NCBI RefSeq assembly: GCF_964194025.1 | Contig: NC_134478.1 | Location: 15,376,001 to 15,440,000, forward strand | From: Convolutriloba macropyga | Lineage: Eukaryota | DNA: 64,000 bases | Reading direction: 5' to 3' | Shown: positions 1 through 64,000 of the stretch, one piece after another | Layout: each line of letters opens with the position of its first letter | How positions within the stretch are numbered: the stretch's first letter is position 1 | Notes under the pieces: model-generated | Told to the model about the DNA's origin: nothing | What the model saw: only the letters and a program-made list of their open reading frames with translations | Database searches by the model: none | Translations under genes and position numbers: made by a program

Positions 1-138
1 CTCGCCGGTTGTTTGAGAGCAACTCACCTGACGTTAGTCGGTTATGTTAGCAGTTGTATTAGTCCTGTCGGTCTTTTTTATGCAAGTTTCGCTTGACCGT
101 TTTTTGTCTGACCCATTTGACTTTTCCTCATCAAAAAC

Positions 139-372
139 GGGATTAAATAGGTAGCGCCCAGTGGTCATCAAATGCTCCTAGAGCTTTTCAGCTCTCTAGT
201 CCGCAAGTAAACGAGATAAATAGGTAGCGCCCAGTGGGCATCAAATGCTCCTAGAGGTTTTCAGCTCTCTAGTCCCCAAGAGTTCCTCCTCAGAAACAGG
301 ATAAATAGGTAGCGCCCAGTGGACATCAAATGCTCCTAGAGCTTTTCAGCTCTCGAGTCCCCAGCTCTCTAG
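139..372 (+). repeat. Three tandem copies of a ~75-85 bp unit, internal to a dispersed repeat family
   Basis: AAATAGGTAGCGCCCAGTGG..CATCAAATGCTCCTAGAG..TTTCAGCTCTC occurs three times here; single related copies lie at ~3615-3670 and ~4497-4552. Confidence 0.85.
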
Positions 373-1109
373 TAATTCTCCCCAGGTTAGTAGGTCATTT
401 TTATTCCGTCTTTCTTTTGTGCTATTTTTTGCTTGGTGGATTTTTCGTCGGACGCTGACTTTTCTTGTGACTTTTTCACATTTGATTTTTTTGGTCTTTG
501 CATAATTTAATTTGCGTTCAATCAAAATTTAAGCCGTTGATTCAATTCGTAGTAGTTAAATATTGACAGTCATATCAAGAGAGCGTGAAAGGTGGATTTA
601 TATTTGAAACGGTAGTCGGTCAACTCGTGGGCGGCAAGTTAACTATGTACATTCAGAACGGCCGCTTCTTTTCTACTAAGGCTCTAATGGGTGCTTCAAC
701 GAGGGGAGCCTGCTCATTGATCGCGCGCCTTGGAGGTAGAGTATGGAGCTACCGCAAAAAAGCTTAGCTAATTTTTGTCGTAATTTATGTGGTTACGTCA
801 GAGTAAGTACTTTTTCCCCAGCTGATTCTTTCTACCAACATATAAACGGTTGTCGGCTCTGCCTGAAGAGCTTAATATCGATGGACAGAAGAATGCCTCC
901 TCGACTTCAATTATTTTTTGTTTATTTAATTTTTTCTAATATATTTTTGAATCCTATGTTTTTAGGGCAACTATTAGCTAACAGTTATCGCACTTTCACA
1001 TCAAAAAACTTTGTAAAGCGTGAACCAAAAACGTTATGTTTTCATTTCTAATTCCAAGTATGCGATTCACACAAAAACTGTTTTAGAGACTTACATTTAT
1101 ATTGTGAAG

Positions 1110-1445
1110 GGACACACACATACACACCACACATTCATACATACGTACATACACACACGGGCACATGCACACACTCCGCGCACAGGCACACCACGCTCAC
1201 ACACCACGCACACACACACGCGCGCAAGCACACATGCGCACACACACTCACGCACACACGTACACTCNNNNNNNNNNNNNNNNNNNNNNNNNNNNNNNNN
1301 NNNNNNNNNNNNNNNNNNNNNNNNNNNNNNNNNNNNNNNNNNNNNNNNNNNNNNNNNNNNNNNNNNNNNNNNNNNNNNNNNNNNNNNNNNNNNNNNNNNN
1401 NNNNNNNNNNNNNNNNNTTGCACACACACATAACCACACCCACCA
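1110..1445. repeat. Degenerate (CA)n-rich microsatellite containing a 150-N assembly gap (1268-1417)
   Basis: CA/CG dinucleotide-rich tract on both sides of the N run. Confidence 0.95.
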
Positions 1446-3500
1446 GCTCCCTCTCACTTCACCCTCAATCTCCAGCCCTGCACATCGTTTAGGTCGTAAC
1501 GGCCCCGTGCAGCCAAAACCCCTCCCAACGTTGCACCTCCCCCCCCCCCCCCCCCCCCCCCTGTTGCCCCCCGCCGACTTGCCCGACCCCCCCCATCAGC
1601 ACCCCCGCTGCGCTCACCTCACGCCCTTTCAATTAAGCTTAAAGCTAGCCTCACTAAACCGTTGCTAGCTACTGACAAAGCCAATCGCCCGACGGTCGTT
1701 TGAGAGCAATTCGCCCTACGTTAGTCGGTTATGTTAATAGAACGTATTGTTAGTAATAACGAGCTCGATCTCTGTCTAGCATATACAAACCAAAATCAGG
1801 GTAGAAATATGTAGTAGTTTGTTTATAGAGGCCCCATCGTATCATTGACTTGAAGAAGTGTTGTAGTAGTTATTTGGGACCTCTTCTTTGTTTACCTTTT
1901 TCGCCTGTTGACTTTCATCTAACCGGATTTTCATCGAGGGAAACGGGATGAGCTGGTAAAGCCCAAATGCTGCAGGGCGCGATGCAGATGTGTAATTGTG
2001 TAAGATATTCTCAGTGTACTTTTTACCAAAATTTGTTTTTGCGGAGTTCAAATTGCTTTCATTTAGAAATTAATTCGCTAAACTGTAAGCCATTTTCAGC
2101 GAAGAACTCCAATATAGCGTAGTGGTTACCAGGGTAACATCCAGGACAGCCTCGAGCTCGTTCATGGGAACCTGTTGCACCTATAAACATTTCTCTAGGC
2201 TACACTCCCTCTGAATTAAATTGGCCCGCCTCTCGTTCGAGAGAAATTTGTCCGACTTAAGTCGATTTGGGTTTCTGTGTTATGTGTGAATATAAGTGGT
2301 TCAAATTGAACACAAATTCATTAAAATTTTAGTTTACCAAAATCTTGGGCATGCAATTGCAGTAAATTAGCTCACAAGTTTTTTAAAGGAATATCTCAAA
2401 CTTTGCGGTCGGGGACCATTTTTGTATTTCGGTGGACATTTTTTGGAGCAATAAATTAGGGCGAATGTCATCATTGTGTGATTTTGCGTACTACAGAAAA
2501 TAATTTAATCTCTTGCCAGCTTCATTAGTAATTTAGTATATCCTGGCAGCTAACCACGCTAGCAACCTATTTGAATCCTCTGGCTCTCCGAAAAATTACT
2601 TTTATGTGTTCGTTACATTTATTCAAAAAGTTGGAACTTTTGCTCAAACAAAAATGGCAGTATAAAATAGACTAGTGGCATGGGAGCGAAGTGGTGGTAG
2701 CAAAAGTCTACCTACCGTATTGTAGCATTTTTGCCGCCAAACCGTTGATTGATTGGTTTTTAACAAGTATTTCAAAAATCAACTGTCGGTGAACCAAATG
2801 GTCGGCCACTGTATAAATTGGCGACCACTATATTGGTATAGAAGATAAAAACGGAAAACTTTTGAAAGTTTATCCCCCATTGCTTGATATCTCTCGCTCC
2901 AAAAATCACTCCAAATTACTTTTCAAAGACTGCAGCAGCTTACCAGAGCAATTTATAACTATTTTTTTTCACGTTTTCCAAAAAAAATAAAATGGTTTTG
3001 TTTTCATTGATTTAATTTGTTTATTTAAGAGTCATTTTTAGTTTGTGTCTGCACAATTATATTTTTGATGTTGAAAAATTAATTTTAACTCTTTCCAAGA
3101 TTACAAAAACTAATTTATTTTTAAAAAAAGTTTGTATAGAGTTTTTGTTTTCCTGGTTTGGTACTACCAAAAAATCATTTTTATTCCTGTCTGGAAAGCG
3201 ATAAAATTGATTATCCGCACTGTACAAAAATATTTCATCGCCGGTTCTCTCAAGAAAATGCAAATATTGAAATCCCTGATTACTTTGGTTATATTTTAAT
3301 CTTCTGAGAGGATTTTTAATTAATTCTCACTTGAGAAATGAATTGTTTGAATATACTATACTGTTTATACTATACAATATTTTCTTGCTGATACTTCTGA
3401 AAAAAGCCCAAAAATAGCGTTTTTAAGCTTTTTGCAATTTTTTCACATTTTCTATCCAACCTAATCTGCATTTCTTCTCAATTCTGCCTATCTGTTGTTA

Positions 3501-3866
3501 ATTGCCCTCAAACGAAGTTTAGCAATTATATTAGTCCTGTCAGTCTTTTTTATGCGATTTTTCGTTTGACCGATTTTTCGTCTGACGAATTTGACTTTTC
3601 GTCCTCAAAAACGGTATAAACAGGTAGCGCCCAGCGGGCATTAATTGCTCTTCGAGCTTTTCAGCTCTGTTTCGGCTCAAACTGTTTTGGAGACTTATAC
3701 TTATGATGTGAAGGGTGGTTAACCCCCACTATTGCCTCCACCCCCCACCGCGCTGTTGCCCCCATCAGCCCCCGGTGTACCCCCCTCCCCCCCGTGGCTA
3801 GGTACTGACGAAGCCAGCCGCTCGCCGGTCGTTTGAGAGCAATTCTCCGGACGTTAGTCGGTTATG
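3501..3866 (+). mobile_element. Non-autonomous Helentron/DINE-1-like element (family D)
   Basis: Left ATTGCCCTCAAACGA (3501) is inverted to right TCGTTTGAGAGCAAT (3829-3843), followed by a GAC-GTTA-GTC hairpin and TTATG in a T-run; related right ends at ~11-46 and ~1697-1733. Confidence 0.6.
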
Positions 3867-6800
3867 TTTTTATTGCCGATTTTTTGCCAACCAACAATTT
3901 TCGACTTATTGTCTTGAGCCGCGGTATTAACGGATAAAACCCGTGAGCATTAAGCCACTGACCAGTTCTCTTTAGAGGCTCTCTAGTCTCTATGTGATTG
4001 ACCGAATCTTGAGGAAGAAAATTTGTGGTGTGAAGGGTGATTTATTTGACCCCCACACCCTTCAAACCACCAGGACCCGCCTCCACACTCAACCCCCTCA
4101 CCCCCAACTCACTGAATAAAAGATTAACGGTATAAAAGAAAATTGTTTGTTTTCGATACCCTCTATCTATCGTCTTTGCCCAGTGAAGATCAGCTCCCTA
4201 TGGGTAAAAAAATGACTACCCAAGTCAAACCCTCGACAGTCGCTTGAAAGCAATTCGTGCGACCTTATGTTATGTGAGAGATACCCAAGCTCGGAAATTT
4301 TGGACCATTTGGTGTATTGGTCTGAAGAATTGACTTGCGAGTAAGAAACGCCATTTTCACGGTTGTTGCATCTGCTTAGTTCCCCCATATGCCTTTTTCT
4401 ATTCTTTTTTTTTCTATTATTTTATGTCTTTTTTATGCCTTTTTTCGCTTGACCGATTTATCGTCTGACGCTTTTGAGTTTTCGTCCTCAAAAACAGGAT
4501 AAACAGGCAGCGCCCAGCGAGCATTAAGTGCTCTTAGAGCCTTTCAGCTCTGTTTCACCTCAAACTGTTTTGGAGACTTATAATTATGTTGTGAAGGGCG
4601 TTTTTTAGAGGTTGAAGACACCCCCACTGTTGACTCCCCCCACCCGCTAGACAAAAACCTCCTTAAGTGTTTGATAATAAGTTACTGAAAGGTTTTTATT
4701 GGCCACGGACTGGCTGTCGACTGTTAAATATCACAAAATTTAGCGATTTTTTGATAAAACTTTCATTTTTTTTAAAGTTTTTTGAAAATTTTGTTATTTT
4801 TTTGGTTTGTCCAGGCTCAAGATCCGCAGAGCCTCCTCTAGGGCTTGAACTAGGTTACTGTACAGTTTCAGATAACATTTCGTTGAAAAAAGCCTATTTG
4901 CTCGAGTATATACTCAGCAAATCTCTGTTTTACGCATTTATTTTACTCACATGCATTAAGATCAGGAAAGTAAGCGAGCGCGAAAAAGTGCGACAGGTTC
5001 GAACTTTTGGTATATAGTTCGCTAGTTTTCGCGTTTTACAGTGTGCGAAAACTAGCGACAAGTCTAAAGAAGTCTAATCCTTTGATCTCGTCGCTGATTC
5101 GTATCTAGTCCTTTGATTTTGGGAGATTAGTTGCCAATTTTTGCTATGCTATTGTCGCTAAAATTCTCTGCCGGAATTAGCGACAAAGTAACGGCAATTT
5201 AGTCGGTGATTTCGGATTGTCGCTGATTCCGGCAGTTTTGCTAAAATACGAAAAACCAACTGAATGAACAAAAAATCATAACCAAGTAAAATTTAAAACA
5301 TATTCCTTGCTCATGTATTCGTATAGCAAAAAGATAATACTTACCCTTGAGGCAAAGGGAAAGGGTTTGGAGGTGAAAAATTTGTATTGTTAAGGATGCG
5401 GGGAGGGGAATATGTTATATATGGGGGGGGGGGGGGTGGAGCGTAAGTAAATCGGGTTGAAAAGAAAAGGCAACAGCTTCGCAATTATCGGAAAAATTGT
5501 CTTGTTTTCAGATCAACCTCACAGGTGGGGTGGAAGTGGACACCGTCTTGGAGGCAATTAAGGTCAGCGTACCCTCGAGAATAGATGCCAACTATGTATT
5601 ATTTCAATTATTTGAAAAGTTCAGGGCCTTGAACGAACGTTGTGAAAAGATAAAGGCCTATTGGGTGTGGATATGTATGATCATATAAGGTGCCTTAATG
5701 GCTTAAAACGGTGTTTGTGGACTTCGTGTTATGAATTAAGTGCAAAGATTTCAACGTCTAATCGATGTAGTTCTGCAGTTATGGATGTAAATTAGATTTC
5801 TTTTGGTTGAGTGTGAAAACGTGGCAAAATGTATTTACGCTAACTGTAGGCTAAATTTGATTTTGTTAATCTGTTATTTTTAAAAGATGGTCCAAATTTA
5901 TTTGCGCTTACTCTATGCCATTATATGCTTACTCAATAAAAAAAACAACAAACAACGCTTATAATAAGTATTGCTGATATTTATGTATGCCACGTTTTTA
6001 CTGTAAGTACGACTTTACTTTCGGACGTGATTGATGTTTGACCTACATCTTTAGTACTACTGTATGTAAAGTTTTGATCATTATGAATTTGTATTGAACG
6101 AATTCCGTTATCTAAAGTTCAATTATATCTTCCTTGGGTGTCTCCCTGATAAATATGTTAAAGTGTGTAGTTTTAAATTCTAAATGTCTATTAAATTAAA
6201 AATTTATTGATGTCTTTTTGATGTGAAAGGAACGCAATCCCGTATGAACATCGTCTGAAGCTGTACCGCCATAACTCATTGGTGAAATTTGAATATTTGG
6301 TGAATTTTGCAACATGTTTGTTGATTCCCAACCTGAAGAAAAATTGTTCCAAAAGCTGAAGCAGCTGTGATATTTTTGGCCATTAAATTGTTACAGTTAA
6401 TCTGCGTTCGGAATTTTTCAAAAAATATTAAGCTTCTTATTCGTGACCGCTTTGCTGTGAAATGAAGCCTTTTAAAATTTTCCGCTTTACTCTCGTGCGA
6501 ATGTGGTGGAATTTTAAATCTGTTCAGAATGTAATAAATTGATCTCAAACAAAGTTTTGGTAATTTTTTGGAGTTTGCGCGAACCAAAGGTCATTATTGC
6601 TTTCTATCGTCTTTTTTTTCAATGACTCAAAGAAAGAAGAGTTGTGAAACATGATGAAAAATCTGATACCGCAAGTGAAAACAAAATTCAGTCTATTGAA
6701 TAACATATACAGAGTGGTTTTTGTCACGCATTTCTTGAGAGAGCGCGAGAAAAGTTGGATCTATAACGCATCGTGGGAAACGTGAAGCAATTCAAACATT

Positions 6801-7082
6801 TGTGGTTTCAACTTCGGGCTTTTTTCTGGGCATCGCGGTTTTTTGTAACTCATGGTGAGAGGTAATTATGTTTGAGAGCGCTTTTGACTATTTAAAACCT
6901 TTGTAGTGTTTTAGATGCAAAATAGGGCGTTTTTTGGCATTTTGCGATTTTAGACGTTGTTTAGTGGTCTTCCTACTCTTCTTCGCGTTGTATTCGACAA
7001 TATGAGGTCCTAATTACTTTTCGTCAGTTTTCTCAATAGCCGGGACAGTTTTTTTGCTCTGTCTTTTTTACTGTTTTGTTTT

Positions 7083-7866
7083 CAACCTCTCAACGGCTAT
7101 TATTTAGGCGCTCTCCTTTTTTTACAATTCAAAGAATTTGAATTGTATTGGGGCGCTGTCTTTTTTATTACAATTCAAAGAACTTGAATTGTATTGGGGC
7201 GCTGTCTTTTTTGAGATCTGTTCACACATTTTCGTGAACCAAATTTCTTTTTCTCGCTGGTGGTTTTTTTGTTCTAATGCGGCATTTTGACATTGATTTT
7301 CAGTTTTATATTTAAAATTTTCGATTGAGAGTCCGTTCTAGGTCTATTTTTTTGTTTAGTTAATGGAAATTTTTTGAATTTACGTCAGGACTGGTCCTGC
7401 TATGTTTTTTAATTCGCTTTACCTTTTGATCACGTTTTTCGTTTTACATAAGTTACGATTATCACGGCTGACTTCGGACTTACCTCAATCACTATTTCAA
7501 CTGAATGGATTTTAAATTCTTCCACGCATTGAGTTACGCAATGTGGTGAATACTGTCAAAGTCAGAAGAGCAGAATTAAAAGAGACGTGATAAACCGAAA
7601 AAGCCCGGCCCGGTCATTAAGTCATTGAGAATTAGGTTATCAAAGTTTCGTAGTGTTTGCTTGCTGACATTGGTATTAAGTTTATTAGCTTTCAGATTAG
7701 AAGCTGAATTAAATATAGTACTAGAATCTAACTGAAACTGCACGCCAAATTAAAACAGTTTTCGACACTGAAAAAAAAAACAGAAAAAACCGGTTAATTT
7801 GTCCTTTTTTTGTTGCAATCCTGATGTGCATCAAGCGCGTCAACGGCGGATATTTTTCGGCTATGT
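7083..7866 (+). mobile_element. Nested Helentron-like repeats (family C containing family B at 7122-7404); paralogous to 38161-40425 but without the innermost insertion
   Basis: Colinear with 38172-38255 and 39333-40425; TACAATTCAA left end, TTGAATTTAC + CAGGAC-TG-GTCCTG hairpin + CTATG right end; outer right end ACGGCGGATAT...CGGCTATG. Confidence 0.65.
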
Positions 7867-9099
7867 TTGTCTTTTTCTATTTTTGTTTATAATTACCGAT
7901 TAATATAAGTGAATTTGTTTTTTATTTCCGAATTTTTTTAACATCTTTTATTCTTTATCCTCTTCAAAATTGTTTTGTTTGTGCAATTGTTTATGTAAAA
8001 GTATTCTAAGGATTCTTATTCTTATTACAGATTGTTAATTATTTGAGCCACACCCTAGTTTTTCAATGTCAAGTGAAACTTTTGACGCAATTTTACTCCA
8101 ACTTTTGATCAGATTTTAAAAACCATTGGCAGCTTACACTAGGCTCTGGCCTTCCTTATAAAATGAGATTATAAAAAAATGGTAAGTGAGCTGATGTTTC
8201 AGTGAAAAGTTGATGAAAATCCATGTTGTAGTCAGTGATCAACAAATATGAGCCTTATCTCACCTTTAGACAGCTTTCTTTTTACGAGTTTATCAACTTT
8301 GCGTTGGGGTATCCTTATAGTTATCTCAATTAGTTTGATATACCAGAGAACTAGCCTAGGAGACCAACGTCTTAGTAGTATGGCGTCAAAGGAAGCTCGT
8401 TTACTTCGTAAACCGATAAGGTGGTAACCTACTTTTGACGTTCAGTTTATATTCAAGAACTAATATTGAGGTTTGAATGATGGGGGTTTAAATCATAATT
8501 GGCCATTATTCATAATGATAACTTGCACTGTATCTTTTGGTTGGAATTGATGTCAATCATGTAGACGATCAATAAAAAGGAGAACATTTTATTATATACA
8601 ATGAAATAAAAGAGTGTATAGGTTGACAAATAAAAGCCTTCATTTTTCAAATTTAAATTTTTTTCTTGAAGATGAAGTCACTTTTGCTATAATTGAGTTC
8701 CTTGAACATAAATGAAAGAAGAATCGCTTGAAGATTTCCTTAGTTTTATGGCAATTTTGCCATTTTTAAGATTTTGGGAATATTCATGGATTGCTAACCT
8801 TTTGAACATGAAATTTCCCAAATATTTTGATTTTCGTATGCTACAAAGAACCTTCTTTGACCGTTCTTTTATTTTTGATGCAGCATATTCTAAAATTTAT
8901 GTGCTGGGAGTTTTCTCGCAATTATTTTCCAAAATAAGAAAACTAAAAAAAAACTAATATCCTGTCTAAATGTCTGATAGGCAATATTTTGTGTTTTAGA
9001 TCCAGAAAACTATCGGATTTTTTTGTACGGTCCAATCTTATTCTTTTTCGAGTAAAGTTATCAGATTGTTGTTGATTAGTTTCAAGAAAACTACATAGT

Positions 9100-10230
9100 A
9101 ATGAATGCGACTAATGACAAAGGCATTTGGAGTTAAGAGTGTTAATTGTTTGGTTGTACCTCCAGTGTGGATTAAAGGGCTTCATATTATATTCCATTTT
9201 ATATAGATTGTGTTGACTTCATCTTTATCTGTTAAAAGTGATTCGATATGTACCCTAAGTATTTGTACCATTCGAACATTTTCCGAAAGTTTCAGATTTT
9301 CTATCAAAAAAGGAACTGTTTTCGAGGGGTTTAAAATTAGACTGTAATTTGCAAGAACAGAGTTCAAGGTTTTTCCAATGCTTCGTTTGCCTCTATCAAA
9401 GCATGTCTGGATGAAAAATAGGAGTATCGTCTAGATATTCCACTAATTGACAATTTTTTTAAATCTGAGATCATTTATATAAAAATTTTAAAAATTGGCC
9501 TAAAATCCAATCCGATTCAATGCCGCCAGCCTTTGTTTTCTGAAGACATTCGGACAAGTAGTGAGGTATCAATATTTAGGGGCTGGGGTTGATTCCTGTT
9601 TCTTCAAGCTTTGATGTTAAAATGTTGTGATTAAATGAGTCGAATGCTTTAGATTGATCTCGTAGTGCTCTTATTGTGCATTTGTTTTGTTAAATAAGAA
9701 ATCTTTTGTTTTCAGTGCTAACTATTACAGCCTCCATTGTGAATTTTTCGATCGAAAACCAGACTCAGTTTTTGAGAGGATATTGTTTTCCAATAAAATT
9801 TCATTTTATGAGCAAATTTCTATTTGATCTCGATGTAATCTTGCAAAAGCTTTGGGAAGTGAAATAGTTATTGACATAGCGTTGTATTTTTCAGGGAAAG
9901 GCGAGCCCCTTTTTTGTATGGCGGTACAATAATGGCTTTCTGTACCAAAGTAATTACCTAGTTCAGAGAAACGATTATTTAACAAATTAAAGATAATTTT
10001 AACAAGTTTGAAGGTAATTTAACAAAAGTGCGCAAAAGTGCAAATATAACAAAAGTTTGATCTGCTCAGAAATCATAAGTGTTAAAAGAAGCAGTTTTCA
10101 AACTCTTAAAAATCTAAAGGGTCACAATAAAAAAGTACAATTATATTCTTTGCTCTGGAAAACATATGCTATGCTTTTTGTTTTTCTTAATATTGGTTTC
10201 CAATAAACACAAACTGGAGGTTTCATTAAA
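9100..10230 (-). mobile_element. Highly decayed non-LTR (LINE) reverse transcriptase fragment
   Basis: Minus-strand remnants: QGS-like motif (~9590), YLDDT (~9430), N-x-L-x-LNPSKT and a (LG)VHI..LL-like motif in ORF 9182-9367. Confidence 0.6.
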
Positions 10231-10332
10231 CTTAGTTTTCATAGAAAAATTGTTGATCTTTTTTCTCATTACATCTTCAAATGAAAAAGCAGAAAGCAGA
10301 CGGAATCCTATTTTCAGAGGCGATTAATTAAA

Positions 10333-10516
10333 ATGATGGAAAATATGACACCGCCTAATGAGGACAAACCAGGTAAGAAACGGAAGACTGATGATGCACA
10401 AGATGAAGCTCCAAGTGCTACCAAGGGGAAGTTCCAGAAAAGCATCCAGAATAGCTTTGGCTTCAAAAATTCTTCAGACGTTTCCAGTGCTAGCAATATA
10501 ACAGATTTACTAACAA
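10333..10516 (+). CDS. HPF1: HPF1 (histone PARylation factor 1) coding exon 1
   Basis: ATG 10333, basic KKRK motif; donor GTGAGT at 10517 in phase 1 joins in frame to 10878 (A+GG=Arg); the true start is uncertain (possible acceptor at 10316-10317). Confidence 0.75.
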
Positions 10517-10877
10517 GTGAGTATAAAGTCTTCCTTGATTTGGCTTAAGACGTATTTTAAGGTTTATTCATTCAAATGAGCTCCTGTTTAATGCGATGTG
10601 GTCTCTCAATTAAGGATAAGTGTAGTTAATTAAGGTTGGACATGATATAGATTAATCTGCATAAAACAGATGAGCTAATTTTTTATTGATAAATATCAAC
10701 ATTGGATTTTGAGTGAGTCGATTACTCACTCAATACTTTTCAGTCACAAAACTTTGTGACTTCAATATCATTACAATACTCAATAACTCGATTTAGAGGA
10801 CTGTTATGAAAATTTTGCTCGGATTTGATTTGGATTGATGACGAATGTCAATTTAAAATTGGATGCAACGATTTTAG

Positions 10878-11058
10878 GGGTCAGCAGCGTATACAGAATG
10901 GAGTTTCCGCATGATTTTTCTCTACTTTGGAGATTTTGTGTGCAGATCTGTCCTTCGTGTCCTAAGAAAGCTCTGCTAGACCCGTTGGGAGTTTCACTAT
11001 GCGGACCATACGACATCTTGAGTGGCAAAGAGATTTCGGAACCTTTTCTACATTGCAG
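10878..11058 (+). CDS. HPF1: HPF1 coding exon 2
   Basis: YRMEFPHDFSLLWRFC...LGVSLCGPYDILSGK...LHCR matches the HPF1 pattern LPEDFYHFWKFC..LVGPYDILAGK..LHWR; acceptor TTTTAG 10877, donor GTTAGT 11059 in phase 2. Confidence 0.92.
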
Positions 11059-11134
11059 GTTAGTAGATAAAATATAGCACATTGTTTTTCCGTCTAAAAA
11101 TTTGCACATTCTTAAGATTTTAGACTCCTAGTTT

Positions 11135-12690
11135 TTGCAATTAAATTGCCTGATAAATGTTTGATTCTGTTGATTAAATATTTTCTTGGTTAACTATTGC
11201 TTGCCGAAAAGTTGGCTGATTTTGCAGTGCAACGTTTTTAGAGTTGTCCTCATTTGTATTTCAGCCCATGTCTAGTATGATTTTACCTTGCTAACTTCCT
11301 TGCTCTGAGCTGCCTCAATTTTATTGTCAATCGAGGTTCAATCTTTTTCAAATTTATTTGATGATTGATGCTTAACGCATTTAGCGATACTAACGATCAG
11401 AAGCTTTAAACTTTTTCGTAATTTCGTTTTTTGTTAATCCAGTTAGGTTTTCAAGTTAGTTTGTTTATCTGTTGTTAATATTTTATTACGCCTCAGCCAA
11501 GTAACTTTTTTGCAGTTGTAGGATATATGGCGATTATAAAATTGTTTTTACGTGAAGTAAATGAAAGAAAAAATAAAAGCGCAAGTGATGAGGTTTGTTC
11601 ACTGTGATATCCTTGGATATCAAGTAGTCCTGAAAAGGATTGTTTTGATGATCATAGAGTTAATAAACATTTGGTTGTTTTAAGTTACATTTCTTAACCG
11701 GTACATTTAAATTATAAAATTATATTTGTTGTTAAATTTACTATGCTGTAAAACTATTGTACTCAATGCCCATATATGCTTCTGTTGAATCCGGATAAAT
11801 GTTTATTGAATGCACATAACAAAAGTAACTCACTGAAAGCTATTAATTTATAAGAGAGAGAGAGAGAATAAAGTCTTGAGAACAGTTGGTTGTTTTAAAG
11901 AGAAGAAAACCGTTGCAATTAAATTGCCTGATAAATGTTTGATTCTGTTGATTAAATATTTTCTTGGTTAACTATTGCTTGCCGAAAAGTTGGCTGATTT
12001 TGCAGTGCAACGTTTTTAGAGTTGTCTCATTTGTATTTCAGCCCATGTCTAGTATGATTTTACCTTGCTAACTTCCTTGCTCTGAGCTGCCTCAATTTTA
12101 TTGTCAATCGAGGTTCAATCTTTTTCAAATTTATTTGATGATTGTTGCTTAACGCATTTAGCGATACTAACGATCAGAAGCTTTAAACTTTTTCGTAATT
12201 TCGTTTTTTGTTAATCCACTTATGTTTTCAAGTTAGTTTATTTATCTGTTGTTAATATTTTATTACGCCTCAGCCAAGTAACTTTTTTTGCAGTTGTAGG
12301 ATATATGGCGATTATAAAATTGTTTTTACGTGAAGTAAATGAAAGAAAAAATAAAAGCGCAAGTGATGAGGTTTGTTCACTGTGATATCCTTGGATATCA
12401 AGTAGTCCTGAAAAGGATTGTTTTGATGATCATAGAGTTAATAAACATTTGGTTGTTTCAAGTTACATTTCTTAACCGGTACATTTAAATTATAAAATTA
12501 TATTTGTTGTTAAATTTACTATGCTGTAAAACTATTGTACTCAATGCCCATATATGCTTCTGTTGAATCCGGATAAATATTTAATGAATGCACATAACAA
12601 AAGTAACTTACTGAAAGCTATTAATTTATAAGAGAGAGAGAGAGAATAAAGTCATGAGAACAGTTGGTTGTTTTAAAGAGAAGAAAACCG
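11135..12690 (+). repeat. 778-bp tandem duplication (11135-11912 / 11913-12690) of intron DNA plus the first ~310 bp of the 5' LTR
   Basis: TTGCAATTAAATTGCC at 11135 and 11913; LTR start at 11603 and 12381 (offset 778); scattered substitutions between the copies. Confidence 0.95.
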
Positions 12691-12750
12691 TGATCCACCA
12701 CTCCGAAGAGCTTTAAGAGCTCAGGCTGAAAGTTAGACAAGATTATTAGT
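12381..12750 (+). repeat. 5' LTR (370 bp)
   Basis: TGTGATATCC...GATTATTAGT; about 12 substitutions and 2 small indels versus the 3' LTR by manual count; TATA-like TTTATAAG and AATAAA (12645). Confidence 0.95.
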
Positions 12751-12763
12751 TGGTGACAGAAGT
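12751..12763 (+). promoter_or_regulatory. Primer-binding site, probably tRNA-Leu
   Basis: TGGTGACAGAAGT directly after the LTR; 12/13 match to TGGTGTCAGAAGT, recalled as the complement of the tRNA-Leu(CAA) 3' end. Confidence 0.7.
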
Positions 12764-13446
12764 AAAACGGTTGATCTTACCTTCCATTGAAACTTTAAAC
12801 TTCTGATCTTTTATTTCTCATTATTTCGGCCAAAGTCAAATTGTCATCATCGCTTTCATCAGAGAGCTAAAAATTCATTCAAATTATTAACAAGCCATGC
12901 AAGTCATGCAAATTAATATTTTCAAAAGCTAATTGTTGAAAAGATTGAAAAAACACTTGTTGGATAACTTGCAATTTGTATTATTTGTTGCTGTGGAAAT
13001 TCGTTATTGAGAATTATTAAGAACGATTTTTATTGAAAACGGCTCTTACTATAAACACGGATCATCAACAGACGACAACCATAAACAGGCACAAAATGAG
13101 AAGAGGCCACACAATAAAACAACCGGATTTGGGAAGAAAGGAAGAAAACAGTTGGCTAAGAACTGCAAAGGGCTGAGAACTACAGAGAACAGCCAGAAAC
13201 GGACTTCAAAAGCTAGTAAGTTTACAATGTAGTAAAACCAATTATCTCAGTGTAGTTTATATATGTCATCAAGTGCTTTCACTGTCAATCTATCCATAGC
13301 TAATCACTCCGTGCTGTCAGTGCTTAACTAGTCATCTTTTGAAACATTTAAAAGGGTTTTTGATAGGCGCATACAAGTAAAATACCGACTCTCTCCTCCT
13401 TATTTATTAGGATAAAAGTTAAAGAAAATATAATTTAACAAAACGC

Positions 13447-14686
13447 ATGGCTTAACCACATATCTCTCTCAGCCCATTCTCGGGCCTCGAACGTGAAAAT
13501 TGGCGCGAGTTTGAAGCTTTATTACGCAGTATCATAGCAGTAACAGCAGTCCCTAATGATCAACAAGCAAACTTCTAGCGACTTCACTTAAAAGACGGAG
13601 CCCTTAGATTTTTTCTAAAACTAGCTGAAGCTACTCAAAACAACTCAGAAAATGCACTCACAGCACTAAGAAATCAGTATTGTGACCCAAATTTTAGAGA
13701 AGTTCATGCAATAAAGTTAGAGAACTTTAAGTTTATACCGGGAAAAACAACGCCAGAGGACCTTCTAGTACGGATTCAAACATGCGCACATCAAGCTTAC
13801 CCAGATCATATTTTGCCAGTTGTAGCGCCAGCTGCAATTGACGCAGATAGTCCTAGGTTTGACAGCGAAACCGCTGTAAATGCGGAAAGGTTAGCAAGCG
13901 CAGGCAGAAACAGAGAAAGTCAAATTAAAAGAGCATTTATCAGAGCAATGCCAAACTGGCTACGCTTTAAACTGTTTGAACTTCCTGAAAATGCTACCCC
14001 ACAAGAAGCATGTAACGCAGCCCGAAAAAATTTAGTTTTGAAGGACCTTTGTCCCACAGATGAATGGTCACCAGGATCAGTTCGCGAAATTCAACAAGGA
14101 GTTACTGAGAATTTAGTAAATGCGCTCACAAAAATGGGCCAAGCACAAGATTCAATAGACAAAAATTTCGGAACTGACACGTAATTTTGTTGATAGTCAA
14201 ACCCGACAAGAAGGAAGCTCGCAGAAAAACATTACTCAGAACATACAAGGTGGCGGAAAATTTTTTAAACCGCGAAATTGGAATAACTCAGGTCAGCGTT
14301 CGTTTAGACCAAATAACAATCAGTGGGGCTACCAAAATTATCAATAAAATACAAATAGACAAAAACTTCCAAGAAATAGAAACCTACAATGGCAATTTGC
14401 ATTCCAAACATCTCCCCAGTAGTTTTACCAGAACCAATTTCCAGCACCAAATCAATATAATCAACAAACAAGTCAGAGCCAATTTTCCGAGCAAAACCCC
14501 CAGGTTTCCCAAAGTTTCCAGACAACAGATCAGAGTTTCCACTACCCACATGTGCAATCGGCACCAAAAATATGCTTCAAATGTGGATATCCCAACCATT
14601 TAGCAAAGGACTGTCAAACTTCAAGTAACCAAAATGCTAATCAGTACAAATCTGAAACGTTACCGTTTCCGATGCAAAAAAACTAA
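13447..14686 (+). pseudogene. gag: gag (premature stops and frameshifts) with C-terminal CCHC zinc knuckle
   Basis: MA*PHISLSPFSGLERENWREFE..LHLKDGALRFF capsid-like start; CFKCGYPNHLAKDC at ~14572-14613; stop TAA 14684-14686. Confidence 0.9.
14677..14686 (+). promoter_or_regulatory. -1 ribosomal frameshift slippery site A_AAA_AAC at the gag/pol junction
   Basis: CAA AAA AAC TAA ends gag; the -1 frame (from 14683) is open without stops into the protease ORF at 14833. Confidence 0.85.
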
Positions 14687-17600
14687 CTAAGCCACAGCCA
14701 AATGAGTCCAATAAAAAACAAAAGAATATAAAAAAAACTCAAAAAATTCATCATAATCATCATGTAGAGTCATCATCTATAAATGCTGTTATAACGTTAG
14801 AAGGAGAAGAATTCTATGTTCAAATTAATTTCTTGAAAAATTTTAAACGTCGAGCACTACTTGATACAGGAGCAACAACAAGTGCATTGTCGGAGTCAGT
14901 TTTATTGGAGCTACAGAAAAACAGCGTAATAAATAAAAGCTCTTATTGTGAACCAAAATTCAGTCAAGTTAAAACAGCATCAGGCCAAGAAATGAACATT
15001 GATAAACAAGTGTCAGTCGATTTCCACATCGGAGACTACAAGTTCGCAGAAGACTTTTTAGTGCTACCTAAAATGAATAACATAATTATTGGAAATTCAT
15101 TTTTCATAAAATGTAATATCCAAATTTGAGACAAAATACTCAAGTTTGAAGACGTCTGTTCATTTGAATGAACTCAAACCTGTATCAGGCAGACGTAGAA
15201 TATTGAAACCTTGCAAGTTCAATTTAACTGCTGCAAGAAAAATAACTATTGAAGCACAGTCACAGAGAGTCTTAGAATGCAAATTTGAGGACTCACAGCC
15301 TGAAATCAAACATTGTAGTAGAGTCGTTAAGCCTCAAAAACAGTTTGAAACAGATAAAGAGTTAGCTCAGCAATAGTAACAACAACTGAGACAAACACAG
15401 TTTTTCTCCCAGTTATAAATTTCAACACTCACCCAATTACAATAAAAATAAACACACCAATAGAACAATTTAAAGTTTTAAACTTCCAGGAGTTACAAAA
15501 ACTTCAGCATGTTAGTGCAGATACTATACAATTAGCAAAACTGAGAGATGAATCAAACTACTTAGCAGAAGTTAACAAATTAATAGAAATACCAAAAGCG
15601 CAACAAATTGAGAAACCAGCACCAGAATACGAGAAATTTTGGTTTCCAACTCCGGAAAACTGTCCAGACATAACCTGTCTATCAAATTGGCAAAAACAGG
15701 TATATGATGAAATAAGTGAGTACAGAGAAAGAGAAAAAATTAACCCAATAGAAAATCAGAGAGATAGGAATGAGTTTTTACAACATTTTTCTTGGCAAGA
15801 CTCAATCTTATCAGACACAGAGCGTAAACAAGTTGAACAACTCCTAGTAGAAAATTTTGACGTATTTGCTAAACACAGATTTGATGTTGGCTACAACTCC
15901 GAACTGCAAATAAAATTGACACCATCACATGAGTTACCTGTGTATTTACAAAGCCTTCACACTCCAATTCATCTTAGAGACGAACTTCTGACTGAATTAG
16001 CTTTGATGCACTACTTTGGACTAATAACAACTTTGTCAAACTCAAAGTACGGAGGTCCTATTTTTGCACAACGTAAAGAATCGGGTAAACTCCGCATTCT
16101 CATTGATCTCCGTCGAATAAACCATTTACTACGAAACGACTACCTAAATTTAAAGTTTCCAATTTCAGATATGCAAGATGCAGTTAATCATTTTGCTGGA
16201 AAGAAGCTATTCTGCAAGCTTGATTGCTCTCAAGCTTACCACTGTGTACAGATGGCTGATGATGTTTCTGTACAACTACTATCATTTAACTTCGCATCTC
16301 GAACTTACGCATATAAGTGTCTCGCACAAGGATTAAGCAAATCAGTAACTGGATTCAGCGCTTTTATTAGACATTACCTGGATCCTTGCCTAACAGCAAA
16401 TGTGTGTACCCAATATATGGATGACATAGGAAGTGGAGCTGAAATTGTTACCGAACTTCTGAGAAATCTTGAGCAAATAATTGATTGTGTCAGAAAATCG
16501 GGGTTAGAACTCTCACCCAAAAAATGTATATTTGGAACAACCAAAATTAAATTTTTGGGAAACATACTTACGCCAGCTGGAATTCAACCAGAAAGTAAGA
16601 AAATAGATAAATTTCTGTCAAAAATGAAAATGCCACAGACCGTAAAGCAGGTAAAGAGATTGATTGGATTTGTCCAGTTCTTTCGCAATCATATACCTAA
16701 GCTAAATGAAGTCTTGATACCTTTTTACGAACTTCTCCAAAATTCAGCATTTTTTGCAACAAGTGATCGTCATCAAGAAGCTCTAGAACAGATACGTAAT
16801 GCCTTGAGGAAAGCAACAACTGTTGTACTCAGATTTCCAAAACCAGGGCTCCAGTATGTTATATTATATGACGCAAGCTACCATGGAGCTGGATACGTAC
16901 TTCTAACTGAAGATTATCTGAAAGATGACAAACACAAAGAACAGAAAACATATGCTCCAGTTTATTTCGGCTCGAAACTATTTAACAAAGCACAGCTTAA
17001 ATTGTCAATCTTCTGTAAAGAATTTCTTGCATTATATTTCGCATTGGAAGAATTTTCTCACTATATTTGGGTAGCAGAAAAGCAAGTTTTAGTTTTCTCA
17101 GATAATAAAAGCCTAACCCAGTTCTTCAAGGCATGAACACTTCATCCTTCGCTTTGGGGATACTTGGACAGAGTACTAGCGTACAATATTGCCTTAGCAC
17201 ACATTCCAGGTAAAGCAAACGTTACCTTCAGAGCAACATTACCCAAGTGATGTAATGCAAATTGATATTATAGGTCCGTTTGACAGTAATCAATGCAGAT
17301 TTGCACTAACAGCAGTCGATGTATTTTCTAAGTACATTTTTGCCATTCCACTTTCAAACGCAGATGCACCAACAGTAGCAAAGTCCTTAGTTTCCATTTT
17401 TTAAGACATAGTTACATACCGTACATGATAATAGCAGATTTAGGCTCAGTTTTCACTTCTGACTTTATGCATGAATTAGCGAGTCTTCTCGAGATCAAAC
17501 TAAGACATGCAACCCTTAAACATGCACAATCAGTGGGAGTGGTTGAGCGATCTCACCTTTCTATGAAAAGAATCCTTAGATTGGATTCAAATCAAACAGG

Positions 17601-19441
17601 CAGTGACTGGCATAAATGGTTAGACATAGCAGTGTTTATACATAACACATCTTACTCCTCAGCTATAGGGTGCTCAACAACCTTAGTCTTTCATGGCCGA
17701 GAACCTCATAAAACACTGGATGTTAGATTTAACATCAAAGCCATTCAAGCAGCCATGCCAAGTTCAGACTTTCTTGTTACCTTACAAGATGCAATGACAC
17801 AACATTTTTCTCGAGTCAAAGAGAAACTTGTCACAATGTATCACAAGAAGTTATTACGATGACAAAGCGGAAGCTAAACCCTTAGAATTATTTTCCTATT
17901 GTCTTTTGTTTAATCCGCGCTTAGTAAATCAATCTGATCTTAGTCACAAAGCAGTCCAAATTTGGCTCCCGCTATACAGAGTTGAAAAAGTTCTTACAAA
18001 CTCTAACTATCTGATCCGAAAAGTTGAAACGCCATTTGCGCAATGTGTTCATAGGATCAGAATACGACCAATAGTACCACAGACCAGAATAGACAATATT
18101 GATACATTAACAACCAAATTTGTTGCAGACCCCAGTTTGAGCAAATTTAGACAAGAACCTCAACTTTTTGACGAAAAAGTTGGGAAATTGTTCGAAGAAG
18201 AGTACTATGAAGATGGAACAACAAGCAGTAACGAAAACGGTCTTAACACCCCTTCAGCGCAAGTATATTGGAGTTATCCTATAGGTCATCCAGAACCAGC
18301 ACTACCAAACGGCCCTGGAACACCACCAAGGGCACCAAGTCCCCCAAATATTTTTGAACCGCCGGAAGTACAATCTGACGAAGAACTAGTCCTATTTGTT
18401 GACGATGCAGCCCCTGCTGAACCATTTGAGGATCTATCAGTTGCCAATCGTAGTATTGATGAGTCTGAGGAGCCATTAATAACAATACAAGGCCATAACA
18501 ATGTATTGAAAATTGAAAGTCCAAGATCAACAAAATCAAAATTCCCATTAGAGATGCTAACTGGAGCAGAGGACCTGATTCACCGGTCAGCACTACGCCA
18601 ACCCCATCACCAGTGGCTAGCAATCTTCGTAGGTCGTCGCACATACCCAAAATGCCAATACCAATCTACACAGAACCAAAAATTTCAAAGGAAAAAAGAG
18701 TAACATTCAAAGAGCCTTCAACTTCGAAATCAAACAGAGGAGATAGATCTCGTAAAACTCAAACGGTAGATGAAGCACTGAGCGAATTTGGTATGCGAGA
18801 CTATAGCTCTATAGGTGATCTAGCAAAAACTATAGAAAAACGTAGAAAAGAAATGGAAAACGAGAAAACAAACAACCCGTCAACTTTGATAGAATCAAGT
18901 TCAAAGCAAGATACTTCAAAAAAAAACAAGTCCAAAAAAGCAAACTCAGTAGTTCTACGCAATCTCTGACAAAAGGGGACTACCCTTGTTTTGAGCTATG
19001 CAATATAATTTGCATGAGAGCGGAAATGAAAGAAATAAACGGCAATATTGTACAAAGTACATTTTCTGATTCATTTTTTTCGAAACTTGGCAAAATCTTG
19101 CAAAATTTTGTCCTAACTTGGTAAATAATGACGTACCAACTAACAATAACCTTGCACCCGGCTCAATACGTGTTCATTACGATAGTTACTCGGACCGATT
19201 TGTATATAATCTCACCATAAAACAAAAAGTTTCGAAAAATGAGTTGATAGCAAAAGTTTACCAATCGCTCATTTTACTAAGAAACCATGCCGTAGAAAAT
19301 CGTTTGACCCATATTTTTGTACCAAGACTAGGCATTGATCTCGACGTAGTGCCCTGGCAAGCAGTGAAGCAATTTTTTCAGAATATCTTTGGACAAACAG
19401 CGCTAAAGGTTGTGATAGTTTTTGCAACAGCAATTATTTGA
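14683..19441 (+). pseudogene. pol: pol: aspartic protease, RT, RNase H, integrase core, long low-complexity C-terminal extension ending in a macrodomain; stops, frameshifts and an internal deletion
   Basis: LLDTGA; LRILIDLRRIN, KLDCSQAYH, QYMDD; YDAS..KEFLAL..SDNKSL; integrase IDIIG / ADLGS / VERS (D,D,E). Confidence 0.93.
19026..19441 (+). pseudogene. TARG1/OARD1 (Poa1p-like) macrodomain
   Basis: MKEINGNI (beta-1-like, 19026, frameshifted), then RFVYNLTIKQK...QSLILLRNHAVENRLTHIFVPRLGIDLDVVPWQAVKQFFQNIFGQTALKVVIV, aligning by eye to TARG1 [45 protein letters not shown]...FEATDIKITVY. Confidence 0.88.
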
Positions 19442-20645
19442 ACTTGAATATCTCGCAAACTTAACAACAATTTCGATCAAACATTAGAAAAACATGGCCC
19501 CCATGGCTTCATCTTATTATGTGTCAATAATTACAGCCAGTTTGTACCATTTGGGCAAATCAATTAAAATATCAAAAAATCACAAAACTGAAATTTTTGA
19601 CCAAACTTTGAAAAGCAAATAAATTACAACTGATAGATAGATGACCTCAAAAAAGCGCTTAAATCTCCTTACAATATGCCGTGGGGAAGCAGGGTAACAA
19701 AAAAATGCAAAAGTTTGTGTCAAAAACTCAAGAAAAACGAAAAAACCACCCAAAATGTAGAAAAAACGCAAAAACTGCCCGTTTTTGCCCAAAAATACGC
19801 AAAGTTCTATGTGAAGGCATCCCTGTAGGAACACCAAACCCTACCATTGTTCCTGTGACTGCCTGCCACGTTTGCTGAAATTTGAACAATAACTTACGAG
19901 TTATTAGCTTTTTGTCAAAAAGAGAAAAAAATGGAAAAATTAGAAATTTAGGATTTTTCCATTGGCTATTTTCCCAACTTATAATCACACTAGAGTCCCG
20001 TCTTGAACCATACTAAAAGGAATTAGGAACAACAATTCCCTATCTATTATAAGTTAGGAGAACTGACCACCAAAAATTGCCAAAAATCGGATCCTAAAAA
20101 GTGCGATTTTCAATGCAAAGGTAGCCCTAGAAAACTGAAAAACAAATCACCATTTCTGACTACACTCAAATTAAGTTCACATCAATACCTCACTACATGC
20201 AAAAAATCTCCTTAAAATTCGCTTTATTTGCAGAGTTATACATCTTTCGTGGTCAAAAATTTTCAGACCTCAAAAATCGCCATTTTTGCCGAATTTCGAT
20301 ATCTTTACAACCAATATAAAAAAACACATTTTAGCTTGTTTTTTTTGGCCCAGTATCGAACTTGGTTAGCACAAAATTAAAGCCACACCAGTGTAAGGTC
20401 AAATGTTGTTAATTTTTTGAATTTTGAACTTTAATCGGATGTCCAAATTTTGACCCCGAAACTTGGGTGAAAAATAGGCAAATTGCAAGTTATCTCACAA
20501 GTTACTGGTTAAATCAACGCAAAAACCACATCACAACTACGCTCTAATCTGATTGTTAACTAGAAACTCAGTTAGCATGCAGTTAAAGCCCACCATCAAA
20601 GCAAATTTTCACTCCAACCTGTTAATACTAGATGTGAAAAATAGC

Positions 20646-21266
20646 TTAAATTTTGCAACTTACAAACAGAGAAGCTACAGGCCCTTCTACACGGCGAGTT
20701 TGCCTCCGTTGTTGAAACCTACCCTGAGTTATAGCCTTCCTCGCTTTTTCTTGCTGTTGGGGGCTAATAAATGTAGAGACTGAGAGTAACGAAGTCCATT
20801 GGTTGTCTTGCGCAGGAGTCAAAACACAATGGTAACATCCAAACGGTAAATAAATAGTGTCACCAGGAAGCTGCAACCCCTGCGCGCAGCTAGTTTTGAG
20901 CTTTGGTAATAACATTAAAAGGCTCTCAAGAGTTCCACTTAGCCTCTCGAAGTCACTGGCTAACTTTCCAGGAGAAAGAAAAATCCATAACTTTTTTGAG
21001 GTGCCGTGAAGGGTTATAAAAGCGTCTGCAGGATCTTCCCAGTCGCAATGAAAACTTGTATACTGCTTGCCGCAGCTTAAAACATTAAACCCAAATGACC
21101 AGGGTGCTTTTGTGTAACCATCAGGAAGTGAAAAATTAATAAAACTCTCCGTTTTCAAAGGTAAACAATCATTATAGATAGGAGTTTTAAAATAACCAAT
21201 TTTCTCTTGATTGCATGTTAACTTCTTTAGAACTGTCGAAAATTTTGATGCACTATACAAAGACTG
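20646..21266 (-). CDS. JmjC-domain 2-oxoglutarate/Fe(II) dioxygenase, terminal exon (antisense cargo of the LTR element)
   Basis: YTSFHCD (HxD), GTSKKLWIF, LQLPGDTIYLPFGCYHCVLT (distal His); acceptor GTCGTTTTAG at 21267-21268. Confidence 0.88.
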   Translation of the reverse strand, partial: QSLYSASKFSTVLKKLTCNQEKIGYFKTPIYNDCLPLKTESFINFSLPDGYTKAPWSFGFNVLSCGKQYTSFHCDWEDPADAFITLHGTSKKLWIFLSPGKLASDFERLSGTLESLLMLLPKLKTSCAQGLQLPGDTIYLPFGCYHCVLTPAQDNQWTSLLSVSTFISPQQQEKARKAITQGRFQQRRQTRRVEGPVASLFVSCKI

Positions 21267-21346
21267 CTAAAACGACAAACAAAAACGATGATAAATTGCC
21301 TAGCCCATACTAAAAATCTTTAAAAAAATTGAACTTCTATACTTAC

Positions 21347-21507
21347 ATCTAAATTTTTGTCCGTGTAACGAATTAAAGGCTCGCGAATAATAAAGGGCTG
21401 ATTTCGTACAATTTCATGCCCCAAGCCTTCCCTTACAGTAGGAATTTCACTTCTTACAGTCTCAGAAACGGCCTCAAGTTTATCCGTTGGATCTCAAATA
21501 CGCCAAT
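21347..21507 (-). CDS. JmjC gene upstream exon (one in-frame TGA at 21494-21496)
   Basis: ..EIPTVREGLGHEIVRNQPFIIREPLIRYTDKNLD then GTAAGT donor (21346-21341), phase 0, in frame with QSLYSASK; candidate acceptor CTCTAG at 21508-21509. Confidence 0.7.
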
Positions 21508-22358
21508 CTAGAGTAGTAGCGAAAAGAAGCAAATAGCCAAGCCAAATTAACTAAACACACGAACACAATTGCTCAGAAATTTCAAATTTCCCCGCATGTA
21601 ACGATAAAACAACACACGTTACGTTAACGCAACAGACTCAGTACAAGTGCTTAATAATGACCTCATGTAAGATTAAACCCATCATACGTACTTAACAACA
21701 AACATGCTGTATACTGCTTGTAACTACTTAACAACTTCGTGGCTAAATTTAAATGCAAGAAACATACGCAGTCAGAATCTAAATTTGTCATCCTATTTTC
21801 CCAGTCTCCGGATCAATGATCGCATACTTCTTAGCGCTGCAGAAAGAATTATCAACAGAGGCAATAGCAAAATGAGCACGATCCAGGAAAAGTCATAAGA
21901 CTGTTCTGATTGCACATCAGCTGGAAGCGCAGCAACAGGACATATTGGAGCTTGATCCCGAGTGGAAAAAATTGTCAAGCCTGATTGATCCCATTAATGG
22001 GTTCCATTTAAGCAACAGAGTACGCCGAATACCCCAAAGGAAATGTTGAAACTTTTTTAACTGAAAAACTCAATCCACTTTTAGCTACCAATTTCTTCAG
22101 ATCGGAACGAAGTCTACTGAAGTGAACAAAATAAATTTAAGTAGAAAAGATATGGAAAAAGGAAAACGCTAGAAGTGATTAAAATTTATTATGACAAAAC
22201 ACTCAGTGATAAACATTGCAAAACAAAGCACCAAAAACAAATCAAGATCACAGGATCATCAGTAATCTCTGTTGCTCTCATCACAATCATCCGAATAGTT
22301 TTCTATCATTTGTCTCATGGTCCACCTAAGCAGTACGAATATAAATGTTTTTAGGAAA

Positions 22359-24667
22359 ATGCGCTTAACCCGGTTGGTGGGATGCAGCATAATTGCTGCA
22401 ATACTGTTTGAAATCGATAAAAACATGGCATTCACGCAAATTGAGGAAAATCGAGAAAACGCAGAAAGTTTGTCAAAAGGAGTAATATTCCACGAAAATT
22501 CGAAGATTCTCCTAGTGGAAAAATGTGTTCCTGTTATATTTCTCGTTCCGTTCCCGCAGTACCATTTTACAGTGAAGGCAGATCTTGAAAAACTGCTAAG
22601 AAAACTTAAAAACATGTGGCATAAACCATCTCTTTTCTGTCCTCTAAATTTTTCCACAAACTTTCAACATAATACGACTGAATTCAACGTGGATTGGATT
22701 CTGCGAAAAATTGAGAATGAATTGGCAATTGCTAGAACAGAGGTTAGCTACCTGCATAAGGAAACACAGCATTTCTTGGAGTCAATACAAGACACAGTTC
22801 CTAATCGCAAAACGAGCAGCGCCAGTTCTGGCAGGATTGGCGGCAATCGGACTTTTTGGAGGAAGAATTGCCTTCGGATCATCTGGTAGCTGCGGAATTA
22901 TTGGAGTATTTGGAGGTTGTCACGATAAATCGAAGAAAAACGCAGAAAACATTCAAAAACTGGCCGACTATACAGAACAGATAGCGACCTACGTCTCACT
23001 TGTAAAATCAGAGACAGACGACAAATTCTTTCTCATTTCGAATGAACTGGCCACTCAGCACAAGATTCAAAATGAACTTATTGAGAACCAGAACACAAAC
23101 TGGGAAATAATTCAAAAGCAGTTCGATTTTTTCGAGAAAAATGTTAGATTGCTTCAAGATTGTGACCAATTACTTTTTTCAAATCAGCAGATAAACTTTA
23201 ATTTTGACACTTAGGCATCGTTACTCAATATGATATACTCAGATGTCAGAAGCTATAGAGCTGCACTTACTGGATTTTGCATGAATCTACTCAATTCAAT
23301 ACCAACACTGTTACAGAAAAGATTACCGATGTCCTTAGTACCTCGAGATTACCTAATGAACATTCTAGACTATGTTGCACGCGAACAGATGAACGCTCGT
23401 GACCGACTGACCCTAGCAATTCCCATGGATGATCTCCTGTCTTACTATAATGCAGAACTGTTGACGGATGCACTATCGATTAAGGAAGGGCTACTTTTAA
23501 CCCTTGCGATCCCGTTGGCTTCTCGTCAAACAGTTTTCACAGTTTTTACTGCAAAAATTGTACCAATGTCACAAAAAGACACTGGACGTGCAATTAGATG
23601 GAAAATAGAAGCTCCATACTTAGCCGTATCATAGGACTCTGTGGAAACAGCAGTGCTAAGCAAAGATCAACTAGGAAAATGTTTAGGATCTTCCAACTAC
23701 AGAATTTGTCATGAGACAATTCCAACGGAGTTGGGACACTCCTCATGTCTAGCCACACTTTTTTTGGGAACGACTATGGACGCCTTACTAACGTGTCCAA
23801 CCGAAAATGTTTCACCAGTGATAGAGGCAGCAGAAAACCTAGGATATGGTATCTGGGTAATCTTGTCAGCGACGGACACATTTACCATGCGAGAGTCTTC
23901 CATGGATAGTTCAAACGCTTTCCAAGTCAGAACTTACCCTGGTTGCCAAATATGTATTATCGCATTGGAATGTGGTAAGCAAATTACGACTCCACACTTG
24001 AAAATTAAGATCTGACCTAGGAAGCTGTCACAAGATTCCAGCAATTAAAATTCAAGTAGAACTTTCTGACCCTCTCCAGCATTTATTGACTGAAGCGCCA
24101 GAAATAGACCAACTCCCATATTTCAACAATAAAGATCAGGCCAGTCTTACTCTTATTAGACAAGTGCAAGAAAAATTAGTAAAAATACCGTCAATGAGAA
24201 AAACAGAAAACCTTGCACAGATAGCCAAGCCAATCGCCATTCAAATGACACATTTGAAACCTGTCTTGAGTAACACCTTTGAGAGCTACATGCCGTTTAA
24301 ATACGCGCTCCTTATGGGAGTGGTATCATTCTTAGTTTCATTGGCCTTGCACTTACTATGCATGTATCTTTATAACAGATTTAGCTCTGTACGCCGTTTA
24401 GTCCCGAACTTTATGAAGGTAGGTAAACAAAAGGTTCCAGTCAAACCAATGGTCGTAGTGGACAGAACTCACTTTCGAAAAATAGCAGGAGAGTGAGATA
24501 AGTGGGAAAAGCGTGCACATGTTGTCATGAAAAAGTCCAAATCGGAAAACAGCCTTAGAGCCCCTGACAATGAAAGGGAGGAAGAGCTTACGGAGCGGAG
24601 AAAAAGTCTATGCTCGGTATATACAAAAGGTGACTCCATAAACGACTTCGAAGAAGTCAATGTGTAA
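22359..24667 (+). pseudogene. env: env, class I fusion glycoprotein (baculovirus-F/errantivirus/paramyxovirus-F-like), disrupted
   Basis: Signal-like MRLTRLVGCSIIAAILF; basic cleavage site NRK(fs)R followed by fusion peptide AAPVLAGLAAIGLFGG; heptad repeat; Cys-rich region; TM YALLMGVVSFLVSLALHLLCMYLY; cytoplasmic tail to TAA 24665-24667. Confidence 0.88.
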
Positions 24668-24835
24668 ATTTTTCATTTATAAAATGTCTATCCTTCTATA
24701 TTTGAAACTTTCTGTAAATCATTCATTAATATTGCAAAAAATTTGGACTCAATTAAGCTGTGGTAAATTGGTGTAAAGACATATCTGTAGCCGTATATTC
24801 TTAATTTTTTTTTGAAAAAATAATATGCTGAAAGC

Positions 24836-24849
24836 AAAAAAAGAGGGAG
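24836..24849 (+). promoter_or_regulatory. Polypurine tract
   Basis: AAAAAAAGAGGGAG ending 4 nt before the 3' LTR. Confidence 0.85.
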
Positions 24850-24853
24850 CTAG

Positions 24854-25219
24854 TGTGATATCCTTGGATATCAAGTAGTCCTAAAAAGGATTGTTTTGAT
24901 GGTCATAGAGTTAATAAACATTTGGTTGTATTAAGTTACATTTCTTAACCGGTACATTTAAATTATACAAGTATATTTGATGTTAAATTTACTATGCTGT
25001 AAAACTATTGTACTCAATGCCCATATATGCTTCTGTTGAATCCGGATAAATATTAAATGAATACACATAACAAAAGTAACTTACTGAAAGCTATTAATTT
25101 ATAAGAGAGAGAGAGAATAAAGTCTTGAACAGTTGGTTGTTTTAAAGAGAAGAAAACCGTGATCCACCACTCCGAAGAGCCTTGAGAGCTCAGGCTGAAA
25201 GTTAGACAAGATTATTAGT
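24854..25219 (+). repeat. 3' LTR (366 bp)
   Basis: Direct repeat of 12381-12750, preceded by a purine tract. Confidence 0.95.
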
Positions 25220-26538
25220 TCCACGACTTATGTTAACTGAAATTTTTTGAGTGCACAGATTTGTTTTTGTGCTCTGAGCGAGCTACTAATAACTTGTGTT
25301 AGTGGGAACATAGTTCGCGGGAGGTTAATGCAATTAAAGTTTGAGCTGAACCCGAGCTCGAACTGCCAGCGGTTTCCGAGAACTTTTTCTAGCCTATTCA
25401 GACCCAAATTTTGCTGCTCCAAAGTAGCATATTAGTTTTTGGTTTATTTTTTCAGTAGTCATTGGACTTGTAAGAATTTTTTCTAAAGTCTTGCCTAAAG
25501 TGTCTAGTTTTTTTGCCAAGAAGTTTACCCAGTATATAGCTCAAATTATGCTTGGCTTTATTTTCTTACAGTATTGGAGAAAGTGTTGGAACAATGTTAT
25601 CTAGTTTGTAAAATGACATTTAACTACTTCAGCATTCAAAATAATTTTAAGTAGTTGTTTTGATTGCGCTGAAACGAACGCATTGTATCTTCTGTTGATC
25701 AAAGTGATTTTGTGGATTCATTTTATTGTGTCGTCTGTAGTCTTTCTTGAACATGAACTTCTGAATTTTGAAAAGAACTGTTTTTGTATAGAAGGTAGAG
25801 GCATATAACAGACCGGTTGATAAAAATTAATTTCCTCTGAGTTTTTAAAGTTTCCTTCGTACTTTTGCTGATGGTCTTTAAAAAAATGTCAATGCTCCGT
25901 AAACAGCGGTGAGTTGAGTTGAACGTGAAATCTGCCACGTCCATCTCGCCTCTATAGTCTCAAGTAATTATTCGAATTGTGAATTCAATAGTTTGTGATC
26001 AAGTTAAATAGTTTATGGGGGACTCAAATCACTGCTTACGGAAAACTGGCAAAAATGTTTATGCATTTTCTGCCGAAGTACTTATGGAATTCTTCTAGAT
26101 TGTCTCCTACAATTTAAACTCCATCTCTTTCCACTTGATTCATATGAAATTGGAAACGGTCCTCAATCGGAATTGTACCAAAATACTTTTTGAAATCGGA
26201 ATTGTACCAAAATGCTTTTTGAAATCTGGTCAAATGCAATTCATCTGTTGAATTCCATTTTTCGTATCTATTCCATTTCTAAAATTTACGCGTGAGAGAT
26301 CACCCTGAAAGATCATGTTCGGACACTCTGTTTTTTTTGGGACGAAGTGAACCAGTTAATTCTGCAATGAACTTGATATTTTATGGCTTTGCAATATATA
26401 ATTTCATATAATTATAAGGCAAATACTTAATTTCGCAGATTTAAGTTTTTTGCGCTTTTCTTTTTATAAATTGTTAAAACTCACGTATATTTCGCTACAT
26501 AACAGATCCCAATTTTTATTGAGTTTTTTTTGCTTCAG

Positions 26539-27280
26539 ATACTACCTTGATCCACCTGAAGTACAAACTGTCTTAACAGCTTCAAACAGCAGTGAGCAAC
26601 TACATTACGGCTACTTCCGAGATGATCCTAACAAAATGCCAGCTTTTGTTGTGTCCGCGAAATCTTCCAAAGACTGTGTTCTAAGATACGCTGGTGACAA
26701 CTTACTCGAATTTATCTACAAAGAAATCAACTTAAAATTATCTAAGGTTTCAACTGACAGCTCTGTTTCTAACGAGAGAAATAAACTAACAAATTTGAAG
26801 TCAAAATTGGAAAAGTTTGCTGCTACTTGTGATCCCGTTGTGCAATTAAACTGTAAGGAAAAGAATTTCCGAGATCGCAAAAGGAAATCTCAAGGAACGA
26901 CTTTTCACAAATTGGGAATTTCCGTTTACGTCAAAAATGACATTGGTTATCGCCCTATTCATCACGATGACGCAACATTACGTAAGATGATGCAAAAAGT
27001 TGCGCAATGCGAATCGCAGTCTGAACGAGTTGCTGCATTTGGACCATTACATGAACAAATAACCTTCGTTCAATTTGCGAATGATGAATCAGATTTTGGT
27101 ATGGGCTTGGAATTGGGGCTGAATTTTTTCCTCCAGGGAGCGGAATGTTTTCACAAAGCGGCGGGGAAGCTACTGCCTACTGCGTATAAGTTTTTGAAAA
27201 GAGATTTGTACGCCGAAATAATTGAGAAACATCTAGCCAAGCGCGAGAAAGATCCAACCAATATCTTGTATCTCAAGTAA
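26539..27280 (+). CDS. HPF1: HPF1 coding exon 3 (terminal)
   Basis: RYYLDPPEVQT..HYGYFRDDP..TFHKLGI..KNDIGYRP..TFVQFANDESDFGMGLELG..AEIIEKHL; the ANDE catalytic Glu is present; acceptor TGCTTCAG 26538 is phase-compatible with exon 2. Confidence 0.96.
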
Positions 27281-27950
27281 TTTTGCAGTGATATTGACTT
27301 TGAGAATGATGCTTTTCAGGTGTTCAAATTGTCTTTTCTATTTTTGATTACAAGTTTAATTTAGTGAACAGAGACTTTGTTTTCGATTGTAGCAATTGCA
27401 ACTTGCTTGATTGAAAAGTTTCAACAATCGACCATTGGGAGTTTGAGTTCGCATGCACCTCGAAAATAGCTTTTTTTCGGTGACATTGTTGTATTTTTGG
27501 TATAGTTATCTTTCATAGAAATGAAAATATGACGGCTATTTTTTGTCCACGCTGCAATGGAAAACAAAATTTTTGCAATAGCAGTTTTCGAAGTAACTGA
27601 AATGCTTGGGGAAATGACTTTTTGTCCCTGCATCACAAATTGCCTTAAACTTATCAATTGACTCAGTTCACTGTTTGAAGTGTGAAGATTTTAAAATTTC
27701 GGAAAATAGTTGTTACAAAGGGATAAGAAATAATGTAACAAAATGATGAATGAAAGGAAAAGATGCAAAGTTCAAGGATGGAGTTTACTCATTCTTCAAT
27801 ATTTTTTACTTCGTTTTTTGCGTCACAATAAATTTGTACCTAACCCTGACGATTTTTAAAATAATTTTGTGCGACATGAAAAGTAAGAGTTTTGATGAGA
27901 TTTTTAAAAATTTTCTGTTCAATTTGTATTTCTATGGGTTTTGGTTGTTA

Positions 27951-28333
27951 ATTGCTCTTGAACGCAGTTCATAGCAATTATTGTAAACGTGTGTGTCTTT
28001 TTTATGCAAATTTTTCGCTTGACAGTTTTGCGCTTTTCTTCTAGATCATTCTTTGACTTCTCAAGTGATTTTTTCACGCTTTCGTTCTTCATTTTTGAGT
28101 GATCTCTATTGCTCTGAAGTAAAGCTAATATAAATCCGGTTGCAGAATAAGTGAGGTATGTGATCTGTAGCGCAGTGGTTAGTAGTTGTGGCTGTTGATC
28201 GGGAGGGCAGTGGTTCGAATCCCGGCGGGGGAAAAGTTTTTTGCACCCATAATTTGATCTAGGCTACAGCCCCTGAATTAATTTGCCTCGCCTGTCGTTC
28301 AAGAGCAATTTTTCCGACATTTGTCGGTTTATG
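27951..28333 (+). mobile_element. Non-autonomous Helentron/DINE-1-like element (family D) containing a tRNA-derived segment
   Basis: Perfect 14-bp inverted repeat ATTGCTCTTGAACG / CGTTCAAGAGCAAT, hairpin CCGACA-TT-TGTCGG, then TTTATG in a T-run. Confidence 0.7.
28165..28231 (+). repeat. tRNA-derived (SINE-head-like) sequence with Pol III A and B boxes
   Basis: A box TAGCGCAGTGG and B box GGTTCGAATCC; no clean acceptor stem. Confidence 0.7.
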
Positions 28334-28729
28334 TTTCAATTTTCAGCTCTCCTTTTTTACATCTCAACCATTGCTTGGTTTGTTGTTTTAAAAATGACAT
28401 CATTCTCTGGGAGTAATGTTCTTTTAGACTGATTATTTGTGATATAAGGCAATCCCTATACAATCTTTTGCCTGGCGATATTGCAATTGTGTCTCGAGAA
28501 AGGTTGTTAGTCTCAAAACCCTCGGGGAAATTAGTGGCTTTGGGGTGCTCTGAGATTTTTTTGGTCTCTAAGTGTACGTTTTGCCCTCTTAGAAGCTTGA
28601 ATTCATGGTGTAGATGGGCTGTCATATTATCTCTCAACTCCCTTACACAGTAAACCTATCCACCCTAATTGGAAGGGATCTATTCTCTTTCGAGCATCAC
28701 CCCTCAGTGTTTTTATGACCCCAATTACA

Positions 28730-28810
<81 letters not shown>
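28730..28810. repeat. (AAT)27 microsatellite
   Basis: Perfect trinucleotide run. Confidence 0.99.
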
Positions 28811-29220
28811 TTTGGTTCCTGCGTAATCGCAGCGGAACAGCATTTGGCTACTGAGGCCTGTTCTCAGCTGCCCTTCTTCCCCACATTCTTATTATTCCCC
28901 ACATTTCAGACTGTTCTTTTCATGGGCAGCATTGCTCTTTTTTGGTGACTATGGCCAATTTTTTCGCGTCTGAAACTTTCACGTGGCGCCATCATTGCAG
29001 CCAACATTGGTCAGGCTATGGTCAACCTGAAACTATTGTTAAATAAGAGCTCATCCTCACACAGACAGCTCCACGGAGGCAGGGATTGAACTTTCATTTC
29101 TTGGTGTGTGAATCAAACACCTTACCTCTCGGCTATCACTCTACAAATTATATGTTATATAGCACGTTACTGTGTAAGAAAATAGCACGTGCGCCTGGGG
29201 GTCATAAAAAATTTATGTTC

Positions 29221-29664
29221 ACTAAGCTGGGGGGGGGGGGTAAAACAGAAAAGATCCGAAAATTGTTGGAGCAGCAGTTCAGCCTCTATTTATTCATAAC
29301 GAGGTCAGCCATTGAAATTCTCAAAAGGGGCCCAAATTTTTTTTCACTTTAACTTTTAGTGCTGGCGAAAAAAGCTTTAATAAGATGTTATAAGAATATA
29401 CCCCCCCCCCCCCTGCTTGAGCAAGCTACAAATGAATCGACCTCCCGCCTGTCAATAGACAGCAGTTCGTCAGATTTAAATCGGTTTTCATTTATTTGTA
29501 GGTTTTGGTTGTAAATGATATGCAGTGAACTAAACATGGGGTACATGGCACAAACGGAGAGGATCCAGCTTATTTTTGAGATGAACAGTTCAACTGGCGG
29601 TAGCCAATCCTTCGTAAGAAGATCTGGAGCCGGATCTTTTCCGTCTGTGCCCCCCAGCTTAGTG
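29221..29664. mobile_element. Probable MITE or inverted pair with G/C-run termini
   Basis: ACTAAGCTGGGGGG..ACAGAAAAGATCCG (29221-29258) is inverted to CGGATCTTTTCCGTCTGTGCCCCCCAGCTTAGT (29631-29664); related to the elements at 59018-59333. Confidence 0.5.
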
Positions 29665-30280
29665 GGTAGGGGCTCAGTATTTGCAACTCCATGTGCACGT
29701 GCTTTTTGACTTCATGATGTACTATGCAATGGCAGGTGCTCTGTAAGAAGTCATAATGTACCAGAGAGCACCAGCAGAAACATTCAAAATTACTTCTGAG
29801 ATCACTGTTTTATTTGCCAAAATCTTTTGCGTTTGTGCCTCTCACCAGTTTTTGGTGGTTGCATGTTATTTGCACACCCCAGACGATTATACCATATTTT
29901 TATATAATGATTAACTATGTAAGGGCACGTGCTCTGTTACTGGGGGGTGCATAACGTACTGGGGGGAGGGACATAAACAGAGGAGATCCCAATTGCTATC
30001 TAATGGCACGTGCTCCATTTTGCCACATAATTCCTGATGACACAATGTTCTTGAAATGTGCATCTCTTTGTTATTTGCCGCCATTTATTCCGTCATTTTG
30101 GGTCAAAAATTGAGAGCAAAATCACATTAGACTATAATGTCTGGATTATCTGCGTTGATCAGTCAGTCGCTGTAATCCGTTAATAAAGTACACATATTTA
30201 TGGTCGCATTGGATCCTCATTTCAGGTAAATTATGATTATTAGCTAATTAACCACCGACTATTATTTCATTCCACTAAAT

Positions 30281-32034
30281 ATGTTTCAAATTACAAATTC
30301 TCTCGACTTTATATTATGCCCGTTCCTTCGAAAGGGTCACTCGTGTCTAAGATCACATTGTGTTTTCAACCACAGAAGTCCAAACCATAAAGATAGGTTC
30401 AAAAATGCACAAAAATATCCTGGAGGGGTTTTGCTTCCAAATTTGGCTGCTGTTGACGAGCGCAAATCTGACCTAGAGTATGATCCGATCGATAATTTTG
30501 CAGTTTCAGGTTTGAGCCCAACTAAAGTTACAGTACCCAGTTACGATCCGAACTTTGTATTTAATACTTACGCACCGTTTCCGACTACAAATTCCTACCT
30601 CAGCGGTGTTTCTAAAAGCAACGCACAAAATTTATCTAATTTGGCCCTATGTCAAAGTGTGACCACAAAAACGGATCAATCAATTCAAGTTGAAGATGAA
30701 CAAACATTAAAAAAACGAGGCTGCGAAACTTTGGATGAACAAAACTTGACATCTGAAGCTTCAAGTTCAAAAAAGGCAAAAAGTGACAAACCTTCAAACA
30801 CAAAATCGAAGAAAAGTGAAGTAACGCCGAAGGAATCACCCAATAAAAAGAAAACCGAGCCGGTTAAAAGGAAAGTGGTGTCCGAGGTCGATTTCCTTTC
30901 AATCGAGGAGGGTGGAACTGATTTTCCCAAAAAGAAAAGGAAGAAAGAAAAATCTACGAAAGAAAAGAAAAGCTCCAAGGATACGGAACTCAAAAATCAA
31001 GATTCAGAAGAAATGACAGTTATCGATATAAGGGATGATTTGGACAATTCCGATCAGGAAATTGAGCATTCGAACTCCGATCAGGAATGGCCAGAGATCC
31101 AGCCGAAAATTACTATTCCATTCCCGGTGAAAGAAGAGCGAAAAGCAAAAACGTCAAGTCCTTACGACCTAATGCAAAAACGTCTGCAATTGCTCGGTCA
31201 GCTCAAAGCATCGCTCACAAAACCAATTAAATCTAAATTTTCATCTGTGGTTTCAAACTCGGTACCTTCAGCTTCTGATATTACCAAAGCGTCTACTATA
31301 AACTCGCTCCAGACTTCCGTCGTTAATGGTTCAGAATCAACAATTCCAGTTTCGGCGCCCGTTTGCAAATCTCGCGTGGCGCATCAGCCGAAAGACCAGA
31401 TTGCAGAAAACGGACAACTTGTTCTGAACTCAAATTCTCCAAGTTACGCTGAAGCTGCAAAAGTAGCCAAACCTCCTATAATTGATCCGAAAGCGGGTTC
31501 TGCTAAAATACCTATTTTAGTTCGTCAGCAGTATTTGAACAAATTTTTTGAACAGTATCAGCGGTTAACGTCAGATAAAGACGCTTATACGAAATCTTCA
31601 GAAGCCGAGAAAGCAATATATGATCGAATTAATTCTAAAGCAGTTTATTTGAGTTCGTGTGTGAATGCTTTGAAACGACTGACGTCAATGACCAAGTCGG
31701 ATTTTGCAGCAGAAAGCGAATCAAAAAGCAGTTCGTCATCGTCGAAAGAAAGTAAATCTTCTGTTTGGTCGAAATCAGTTTCCCATAGCCAAGTTCTGTT
31801 CGGTTCTAAGTACTCATTGGTAACACAAAATGCGAAAAAGTCTACTTCGAGTGGTAATCAGTTGAAAGTATCGGGTGAACAGTTTTACAAGTTATGTGAA
31901 CGATTTTGTTTGACGGAAGAGCAGCTGAAGGAACATGGTTTTCCCGGTTTCGGAGAGAGCAAGAAGAAAGTTTTCAAGTTGGCAGAGCTTGAGAATGTTG
32001 GTGTTAATGACATTGAAGAGAGAATATGTGCAAG
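30281..32034 (+). CDS. REXO1: RNA exonuclease 1 homolog, exon 1
   Basis: N-terminal CPF..C.R.HC.F.H motif; KIPILVRQQYLNKF..EKAIYDRINSKAVYLSSCVNALKRL; LTEEQLKEHGFP..RICAR; donor GTATGT 32035 in phase 2. Confidence 0.9.
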
Positions 32035-32456
32035 GTATGTGACTTGAGATCAGAAATCCCAGATTCTTGCGATCTCGAATGTGACGTGATATCCTAATTG
32101 TTCTTCAAAATTGATTTGTCAATAATTGTTTGTCAAAAGTAAGTTCGCACCCCCTTAGTCTCACGTATCAGATCAGTTTAGTCCATATTGTTAATCTGAG
32201 TCTTTCCTATTACCCATTATACCCCCCTCGTCATTACCTTAAGCATACGATAAGGAGGGTATAATGGGAAGGACGCCTTTCCTTTTTATCAACGCCCCCC
32301 CCCCCCCCCCCCCCCCAACTAAAGTCCTCTCATTTTGGTACTCATTTTGGTAAAATTACGTAAAGCGGGGGATCCAAAGGTTCTAGTCGCACAAAGCTTT
32401 AATGACGAAATGTGCTGATTGTGCGGTGTATTTATTTGCTTTGCTTGTGTGGTTAG

Positions 32457-32599
32457 ATGTGGGAAGAGCTACTCTGTCTACTCTATAAGTGGCTCCCCAG
32501 TGACCAGTGTTGGGTGTGAGTCTGTCGAGTGTGTGTACCACTGGGGCAAGCTCTGGCACCAGAGAGGAATTAACGAGCACAGATTCAACTGCTGCCAAG
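32457..32599 (+). CDS. REXO1: REXO1 exon 2
   Basis: RCGKSY..ECVYHWGK..RFNCC; acceptor TTAG 32456; ends at the non-canonical donor CAAG|GCATGA. Confidence 0.85.
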
Positions 32600-32695
32600 G
32601 CATGAATTTTTAAACATCCTGATCTCCCCATAGATGCTGGAAAGTGATTCTGCAAATTAATTCTTATCCACGAAAACATCTCCAGATCTCTGTTT

Positions 32696-35600
32696 ATAGC
32701 TGCGAAGCTGTAAGCTGAGCGTAGCTATATTGCGGTGCTCTTGGTTTTTTACGACTCGAAGAGGAGTATTGGTTTTCTCTCGGTCTTTTTACGACTCGAA
32801 GAGGAGTATTGGTTTTCTTAAGGTTTTTTTTTTACCGGAAGTACTATTCGTTCAGACGATGTTTTGACCTAAAAGCGAAAGCGAGTAAAATTGCAGTGTG
32901 AACTAATTTTTTCTGAGCGAGAGAAGTTTTTTGATCATGCGCTGAGTTTAGTGAATGACTTTTTGATATTGAAAAGTAATTTTTGACTGAATGGCACATA
33001 AGATAACCGTTTTTAGCCGTTTTTTCGTCTAAGTGGCCTAGTTTTTTTTCTTGTAATTTGGTTTTTTGTATAAATAATTTTTAATCGATGCTATGTTGAA
33101 ATGTAAACCCCGGAAATTGATAGCACAGTATTTTGCATAGCCTGAAATTGCGTTTCAAATGCGAAATTGGCACATATTTCTTGATTTTTTTGTTAATTTT
33201 TGGCTTTTTTTCTATTAATTTCTTCATTTTTGGATCTTTTATCTGTTTTTTTGTCAAAAATCAGTTAATATGGCAACTTCCCTTTGATAATTCATATACT
33301 CAATGCCTCTTTCTACCTCGATGTAATTTTGTTATCATAAAATTGTACATTTGCTAATCCGATTTTCGTAGTTTTTTGCCAATTTTTTCAGTTTTTTGTT
33401 TGTATTTTGCTTTTAATTACTAGAAATAGTATTTTGGGGAACATGAGGGACTTTAATTTCGTTTCAATAAAAATGCAATCATTTTTTGGTGTTAAATTTT
33501 TGAAAAAACAGATAAATTTTTTTCATAAATGCAGTCTTAAATATTTTTTGACCACTTTTTTGCAAAATGTTTCAATGTTTCGCATGTCTGAATTTTGCTT
33601 TTTCTTGTTTTATTCTCTTGAGCAAGTTGGTTTTTTGTCTCGAATGACTCATTGTCTTTTCTATGTCTCGAATGCTGATCAATGAAATATACTCGTTTTT
33701 CTTGATTTTTTTAAAATTTAATTGTTAACTTTCAAAAATCAAGAATGTCTTTTTGTTACGGTGTTCCTAACATTGTGTCCACATTCTTCACATTCTCGAT
33801 TGTATCATTCTAGTTTTGTCCTGGCACCTACTTTTATATTCGTTTTATTGATTTTTTCAGTTGTTAAAAAATTGAATGAATGCAGCTTTTTCTTAGATCT
33901 TGGTTTCTTCGGCTTGCAATTGATTTAATTCAAAATAAAGCAGTACTGGGATTTTGCTAGAAAGTCTTTTCCAACATTTCTACTTGTTCCTATTCATTGC
34001 AATTTTCTTCCGGGCTTGGTATTGTTTTTAGACGATTTTTTGCCTTTGAATATTATTCTGTTGCTTTTGTTTTTCTATGATTAATTTAATTTTTGAATTA
34101 GTATGAAATCTTGTTGTCTAGCATATATACAACAAGGAAGAATCATGTATTAATTTTGTCTTAATTGCCGTGATTAGAAATCTAATTGTTGTGGTTCTCT
34201 GATTCTTAAGTTTGAGCACTCTTTTTTGAATTATTTTGACTTTCCTGTCTTTTTTGAAAAGTTTTTATCTGACGTTTGCTTTCGCGATCTTTTTTAGATT
34301 AGAATCAATAATTATCTGAGGGCAATTGATGGCCCTGTCAGCTTTGTCAGGCTATCAGCTTTTCGACCATCCTAAAAATTTCAGACTTTTTTAACGTTAC
34401 CAAACGTTTTCAATAATAAAATTTTGCTGCATTTTCTTTCTCTTGGTGACAGTGGTTTAAATTTCACCGATTTTTAGATCAGACCCGGGGAGGTAATGAG
34501 TTAATGGTTTAATACAAAAGGTAATGGCTTCAGCTTTTTGTGAAGTTTTGGTGATTCGAGTCGCTTCCGGAATTCTTCCGGCTATGTTCTTAAGGTTTTT
34601 TTTTAACCGGAAGTACTATTCGTTCAGACGCTGTTTTGACCTAAAAGTGAAAGTGAGTAAAATTGCCGTGTGAACTAATTTTTTCTGAGCGAGAGAAGTT
34701 TTTTGATCATGCGCCGCGTTTAGTGAATGACTTTTTGACTTTGAAAAGTAGTTTTTGACTGAATGGCACATATAGATAACCGTTTTTTCGTCTAAGTGGC
34801 CCAGTTTTTTTTGCTTGTAATTTGATTTTTTGTGGAAATAATTTTTATTCGATGCTATATTGAAATGTTAACCTCGGAAATTGATACCTTAGTGTTCTGC
34901 AGAGCCTGAAGATGCATTTCAAGTTCAAAATTGGCACATAATTCTTGATTTTTTAGTTTTTTTTGGCTTTTTTTTCTATTAATTTCTTCATTTTTGGATC
35001 TTTTAACCGTCTTTTTGTCCATAATCCATTAATATGGCAACTTCCTTTTGAGAATTTATATACTCAACGCCTCTTTCTACCTCGATGTAATTTTGTTTTA
35101 TAAAATTGTACATATGAGAATCCGGTTTTGGTAGATTTTTTCCGATTTTTTCAGATTTTTGTTTGTATTTTGGTTTTAGTAACTCGAAATAGGGTTTTGT
35201 GCAACATAATGGACTTTACTTTCATTTCAATAAAAATTCGATCATTTTTTGCCGTTAAGTTTTTGAAAAATAGTTAAAACTTTTTTACAAATGCAGTCTT
35301 AAAAGTTTTTTTGACCATTCGTTTGCAAAATGTTCCGATGTTTCGTATTTTCGCTAATTTCCATTTTTTGAGTTTTCTTCAAGAGGATAGATCTTCGTAC
35401 CGGATGGCTCGTCTTTTCTATGTCTCGAATGCAATGAAATGTATTCGTTTTTCTTGATTTTTTTAAATTGGATTTTAAACTTTCAAAAATCAAGAATGTC
35501 ACGGTGTTCCTTACCTTGTGTCCATATTCTTCACATTCTAGTTATTATCATTCTAGCTTCGGCTTGGCATCTACATTTATTTTCGGTATATTGATTTTGT

Positions 35601-37826
35601 CAGTTGTTAAAAAATTTCAGCTTTTAGATTTTTGTCATTTCTCTGGTTTGCAATTGATTTCATTCAACATAAGGCAGTACTGAGACTCGCTAGCAAGACT
35701 TTTCCGAAAAATCCACTTATTAATGTTTGCTGCAACTTTCTTCCCGCCTTCGTTTTAATGTAAAACCAATATATAGATAACCGTTTTTAGCCGTTTTTTG
35801 GGTAAGTGGTCCAATTTTTTTGCTTTTATTTTGGTTTCTTGTAGAAATAAATTTTATTTGATACTATATTGAAATGCCAACCTCGGAAATTGATGCCACA
35901 GTGTTTTGCAGAGCCTGAAAATGCGTTTCAATCGGAAAATTGGTGCATATTTCTTGATTTTTTAGTTAATTTTTGGCTTTTTTTCTATTAGTTTTTTTTT
36001 GGATCTTTTAACCATCTTTTTGTCAAAAATCAGTTAATATGGCAACTTCTCTTTGATAATTCATATACTCAAGGCCTCTTTCTACCTCGATGTAATTTTG
36101 TTTTATAAAATTGTAAATACTCTAATCCGATTTTGATAGTTTTTTCCGATTTTCGTCAATTTTTTGTTTGTATTTTGGTTGTAATTGCTGGAAATAGTCT
36201 TTTTGTGCAACATGAGGGACTTCAATTTCGTTTCAATAAAAATTCAATCATTTTTGGCGTTAAGTTTTTGGAAAACAGTAAAAACTTCTTCATAAATGCA
36301 GTCTTTAAATTTTTTTGACCATTTTTTTGCAAAATGTTTCAATGTTTCGTATTTATGAATTCTGCTTTTTGTTATCTTCAGGAGGATAGATCTTTGTATC
36401 GGATGACTAGTTATCCTTTCTATTACTTGATTGCTGAACAATGAAATGTATTCATTTTTCTTGAATATTTTAAATTGATTTTTAACTTTCAAAAATCAAG
36501 AATGTCTTTTTTTAACGGTGTTGCTTATGTTGTACCAATATTTTTCGCATTCTGGTTAGTATCATTCTAGCTTCGGCCTGGCATCTACATTTATTTTCGG
36601 TATATTGATTTTTTTCAGTTAAAAATGAATGATTTCAGCTTTTTCTTAGATTTTCGTCATTTCTATGGTTTGCAATTGATTTCTTTCAACATAAGAGCAG
36701 GACTGAAAATCTGATTGCAAGCCTTTTCCAAAGTTTCCACTTATGATTATTTACTGCAATTTTCTTCCGGTCTTGGTATTAATTCAAACGATTTTTTGCT
36801 TTTGTTTATTCTTCTGCTGCTTATGTCTTTTCTATGATCAATTTAGTTTTTGAATTAGTATGAAATCATGTTGTCTAGCATATGTACAACAAGGACAAGT
36901 GTGTGTTGTTTTTTGTCTTAATTGCAACGATTAGAAGTGTCATTATAGATGTTATAGGTGTCATTATAGGTGTTTTCTGATTCTTAAATTTGAGCTTTCT
37001 TTTTTGAAAAGATTCAACTTAGTTTTTTAAGATTATTATCTGCCGTTTGCTTTCGCAACCTTTTTGAGAATAGAATCATGAATTATTTGAGGGCAATTGA
37101 TAACGTTGTCAGCTTTTAAAGACTATCAGTTTTCTGACCACCTCAATTATTTCCGATTTTTTAACCTTACCAAACGTTTTCAATAATGTAAAATTTTGCT
37201 GCATTTTAATTCTCTTGGTTACAGTGGTTTAAGTTTCACCAATTTTTAGAGCAGACCTGGAGAGTTAGTGAGTTAATGGTTTTATAGAAGAGGCAGTGGC
37301 TTCCGCTGCAATTACGGTTTTGTTAGTGACGTTCTGACGCTTCGAGTCGCTTCCGGATTTCTTCCGGCTATGTTTTTTTGTTTCGTCGTCTGACACTCTT
37401 TTTTCGTTTTACATTTCACACAGCAAAGCTGAAAAAGTCAAATATTCTGAATTACTTCTTCCTCTCACTAACAACATTTGCGCGCGTGACGTCATTTCTC
37501 ACTCGCTTTAGCGGAGGTTTTTAGGTTATTTGCGTGATTAGATTTTGATCATACGTGACTTACCTCACTCAATAAAATGACTTTTGCACTTTAAAACTTG
37601 AGTTTAATTTGAATTTGTTTAAGGTCAAAGGAACTTATATGTGCAGTTAAGGTCCCTAATAAGAGGCTTCTGTGGAATGAATGTAACAAGCTTTATTAAT
37701 TAATCGCTGAAAGTATTTTGAGCGGAGTCGATTTTTTTTCAATTTAGATCTGTATCTGTTTCTATCTCTATTATATGGCACGCAGGTCTATTCTTTCGCA
37801 GCTATTCCGGCAATCTGCCGGCTATG
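32696..37826 (+). mobile_element. Triple-nested Helentron/DINE-1-like elements in REXO1 intron 2 (32696-37826 > 32751-37372 > 32791-34586)
   Basis: subTIR pairs ATAGCTGCGAA/TTCGCAGCTAT and ACGACTCGAA/TTCGAGTCGC, each followed by a CCGG hairpin + CTATG; a ~1.8-kb internal body is present in about three diverged copies. Confidence 0.75.
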
Positions 37827-38011
37827 TTTTAGGATTACACTTATTCATTAGAAAAGCAATTTTTGCTCACAAATTTCTTTATTAAGATATTTTCTAGATA
37901 AAGAATGTGTTCAAATGGAGAGACGGGTGTTCCTTTCTGATCCTCTAATATTTATTGCGGCTGTACTTGGAGGTAAATCATATATAAACCCTGACTAATG
38001 TTGTCTCTTAG

Positions 38012-38113
38012 GTGATGTTTCTGCTACTGGATGCTGCATATCGAAGGGTCACGTGGTTGATCGATGTGTCCTACGGAAATTGGGTTTTCGCAGTACAGAC
38101 AGCATCCAATCAG
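38012..38113 (+). CDS. REXO1: REXO1 exon 3
   Basis: GDVSATGCCISKGHVV..LGFRST matches the REXO1 pattern GC...HV...GFVKT; branch CTGACTAAT and acceptor CTCTTAG 38011; phase 1 at both ends. Confidence 0.8.
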
Positions 38114-38160
38114 GTTCTTTTTCGCCGCCTCATTTCCTTGCTTCTACATACAGCTTACTA

Positions 38161-40425
38161 ATAGCCGCCGTCAGCCTCTCAAACGGCTATTATTTAGGCG
38201 CTCTCCTTTTTTTACAATTCAAAGAATTTGAATTGTATTGGGGCACTGTCTTTTTATTGCGACTCGAAGAGGAGTACTGGAGAAGTCCTTTTTTTAATCA
38301 ATTTTATAGGAGTGAATTTTGAAGCACGAAATGAAACACGTGAAAAAATTGGAGTAATTTTGTTGAACAGAATGAAGAGTGGAGCGTAAAGAGAGTCGTT
38401 TTTTGTTCATATCGCTGTTTTCTAGAGTGCGAGAAATAGCGGTCTGAAAAAAAATGTAAGCGAGCGAAATTTTTTGTTCACGTGCGGCATTTTAAAGCAG
38501 TTTTTTTTAAATTTTTTTGGTTATGAGGTTTGGTTATGATATTGTTTTAATTTTAGAAGATTTTGGTAATGGTTTTAAGGTTTCTGGAAATTCATATGAA
38601 TTTTATGCTAATTAGGAGGTCTTTCATGTATTTTGCTGATTTTTGGGCTAATTGTTGGGATTTTTTGACGATTGTTCTGCTTTCCTGTCTCAAATGGGTA
38701 TTGAAACGACCCCTATTACTTGAGAAAATTTTAGATAACAAGTGGTTTCAGTGTTGTGGATATGAATCATTTTTTTGTTGAGAAATATGACAAAAATAGC
38801 GAGAATTGAAACTATTTTTCTTATTTTTTTTTTTAGAATTTTTCGTTTTTTTGTTTCTTAGACAAGTTTCTTATAATGACTTGCCTATTGTTTTCGAGCA
38901 TCTGGATACCCTATGGGCTGAAAGGAATTTTTCTTTGGATTTGTGTGCTTTTGTAATTTTGAAAAATTTATTAACTATTTCCAGTTTTTTAGTCCAAGTT
39001 GTTTTTAAGAGCTTATTTTTTCATGATTTAGGCTTCATTTATTTAAAAAAATCTCATAAGTGCTTTTAGTAGGTACTAGTTGTTTTGATGAAGTAGTTTT
39101 GGCAGAGATAGTTATTTCGGGATCTCAATTTATGACAAAATTTGAATAGATTTTTTTAATCATATTTTAACAGATTTGGTTTTCTTATTTTAACTTTTTT
39201 GTTTTATGTTTTTGTTTCAAGATAATCATAAATTAGTAGAGGCACGTTTTGTCTGATGGGTAGTTGGATGGCAACTCAGTGGACTTCCACTTCGAGTCGT
39301 TTCCGGAATTCTTCCGGCTAAGTTTAGTTTCTAAGATCTGTTCACACATTTTCATTATTTTTGAAGTCACATTGGAGCAGTGATTTTGGTCACGCCGAAA
39401 CAGGAAGTACAGCGAAACAGCGAATGGTTCTTCGCCATGAATTTTTTTTTAAATTTTAATGTGAGAAAACGGTGATTCAACAAAAATTCGCTTTCTCGCT
39501 AGTGGTTTTTTGTTCACATGCGGCAATTTCACTTTGATTTTTACTGTTTTTTCCATTCTGTGGATCCGTTTTTTCTAAAAAGGTTTTCCTAATTTGTTCT
39601 GAGTTCATTCTAGGCCTAGTTTTTTGTTTGAACCAAATTTCTATTTCCCGCTAGTGGTGTTTTATTCACATGAGGCATTTTGACATTGATTTTCTGTTTT
39701 TTTTCTGATGTTTTTGGAAGGTTTTCTCAATTCTTTCTTAGTCCGTTCTAGGTCTGGTTTTTTTGTGTGAACCAAATTTCCATTTCTCGCTAGTGGTGTT
39801 TCGTTCACATTCGCCGTTTTGACATTGATTTACTGTTTTTAATCTGATCTTTATAAAAATGGTTTTCTCAATTCTTTCTTATTCCGTTCTAGGTCTAGTT
39901 TTTTTGTTTAATCAATGAAATCTCATTGAATTGTACGTCAGGACTTGTCCTGCTATGTTTTTTAATTCGCATTACCTTTTGATTGCGTTTTTCGTTTTAT
40001 TTCAGTCACGATTTTCACGTTTGAATTCTGACTTACTTCACTCACTGTTTCAACTGAATGGATTCTAAATTCTTTCAGGCATTGAATTACGCGATGCAGT
40101 GACTACGTTTAATGTCAAAAGAGCAAAATCAAAAGAAACGGGATAACTGATAGCCCGGGTGTTAAGCCATAGTGCATTAGGTTATCAAAGTTCATTAGAG
40201 CGATTGCTAGCTGATATTAGTATTAAGCTAAATAACCTTCAGTTTAGAAGCTGAAGTAAGTATAGGTTTAGAATCTAACTGAAACTGCACACTGAATTGG
40301 AATAATTTTTGAAACTTAGAAAATAATTTTGTCAATTTCAATCTTCTCTTTTTTCTTTCTGTTTCAATCCCGATGTGTGTCTAGCGCGTCAACGGCGGCT
40401 ATTTTCCGGCAATCTACCGGCTATG
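38161..40425 (+). mobile_element. Triple-nested Helentron/DINE-1-like elements in REXO1 intron 3 (38161-40425 > 38213-39957 > 38259-39322)
   Basis: subTIR pairs ATAGCCGCCGT/ACGGCGGCTAT, TACAATTCAA/TTGAATTGTA and GCGACTCGAA/TTCGAGTCGT, each with a 3' hairpin and CTA(T/A)G. Confidence 0.8.
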
Positions 40426-40732
40426 TTATTATAGGGGTCATTTCATAGAAAGAGGTTATTTCATAGTAATAAAATTTTAATAGGCCGTTTATTAAGGTCA
40501 TTGAAGTAACAATGAAGTCAACATACACTGAAGGCAGAGAATTATAACCAAAAAACTTCGAACATCACTTTTTTTAACAAATATTTAATCTGAAGTTTTT
40601 TATCTCAAATTTTTGGTAAAAGTGCTAATATGAAATACCTGGGAACTCTCATTTTGTTTGTCGCCTGATGTTGTTTTACTCACGAAGTAAGGCGATGATC
40701 TTAAACGAAAATGAGATATAAACCTGATTCAG

Positions 40733-41301
40733 ATAAAGAAAAAGCCAAGAAGAAATCTGAGTGCAGAGAAGAATCTGATAAGAATTCCGAGCAGACTAAT
40801 TTTTCCAACTTAGCAGTGTACGCTCTTGACTGTGAAATGTGCTACACCACAATGGGCGTGGAACTAACCCGAGTTAGTATTGTCAATGACAAAGGAGAAG
40901 TTTGTTATGACAAATTAGTAAAGCCTCGCTTTCAAGTTGTCGATTATAACACACGATTCAGTGGAATTACAGAAGCCATGTTGAAAAATGTTTCGACCAA
41001 TCTGAAAATGGTTCAGAAAGATATTTTGAACTTGATAAGTGCTGATTCAATTCTTGTGGGACATTCGCTAGAAAGTGACATGTTTGCGTTGCAGTTGAGT
41101 CACGGGAAAGTAATCGATACGTCAGTTTTGTACCCCCACAAAATGGGGTTGCCCTACAAAAGGTCTCTGAAGAATTTGGCTCTGGATTATTTAGGCAGAA
41201 TTATCCAGGAAGACATAAATGGTCATGATAGTAACGAGGACGCAGAAACTTGTATGTCATTATTGAGATGTAAGATAAAATCAAATCCATTATATAAATA
41301 G
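40733..41301 (+). CDS. REXO1: REXO1 terminal exon, DEDDh exonuclease domain (acceptor at 40732 or 40813)
   Basis: [40 protein letters not shown]. Confidence 0.95.
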
Positions 41302-44300
41302 TTAGTGCTAAGTTATAAATCAGAGAAAAATGTCTCTTGCCTTCAAGTCTACTTCTATTTGGCTGTATTACATGTAAATATAGTGCATAAATATCATTTG
41401 TTAAACTGATGTTGTATTGTCTAATTTAGAATTCAGACAGGTGGGTGTTTTGAAAGTTCGCTGCAATTTTCCATTTAATGAGGTACAAATTTAGGACTCA
41501 AAGTCACAGTAATGCATTAGTAACAAGAAAATTCGTTCTTGTGTGCCTGACACAGAATGTTCCCACATTCGCATTTGAATGCGTAGCATATATATCAAAT
41601 CACTATATCGAAAATGATGTTTCAGAAATATTTGTTTTAGCAGCAAACATGTTTTTTATCCAGCTGCTACGAAAAAAGCTATTGATCTAAAGAAGTTTAG
41701 CTGAAGTTTGAAACAGAAACAACAGGGAAAAATATTTGGGTTCTGAGAGGAACCAAAAAACCTGAGTAATCTTGATTACGAAATACTTATTTGACCTTAA
41801 TTTATGTTAAATGTTATTAAAAGAGTTTTCCTAAAACGTGTTAAAACTCTACACGAACCCTTTAAGTTTCAATTTTCGATTGTTGACAAATTTGATTGAG
41901 CTTCATCAGTCTTTTTCAATAACTCTGCGAGAAATTAAGATTTTTTAAAAACAATTCTAAAGTCAAACTGATGGGCTCTGATTCACAGTTAACTGTTTTT
42001 CTTACTCTCTAATTTTCTCCGCAGGAAGGTTTAAGTCAAAGACAACGGTAAATGTGGCTCTAGAAGTTACAATAGTTTTAAAATTAATGTTTCCGTGCTT
42101 TATTGAGACAATCGAAGACGAACCCAACAATCATTAAGGAAACAGATGCACCATGTCCCTTGTAATCAGTGAAACCCTTTTCTTTTAAAGCTATTCGTAG
42201 CCGTAGCACTTTGTTTCAAATACAAAATACTGGAAAATGAAACAATTTTAAAATGTATGTTATAAATATTGGGATTATGTGGCTTATTTTATCACAGAGA
42301 CAATATTGTCTCATCTGTTCTTACGTTTTTTATTGCAACACCTTCTAAACGGTGTTTTCGTAAAACGAAGGAATTAAAGAGCACGTAGAAGTCGAAATGA
42401 TTTGACGCTGTTTTATAAACATGCGGCCAAAGCAGGTGAAACGAATCAATCTTTGAGAAATCACTAAACATAACAGGACAAGTCCTCGAATACAGTTCAA
42501 ACAAAAACAAAGAAATTGTAATTCCGGATAACTGATTGATTCCATGACGGCTGATGTGTTTTGTTAACGATAAAGCAAATGGTTTTCCAATTTAGAAAGA
42601 AAGGTTAAATATACTATTTGAAACCCTTGATTTCAAAGTAATCAAACATTTTTAATACCCAGATCGAGCTAAGAACCCTAACAATGTACCCATACAACAT
42701 AAAATTTATTCCAAAACATGCTAATTTTAATAGCTTTAAAAAGAAATTATTGATAGTTATAAAGCAGAAAAGCTGCATGTGAAACTGATATTACAAAGTA
42801 GCAGTAAATTTTATGCGATTTAAAAAAAGTAAAAGAGCACAGCTGTCTTCTTCATATCGTGAGAGGAAGTTTTGCTATGCAAGAAATCTGAATTAGTTAG
42901 ACAGTTTTTGTAGCTTATAAGCCTGGGAATTTAAATAAAGCTCTTTGAGGCAGCGTAAATTCTAGTAATTGTTTTATGCTGTAGTCTTTTTGTTAACAAT
43001 CCGAAAAGGAAAATAGCATTTTTATGTGAGAATCGTTTCTAAAAATATCGTAGTTCTTAAAAAATAACAGCACGTGACAGAACTATAAGCTACGCACAAG
43101 AAGGGTAAAAAGGTAGACCATATACAAAATTAAGGAGTATTTCAGACCTCTTTATTGTTTGTTCTGAAATTTGATCGAACAATTGATTTCCGAAATGTTT
43201 TAATTTGTTTAACTTTAAAAATCGAAAAAGCTTTCAATAACAAGAAGGAAAAAGAGCCACATAGAGAACACCGATCAGAGCGAAATTTAAAAAGAAATTT
43301 TTTTGTTTCGAAGAAACTGTCGTTTCGAAGCAGGCAACCTCCATTAGTAAATGAAATTGAAGGCACAAAAAACTGCCTCTTTTCAATGCGAACTGACATT
43401 GTTGATGATGATCGAGCAAGCCGCCAATATGGTACTATGAGTTGGAGAACTAGAATTAAATATCGACAAATTTTTTTCAGCAATTTTTCAAAAATTGATT
43501 AGATTAAAGTAATTCACACAATTGAAGCGCGCTGAGGGATAAAACTTCTTTCTTTTTAATAAAAAATCGTGAAGAAATAGGATATTGGAAAGGGGTAGCG
43601 CTAAAAGCAGCTGTCAAAGCACGACTCGTCCACAAAAACTCGCAAAATTCTGTTTCCCGTCTTCAAGCCTGACGGTTTTGTTACCTGTGCTGTCTGTGTT
43701 ACTATGTTCTGCTACCTGATGCGCACCCTAAAACCTGACTTACTATTTACCTCAAATTCATGAGAAATTTGAAGATTTCAAAGACCGCACCCAAAAACAA
43801 TCTAAATTATATAGAATTGGAACTCAAAAATAGCTGACTGAGTTTGTGGAGCTGCTCCTGACAACTCACATTCGTTGTTGTTCTAATGAATGACACAATA
43901 TGAGAAAAAGTTTTTTGGCATAAAAGGTGATCAACATTTTAAAAATGCCAAAAAGGTTATCTGATTTCCTTTTCAAATCTCAGTGTAGTCCAAAAATTTA
44001 CAGAATGCAGAACGGGTCATTGTTGATTGGTGTTCAGTCAGTTTTTCATGCGGACAAATTGCATTCTATCACTAAAATTTATAGATTATTTTATTTTTTC
44101 AGGTTCGATATGAAATGGCTTTATTCTTTTTTTTTATTTTTTCAAAAATTTTAAGCAAATAGAGAAATCTCTAATTTTCTCACGGTTTGTCGAGACTTAA
44201 ACAAAAATTTAGAGCGAACTGAAGAGGAAAAGTTTGTTTCAAACAGGTGAGGGACGGGTTGAGAATTCATAAATTGTGTAAAAATCTGCTGAGAATTTGT

Positions 44301-45403
44301 GGCAATTTTTCAACTAAAAAACGCAATTTCTTCTGTATTTGTGTACTTGATCAGCAGATATATGCTGATCAACGATACCTTCGAAAAAAACCCTCGCTGT
44401 CGTAAATAATTGAATTTTGGACAAAAGTATAGCTAAATTTTTTCAAAAGATAGTCTAAATTGCCTGAAATTGTGGCTAGAAAATGGTGAACTTTTTTTCC
44501 AAAGAAGCATAATTCCTAGTATTTCTTTGTTATGAAATTCTAGACGCAGAGAGCTTCAAATTGATACCACATATTAAATGACTAGCATAAAGTTCTTCCA
44601 TTTCTTTCCAAAAAAATGTGGAAACAATAAGGAAAATCTAGCAAGTTTATCCAGAAATAGTATTTAGTTTATTGGTTAGGTATCCGAGCGATGGAGGTTA
44701 GGCTAAACGTCAGTAAAGCGAAGTCACTAAGGCGATATTTGAACATGGCTCAGGATTTGATACCATACAACAAATGCACATGTCCAGACCGAAATTAAGG
44801 CATCATTCAAAATACATGGGCTGGATACATAAATGAGAAGTTGACATGACCACACAAAAGTTTCTTACAAGTCTTACCTTTCTTCTAAAATGTTTTTTTT
44901 TTGTTTTTCTCCGTCTGGGCGTGTTCTTAGGAAATGATGTTTTAGAACGCGCGATTATTATGGACGGGACAGAAGTCTGAAATCACACTTTCGGTCTCGC
45001 GAAAATTCTGTAATCGAGTTCTGTGTAAAATGTTTTTTGAGGCACACGTAAAACATTTCTCCCTCTAAAGCTGCTCCCCCTGTAAATTAAATTGCCCCCG
45101 CCTGTCGTTCCAGAGCAATTCATGCAATGTTGGTTGGTTTATGTTTAATATATCTAGCCAGCTAACCACACTAGCAACTAATTGCTCAGTTCCACTAATT
45201 ATTAAGTTCCCCAGTTATTAAATTTCAGTTATGTATTATTCTCTTTACTTATCTGCGTTATCAGTTCCAACTGAACTATTAATTTTTGGATTATTTTTGT
45301 TGAATTTTTTGGCTAATGTAATTTTTGATCTAATTTAGGTAATATGATAACTTTCTTCTTTTGTGCGATCACTTTTTTCCTATCTTTTCAAAGAGGTACT
45401 GTA

Positions 45404-48110
45404 GGTGCTAGTGCTAAGTACTATATTAAGCGAAGACTGAGCTATTGGTGCAATTTCCTTTCTTATAAAGTCTTTCAATTGGGGTTTTTGCTAAGTTCTA
45501 TCCCGAGCTCCGGTCCGCTAAAAAGGCTCTTTTTCTGCTACAAGATTTCTGTTCGAGTATTAAGGCAATCAATTAAACTGGAATGAGCAAAATCTACTTT
45601 GTGAATTTCAAAATGTTAAATGCGTGCTGTATAAATTTACAAAAGTGTTTTTTAACCAACCAAATTTTAGCATCGTCATATTACGGCTCTTTAGAAAAAG
45701 CGCAGGCGATTGGTTTCGAAATTTTTATCTTATGATTATCAACAGGTTGCTTAGCATGCGGCGCCTTATAGGCCTCGGTTAGTGGTCTTGTCAAAGTCAA
45801 GGGCTTTACTTAATGTGTTAAGTATAAATGGCCACCAGCAATAATAGTGGTTTGTTTTTATTGAGTTTTCCAGATCAAAATGCTTAAATTTTACTTTCTG
45901 TTAGCTCTGATTTGTTCTTTTAATTTCTCGTCTGATGTATGTGAAGCTTTCGTTGAGCTTTGTTGAGCTTTGTAACGCGACTGCTATATGATGGGAGAGG
46001 AATACTTCTTTCCGCGTTGTTTGGTCAAGTTGATGTGAGTTTCATGCCATTTCGGAGCCATATTTGTCCAGTTGATGAAGGAGATCGAAGATTTTTGCTG
46101 TGTTTTAATTCTGAATTTGGTAATGATGTTCGTGTTGGTCATGGCAGGCATAGTACGCGTGCAATAGAAGAATAGAAGCGTGAAAAGTTGTGGAATTGGT
46201 AGAGAAATAGTTAGAAATTTCGTATTACCATATGTCGTGACAGGATGTTCAGTTTCAGTTGTTCCTGACCGCCAGAAACTCTCCTTAGATGAGGCACATT
46301 GGGCTCCTCCGGTGTATCATAGTGGTTTTCCGTAAAAGGTGGAGATTGGTTGACTCGCCCTGCCAAACGTATCTTATCTGCATATATGTCTAGTATATAG
46401 GAGTTTCAGGAATCCCCTTTTTAATGAGCAGAGGAGCCCCCCGTCGAACGTTAAGAGTTGTGGGGGTCAGGCTGGTAGTTCATTTCGTGTGTAATGTTTT
46501 CTGTAGTGATAAGTTTAGTACTGATTAAATGAAGTGATGAGTGTTTTCTTTTTGCTGAGTAACGTTAAAGTAGGATGCATTTAAATTTGTATTAGTGTGA
46601 CAGTTGTTTGATAGACAGTTTGTTTGCATTTTTTTTTCAGCTTTAATGAAGCAGTGATCTGTCAAGCGGTGACATCTCCCGATAATAGGGTGAGCTGGTA
46701 TAAGTAATGAAGTAATTACCCTGTCTGGTTTGTGATATGACAGTAATGAAGTCCTAGGAGGAAAATTAAGTTGAGAACAGATTGATTGACCGCTCTATTG
46801 CTTTTGTTCGGATTAGGTTTTCTGCAAAGAGGTAACGTATTTTATCAACTATTGGATGTATTTATTTGAAATGTTGGGTATTGTACTCTATCAAAATCTG
46901 GACGCTAAAAGATTCGTTAATTATGACCAATGGTTTGTTTAGCATTGAAGAAGCTAGCAATAATGAGCGATATTTTTTTGTTTCATAGAAAATATCGTGC
47001 TTAGAACTACACGCCGTAGGCGAGATTTGCTAAATGAAATTACCGACTTCGGAAGCGAGTATTACGATCCGGAGAAAGTTATAAGTCTCGGGTGGAAAGA
47101 AGTAGAGACCGTGCTTGGGCGTTGTATTAATTGTTGGTACTCAATAAAGTTAAACGAAAAGTGAGAGTGGTGCTAGTCGGAGAGAATGGTTGGCCGAAAG
47201 TGCCATTAGCAATAATTAATGAAGGTATTGTTGGATTACAAGAAAGTTCAATAGAAGGGTTCCGGGGCTGTATAGATCGGGACGATTTGTACAATTAATT
47301 GTAATTTAAAGTTGGAGAATGGTGATAGCAGGTTATAACAAGAACTTGGGTCGTTTGATGGTTTGTGTAATTCAATGGGATGGACTTCTCGTGTGGATAT
47401 TTTGATGATTGGTGTTTTATGAATGGTGGTTTTTCTAATGTCAGGAGAGATGCAATGGTACAATGGAATGAGTGATAGACGGCGACACATTAAAATTGGG
47501 GGAATGATAGTATTTCAAAAACACCGTGTGGGAAAGTTGTTTCTGAAATGTGATAGTTATCAGACGTCAAGGGATTTTAATGTTGTTATGGGTGCTACGC
47601 AATTTTTTATGAAATTAATATCAATGAATTTTATTCAAGTGGTTTCGGAAAGGATATATGGTTTTTTATTCCCACAAAAGACAATGTGTTGTGTCAGCCA
47701 TCCTTGTGTGGGCAGGCTGTGTTAACTTTCACAAAAGGTGTATCGTTGTAACTGGATGGAAGGGGCGTGATCAATCAAATCAAGTTGTTGTCGATCGGAC
47801 TTTGGGATCGTTTGATTATGGTATGCGTAAAAGAGTGGTAGAAAATGTGTAATGTCGGATAATAAAAAGTCGGTAATAGATTGGGCTGAAGAAAGTGAAT
47901 TATCAACTGGTGGTGGTAGTGCTAAGTACTAAATTAACTGAAGATTGAGCTATCGGTGCAATTTCCTTCATAATAATCGCTTTCAATTGCGGTTTTCGCT
48001 AAGTTCTATTCCGAGCGCCGGTCCGGTAAAAACGATCTTTTTCTGCTGAATTTTTTTTATGCGAGTATTCCAGCAACCAACAGGACTGGAATGAGCAGCA
48101 AATACTTTTT
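45404..48110 (+). repeat. Two diverged ~200-bp direct repeats (45404-45600 and 47912-48110)
   Basis: TAGTGCTAAGTACTA..GAAGA.TGAGCTAT.GGTGCAATTTCC..CTAAGTTCTAT.CCGAGC.CCGGTCCG..CTGGAATGAGCA in both copies. Confidence 0.8.
45880..47900 (-). mobile_element. Decayed LINE (CR1/L2-group-like) ORF2 remnant
   Basis: Minus-strand remnants in the expected order: SD(H)-like endonuclease end, WLT, IVPIY, GFRP-like, FLGL and NTR-like C-terminus; no long ORF. Confidence 0.55.
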
Positions 48111-49449
48111 GAACGATAGTGTGTTTTTTATTTCTTAAAATTTTTCATCTTTGCACCCGAGGAGAATGATGAGCCCAATGATGCGTAAGTTTTTCAGTTT
48201 TTGCTTCGAAACTTTTTGTTTTCGAAATTCCCTGCGCACTCGTGTTTTTTAACCCGCGTTGTAACTCTCTACCCGGAGGTTGGTGGAAGAGCAAATTAGC
48301 GCTGAATCAGTCTAGAGGCATTCTCATTTCCTGGATGGCCATTACTCTGTTCATGTCTCAGTTTTCACTGGCTAGTCTTCATTTTTGAGTAAAATTTACT
48401 GCATAAAGAGTATGTTCAGCTTAACTCCCGCCAACAAGGTTTGCTTTATATGCGATTTGAACTTCCGCGTGGGTACTTGTAACATTTATTTTGCGTAACA
48501 AGTCGTGACCACTTAGCTAAATAGGCTTTGTGGTAATTGCCTGCAAACTGGCGTAAGTAAAAAGACTGTATACTACTATAGTAATTACCAGTTATAAGCT
48601 ACAACAATATTTCATTATTCTGCTCAGACTGAATTTTGGGGTATGAAAAATTTCGAGACTCTACATAGATAGATTTAGCCTGGGTGAACTCTATGACCTC
48701 AACATAATGTTAATGATGAAAATCTGCACATAAATATGCTTAAAATATTCTGGAGATGCAAAGTTTCAGAACTGAATTAAGTTTTTACTCTAGAAATGTG
48801 GTGGTTCAGCACTGAAATGCTCTGCGACTCAAGTCCGGGTAGATGAAAGCTAAATACCGACAGCCAGGCGTAATAGAACCGCAAAAGATGGACATCTTCT
48901 GAAACATTCTTCCTATTTAAATAAACGTAAATGTATTTATGCCTCTGATGCTCAAATTGTTTGCGGGAAAAGCCAAAAGAGCATGAGTCAGAAGATATAT
49001 TTCATGAGACGTTTCATTTTCCCTTAGACTTGAGGATGCTAAAAAGACTTGAGGGTGTTAATAAAGACTTGAGGATTCTCGATTTGAGGATGTTTATGAA
49101 ACTGCTTAGTTTTAACAATTATTAATACGGCTGATTACAATTTACTCGAAAAAAAAACAAGTTCGATATGCTGGAAGAAGCCAAATGATAAGACGTTGAT
49201 TCCACGTCAATGTAGAATTTTTCATCGACAAATTAAGGAAAAAAAGTTGTTTACTACCATTTTTAGAAATGTTGAATTTCCGTTGAATCCAATATATGTG
49301 CTGTACTGTGCTGTACAAGCAATAATGTGAAATAATGTTTTAAAATTATTGTTTTTTTAAGAAATTTCTTTTGTTCCGACCCACTGTAAATGGGAACTAT
49401 ATACTCGACTGGGGTTTTTTTTGTTGAGTCGATTTTCGCCGTTCGATAT

Positions 49450-50900
49450 ATTTCTTATACAGGATTGTGAGTGATATCATTCGAAAGCTTTTCAAGCGTA
49501 CGATTTCAAATTAAATAGATTTTTTTGGAATTTTTGATTTCTCCGAGGTGTTGCGGAGGTTTTAAGATTTGTGAACGTTAGCCTAACTTCCGTTGTTTTG
49601 TTCACATTTTTCGTAATTTTTGCTTTAACTTTGATCAACTTCCGCTGGATTGTCAAAAAAATGTTCACGATAGCCTCAATGATTTTATGTTTAAAGAAAG
49701 ATGAGAGTTGGTGAATAGCTTGAATTAAATGTTTTTGCAAAACTTTATGCTAAATTTTTGAAAACTCGGCATTTCTTTCTTTTTATCATAAAGATGGCAT
49801 TAAACACGCCTATTTGGCTCACTTTGTCTTGTTTGACCAGTCTACAGATATAAAAAATGATAGCACAAGTTATTATAAGTCTTAAAGTTATATTAGCCAT
49901 AAAGTCTTATAACGCTGTTTTATTATTTAAATGATTGGTTTTTAGCGTTGACACGAGTTTTCATAAATTTTTGTTTTCCATTTTTTCAATTTTTCAGTTT
50001 TTGAGTTTCTGTTTTGATGTCTTGTCCGATCATCACATTAATGGCACATTAATGTCAAGTTGCATATCAGATTGATAGCGTTGAAATCAGGCGCCATTGA
50101 TTATATTCCATATTGAATAGATTTGGTTCTTATAGGCCTCGACACCGTTTCCTCGCAAAATTGAATCGACTTTGATTTTCGCCCGTATTTGTTCTTTGTA
50201 ATCTTGTTACTTTCTAGAAAATGAAAGGTCCAATGTTTTGTATGAAGGTATAAATGAAGCCATTGAATGGTTCAGTTGATTGCTTATTGTTTTCATGCAC
50301 TTGAATTTAATTGTTTTCAACGTATTTTCTAACTTTGCCCTTTTGTGTTGTCTGTCTACTTGTTAATTATTCTCAATAAAGACAGGTCCCAAATCTTTTC
50401 TGGTCAAATGCAAGCCATTAAAAAATGGATAGAAATACAGTTTTGGTCGTAGGTAATACTTGTTTTTATTTTATTTGTTGTTTGTCTGGTCTCTTACTCT
50501 CCTTAATGGCAGTTATAATGAGCCTTCTAATGACTTATTGTTTCATTTGTATAGTGGTTAGAGCTCAAAATAATTTTTATGTATAAACCTATTATTTTTG
50601 AACAGTAAGTGATTTTTGAAAAGTTTTTCTCTCTCATTTGTGGACAATTAAATCAAAAACGTCGTTGAGCGGGGCCGGAACAATATGTGCAAACGCACAT
50701 TACAGAGCCTGATTGTTTAAAATGTGGAATAAAATTGTCAGCTAGATAGCACAAATTGTTACTGAGTATTTGTTGTTGCTACAACGTCAAATTAAATATA
50801 GATGGATTGCCATAATACTCGTTTGTTACTGCAGGCTGGGTAAGGTTTTGAAATTGGACGATATAATGTCAGTTTTAGAGAGATTAACCGTAATCAGCTA
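49450..50900 (-). mobile_element. Very decayed LINE-like remnant (esterase-type ORF1 followed by APE endonuclease)
   Basis: Minus strand NGLHLT (~50410, DxxH-like) and RGNGV..Y (~50145, RGGGV-like); fragmentary. Confidence 0.3.
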
Positions 50901-51273
50901 TATTTTCGAGAAATTTTGATTTTAAAGAGACGATCTGTTCATTCCGAAAAGGCCTAAATTCCTATGATTTTTTCAATAACTTTTTGAAAAAAGATTTCCA
51001 GATTTTTAATTGGAATTGGGTTTAGCAGGCAGAGAGCTTTAAAGATATACCGTGAAATAAGTTTAACTTGTCTGAAGAGAAAAGCCCATTTTTTAAGTTT
51101 AGGAACAATAATGGTTGCTATCGATTTTTACTCGACAATTGATTGCTCCTAAATAAGGAAGTCAAGAGCCGTTCTGAAGTTGCTTTCGTTGCCGAACCTA
51201 GCGTTCCTGGATATGTTTAAGCTACCGGTTGGAGTTGGTTTGTTCTCAAATCTGTTTTTCAGATGTAGTCAAT

Positions 51274-53265
51274 ATGGACGATTCAAAGAAAAGATCTGTA
51301 GTAGTAAATTTAGAGCCATTACAAGAGCACCAAATTGTGGAAGTAACTTATGATGGACAGGAAGTCTACAAGCCACCTGAAACTTTTGCAGAACACTTCA
51401 GCAAAATTCTCCGTCAAATTGATTTCGGAGAAGCTTTGTTCTCAACGAGCCAAGCGCAAAGGCTAAAGTTTGCAGAAACTTCTAACGAATCAAGCGAAAA
51501 GGAACATCTGAAACAGGAAGTCTCGGAGGATGAAGGCGACGTTTTTGACGAAAAGAAAGTTCCAAAAATGTCTAAAAGTTCTCTGAGCAATGTTCGCCAA
51601 AATATACAAAACGCGTTGACAGAAGTAAGCGTGTTATACGACGTACTTCAACTTGCCAAAGATCGAAAATTTCTGAGCTCTGATTTGTGCTCACCGAATG
51701 TTGCAATCAACAGTGCTCAAAATAATCAAACGCATATTCTACCTCAGCATTCGCCGGCTTTCTTAGCTGTTGCGAAAAGAACTAGTTTTGCCGACTCAAT
51801 ATCTTTGCTTTCAAATTTTGCATCGAAACTTAAAAGGAAACAAGCCGCTCATTCGAAGAGTGATGGTGAATTTTACGGGAAACTGATCGAGTTAAGAAAA
51901 CATTGGAAGATCCGTAAAACTCCGCACACTTTACTTGGTGATTTATATGTTCAAAGTTCAAATTTTCATCACTCGAGTGTCTTCGAAATTGTGAAACGTG
52001 ACAATGTTTTAGACGTAATTTTGCCCAAAGATTTGGAGTCGTTTAACTATGAAATCTACGCAGACTTTGTAATGAAATCGGACATTGATTCCTTGCTCAA
52101 ATTCAGAAGACGTCCAGAAGTGGATGTGAGATCTGAAGATGTGGAGGGAACTGAAAGTGAGCAAAGTAAAGAGGTTACTTTAAAGCTGAAAGCAGCTCAA
52201 AAGTCTTTTCTGAATAAAGAGATTTTCTCACAAATGTGCAAGGAAGCTACACATGTGAAACTTGCATGTCAGTGTACAGTTCTTGACGATCGAATCATTT
52301 GTCGTTTATCTCCAAATGTTGATATGATTTTGTCTTTAGTTCGAACGACAAACTCCTCCAATGCGGAAAAAGAATCTGTTAGTGAGAGAGAACCATCAAC
52401 TACTGTCTTGAAACGTTCAGAAAAGTTCCGAAATTTTGAGAAACCTTTGATTTTGTTCATTAAAGAACTGTATTTGAGTTACCTCGAGAAATCGTCGGTA
52501 CCATACGCCATACATCCAGTCAGCTCGCCTATTGGGGTCAATCCTAGTTATTTAAGCGCTGCCGTTAGGGGCTTCAAAAAGTCCGCGTTTGATCAAATTA
52601 AAAGTTCGAAATGCGTTTTAGAAAGCGCAGTTAATTACGCTTTGCACTTCATTTTGAAATCGAGAGTTGATTCGCTTATTGAAAGCCTTCAAGAACGTTA
52701 TCCTTGTATAAGTTTTGTCAGGAAATTTCAACTAGCTAAAAATTCTTTAAATTTGAAAACTGAGTCGAGTTTAACTCTCTCTTTAAACGTCAAGAAATTC
52801 CAATATGCCAAGGCAGCAAAGTTGATTAATATTGTAATAAGTGAACAAACAATTTCATTCACAAATAATGATTCTTGGAGTTACGCAACGTCATTTGCCT
52901 GTCTAGAGAATATGCTTCTCGAAAGCGTTTCCGAAATACTTGTCGCCATTTTCTTGCAAGTCTCTGCATCCTTCTCTTGGATTCAACTTACATTCTGTGG
53001 AAATGCTTTTTCGTCAACATTCGGAGTTATTGTCCAACACCCGGAAAGTCTGGCCAAGTTGAAGTTCACTGTGTATAAAAATGAGAACTTGAAGATTGAG
53101 TTCTGGAAGCTGAAAAAGGCGCCCTTGGTTCCCGAGGACTCGGACGTTGTTCAGGACCAGGCACTTCATGAGTTGCAAGGAGAGTGGATCAACATCAAAT
53201 ATTGGCGAATTCCTGGGAGTGATATTTATGACAAGTTCGAACACTTGTTTGCTTCATTTCTGTAA
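51274..53265 (+). CDS. MED17: Mediator of RNA polymerase II transcription subunit 17
   Basis: EHQIVEVTYDGQEVYKPP..ILRQIDF..VRQNIQNALTEVSVLYDVL..LIELRKHWKIRK..LLGDL..KEIFSQMCKEA; first ATG 51274 follows a TTTTTCAG acceptor (probable 5'UTR intron). Confidence 0.93.
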   Translation: MDDSKKRSVVVNLEPLQEHQIVEVTYDGQEVYKPPETFAEHFSKILRQIDFGEALFSTSQAQRLKFAETSNESSEKEHLKQEVSEDEGDVFDEKKVPKMSKSSLSNVRQNIQNALTEVSVLYDVLQLAKDRKFLSSDLCSPNVAINSAQNNQTHILPQHSPAFLAVAKRTSFADSISLLSNFASKLKRKQAAHSKSDGEFYGKLIELRKHWKIRKTPHTLLGDLYVQSSNFHHSSVFEIVKRDNVLDVILPKDLESFNYEIYADFVMKSDIDSLLKFRRRPEVDVRSEDVEGTESEQSKEVTLKLKAAQKSFLNKEIFSQMCKEATHVKLACQCTVLDDRIICRLSPNVDMILSLVRTTNSSNAEKESVSEREPSTTVLKRSEKFRNFEKPLILFIKELYLSYLEKSSVPYAIHPVSSPIGVNPSYLSAAVRGFKKSAFDQIKSSKCVLESAVNYALHFILKSRVDSLIESLQERYPCISFVRKFQLAKNSLNLKTESSLTLSLNVKKFQYAKAAKLINIVISEQTISFTNNDSWSYATSFACLENMLLESVSEILVAIFLQVSASFSWIQLTFCGNAFSSTFGVIVQHPESLAKLKFTVYKNENLKIEFWKLKKAPLVPEDSDVVQDQALHELQGEWINIKYWRIPGSDIYDKFEHLFASFL

Positions 53266-54750
53266 ATAATGAGAATGCCAATTATTGGTCTCAGTTGTGA
53301 TGTTTGTTTGTTATTGTTAAATTAATTTAAATTTAGTCAACCGATAGTCTTTACGAACCTCTATTTATATTAACATGAAAAACGGGGAAAGTATGTTGAA
53401 GACTTCCTCAAAGTATAAAAGGTCCAAACGGTTTAAAAGTTGGTTATATCCTATGAAGACACTATTTTATATCCTATTCAACATACGACACCTCAAAAAT
53501 TTTCTGTACGGCTCTTCTTAATGACTATATGAAAATGTTTTTCTCTGTAAATTTTAATTGTTTTGTACTGCCTGAGCTGTCTCAGACTAGAAAATGCAAT
53601 TTCTTGTGACTGAACGCCTTCGCATTTGAATAAAAGTGTGTAGCTTATGTTCCAAGATGTTCGCTGAGGATATTTCCTTGTGCAGCTTTTTTCAAATAAA
53701 GTAGATACTTGTAAACGAATTTTCCACTAAGAAAATTGGTGGGTCACAAAATTGTTCTTGTGGGTTCCTTGCATAAAGTTGTGTAATTTTGTTTCTTTTG
53801 AAAACGAATTGTAATGTTTTTTAATCAACTTATTTAACTTCCCGAAACAACGATTTTCACAATTTTTTACGACAAAAGTAATGTATGCTTTATTTGTTCT
53901 TTCAAAGTCAAATTTGGACCACAGTAATTGGTTGTGTTATATTTGTACCTTTTTGCAACAGTACAACAGTTTTTGTCAAACCCACCATCTAAAAAACACA
54001 AATTGGACCCTTATTTTGGAACTAAGGCTAGTTGTTTTTGTAAATGAGATTGCAACTGCTTGCAGATGCTCTCCCAGCAATTACAATTCAGTTCGTAACT
54101 TTTTGCTAAGATTAGTTTTTTCAATATCGAATCAGACTGGATTGCTACGGATCACACAATACGGGATCTCTGTATTTATACCAGTTCAATCCGATAGAAA
54201 ACCAAATCGGAGACAAGGATATATGTCTAAGACCTGTTTATGCAAAAATATTTAAATTTAAACTTATGTTGGTTTTGCCTTTTGTACTCACGAGTTGAAA
54301 TACCAGAAGCTGGTTTTCGTAACAGTTGAATTACAGCTCCAATATTTCCTGGATACCAGACAAGATTACAAATAATTTAATGCTCAAGAATAACTTTCAA
54401 AACAAGACACAGTAACAATTTACTGCTCAAGAATAATTTAAACGCAAGACAGTAACGCGTTCTTTACTGCTCAAATCAAATGTATAGGAAGAAAGCCGTT
54501 TTCTGCGGCTGCTTTTGCTGTGTGGTGTTGTGATGCTTTTGTTATTTCCCCCTTTTTCTCCAGATCACGTGACTATGACTGTACTAGTAATTGTAACTAA
54601 AACTGCGACTATTACGATGACTAATAGACAACTGAAACAGAAGAGTTTTGTATCTCAATTTTTATGCTGACGTAATTTCCTAAGCATGTTGTGAAAGCTC
54701 AGAGTCAACAGAGATTACAGATTTTCTTAATGAGATATTTATTAGATATT

Positions 54751-55710
54751 TTAAAATGGGGGAGTATATATGCCAGGCTTTTTTCTTTTCAGTCAATTTT
54801 TCACTTTTTGTATAGGCTTCGTAGCAATAAAAGAGATGCTTCATTTTGTAGCCCATTGAGGCTAGTTTGACGTTTTCATAAAAAAACTACAAATTTTACA
54901 AACGGTGTGAAAGGGCGAGCAGTTTCAAACATTGCGGGTAAAACGAAAAGCAGAGGTTTTGGGGCGTGGGGGTAGGGATAAGGTTGATATGGATAATGAA
55001 TTTTAGTATGTCTGTCATCAGAATTTGGATGCAAAGTTTTATTAATGAGACAATTACAAGATGACTCAAAGAAAAACAAAAAAGGAACAAAGTTCTGAGA
55101 TGTTTTGGAATTAATTATTCCGAAGTGTTTTGGAACCTTGCCCCATTTTTTCTTTTTAGTCAATTATTTATTTCAAAAAATTGATTTCAAAGTCAAAAAC
55201 ATTTTATTAAAACTAGTAATTTCAAAACTTATAAAACTCGTAGTAGTAAGGCATTACAAAACCATTAGTTAAACCGTACGACCGCTACAAATACGAAATG
55301 TTTGTTCAAAGGAAAGAGATTGCCACCTGTATCTATTGTTCCAACTTTTTAAAAATGGGAGAGTATATATGCCAGGCTTTTTTTCAGTCAATTTTTCACT
55401 TTTTGTTTAGGCTTCGTAGCAATAAAGAGATGCATCATGTTGTAGCCCATAGAGGCTAGTTTTACGTTTTCATAAAAAACTACAAATTTTACAAACGTTG
55501 TGAAAGGGGGAGCAGTTTCAAACATTGCAGGGAAAACGAAGATAAAAGAGATGCATCGTTTTGTAGCCCATAGAGGTTAGATTTTTGTTTTTATAAAAAA
55601 CCACAATTTTTATAAACGGTGTAAAAGGGGAGCGGTTTCAAACATTGAAGGGAAAACGAAAAGCAAATGTTTTGGGGCGTGGGGTAAGGGGTATTGATAA
55701 GGTTGATGGA
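54751..55710 (+). repeat. Local diverged direct repeats (54751-54990 versus 55348-55710, the latter with an internal ~120-bp duplication)
   Basis: AAAATGGG.GAGTATATATGCCAGGC twice; GTAGCCCAT.GAGG.TAG...TTTCAAACATTG three times. Confidence 0.8.
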
Positions 55711-56599
55711 TTTTAATTTTAATAAAGTAACTGCTGGAAAAATTGTCATTTAAGTAGATAACAGTGTGATTCGATTGTACAATTTTGTTTGAAAACAAAA
55801 CGAAGAAAAATTTTCTGGACAGACAACTGAAAAACTGTTTTTTTTTTACTTTTCGCTCTTCTTCCTTCTTTGTGCAAATTTTAGGCTTTAGACTTTTTTA
55901 TATTTCAATAGATTTTCAAATTAATCAAAATCGAAAAACGTTATATGGGAATCGAAAAATTAAACAGCCGATAAAAATTTGAGAAATCTAAAACTTTTTT
56001 CTTTTTTTTTGAAGTATTAAATGAATTTTTAAAACTATCTATTGTAGTATAGTTTGCTTCTCTAAGGTATTTTTCTGAATCAAAATCTTGTATCAAAATG
56101 ATGTTCTGTGATACTCTTTTTATGCCATTATGCCAGCAACTACAGAAAGCTTTTTTTTCTAGAGAAGGAAAAATTTTAATGAAGTTGAATTATATATTGT
56201 TTATCTCTTTGGTTTGTTCTCCGGCCCCTGAAGCAAACTATTTTTCTTTGCTGAGTTTCAACTCAAGTTTTTGTTGTGGCCCTAAGTTTCTTCCCAAATT
56301 GCTGCAAAACACTTGCTAAAAGTATTTCTCCAGTCAATTGAGGCTTGTTTATGACAGTGGTAGGCCGAAAACAGTCTTCCCAACTTCTGCTTGGTTTAGT
56401 TTATTAAAACTTACTATCTATAATTTACTCAGATCTGATTGAATCATCATATTACTGAAACCGCATGTTTGCGCCAATTAAAGTACAATGAACATCAGCT
56501 TGGCAATAGGCAAAAATATTAAAAAGAACTTATTCGTACGTTTTCATCCATTTGTCACGTGGATTATGAGTATAAAAATTTTGATTTGAGTTGTTCTGA

Positions 56600-58050
56600 T
56601 TTTGGAATTGTTTTATAGTGGGACAAATGAATTGAAGATAACTTCAAACAGAGCTATTACCATAAGGTCACAACTTGACACAAATAACTCTTATTGCTGA
56701 CATTTTTTGATGTTTTGTAACACCTATTAAAAAATCAAGTGGATCTTTAATCTAACTAAATGGTAAAGAATTCAGCGGTTAAACAATTTTTCATTGAGGA
56801 AAAAAATCAGATGTGAAAAATATCAGTTAAGGGTTTTCTGTTTCTAGCATATAAACTGATGCCTTCACTTTTTGAAATAAACTCTTTGTTAATTTAAGAT
56901 AAGTTCTCTTTGCGATTAATTGCTCTTGTTGAGCATCAATTATAGCTTCTTTATGTTGCAACAACATAATTGACAGGGCATCTTGTTTAATGCCTTCTAA
57001 GATAATAACACAATCAGGGTTGTGATTTTTTCAACTTCCGTATTAAAGAAAAATTTTAATGAAGATTGCGCTACAAAAGTGCTTTAATCTATGCTTGTTA
57101 AAAGTATTGGTAAAAATGACTTTTTCCTCAAATCAAGAAAGTTGAGAACGTATATTGGAACCTTCTGTGCTACGCACAGTGTCGCACGAGCCTTCTTGAT
57201 GATACTATGCAACGTTGCAAGAAACTAGGAAGGAAATGTTGGCACAGATAAGATAAATTTGTCAAAAGTTGAAAAATTCAGTGATGTTTTCTCAAAACAA
57301 AAACTGTCAATGTGATAAGAACCATTAGGTATCATCTCAAAGCTTTTTATAGGGCACTTCTACCACTTAATGAAACGAGTTCGATCTTTATTTAGTGAAA
57401 CTAAGTCCTGAGATTGTATAAAGAATAACAAATTAAGTGCAACCCAAGAATCCATTTAACTTTAGGAGATCACTTTATGCAAGCTGTAAAAACTATGAGC
57501 ATTTCTCTGAAATCATTAAGTATTTTCATATGGCCTCATTTGCTCTTTAATGGGATCTGTCAATAATTGAGCTTTATATGAATTCATTCTGATCTGTAAT
57601 TAAAATTAAAAAAAGAAGAATTGAGAAAAAGATTTGCAAACCGAGATTGCCCAATTCTCTGTAATCTTCTTCAGACCCTGTTTGTTGAGTTTAAAAAATA
57701 CTTGTCAGCAATTGCTACAAAGTAGCGAAAGGAGAGAGCTGCGCCAATCATAAAAAATGACAAAAATGGACTATTTTTGAGGATGAATAAAGTGGCACTA
57801 AGTCTCCCATAACTACTTTGGTCAACTTCCTTTGGCAGAGCCTAAAAAGTTTTCAGTACCAAAAAATTCATTGAGTCGCGAATCAGTTCAGTTTCATATG
57901 TATTTCAGCATTTTAGCTGAATTCAGTGGAGTGTCCCCGCTAATCGACGTTAAGTTCCCTCAACTGTCTGATGAACTGACACCATCGTACTGTCCCAAAC
58001 TAAAATGGTTTTCAGAATACGCTCATGTTTGTGTGTATGGTTGTCTACAT
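56600..58050 (-). mobile_element. Decayed LINE ORF2 remnant
   Basis: Minus strand VVMGDL (~57805), AIADK (FADD-like, ~57705), FLGLH (~57445), NSLP (~56765) in the correct order. Confidence 0.5.
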
Positions 58051-58502
58051 CGTTAATTTGTTGTTTCAGAGGTTGTGATGTATTAGCGTTTTCACGTAAA
58101 ATGGCCGCCCGCATAGAATTACCAAGTGGTAAAGTAGATTACATGTCACGGTAGTTTCCTGCTTTCTCTATATTTGTTTCCTTATTTCTTTTTTTTTACA
58201 TTTATTTCCCGTTTTGTGTATTCGTTTGCTTGCAATATATCACTGTGAAAGTGAATTCTGGTTTTTAGTAGCAATTAAAGTGTTTGTGCCTCGCTTACTT
58301 GCAACAATTAAAATAGCTTGAAAGCTTTTCCCCGTGAATCAGTTTTTTAGTAGTCTATTAATTATAACAGAAGAAATGGCAAAATAAAAAATTGACTTAG
58401 TTTTATTAGTTTTAGTTACACGCGAATTGGCAGAATACTATTTTGTTTCTAACTTTTGAAATCTGTTGCTCGCAATCACATCACTCGGATTTATTATCGA
58501 CA

Positions 58503-58694
58503 ATGAGCAAGTTGCACAATTCTGCCTACTTATTACTGGGCTTTATGGGCCTATGTGCCCTTCTTTATCTCCCTCCTCGTGTGGAGTGTTTTGGTGCTGT
58601 TCTGGAATTGGGTCCCGACTTCCTCCTCAAGAAAGCGGAAGGCGGAATGTGGTTTATCAAGTTCTACGCTCCTTGGTGTGGGTATTGTAAAAAG
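58503..58694 (+). CDS. TMX3: TMX3 protein disulfide-isomerase exon 1, copy A
   Basis: Signal peptide plus WFIKFYAPWCGYCKK; donor GTACGA in phase 0. Confidence 0.8.
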
Positions 58695-59017
58695 GTACGA
58701 TTTTCTGTTGAAGGGTATTTCGCGAAAGAACTGGGATGGATTTTTAGTACCCCCCTTCCCCCAATAATGTAAATTTAATTCTTAGCGAATCATTTTGTTA
58801 TTATATCACGTGGCGTCGTAGTTTTCAAATGCTATGCGCCTACTAAACTGGGGGGGGGGGGGCAGAAACGGAGTTATTATTCTCGGTCCCCCTTGAAGTT
58901 TAAGTTGTTTTTCACAAGTGTTTTTTTTGTGTGTGAAGAAAGCAGGATAGTTTTTCATTGATGCTTGTTGGTAGCGCATGATAAGATGTGACTGCAGATG
59001 TACGATAGTAATTCTGC

Positions 59018-59333
59018 GGGTCTTTCCCTTTATAGCTCCCCCCATCCAGCTTAGTGGTCAGATAACCTATAGCCCCCCAATCATGGTAAACATAGTGGAG
59101 GGGGGCTATATTTTCATGGGGGGCTATAATGGGAAAGACCCAATTCTGCTACTAAGGTCAAACGTGGGCAAACAAGAATCCCATGTGGGCAAATAAGATT
59201 TCAAATGGGGTCTTTCCTATTATAGCCCCCCCATGAAATTATAGCCCCCCATTATGGTATAATTACTATGATGGGGGGCTATAGGTTATCTGACCACTAT
59301 GCTGGGGGAGGGGAGCTATAATGGGAGAGACCC
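59018..59333. mobile_element. Inverted pair of ~125-bp palindromic MITEs (also in the duplicate at ~60921-61237)
   Basis: GGGTCTTTCCC.TTATAGC...GCTATAATGGGAAAGACCC twice, in opposite orientation, ~67 bp apart; related copy at ~32199-32276. Confidence 0.7.
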
Positions 59334-59891
59334 TTCAAGTAGACTAAACTTTTCCGGCCAGTTTTTACAATTTGTGAGTACAATCTTGATAATGAATTTA
59401 GCTTGGTATTAAATAGACGGAAGCATGGTTATTATATTTCATTCAAGCACGTTAGTATTTAATCTTTAAGTTACAATTTTAATTACATTTGTTAAAAAAT
59501 TGTTTTCATTTCATTGGTGAACAAATTTTTTGCTTTCGCAGAGCTGCGCTTTAGCATGAAATTTTTTCCGCAATATGTTCAGTAAAAATAAACTGCTCGA
59601 AAGCGTTTTTAAAACCTAAACTGTTCAAATGCTATTTTAATGGCTCTGGAACGAAGGTTGAAGCAATTATTATAAACTATTATTATTATATGTGAATTTT
59701 TAATGCAGCAATTTTGTATAGCCGTTTTCTTCTTGAGCATTCTTTCGATTTCATTTCTCGAGTGACTTTTTGTTTTTTTTTGAGTGATTGGAATTGCTAT
59801 CATTCCGATGTTAAATCTGTTGCGAAAATGAAAGCGGTTGTAAGCTGTGAACGAACGTGGTCAGTGTAGCTTAGTGGTTAAGTAATGGTTA

Positions 59892-59996
59892 CGTAACTCT
59901 GCTTGAAGTCACTGAGAATTTCTGGCGTTTATCGAGAGCCGCGAAGCGGTTCAATATATGAACTCAGAATTTCCAAGTGACTTCTGCAGAGTCACG
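59892..59996. mobile_element. 105-bp foldback/MITE flanked by TA
   Basis: TA|CGTAACTCTGC..GAAGTCACT...AGTGACTTCTGCAGAGTCACG|TA. Confidence 0.6.
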
Positions 59997-60414
59997 TAGC
60001 GTTTTCACGTAAAATGGCCGCCCGCATAGAATTACCAAGTGGTAAAGTAGATTACATGTCACGGTAGTTTCCTGCTTTCTCTATATTTGTTTCCTTATTT
60101 CTTTTTTTACTTTTATTTCCCGTTTTGTGTATTCGTTTGCTTGCAATATATCACTGTGAAAGTGAATTCTGGTTTTTAGTAGCAATTAAAGTGTTTGTGC
60201 CTCGCTTACTTGTAACAATTAAAATCGCTTGAAAGCTTTTCCACGTGAATCAGTTTTTTAGTAGTCTATTAATTATAACAGAAGAAATGGCAAAATAAAA
60301 AATTGACTTAGTTTTATTAGTTTTAGTTACGCGCGAATTGGCAGAATACTATTTTGTTTCTAACTTTTTGAAATTTGTTACTCGCAATCACATCAATCGG
60401 ATTTTTTATCGACA

Positions 60415-60606
60415 ATGAGCAAGTTGCACAATTCTGCCTACTTATTACTGGGCTTTATGGGCCTGTGTGCCCTTCTTTATCTCCCTCCTCGTGTGGTGTG
60501 TTTTGGTGCTGTTCTGGAATTGGGTCCCGACTTCCTCCTCAAGAAAGCGGAAGGCGGAATGTGGTTTATCAAGTTCTACGCTCCTTGGTGTGGGTATTGT
60601 AAAAAG
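60415..60606 (+). CDS. TMX3: TMX3 exon 1, copy B
   Basis: Same 64 codons with E>V (RVECF/RVVCF); donor intact. Confidence 0.82.
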
Positions 60607-62769
60607 GTACGATTTTCTGTTGAAGGGTATTTCGCGAAAGAACTGAGATGGATTTTTAGTACCCCCTTCCGCCAATAATGTATATTTAATTCTTAGCGAA
60701 TCATTTTGTTATTATATCACGTGGCGTCGTAGTTTTCAAATGCTATGCGCCTACTAAACGGAGGGGGGCAGAAACGGAGTTATTATTCTCGGTCCCCCTT
60801 GAAGTTTAAGTTGTTTTTCACAAGTGTTTTTTTTGTGTGTGAAAGCAGGATAGTTTTTCATTGATGCTTGTTGGTAGCGCATGATAAGATGTGACTGCAG
60901 ATGTACGATAGTAGTTCTGTGGGTCTTTCCCTTTATAGCTCCCCCCATCCAGCTTAGTGGTCAGATAACCTATAGCCCCCCAATCATGGTAAACATAGTG
61001 GAGGGGGGCTTTATTTTCATGGGGGGCTATAATGGGAAAGACCCAATTCTGCTACTAAGGTCAAACGTGGGCAAACAAGAATCCCATGTGGTCAAATAAG
61101 ATTTCAAATGGGGTCTTTCCTATTATAGCCCCCCCTATGAAATTATAGCCCCCCATTATGGTATAATTGCTATGATGGGGGGCTATAGGTTATCTGACCA
61201 CTATGCTGGGGGAGGGGAGCTATAATGGGAGAGACCCTTCAAGTTGACTAAACTTTTCCGGCCAGTTTTTACAATTTGTGAGTACAATCTTGATAATGAA
61301 TGTAGCTTGGTATTAAATAGACGGAAGCATGGTTATTATATTTCATTCAAGCACGTTAGTATTTAATCTTTAAGTTACAATTTTAATTACATTTGTTAAA
61401 AAATTGTTTTCATTTCATTGGTGAACAATTTTTTTGCTTTCGCAGAGCTGCGCTTTAGCATGAAATTTTTTCCGCAATATGTTCAGTAAAAATAAACTGC
61501 TCGAAAGCGTTTTTAAAACCTAAACTGTTCAAATGCTATTTTAATGGCTCTGGAACGAAGGTTGAAGCAATTATTATAAACTATTATTATTATATGTGAA
61601 TTTTTAATGCAACAATTTTGTATAGCCGTTTTCTTCTTGAGCATTCTTTCGATTTCATTTCTCGAGTGACTTTGTTTTTTTTGAGTGATTGTAATTGCTA
61701 TCATTCCGATGTTAAATCTGTTGCGAAAATGAAAGCGGTTGTAAGCTGTGAACGAACGTGGTCAGTGTAGCTTAGTGGTTAAGTAATGGTTACGTAACTC
61801 TGCTTGAAGTCACTGAGAATTTCTGGCGTTTATCGAGAGCCGCGAAGCGGTTCAAAATATGAACTCAGAATTTCCAAGTGACTTCTGCAGAGTCACGGAG
61901 CCATGCTTAAAACACAAAATGAGCGCGTTTTAAAATGACGGAGTTCAACTTCTGGCTAAGCGGGAACTTCTGGCAATGCAGACTTTCGGCATTTTAAAAT
62001 GTGCACTCAAGTTCTTTTTAACTCGGGTTACTGTATGGCCGCTAAAGTGACATTTCGCGACTAAGATTTAAAACTTGAGAGGTTTCTGGCAATATTTTTC
62101 ACTCAAATCTGTGCTATAATTGGGGAATTCTCGTTGCATAACCCTAGGATCCATTACTTTGAGTGTCATATTTCTTTAAATACAAGTAAACCACTCGGTC
62201 CTTCAGAAATAATTGCAGTGGCAAAAGGATGAAAGTTGCTACATCAGCAAAAGTGGAACTACTGTTATCTCACATCCTGAAAAAAATTTTCTGAATATCT
62301 GAAAAACGCATATCTAAATTCTCTTAAAACGTAAATCCCGAAGACCCACTCAATTAAAGACCTGTTTCGTCACTTCAGCTTTGTCAAAATTTTTTGAAAA
62401 GGCATGAAGTTCTCAAGTAACATATTTCGTTCAAAAGGGAGCAATTACTGTCTGTCAAAGAGTTGGGTTGTAGAAAACGGTTTTCAACAATTGGTGGTAT
62501 TTTGAAGTCTACAGAACAAAAGAGATTGGAACTCAAGAGAAGAAAAACGGTTACACGCACGTTTTTAGATCTTTCAAATGATTGAGACCTTCGTTACGAG
62601 GACTGAAAATTATAAGATTTGACGAACACGCTAGTTTTGAGATTTATTTGAGTAAAACAACGAGAAAAGTTGTGCTAGAAGGAATTCAGTTAGGCTGAAT
62701 GCCAAGCTACTAATTTGGGTCTTCTCTTATTCAAAGTTTACGTGAACAATTTTTAGCGAAGATTGTAGA

Positions 62770-63500
62770 AGATTGTGCGGTCGTCCTGTATGAAGCCGAC
62801 ACTTTTTCTTTTTACATTCAACATTGATGAAATTCCGTCAAAAACAAAACTTCTCTGAATTTTTTATTCTTAGTCCGAGTTAATGGTGAAACAAACAAAA
62901 GACAGAATATGTAGTACTCAGCACCAGGAAAAGTTTGGCAAATACCGTTTTGAATGTCGGCAACGAAATAGTAGCAGAATCAACTTTTGTGAAGTATCTT
63001 GGCGTATTTATTGGTAGCAAGCTACACTTTAATGAAGTAATGGAAGATACAGCACAGAATGGCTTGTGGAATAAAAGTGGAGTACAATAAATAAAAGATT
63101 GTCGGCGAAAACAAAAATTATATTACTTAATGCAATTGTAGTAAGTCACCTACGCTCAGCTTTGAAGAGATTCGAAAAACATAATCGCAACTTTTTAAGA
63201 AGCAATTGAATTGAAGAATAAAAATCAGTTTTGATAGGAGAAAGTACAATCGGTCCACAGATCTCTTTTCATTTTAGTTTTTTTTTAATTTAAAGTTTCT
63301 TTTCATTTCCAAGTTTCTTTTCATTGCCAGTTTCTTTTCATGTAAAGTATCTTTGCGCAAAATGTTTTTCTCGCATGCTCAGCATCGGTCTTCCAGCATA
63401 TAAATTGAATCTTCCTGCAATGAGAATAAGAAACCGGACAGGTCAAAGAAAGATGCCTGAAAAAAAGTTGAGAGAAATTTTTGGAAATGTTCTTTTTAAA
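62770..63500 (+). mobile_element. Decayed LINE RT C-terminal fragment in the TMX3 intron
   Basis: VKYLGVFIGSKLHFNE at ~62990-63035, preceded by a LY-x-(A)DT-like motif at ~62787. Confidence 0.65.
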
Positions 63501-63839
63501 ATATATAATTTTACGTAATGATTTTTTTCTTAACTGTACATTGGCTCCTTACCTTTTGTATTTTATTTTTATGGATATTAGAGGAAATTAGCAATGGTTT
63601 TTTGAACTGGGTCATTGACTGATTATTAATTGATGTAATTGAACCTCAAATTGGAAAGGATTCATGCTTATAAAAACTTAGTTTTCTGTTTTCGCATTTC
63701 GTTGTATACGTTTCCAGTTTAATATTCTCTTTTGATATAGCGTTAACTAATGTATCATCAACTTATTTTACATAGATTAAGCGTCTTCTTTTTTTTGGGG
63801 GGGGGTGTTGATTACTCTGACACTTTTGTTTCTCTTCAG

Positions 63840-63978
63840 TTAGAGCCTACGTGGAACGAGTTAGAGAAGAGGGTTCGTACCTTGGGAGTGGTGGTGGGGC
63901 GCATAGATGCAACCAGGTTCGAGGAACTGGCGCACCAGTTTGAGATCAGAGGATTCCCAACTCTCATATTCTTCAAAG
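63840..63978 (+). CDS. TMX3: TMX3 exon 2 (gene continues beyond the window)
   Basis: LEPTWNEL..VGRIDATRF..FEIRGFPTLIFFK; acceptor TCTCTTCAG 63839, donor GTTAGT 63979. Confidence 0.88.
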
Positions 63979-64000
63979 GTTAGTTCCAACTCACACTATA

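Follow-up and report, generated by a model that had tools for sequence, protein, structure and literature searches.

An envelope-bearing Ty3/gypsy retrovirus-like family with a TARG1-type macrodomain in Pol and an antisense, intron-containing JmjC gene

In a 64,000-nt stretch of the Convolutriloba macropyga genome (NCBI RefSeq assembly GCF_964194025.1, contig NC_134478.1, positions 15,376,001 to 15,440,000; subsequently called the window) we identified a degraded, non-autonomous copy of an env-bearing Ty3/gypsy (errantivirus-like) endogenous retrovirus family. Its members, including nearly intact relatives, carry a TARG1/OARD1-type macrodomain as the last domain of the Pol polyprotein and a separate small JmjC-type (Fe/2-oxoglutarate oxygenase) gene with its own intron on the opposite strand between pol and env. 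Env-carrying Ty3/gypsy elements are already known, but no description of this combination was found in the literature that could be searched, which did not extend to Repbase and Dfam. The initial annotation had described one LTR-bounded unit with gag, a −1 frameshift, PR-RT-RH-IN-macrodomain, an antisense spliced JmjC and an F-like env, and this observation was confirmed by our analysis. The unit is 12.8 kb long; its features and those of its 5′ flank are the following (window positions):

11135-12691, no strand: tandem duplication of 778 bp (11135-11913 and 11913-12691, 98.6% identical), which copies 468 bp of upstream flank plus the first 311 bp of the 5′ LTR and is either a post-insertion duplication or an assembly artefact
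12381-12750, plus strand: 5′ LTR, starting TGTG
12751-12768, plus strand: primer-binding-site-like sequence starting TGG, directly after the LTR
13447-14600, plus strand: gag, broken by 1 frame change; approximate start, placed by alignment to the gag ORF of a related copy (L006)
14656-19441, plus strand: pol with PR, RT, RNase H, IN, a long C-terminal region and macrodomain, broken by at least 8 frame changes, 1 in-frame stop and one ∼0.8-kb internal deletion in IN
14845-15105, plus strand: aspartic protease domain
16072-16563, plus strand: reverse transcriptase domain
16765-17073, plus strand: RNase H domain
17240-17398, plus strand: remnant of the integrase catalytic core
18990-19438, plus strand: TARG1/OARD1-type macrodomain; approximate start, with 19190-19417 as the part aligned to TARG1
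19442-20645, no strand: T-rich spacer between the pol stop and the JmjC ORF, 74–82% identical between subfamilies, which could be the 3′ UTR or further exons of the antisense gene
20646-21478, minus strand: JmjC gene with exon 1 (at least 21478-21347), intron (21346-21267, GTAAGT...TTTTAG) and exon 2 (from 21266 to the stop at 20648-20646); a possible second donor sits at 20663
22359-24496, plus strand: env, broken by 2 frame changes and 2 in-frame stops, with a fusion-peptide-like hydrophobic stretch at 22798-22875 and a membrane anchor at 24290-24376; approximate start, placed by alignment to L006
24836-24849, plus strand: polypurine-tract-like run, 4 bases upstream of the 3′ LTR
24854-25219, plus strand: 3′ LTR

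The LTRs were compared via blastn and lie at 12381-12750/1 and 24854-25219/20, with 371 aligned bases and 95.7% identity. No tRNA gene was found in the window with which the primer-binding-like site could be compared. The 5-mers flanking the LTRs match at 4 of 5 positions, although the 5′ flank is also part of the tandem duplication. In order to identify the encoded domains, single-frame pieces were searched against Pfam and PDB. The protease (gag-asp_proteas 30 bits, RVP 22.1 bits), RVT_1 (E 4e-20) and RT_RNaseH_2 (E 5e-15) were found in the order typical for Ty3/gypsy elements, followed by a remnant of the integrase core (rve, E 1.8e-5, below cut-off). The internal deletion of about 0.8 kb relative to sister copies removed the integrase zinc-binding domain and the start of the core; the zinc-binding domain is present in the related copies L001, L002 and L006. 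The gag pieces gave no Pfam hit, whereas the 413-aa gag ORF of L006, which is 94–95% identical to them, carries a CCHC zinc knuckle that scores just at the threshold (zf-CCHC, 20.9 against a 20.8-bit cut-off). The numbers of frame changes and stops in gag, pol and env of this copy are greedy lower bounds that do not take homology into account. The −1 gag/pol shift cannot be read in this degraded copy, but it fits the frames of gag and pol in L006 and in a better-preserved relative of a more distant family, L005.

Other copies lacking the segment 19026-22000, with the cargo as a secondary insertion in this copy, had been named beforehand as a refuting condition, and we searched for further copies. 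Four of them (L001, L002, L003 and L006), located on different contigs, share the same order of genes, with the segment in the same place and orientation; the refuting condition did not occur within this family. The cargo is therefore a feature of the family that is present in five copies and three subfamilies. L006 has open gag, pol-macro and JmjC frames: its Pol is one uninterrupted ORF of 1812 aa from PR to the macrodomain, and its two-exon antisense JmjC gene starts with an ATG. In contrast, L005 has the macrodomain but no JmjC. L005 carries a near-identical LTR pair and an open gag and env, so JmjC is dispensable.

The macrodomain of the window matches TARG1/OARD1 (PDB 4j5r) with an E-value of 4e-8; E-values of 4e-10 and 6e-9 were obtained for a sister copy (P0006) and the C-terminus of L006 Pol, respectively. 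A library search yielded 152 hits, and 101 of the 150 listed match Pfam Macro, although the window piece itself is below the Pfam cut-off (16.3 against 22 bits). In the alignment of these 150 relatives a Lys and an Asp are nearly invariant and 41 residues apart, the same spacing as in TARG1, in which Lys84 and Asp125 of the human protein form the catalytic pair; both residues are present in the window piece. However, only the C-terminal 76 residues align to TARG1, with about 30% identity, and the N-terminal half was not aligned by sequence. In L005, Pfam Macro covers positions 9–113 of 118 at 18.3 bits, which is below cut-off; the domain lies there in the same frame as RH-IN, with 4 stops in 1328 codons, although L005 shows only 52–60% RT identity.

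The JmjC assignment of the window piece taken alone is weak (E 0.03–0.07): with the Pfam JmjC_2 and JmjC models it scores 14.2 and 14.1 bits against cut-offs of 22 and 24 and does not pass. Two relatives pass JmjC_2, namely L001 with 23.7 bits and L006 with 22.3 bits. The family profile hits KDM7A, PHF2 and PHF8 at E-values of 0.0017–0.005, and all PDB matches to JmjC are weak. The HxD...H metal-binding triad aligns to that of PHF8 and KDM7A: the second His is invariant in all rows and the His-x-Asp is kept in every row that covers it, across variants only 52–56% identical. Furthermore, a Thr three residues before the first His and a Lys in the following strand align with PHF8 and KDM7A; in PHF8 these residues bind 2-oxoglutarate. 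We found no PHD finger or other reader domain that would aim a demethylase at chromatin in exon 1, exon 2 or the neighbouring minus-strand pieces, and the sequence thus resembles the catalytic domain of the PHF2/PHF8/KDM7 group without sharing its domain architecture. An AlphaFold model based on a 6-row alignment was unusable (pLDDT 32). The JmjC family looks small, with 5 clusters found. The splicing claimed by the initial annotation is right for at least one intron: its GT...AG bounds are shared by five copies while its sequence and length differ. In the window copy the large exon is open, but we found no in-frame ATG in the first exon.

Next, we compared substitution patterns between copies. 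For JmjC, pN is 0.27–0.32 between subfamilies against pS of 0.86–0.97, with synonymous sites saturated and protein identity maintained at 52–61%; within a subfamily dN/dS is 0.6–0.9. These values indicate that JmjC has been kept by purifying selection. The window and L006 are 96.7% identical in gag-RT (dS 0.055), yet their JmjC exons are only 61% identical with saturated synonymous sites, which shows that the JmjC module has been exchanged between otherwise near-identical backbones. The macro piece of the window, on the other hand, shows more non-synonymous than synonymous change against L006 (dN 0.041, dS 0.013 over 117 codons).

The env pieces gave no direct Pfam hit, and neither did seven full-length relatives. 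However, the window pieces are 54–60% identical to one family member, P0286, which passes Pfam Baculo_F (29.6 against 24.1 bits) in exactly that region, so that the homology to glycoprotein F is transitive only. In total 404 relatives were found, in clusters of up to 102 members, and intact relatives encode an Env of about 750–790 aa. Each of five intact relatives has one furin-type R-x-K/R-R site followed within a few residues by a hydrophobic stretch, resembling a fusion peptide, plus a C-terminal membrane anchor. The window copy keeps the two hydrophobic stretches but no strict cleavage motif. Weak profile matches (E 0.07–1) fall on the fusion-peptide and heptad region of influenza HA2. An AlphaFold model of the relative P0166 was unusable (pLDDT 41), and the F-like env is thus supported by transitive homology and class I fusogen features of intact relatives but not by a fold.

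The interpretation given in the initial annotation, a once possibly infectious retrovirus-like lineage with accessory anti-silencing or anti-defence genes, is partly supported: its structural reading holds and is in places strengthened, whereas its functional reading remains inference. Our analysis demonstrates the degraded env-bearing Ty3/gypsy copy, the presence of both accessory genes as family features, the selection on JmjC and the exchange of its module. Everything concerning activity and function, including ADP-ribosyl hydrolysis and demethylation, is inferred from the known biochemistry of the protein families. In this view, which we hold with moderate confidence, the macrodomain would be delivered with Pol and remove ADP-ribose placed by host PARPs on element proteins, nucleic-acid ends or nearby chromatin, blunting a PARP-based restriction. 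The JmjC protein would be made from its own antisense transcript and remove repressive lysine methylation (H3K9me2-like) at proviral chromatin, opposing small-RNA-guided heterochromatin. The antisense orientation would explain how the intron survives retrotransposition, as it is not an intron in the sense-strand genomic RNA, and the F-type Env would allow cell-to-cell spread in intact members.

Alternatively, the cargo enzymes could be real and selected but serve replication rather than counter-defence. The macrodomain might bind or process ADP-ribosylated chromatin or nucleic-acid ends to guide or complete integration, and the JmjC might be a protein hydroxylase acting on Gag, Pol or a host factor. 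The best Pfam match is JmjC_2, a family that includes ribosomal protein hydroxylases, no chromatin reader domain was found, the macrodomain is physically part of Pol next to integrase, and 11 of the 150 listed macro relatives are fused to DNA-ligase-3-type BRCT domains, a DNA-repair context. However, the solved structures closest to the JmjC profile are histone lysine demethylases. We consider this possibility less likely than the first, although the present data do not separate the two readings. That both segments are dead passengers, captured host fragments without function, is very unlikely. The degradation of this and several other copies and the substitutions in the macro piece of the window would fit, but the JmjC identity retained at saturated synonymous sites, the conserved metal-binding residues and intron bounds, and the macrodomain kept in frame in the open L006 Pol and persisting in L005 argue against it.

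An insertion or assembly chimera peculiar to this copy is refuted by the four other loci; nothing was found in its favor, although the 778-bp duplication nearby shows that the locus has some local rearrangement or an assembly problem. The third ORF could in principle encode a membrane glycoprotein other than an F-type class I fusogen, as direct Pfam hits and a usable model are missing, but this is unlikely in view of the Baculo_F match of P0286 and the layout of the intact relatives. A more far-reaching and tentative reading, rather unlikely on present evidence, is that this lineage encodes its own erasers of host marks, an ADP-ribose hydrolase built into Pol and a separately transcribed histone-type demethylase, both acting against PARP-based restriction and small-RNA-guided heterochromatin, with the JmjC module swapped by recombination between lineages like an arms-race cassette. 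To our knowledge this would be the first transposon-encoded JmjC anti-silencing enzyme in animals.

Animal transposons are usually seen as passive targets of piRNA-guided heterochromatin and other host restriction, and known transposon-encoded countermeasures are few and come mostly from plants. Macrodomains are established counter-defence tools of several RNA virus families but are not, as far as we could find, described in LTR retroelements. A family that keeps a TARG1-type macrodomain in Pol and a JmjC-type gene under purifying selection offers a natural system for asking whether ADP-ribosylation and lysine methylation restrict retroelements in invertebrates and whether the elements fight back. 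The antisense gene would also be a clean natural example of how orientation protects an intron through an RNA-copying cycle, and the two deeply diverged JmjC versions on near-identical backbones show modular exchange of accessory genes.

The closest described elements are the ‘ancient errantiviruses’ of non-insect metazoans (Chary and Hayashi, eLife 2026, PMC13524379), which share the LTR-bounded gag-pol-env order, the Ty3/gypsy-type PR-RT-RH-IN, an F-type envelope gene downstream of pol and the occurrence as multi-copy families in invertebrate genomes. That paper does not mention a macrodomain, a JmjC or an antisense gene, and the element studied here has roughly 3 kb of extra cargo between IN and env. 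The Drosophila gypsy/ZAM errantiviruses (Metaviridae) likewise have a gag/pol frame shift and a baculovirus F-derived env as a third ORF, but are not known to carry accessory enzymes of this kind. Human TARG1/OARD1 (PDB 4j5r, 2eee and others) is the best solved match of the macrodomain, but it is a free-standing cellular protein. The JmjC profile is closest to PHF8, PHF2 and KDM7A (PDB 3kv9, 3ptr, 3k3n), whereas the element-encoded protein is small (about 250 aa in two exons in L006) and lacks a PHD finger. A functional analogue is fission-yeast Epe1, a JmjC protein that opposes H3K9-methyl heterochromatin (PMC7192584). Accessory genes beyond gag-pol-env are also carried by other mobile elements: VANC of the Arabidopsis VANDAL elements (PMC5735166) counters host epigenetic silencing, but is a DNA-binding protein of a plant DNA transposon and not an enzyme that erases a mark. 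The extra ORFs of bdelloid LTR retrotransposons are of the GDSL esterase, DEDDy exonuclease and dUTPase types, with no macro or JmjC mentioned in that paper (PMC5408684). Complex retroviruses also encode spliced minus-strand genes, such as HBZ of the deltaretroviruses, an unrelated protein; the JmjC gene lies inside the element between pol and env. Finally, 2 of the 150 listed macro relatives (P0026 from GCA_917208135.1 and P0145) are Ty3/gypsy-type Pol proteins in which a TARG1-like macrodomain sits between RNase H and integrase and not after IN, and these different positions suggest separate acquisitions.

In order to define the element in the window we first compared its ends. A pair of direct repeats aligns over 371 bases at 95.7% identity. 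The repeats start with TGTG; the 5′ copy is followed directly by a TGG-starting primer-binding-like site and the 3′ copy is preceded, 4 bases upstream, by a purine run. The flanking 5-mers match at 4 of 5 positions. A separate 778-bp tandem duplication (98.6% identity) copies upstream flank plus the first 311 bp of the 5′ LTR and is either a later, post-insertion duplication or an assembly artefact. No other copy of the element lies in the window, and no tRNA or Rfam match was found there.
12381-12751: 5′ LTR
24854-25220: 3′ LTR
11135-11913 and 11913-12691: tandem duplication (11135-12691 overall)
11603-11913: partial extra LTR left by this duplication

The coding content of this copy was analyzed using only single-frame, stop-free pieces. 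Pfam searches identified an aspartic protease, RVT_1 and RNase H as well as a remnant of the integrase core, whereas the gag pieces gave no family hit. The piece just before the pol stop hits Pfam Macro only weakly (E 0.0099), but it matches human TARG1/OARD1 structures at E 4e-8. On the minus strand a 206-codon open piece shows weak hits to JmjC_2 and JmjC (E 0.03 and 0.07) and weak matches to PHF8/PHF2/KDM7. The copy is clearly dead: a greedy lower-bound count yields 1 frame change in gag, at least 8 frame changes and 1 in-frame stop in pol including macro, and 2 frame changes and 2 in-frame stops in env. Comparison with sister copies also shows one internal deletion of about 0.8 kb, which removes the integrase zinc-binding domain and the start of the core.

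We were then interested in whether the macrodomain and the JmjC gene belong to the family or only to this copy, as the initial annotation had named the absence of the 19026-22000 region from other copies as evidence that would count against its reading. The JmjC piece finds five related proteins, all from ENA assemblies, and we examined their loci together with one env-derived locus (the relatives come from ENA assemblies ERZ25071359 and ERZ26859043). The sister copy L002 is about 93% identical to the window over the whole element, including the cargo. L001 is 90-92% identical in gag-pol and env, but has a much more diverged cargo segment which is itself tandemly duplicated: a duplication of about 3.6 kb (reverse-complement coordinates about 7270-14540) comprises the integrase C-terminal region, the macrodomain and the JmjC gene, and L001 therefore holds two JmjC copies that are 94% identical at protein level. 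L003 is 84-87% identical, and L006 is 96.7% identical in gag-RT. All have the order gag, PR-RT-RH-IN, macro, antisense JmjC, env. The observation made in the initial annotation held, and a secondary insertion of the cargo into this copy was rejected; its interpretation is supported in part, namely in its structural reading, while an anti-silencing or anti-defence function remains inferred.

L006 matters most because its frames are open. Its gag is 413 aa long with a CCHC knuckle, and its Pol is one 1812-aa ORF (1613-7048, +) running PR, RT, RNase H, integrase zinc domain, integrase core and a long C-terminal region. The TARG1-like segment ends 7 residues before the stop (E 6e-9), so that the Pol-macro fusion is seen directly in a natural sequence. 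A weak dUTPase-like Pfam hit between protease and RT (Pol residues about 132-225, E 0.027, below cut-off) had no match among solved structures and we do not claim it, although dUTPase at this position is known in some retroelements. The env ORF of this otherwise well-preserved relative (10001-11998, +) is 665 aa, about 100 aa shorter than other open env relatives (743-788 aa), and the C-terminal env piece of the window aligns to it only at its two ends. In L005, a more distant family from another assembly, RT is 52-60% identical at protein level and the LTRs are 98.5% identical. Its macrodomain lies in the same frame as RH-IN, with only 4 stops in 1328 codons. Gag and a 748-aa env are open, but there is no JmjC and no room for one. 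The macrodomain is thus the more widely shared feature of the two, whereas JmjC is restricted to a subclade and is dispensable.

Next, we characterized the macrodomain in a library-wide search with the macro piece of the window, which gave 152 hits. Of the 150 listed, 101 match Pfam Macro at E 0.001 or better. A Lys and an Asp 41 residues apart are nearly invariant in their alignment and are present in the window piece; this spacing equals that between Lys84 and Asp125 of human TARG1. Two hits (P0026 and P0145) are Ty3/gypsy-type Pol proteins with the macrodomain between RNase H and integrase. A macrodomain inside Pol therefore occurs in at least one other position in other genomes, but it is rare (2 of 150 representatives).

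The alignment of the JmjC family keeps His-x-Asp and a second His across variants that are only 52-56% identical. A profile of it hits KDM7A, PHF2 and PHF8 at E 0.0017-0.005, with the triad, a Thr and a Lys aligned. JmjC_2 is above the Pfam cut-off in L001 (23.7 bits) and L006 (22.3 bits), but not in the window copy. A structure prediction for the JmjC exon of the window, based on an alignment of 6 rows, reached a pLDDT of only 32, which made a fold search meaningless. Between the three allele groups (window/L002; L001/L006; L003) pN is 0.27-0.32 while pS is 0.86-0.97, which is saturated; within groups dN/dS is 0.6-0.9. That pattern fits purifying selection during the history of the family and neutral decay after insertion.

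Upstream of the large exon there is a short conserved coding block (PFIIRE... motif) that ends in GT, and an intron of about 80-100 nt (21346-21267 in the window) ends in AG exactly at the start of the large exon. These bounds are shared by the window, L002, both L001 copies, L003 and L006, while the intron sequence and length differ. In L006 the first exon starts with ATG, but in the window copy no in-frame ATG was found. A second GTAAG donor at the end of the large exon is shared by four copies but not by L003, so that a second intron is possible. The 1.2-kb T-rich spacer at 19442-20645 gave similar protein-level matches between copies on both strands, so that it may or may not hold further JmjC exons; the JmjC exons were searched one by one. 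An intron on the antisense strand is expected to survive retrotransposition because it is not an intron in the sense-strand genomic RNA, which we infer from how such elements replicate. The JmjC gene also appears to have been exchanged as a module. Window and L006 differ by dS 0.055 in RT-RH, yet their JmjC exons are 61% identical with saturated synonymous sites, and no nucleotide similarity is detectable across 20307-22372. Deeply diverged JmjC versions therefore sit on near-identical backbones, which points to recombination between lineages.

Direct Pfam scans of the env pieces of the window and of seven full-length env relatives gave nothing. However, a search from the longest env piece of L002, and then from a family profile, found 404 relatives; all of the 120 listed come from ENA assemblies. 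Open env proteins of 743-788 aa occur in clusters of up to 102 members. Among the env proteins scanned, only one member, P0286, passes Pfam Baculo_F (29.6 against 24.1 bits), and the env pieces of the window are 54-60% identical to it across the matching region. Five intact relatives each have a single R-x-K/R-R site followed within a few residues by a hydrophobic stretch, plus a C-terminal anchor, and the window keeps the two hydrophobic stretches. The family profile gives only non-significant matches to the fusion-peptide and heptad region of influenza HA2, and the predicted structure of the env relative P0166 (29 rows) reached a pLDDT of 41, too low for a meaningful fold search. These data support a class I, F-type envelope protein by sequence only. 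A different neighboring element at the L003 locus (316-2268, +) has a small ORF with a weak Pfam Monjiviricetes_fusion hit, and the same genome therefore holds other elements with F-type envelope remnants.

The analysis demonstrates the architecture, its conservation and the selection on JmjC, whereas the function of both enzymes is inferred. We favor the reading that the macrodomain would reverse host ADP-ribosylation on element components or nearby chromatin, and that the JmjC protein, made from its own antisense transcript, would remove repressive lysine methylation at proviral chromatin. While we are highly confident of the architecture, this functional pair is tentative and less likely than not. 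The main rival is a role in supporting replication, in which ADP-ribose binding would guide integration and the JmjC protein would act in protein hydroxylation.

The backbone fits the env-carrying Ty3/gypsy elements recently shown to be widespread in metazoans (PMC13524379). That paper does not mention macro, JmjC or antisense genes, and neither do papers on extra ORFs in LTR retroelements (PMC5408684, PMC12440569). Full-text literature searches, which did not extend to Repbase, Dfam and GyDB, found no description of a macrodomain or JmjC in an LTR retroelement. Functional analogues are the macrodomains of RNA viruses, the VANC anti-silencing proteins of plant VANDAL transposons (PMC5735166) and the JmjC anti-silencing factor Epe1 of fission yeast (PMC7192584).

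Outside the element the window contains further long ORFs and one masked or unassembled stretch. The neighboring ORFs for HPF1, EloA-BP1 and an RNase T-type exonuclease fit a metazoan. The HPF1 ORF lies 1.2 kb downstream of the 3′ LTR; a cofactor of PARP1/2 sitting next to an element that carries a predicted ADP-ribose hydrolase domain is probably coincidence.
26450-27277 (+): 276-codon ORF with a strong Pfam HPF1 (histone PARylation factor 1) match (228 bits)
30281-32044 (+): ORF with an ElonginA-binding-protein-1 (EloA-BP1) domain (E 2e-33)
40711-41298 (+): ORF for an RNase T-type exonuclease (E 1.5e-9)
51229-53262 (+): 678-codon ORF with no family match
1268-1417: run of 150 N (assembly gap or mask)

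Follow-up and report, generated by a model that had tools for sequence, protein, structure and literature searches.

What is a JmjC dioxygenase gene with a spliceosomal intron doing on the antisense strand of a retroelement? The gene lies in a 64-kb stretch of Convolutriloba macropyga DNA (hereafter, the window), within a Gypsy element of 12.8 kb, where it occupies an antisense slot between pol and an env-like gene. The original prediction read it as a captured or domesticated gene with its own internal antisense promoter, possibly acting on histone methyl marks or host proteins, in a copy that is probably dead.

The element is delimited by two forward-strand LTRs (5' LTR, 12381..12751; 3' LTR, 24854..25220) that are 95.7% identical, and the 5-bp flanks agree at four of five bases. 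Inspection of the sequence revealed a forward-strand TGG stretch resembling a primer-binding site directly after the 5' LTR, and a polypurine tract lies just before the 3' LTR. ORF remnants at 13579..14603 on the forward strand have no Pfam match and are named gag from their position alone. They are followed on the same strand by pol (14656..19441), in which Pfam recognized protease, RT, RNase H, integrase, and a Macro-like C-terminal domain. The LTRs, PBS, PPT, and PR-RT-RH-IN order make this a Ty3/Gypsy element, in the operational sense used for errantiviruses (PMC13524379). The Macro-like domain at the end of pol (19070-19441) falls under the Pfam cut-off (E 6e-4 to 0.03) and shares one frame with the integrase in intact families (e.g. 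L041:3-4760:+); it is a possible ADP-ribose reader or eraser. The env-like gene (22348..24646, forward strand), with an acceptor before its start, belongs to a type of 770-790-aa ORF that has a basic cleavage-like site, a hydrophobic peptide, and a membrane anchor. Because Pfam and PDB sequence searches, F- and gB-type fusogen homology included, gave no match, the env label rests on position and these features. Defects in the window element affect pol (frameshifts and an ~800-bp deletion near 17225, relative to sister copies), the env-like gene, the small membrane-protein gene described below, and the JmjC start. The CpG observed/expected ratio of pol is 0.64, against 0.78-1.15 in four host ORFs, which is compatible with methylation of the elements. 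A 778-bp tandem duplication (11135-12691) takes in 311 bp from the start of the 5' LTR together with its flank and therefore postdates insertion of the element.

Beyond the element, the window holds short repeats at 27950-28340 and 28900-30000 that are SINE- or MITE-like, with a read depth of up to ~10,000x single copy. It also holds the host gene HPF1 (26402-27280), a REXO1-like host gene with EloA-BP1 and RNase T domains (30248-32047 with 40705-41301), and a 687-codon single-exon host ORF (51202-53265) to which Pfam gives no match and which we take to resemble Mediator subunit 17.

The JmjC gene is read from the minus strand. Exon 2 (20646..21266, 206 codons) contains H73-x-D75, K92-x-W94, H146, and the RRQTRR stretch in a basic C-terminal tail, all as had been predicted. 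The proposed 80-nt GT-AG intron was recovered as well (21267..21346; GTAAGT...GTCGTTTTAG); it is in phase 0, fuses ...KNLD to QSLY, and follows an exon 1 of 47 codons (21347..21487), giving a whole protein of ~253 aa. Nine families each include one or more copies whose intron, 67-111 nt long with GT-AG ends, falls at the identical codon boundary, and exon 1 spans 45-62 codons across copies. These splice sites come from an automatic picker that found no motif at 6 of 41 loci and made several mispicks, and those of families D and H were checked by eye. Intron identity is 52-64% between families versus 89-93% within family A (eight pairs, six of them between families). We infer splicing of the intron from this conservation; the four available read sets cover introns and intergenic DNA evenly, i.e. 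they behave as DNA, and among the read junctions listed none falls at this intron. A further acceptor that had been placed at 21508 could not be confirmed. The acceptor conserved among sister copies, likely a spliced-leader acceptor, lies at ~21499-21493 on the minus strand, five bases ahead of the start position, and is degenerate in the window copy. The window copy is indeed dead, but the stop once held responsible (21496-21494) is part of this acceptor and is non-coding. The copy is dead because its start site is broken: position 21487-21485 is a start codon in three of four sisters (L032, L033, and L039), and the window copy has none.

How far this arrangement extends was seen from a search of the 1.18-Gb genome, which returned 75 JmjC gene matches among 100 candidates scored. 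For 40 of the 75, the best-scoring with one per tandem array, we considered the surrounding 10 kb. At 39 of these 40 loci it runs antisense to retroelement genes, at 32 integrase lies on one flank and env on the other, and one locus (L070) is rearranged. The copies make up at least nine families, with 23-60% protein identity to the window copy. Between families, replacement changes in exon 2 are far below synonymous changes in all 15 pairs (p <= 9e-5). The remaining five frames of exon 2 contain 11-28 stops per pair. Among the unsaturated pairs, the dN/dS of exon 2 is 0.075 for families F/G and 0.15 and 0.35 for the others, the remaining between-family pairs being saturated; the window copy and L031 gave 0.24 (p 0.002), and exon 1 gave 0.27 for families F/G. 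The gene is part of this element clade: its intron is retained, and from family to family it evolves under purifying selection.

Because this codon-level constraint acts on the JmjC frame, it largely refutes the view of the gene as a passenger, that is, a host gene fragment captured once that has no function for the element or is kept for antisense RNA only. Such a passenger would sit well with the env-bearing relatives in which no cargo was found within 7 kb (eight of 40, see below), but the constraint is confined to the JmjC frame despite saturating synonymous divergence, the catalytic residues and intron position are conserved over nine families, and a second class of JmjC gene occupies the identical slot with its H-x-E motif in 13 of 13 cases. 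We regard a passenger as very improbable.

Within families, a replacement deficit at p <= 0.05 was found in only 4 of 15 pairs, and near-identical sisters, which differ by few changes, have ratios mostly near or above 1. Such a contrast is expected where elements are selected as they replicate, and copies decay once inserted. It also bears on whether the gene is kept, at least in part, for the benefit of the host. A candidate for such a role is an array at C2:27097949-27109890 (L010, L013-L022, and L038) of eleven tandem 1.14-kb units, each with the acceptor, exon 1, the intron, and an exon 2 cut at the C-terminus. In 8 of the 11 units exon 2 stays open for 161-179 codons, through the triad, and this, along with purifying selection, would be consistent with a host function. 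On the other hand, the units are shortened, early stops occur in 3 of 11, and the motif region is altered in some; the 64-kb window, too, has frequent tandem duplications, and copies elsewhere remain within dispersed elements. Smaller JmjC arrays were seen on C15, C4, C8, and C12. Among the 40 loci examined at 10 kb, we found no copy fixed at a single site away from elements and constrained at the level of the host. Domestication, as offered in the original prediction, is not supported, given the many copies, their position antisense to retroelement genes, and the lack of constraint after insertion in most young sisters, and we consider even a partial form of it improbable. We are confident that the elements instead carry JmjC as an accessory gene under selection, neither domesticated nor a passenger.

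The next question is what kind of protein is being selected. Our main profile, an alignment of 24 element copies, matched PHF8, PHF2, and KDM7A at E 1.5e-6 to 4e-5 and JMJD6 at only 0.04, and the reverse search with a KDM7-like query matched element copies at E ~1e-4. The top matches in the Atlas were JmjC clusters (0.95). Single copies stay under the Pfam cut-offs: the window copy scored 14 bits for JmjC versus cut-offs of 22-24, and JmjC_2 matched 20 of 24 copies at E <= 1, with a best value of 5e-6. Among the 24 aligned copies, the iron triad and lysine are well kept (H73, D75, and K92 each in 23 of 24; H146 in 19 of the 22 covered), as are an aromatic residue at position 76 (23 of 24) and T70 (18 of 24), and the T-x-x-H-x-D motif, the K, and the distal H line up with the KDM7 subfamily. 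A structure model reached a pLDDT of 86 from a 66-row alignment that included KDM7-like rows, compared with 44 from element copies alone, without those rows and distant relatives. Foldseek placed PHF8 first for the model (E 2.7e-6), a whole-fold search gave a near-tie between JMJD5 (Z 10.1), PHF2 (9.8), FIH (9.7), and KDM2A (9.6), and a BFVD fold search returned generic cupin/JmjC matches only. The modeled fold is the JmjC double-stranded beta-helix, and the profile match is independent of it. The assignment of the element gene as a JmjC dioxygenase is supported, since profile, Atlas, and fold searches all return JmjC matches, and its predicted iron and 2-oxoglutarate ligands are intact.

Searching 1.84 billion representatives with the profile returned 98 matches. 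Close relatives were among them, as were unnamed stand-alone proteins ~170-310 aa long, and the tail held KDM7/KDM2-type proteins. We drew a quick tree from 54 rows (midpoint-rooted, with long branches, and class II genes, described below, left out), in which the element proteins group with 26 unnamed proteins (SH-aLRT 97). The tree places them outside a separate 13-row KDM7/KDM2 clade that contains the host KDM7-like gene L077 (SH-aLRT 97 and 99 for the separation). This position, as far as a quick tree can place it, gives no support to a recent capture of the host KDM7. About 23 of the unnamed stand-alone JmjC proteins (P0034-P0074 and P0081; P0061 has nine members) have basic tails and come from other assemblies, and such proteins might be carried by other mobile elements; a metagenome scan using P0047 found no relative. 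We also noted a divergent KDM7/KDM2-type JmjC gene on a long branch (L081, C4:20860142-20863396) with a zinc-finger-like N-terminal ORF.

In the search for a PHD or CXXC reader, we found no Cys-rich finger in exon 1 and no such Pfam match in exon 2, and no DNA-binding domain was seen in the JmjC protein. The positions that align with the PHF8 co-substrate tyrosine and pocket asparagine are F/L and S in the element copies. As we read it, the element protein would work like a stripped KDM7-type enzyme from which the reader is absent. A rival explanation is that it is an element-borne hydroxylase, or a demethylase of a non-histone substrate, that either modifies a protein of the element itself or disables a host factor for restriction, RNA silencing, or translation. 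The structural tie (JMJD5, FIH, JMJD7, and TYW5), the missing chromatin reader, and the separate clade in the quick tree are all consistent with such an enzyme, but profiles of the 24 copies and of both classes mixed match KDM7 better, by orders of magnitude, than they match JMJD6 or other hydroxylases, and the aromatic residue after H-x-D in 23 of 24 copies and the basic tail also argue against it.

JmjC comes second in a two-gene antisense cassette. Upstream of it on the same strand lies a gene for a small membrane protein (21793..22060, minus strand), which is broken in the window copy and is present, intact or broken, in all nine families. The protein is 73-115 aa long in intact relatives and single-pass, with a hydrophobic stretch, often a basic tail, and the motif C..CC-x-N-G/V/A-T/S; it has no Pfam match over the cut-off, and its gene has a dN/dS of 0.24-0.33 between families. 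A pyrimidine-rich AG is found shortly before the starts of both the small gene (22061..22069, minus strand) and JmjC, at a distance of 3-15 nt in cassette genes, and also before the env start in several families. The published acoel spliced-leader motif has 2026 matches in this genome versus 0 for the control, which points to an acoel host, and the text describing an acoel with a published leader gives 30% of its genes as trans-spliced (PMC9911081). Because both starts follow acceptors and the genome holds the acoel leader, the cassette genes are likely trans-spliced by the host spliced leader; alternatively, they may be cis-spliced from an unseen 5' exon. Leader-headed retrocopied mRNAs have their start 1-8 nt past the leader, near the 3-15 nt of the cassette genes. 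A strict acceptor-before-start rule held in only 3 of 6 host ORFs (background 8.5%; starts chosen by eye). Genome pattern searches for retrocopies of leader-spliced cassette mRNA found none, giving 0, 0, and 2 unrelated matches. There are ~2000 dispersed spliced-leader copies; those inspected (L139-L144) head retrocopied mRNAs, some of them from multi-copy families, and L139 and L142 are 80% alike over 1.5 kb. This suggests that the leader-headed multi-copy families are trans-spliced retroelements.

The first cassette acceptor and the env acceptor are separated by ~100-280 bp across families, and in the window the two face away from a head-to-head spacer of ~280 bp (22070..22347). Because so little sequence parts them, a two-way internal promoter is plausible, and the antisense promoter proposed originally can be kept as a candidate. 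At the other end of the cassette, a candidate polyadenylation signal (AATAAA, 20223..20228, minus strand) lies ~420 nt past the JmjC stop.

The content of the slot differs between near-identical backbones. The window element is 91-98% identical to L034 and L036 over pol and env, with a dS of 0.10-0.13, and only 40-69% identical over 20250-22500, where JmjC synonymous sites are saturated. Likewise, in four pairs among L090, L091, L092, and L096, and in L100/L102, backbones that are 91-95% identical surround slots with no DNA match. We also examined cargo from the env side, where a search gave 2058 candidates, of which 131 were scored, and we hand-picked 40 loci outside the first JmjC set with 7 kb each. 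These carried an intronless H-x-E JmjC gene (13), an OTU-like gene (19), or no cargo in the 7 kb (8), counts that include much close kin and are thus not independent events. Cargo types are intermixed on the env tree.

The intronless genes, which we call class II JmjC (L087-L098 and L116; e.g. L087:2291-3478:+ and L092:3386-4471:-), lie in the same antisense slot and encode proteins of ~350-450 aa, all 13 of which have H-x-E. They fall into two subtypes ~40% alike and are under purifying selection. Taken singly, none of the seven class II proteins tested had a Pfam JmjC match, and the 24-copy profile also missed them; a wider profile recovered the 13 loci, and a mixed profile of eight class II and three class I rows matches PHF8 at 3e-6. 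The third cargo (L099, L100, L102, L106, and 15 more of L087-L126) is a multi-exon antisense gene with an integrase-like H..H..CxxC zinc motif, G-x-C-x-F/L-x-S, and a terminal H/Y-C-E/L-P, the Cys/His motifs being assigned by eye. In hhalign against the genome's own OTU profile, its last exon scored 57% and its Cys exon 2%. Searches for an OTU match in Pfam, PDB, and the Atlas found none, with one uninformative homolog, and the data weakly suggest an OTU-like protease. OTU domains also occur within open frames of ~2,500 aa at L127-L133, in several copies, possibly another mobile element. A PHD-finger ORF in the slot region of one locus (L119:3179-4144:+) resembles ORF1 of non-LTR elements and is inserted.

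These observations can be assembled into a mechanism. The antisense orientation would preserve the intron, which presumably survives because the reverse-transcribed genomic RNA presents no splice sites. A single antisense transcript may originate in the spacer before env or further 3', and trans-splicing of the host leader would resolve it, as in an operon, into an mRNA for the small membrane protein and one for JmjC. Recombination between co-packaged genomes could swap the slot. The basic tail would direct the JmjC protein to the nucleus, where the enzyme, having no reader, might act broadly or via a partner and strip repressive histone methyl marks, so that the elements escape silencing. Selection would act on replicating elements, and inserted copies, that of the window included, would decay afterwards. 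The text on PHF8 describes it as an eraser of H3K9me1/2, H3K27me, and H4K20me1 (PMC11417953).

An eraser of repressive histone methyl marks with an anti-silencing role is a reading to which we give an even chance. The first gene of the cassette encodes a membrane protein, which points to a role that is, at least in part, non-nuclear. This partnership, and the alternation of JmjC with a protease-like cargo, fit the hydroxylase or non-histone demethylase introduced above, which we hold to be possible but somewhat doubtful. With the eraser reading, the locus as a whole can be pictured as a modular counter-defense locus: an antisense, trans-spliced operon that would couple a small membrane protein to an exchangeable eraser, be it an H-x-D JmjC with intron, an H-x-E JmjC without one, or an OTU-like protease. 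A Macro domain would lie beside it on pol, and recombination would shuffle the cargo among families amid an arms race with silencing of chromatin by the host. This broader picture is tentative, and we place it just short of an even call.

Several parts of this system have counterparts elsewhere. The closest proteins by profile and Foldseek are KDM7 (PHF8, PHF2, and KDM7A) and KDM2, from which the element protein, whose activity is predicted, differs in its length of ~250 aa, its lack of a PHD, its position outside their clade in the quick tree, and two pocket positions. As for chromatin factors carried by mobile elements, DNMTs are reportedly present in retrotransposons. TET/JBP genes occur in fungal DNA transposons, where the accessible text states that no TET-bearing retrotransposon was found (PMC12730594), an MBD occurs in arthropod Copia elements, in a text that does not mention JmjC (PMC6673714), and VANC21 is a transposon-borne chromatin factor (PMC8616336). 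As far as the accessible texts go, the TET/JBP, MBD, and VANC21 cases have in common with ours that the chromatin factors are element-encoded and selected, with several families per genome, and none of these or of the DNMT cases is a JmjC gene in an env-bearing element. The endogenized giant viruses of Amoebidium, which carry KDM4-like JmjC-only genes (PMC11244446), come close in another way: these too are parasite-borne, stand-alone JmjC genes with introns, and a link to host chromatin is discussed in the accessible text. That case concerns a DNA virus, a protist, and a KDM4-derived gene, whereas ours concerns a reverse-transcribing element, an animal, and an antisense, KDM7-like gene.

The position and organization of the cassette also have parallels. 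Antisense extra ORFs are described in plant and fungal Gypsy elements (Grande gene23, RIRE2, Retand, and Boty), as are antisense genes in HTLV; the Grande-type ORFs are likewise antisense, downstream of pol, and conserved within families, and Grande has its own promoter (PMC7264820). They differ in lacking, in the accessible text, a clear homolog, an enzyme activity, and an env, and neither a two-gene cassette nor cargo exchange is described there. Bdelloid LTR elements carry family-specific ORF3 cargo (GDSL or DEDDy), so that, as here, differing enzymes are found at one position across families; these ORF3s are non-envelope, and the text mentions neither JmjC nor an intron (PMC5408684). Invertebrate errantiviruses and the Tor elements of Oikopleura share the gag-pol-env order (PMC13524379, PMC4402516), and in Tor3b/4b env is driven by an internal promoter upstream of it (PMC4402516). 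The main text of the invertebrate errantivirus survey is without mention of JmjC, antisense or accessory genes, or acoels (PMC13524379). The insect MDG1 elements encode sORF2/FAST-like small membrane proteins, which our first cassette protein resembles in its 73-115 aa, single pass, and often basic tail; it differs from the sORF2 of the accessible text in being encoded antisense and beside env, in having no myristoylation motif, and in its cysteine-rich ectodomain of ~50-60 aa with a glycosylation sequon (PMC11952523).

Parasite-borne chromatin enzymes, antisense extra ORFs, and family-specific enzyme cargo are thus already known. We could not find a prior description of an exchangeable, probably trans-spliced antisense cassette, and in the openly accessible papers searched no JmjC gene was found described for an LTR element of an animal. 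The prevailing view is that LTR elements of animals evade silencing through sequence drift or choice of cell niche. If our reading is true, a modular demethylase-type enzyme found across a clade would be an enzymatic counter-measure against silencing. The layout implies that a reverse-transcribed genome may keep introns and several genes in antisense, probably by borrowing host trans-splicing, and the ~23 stand-alone JmjC proteins from other assemblies point to a wider family that has no name.
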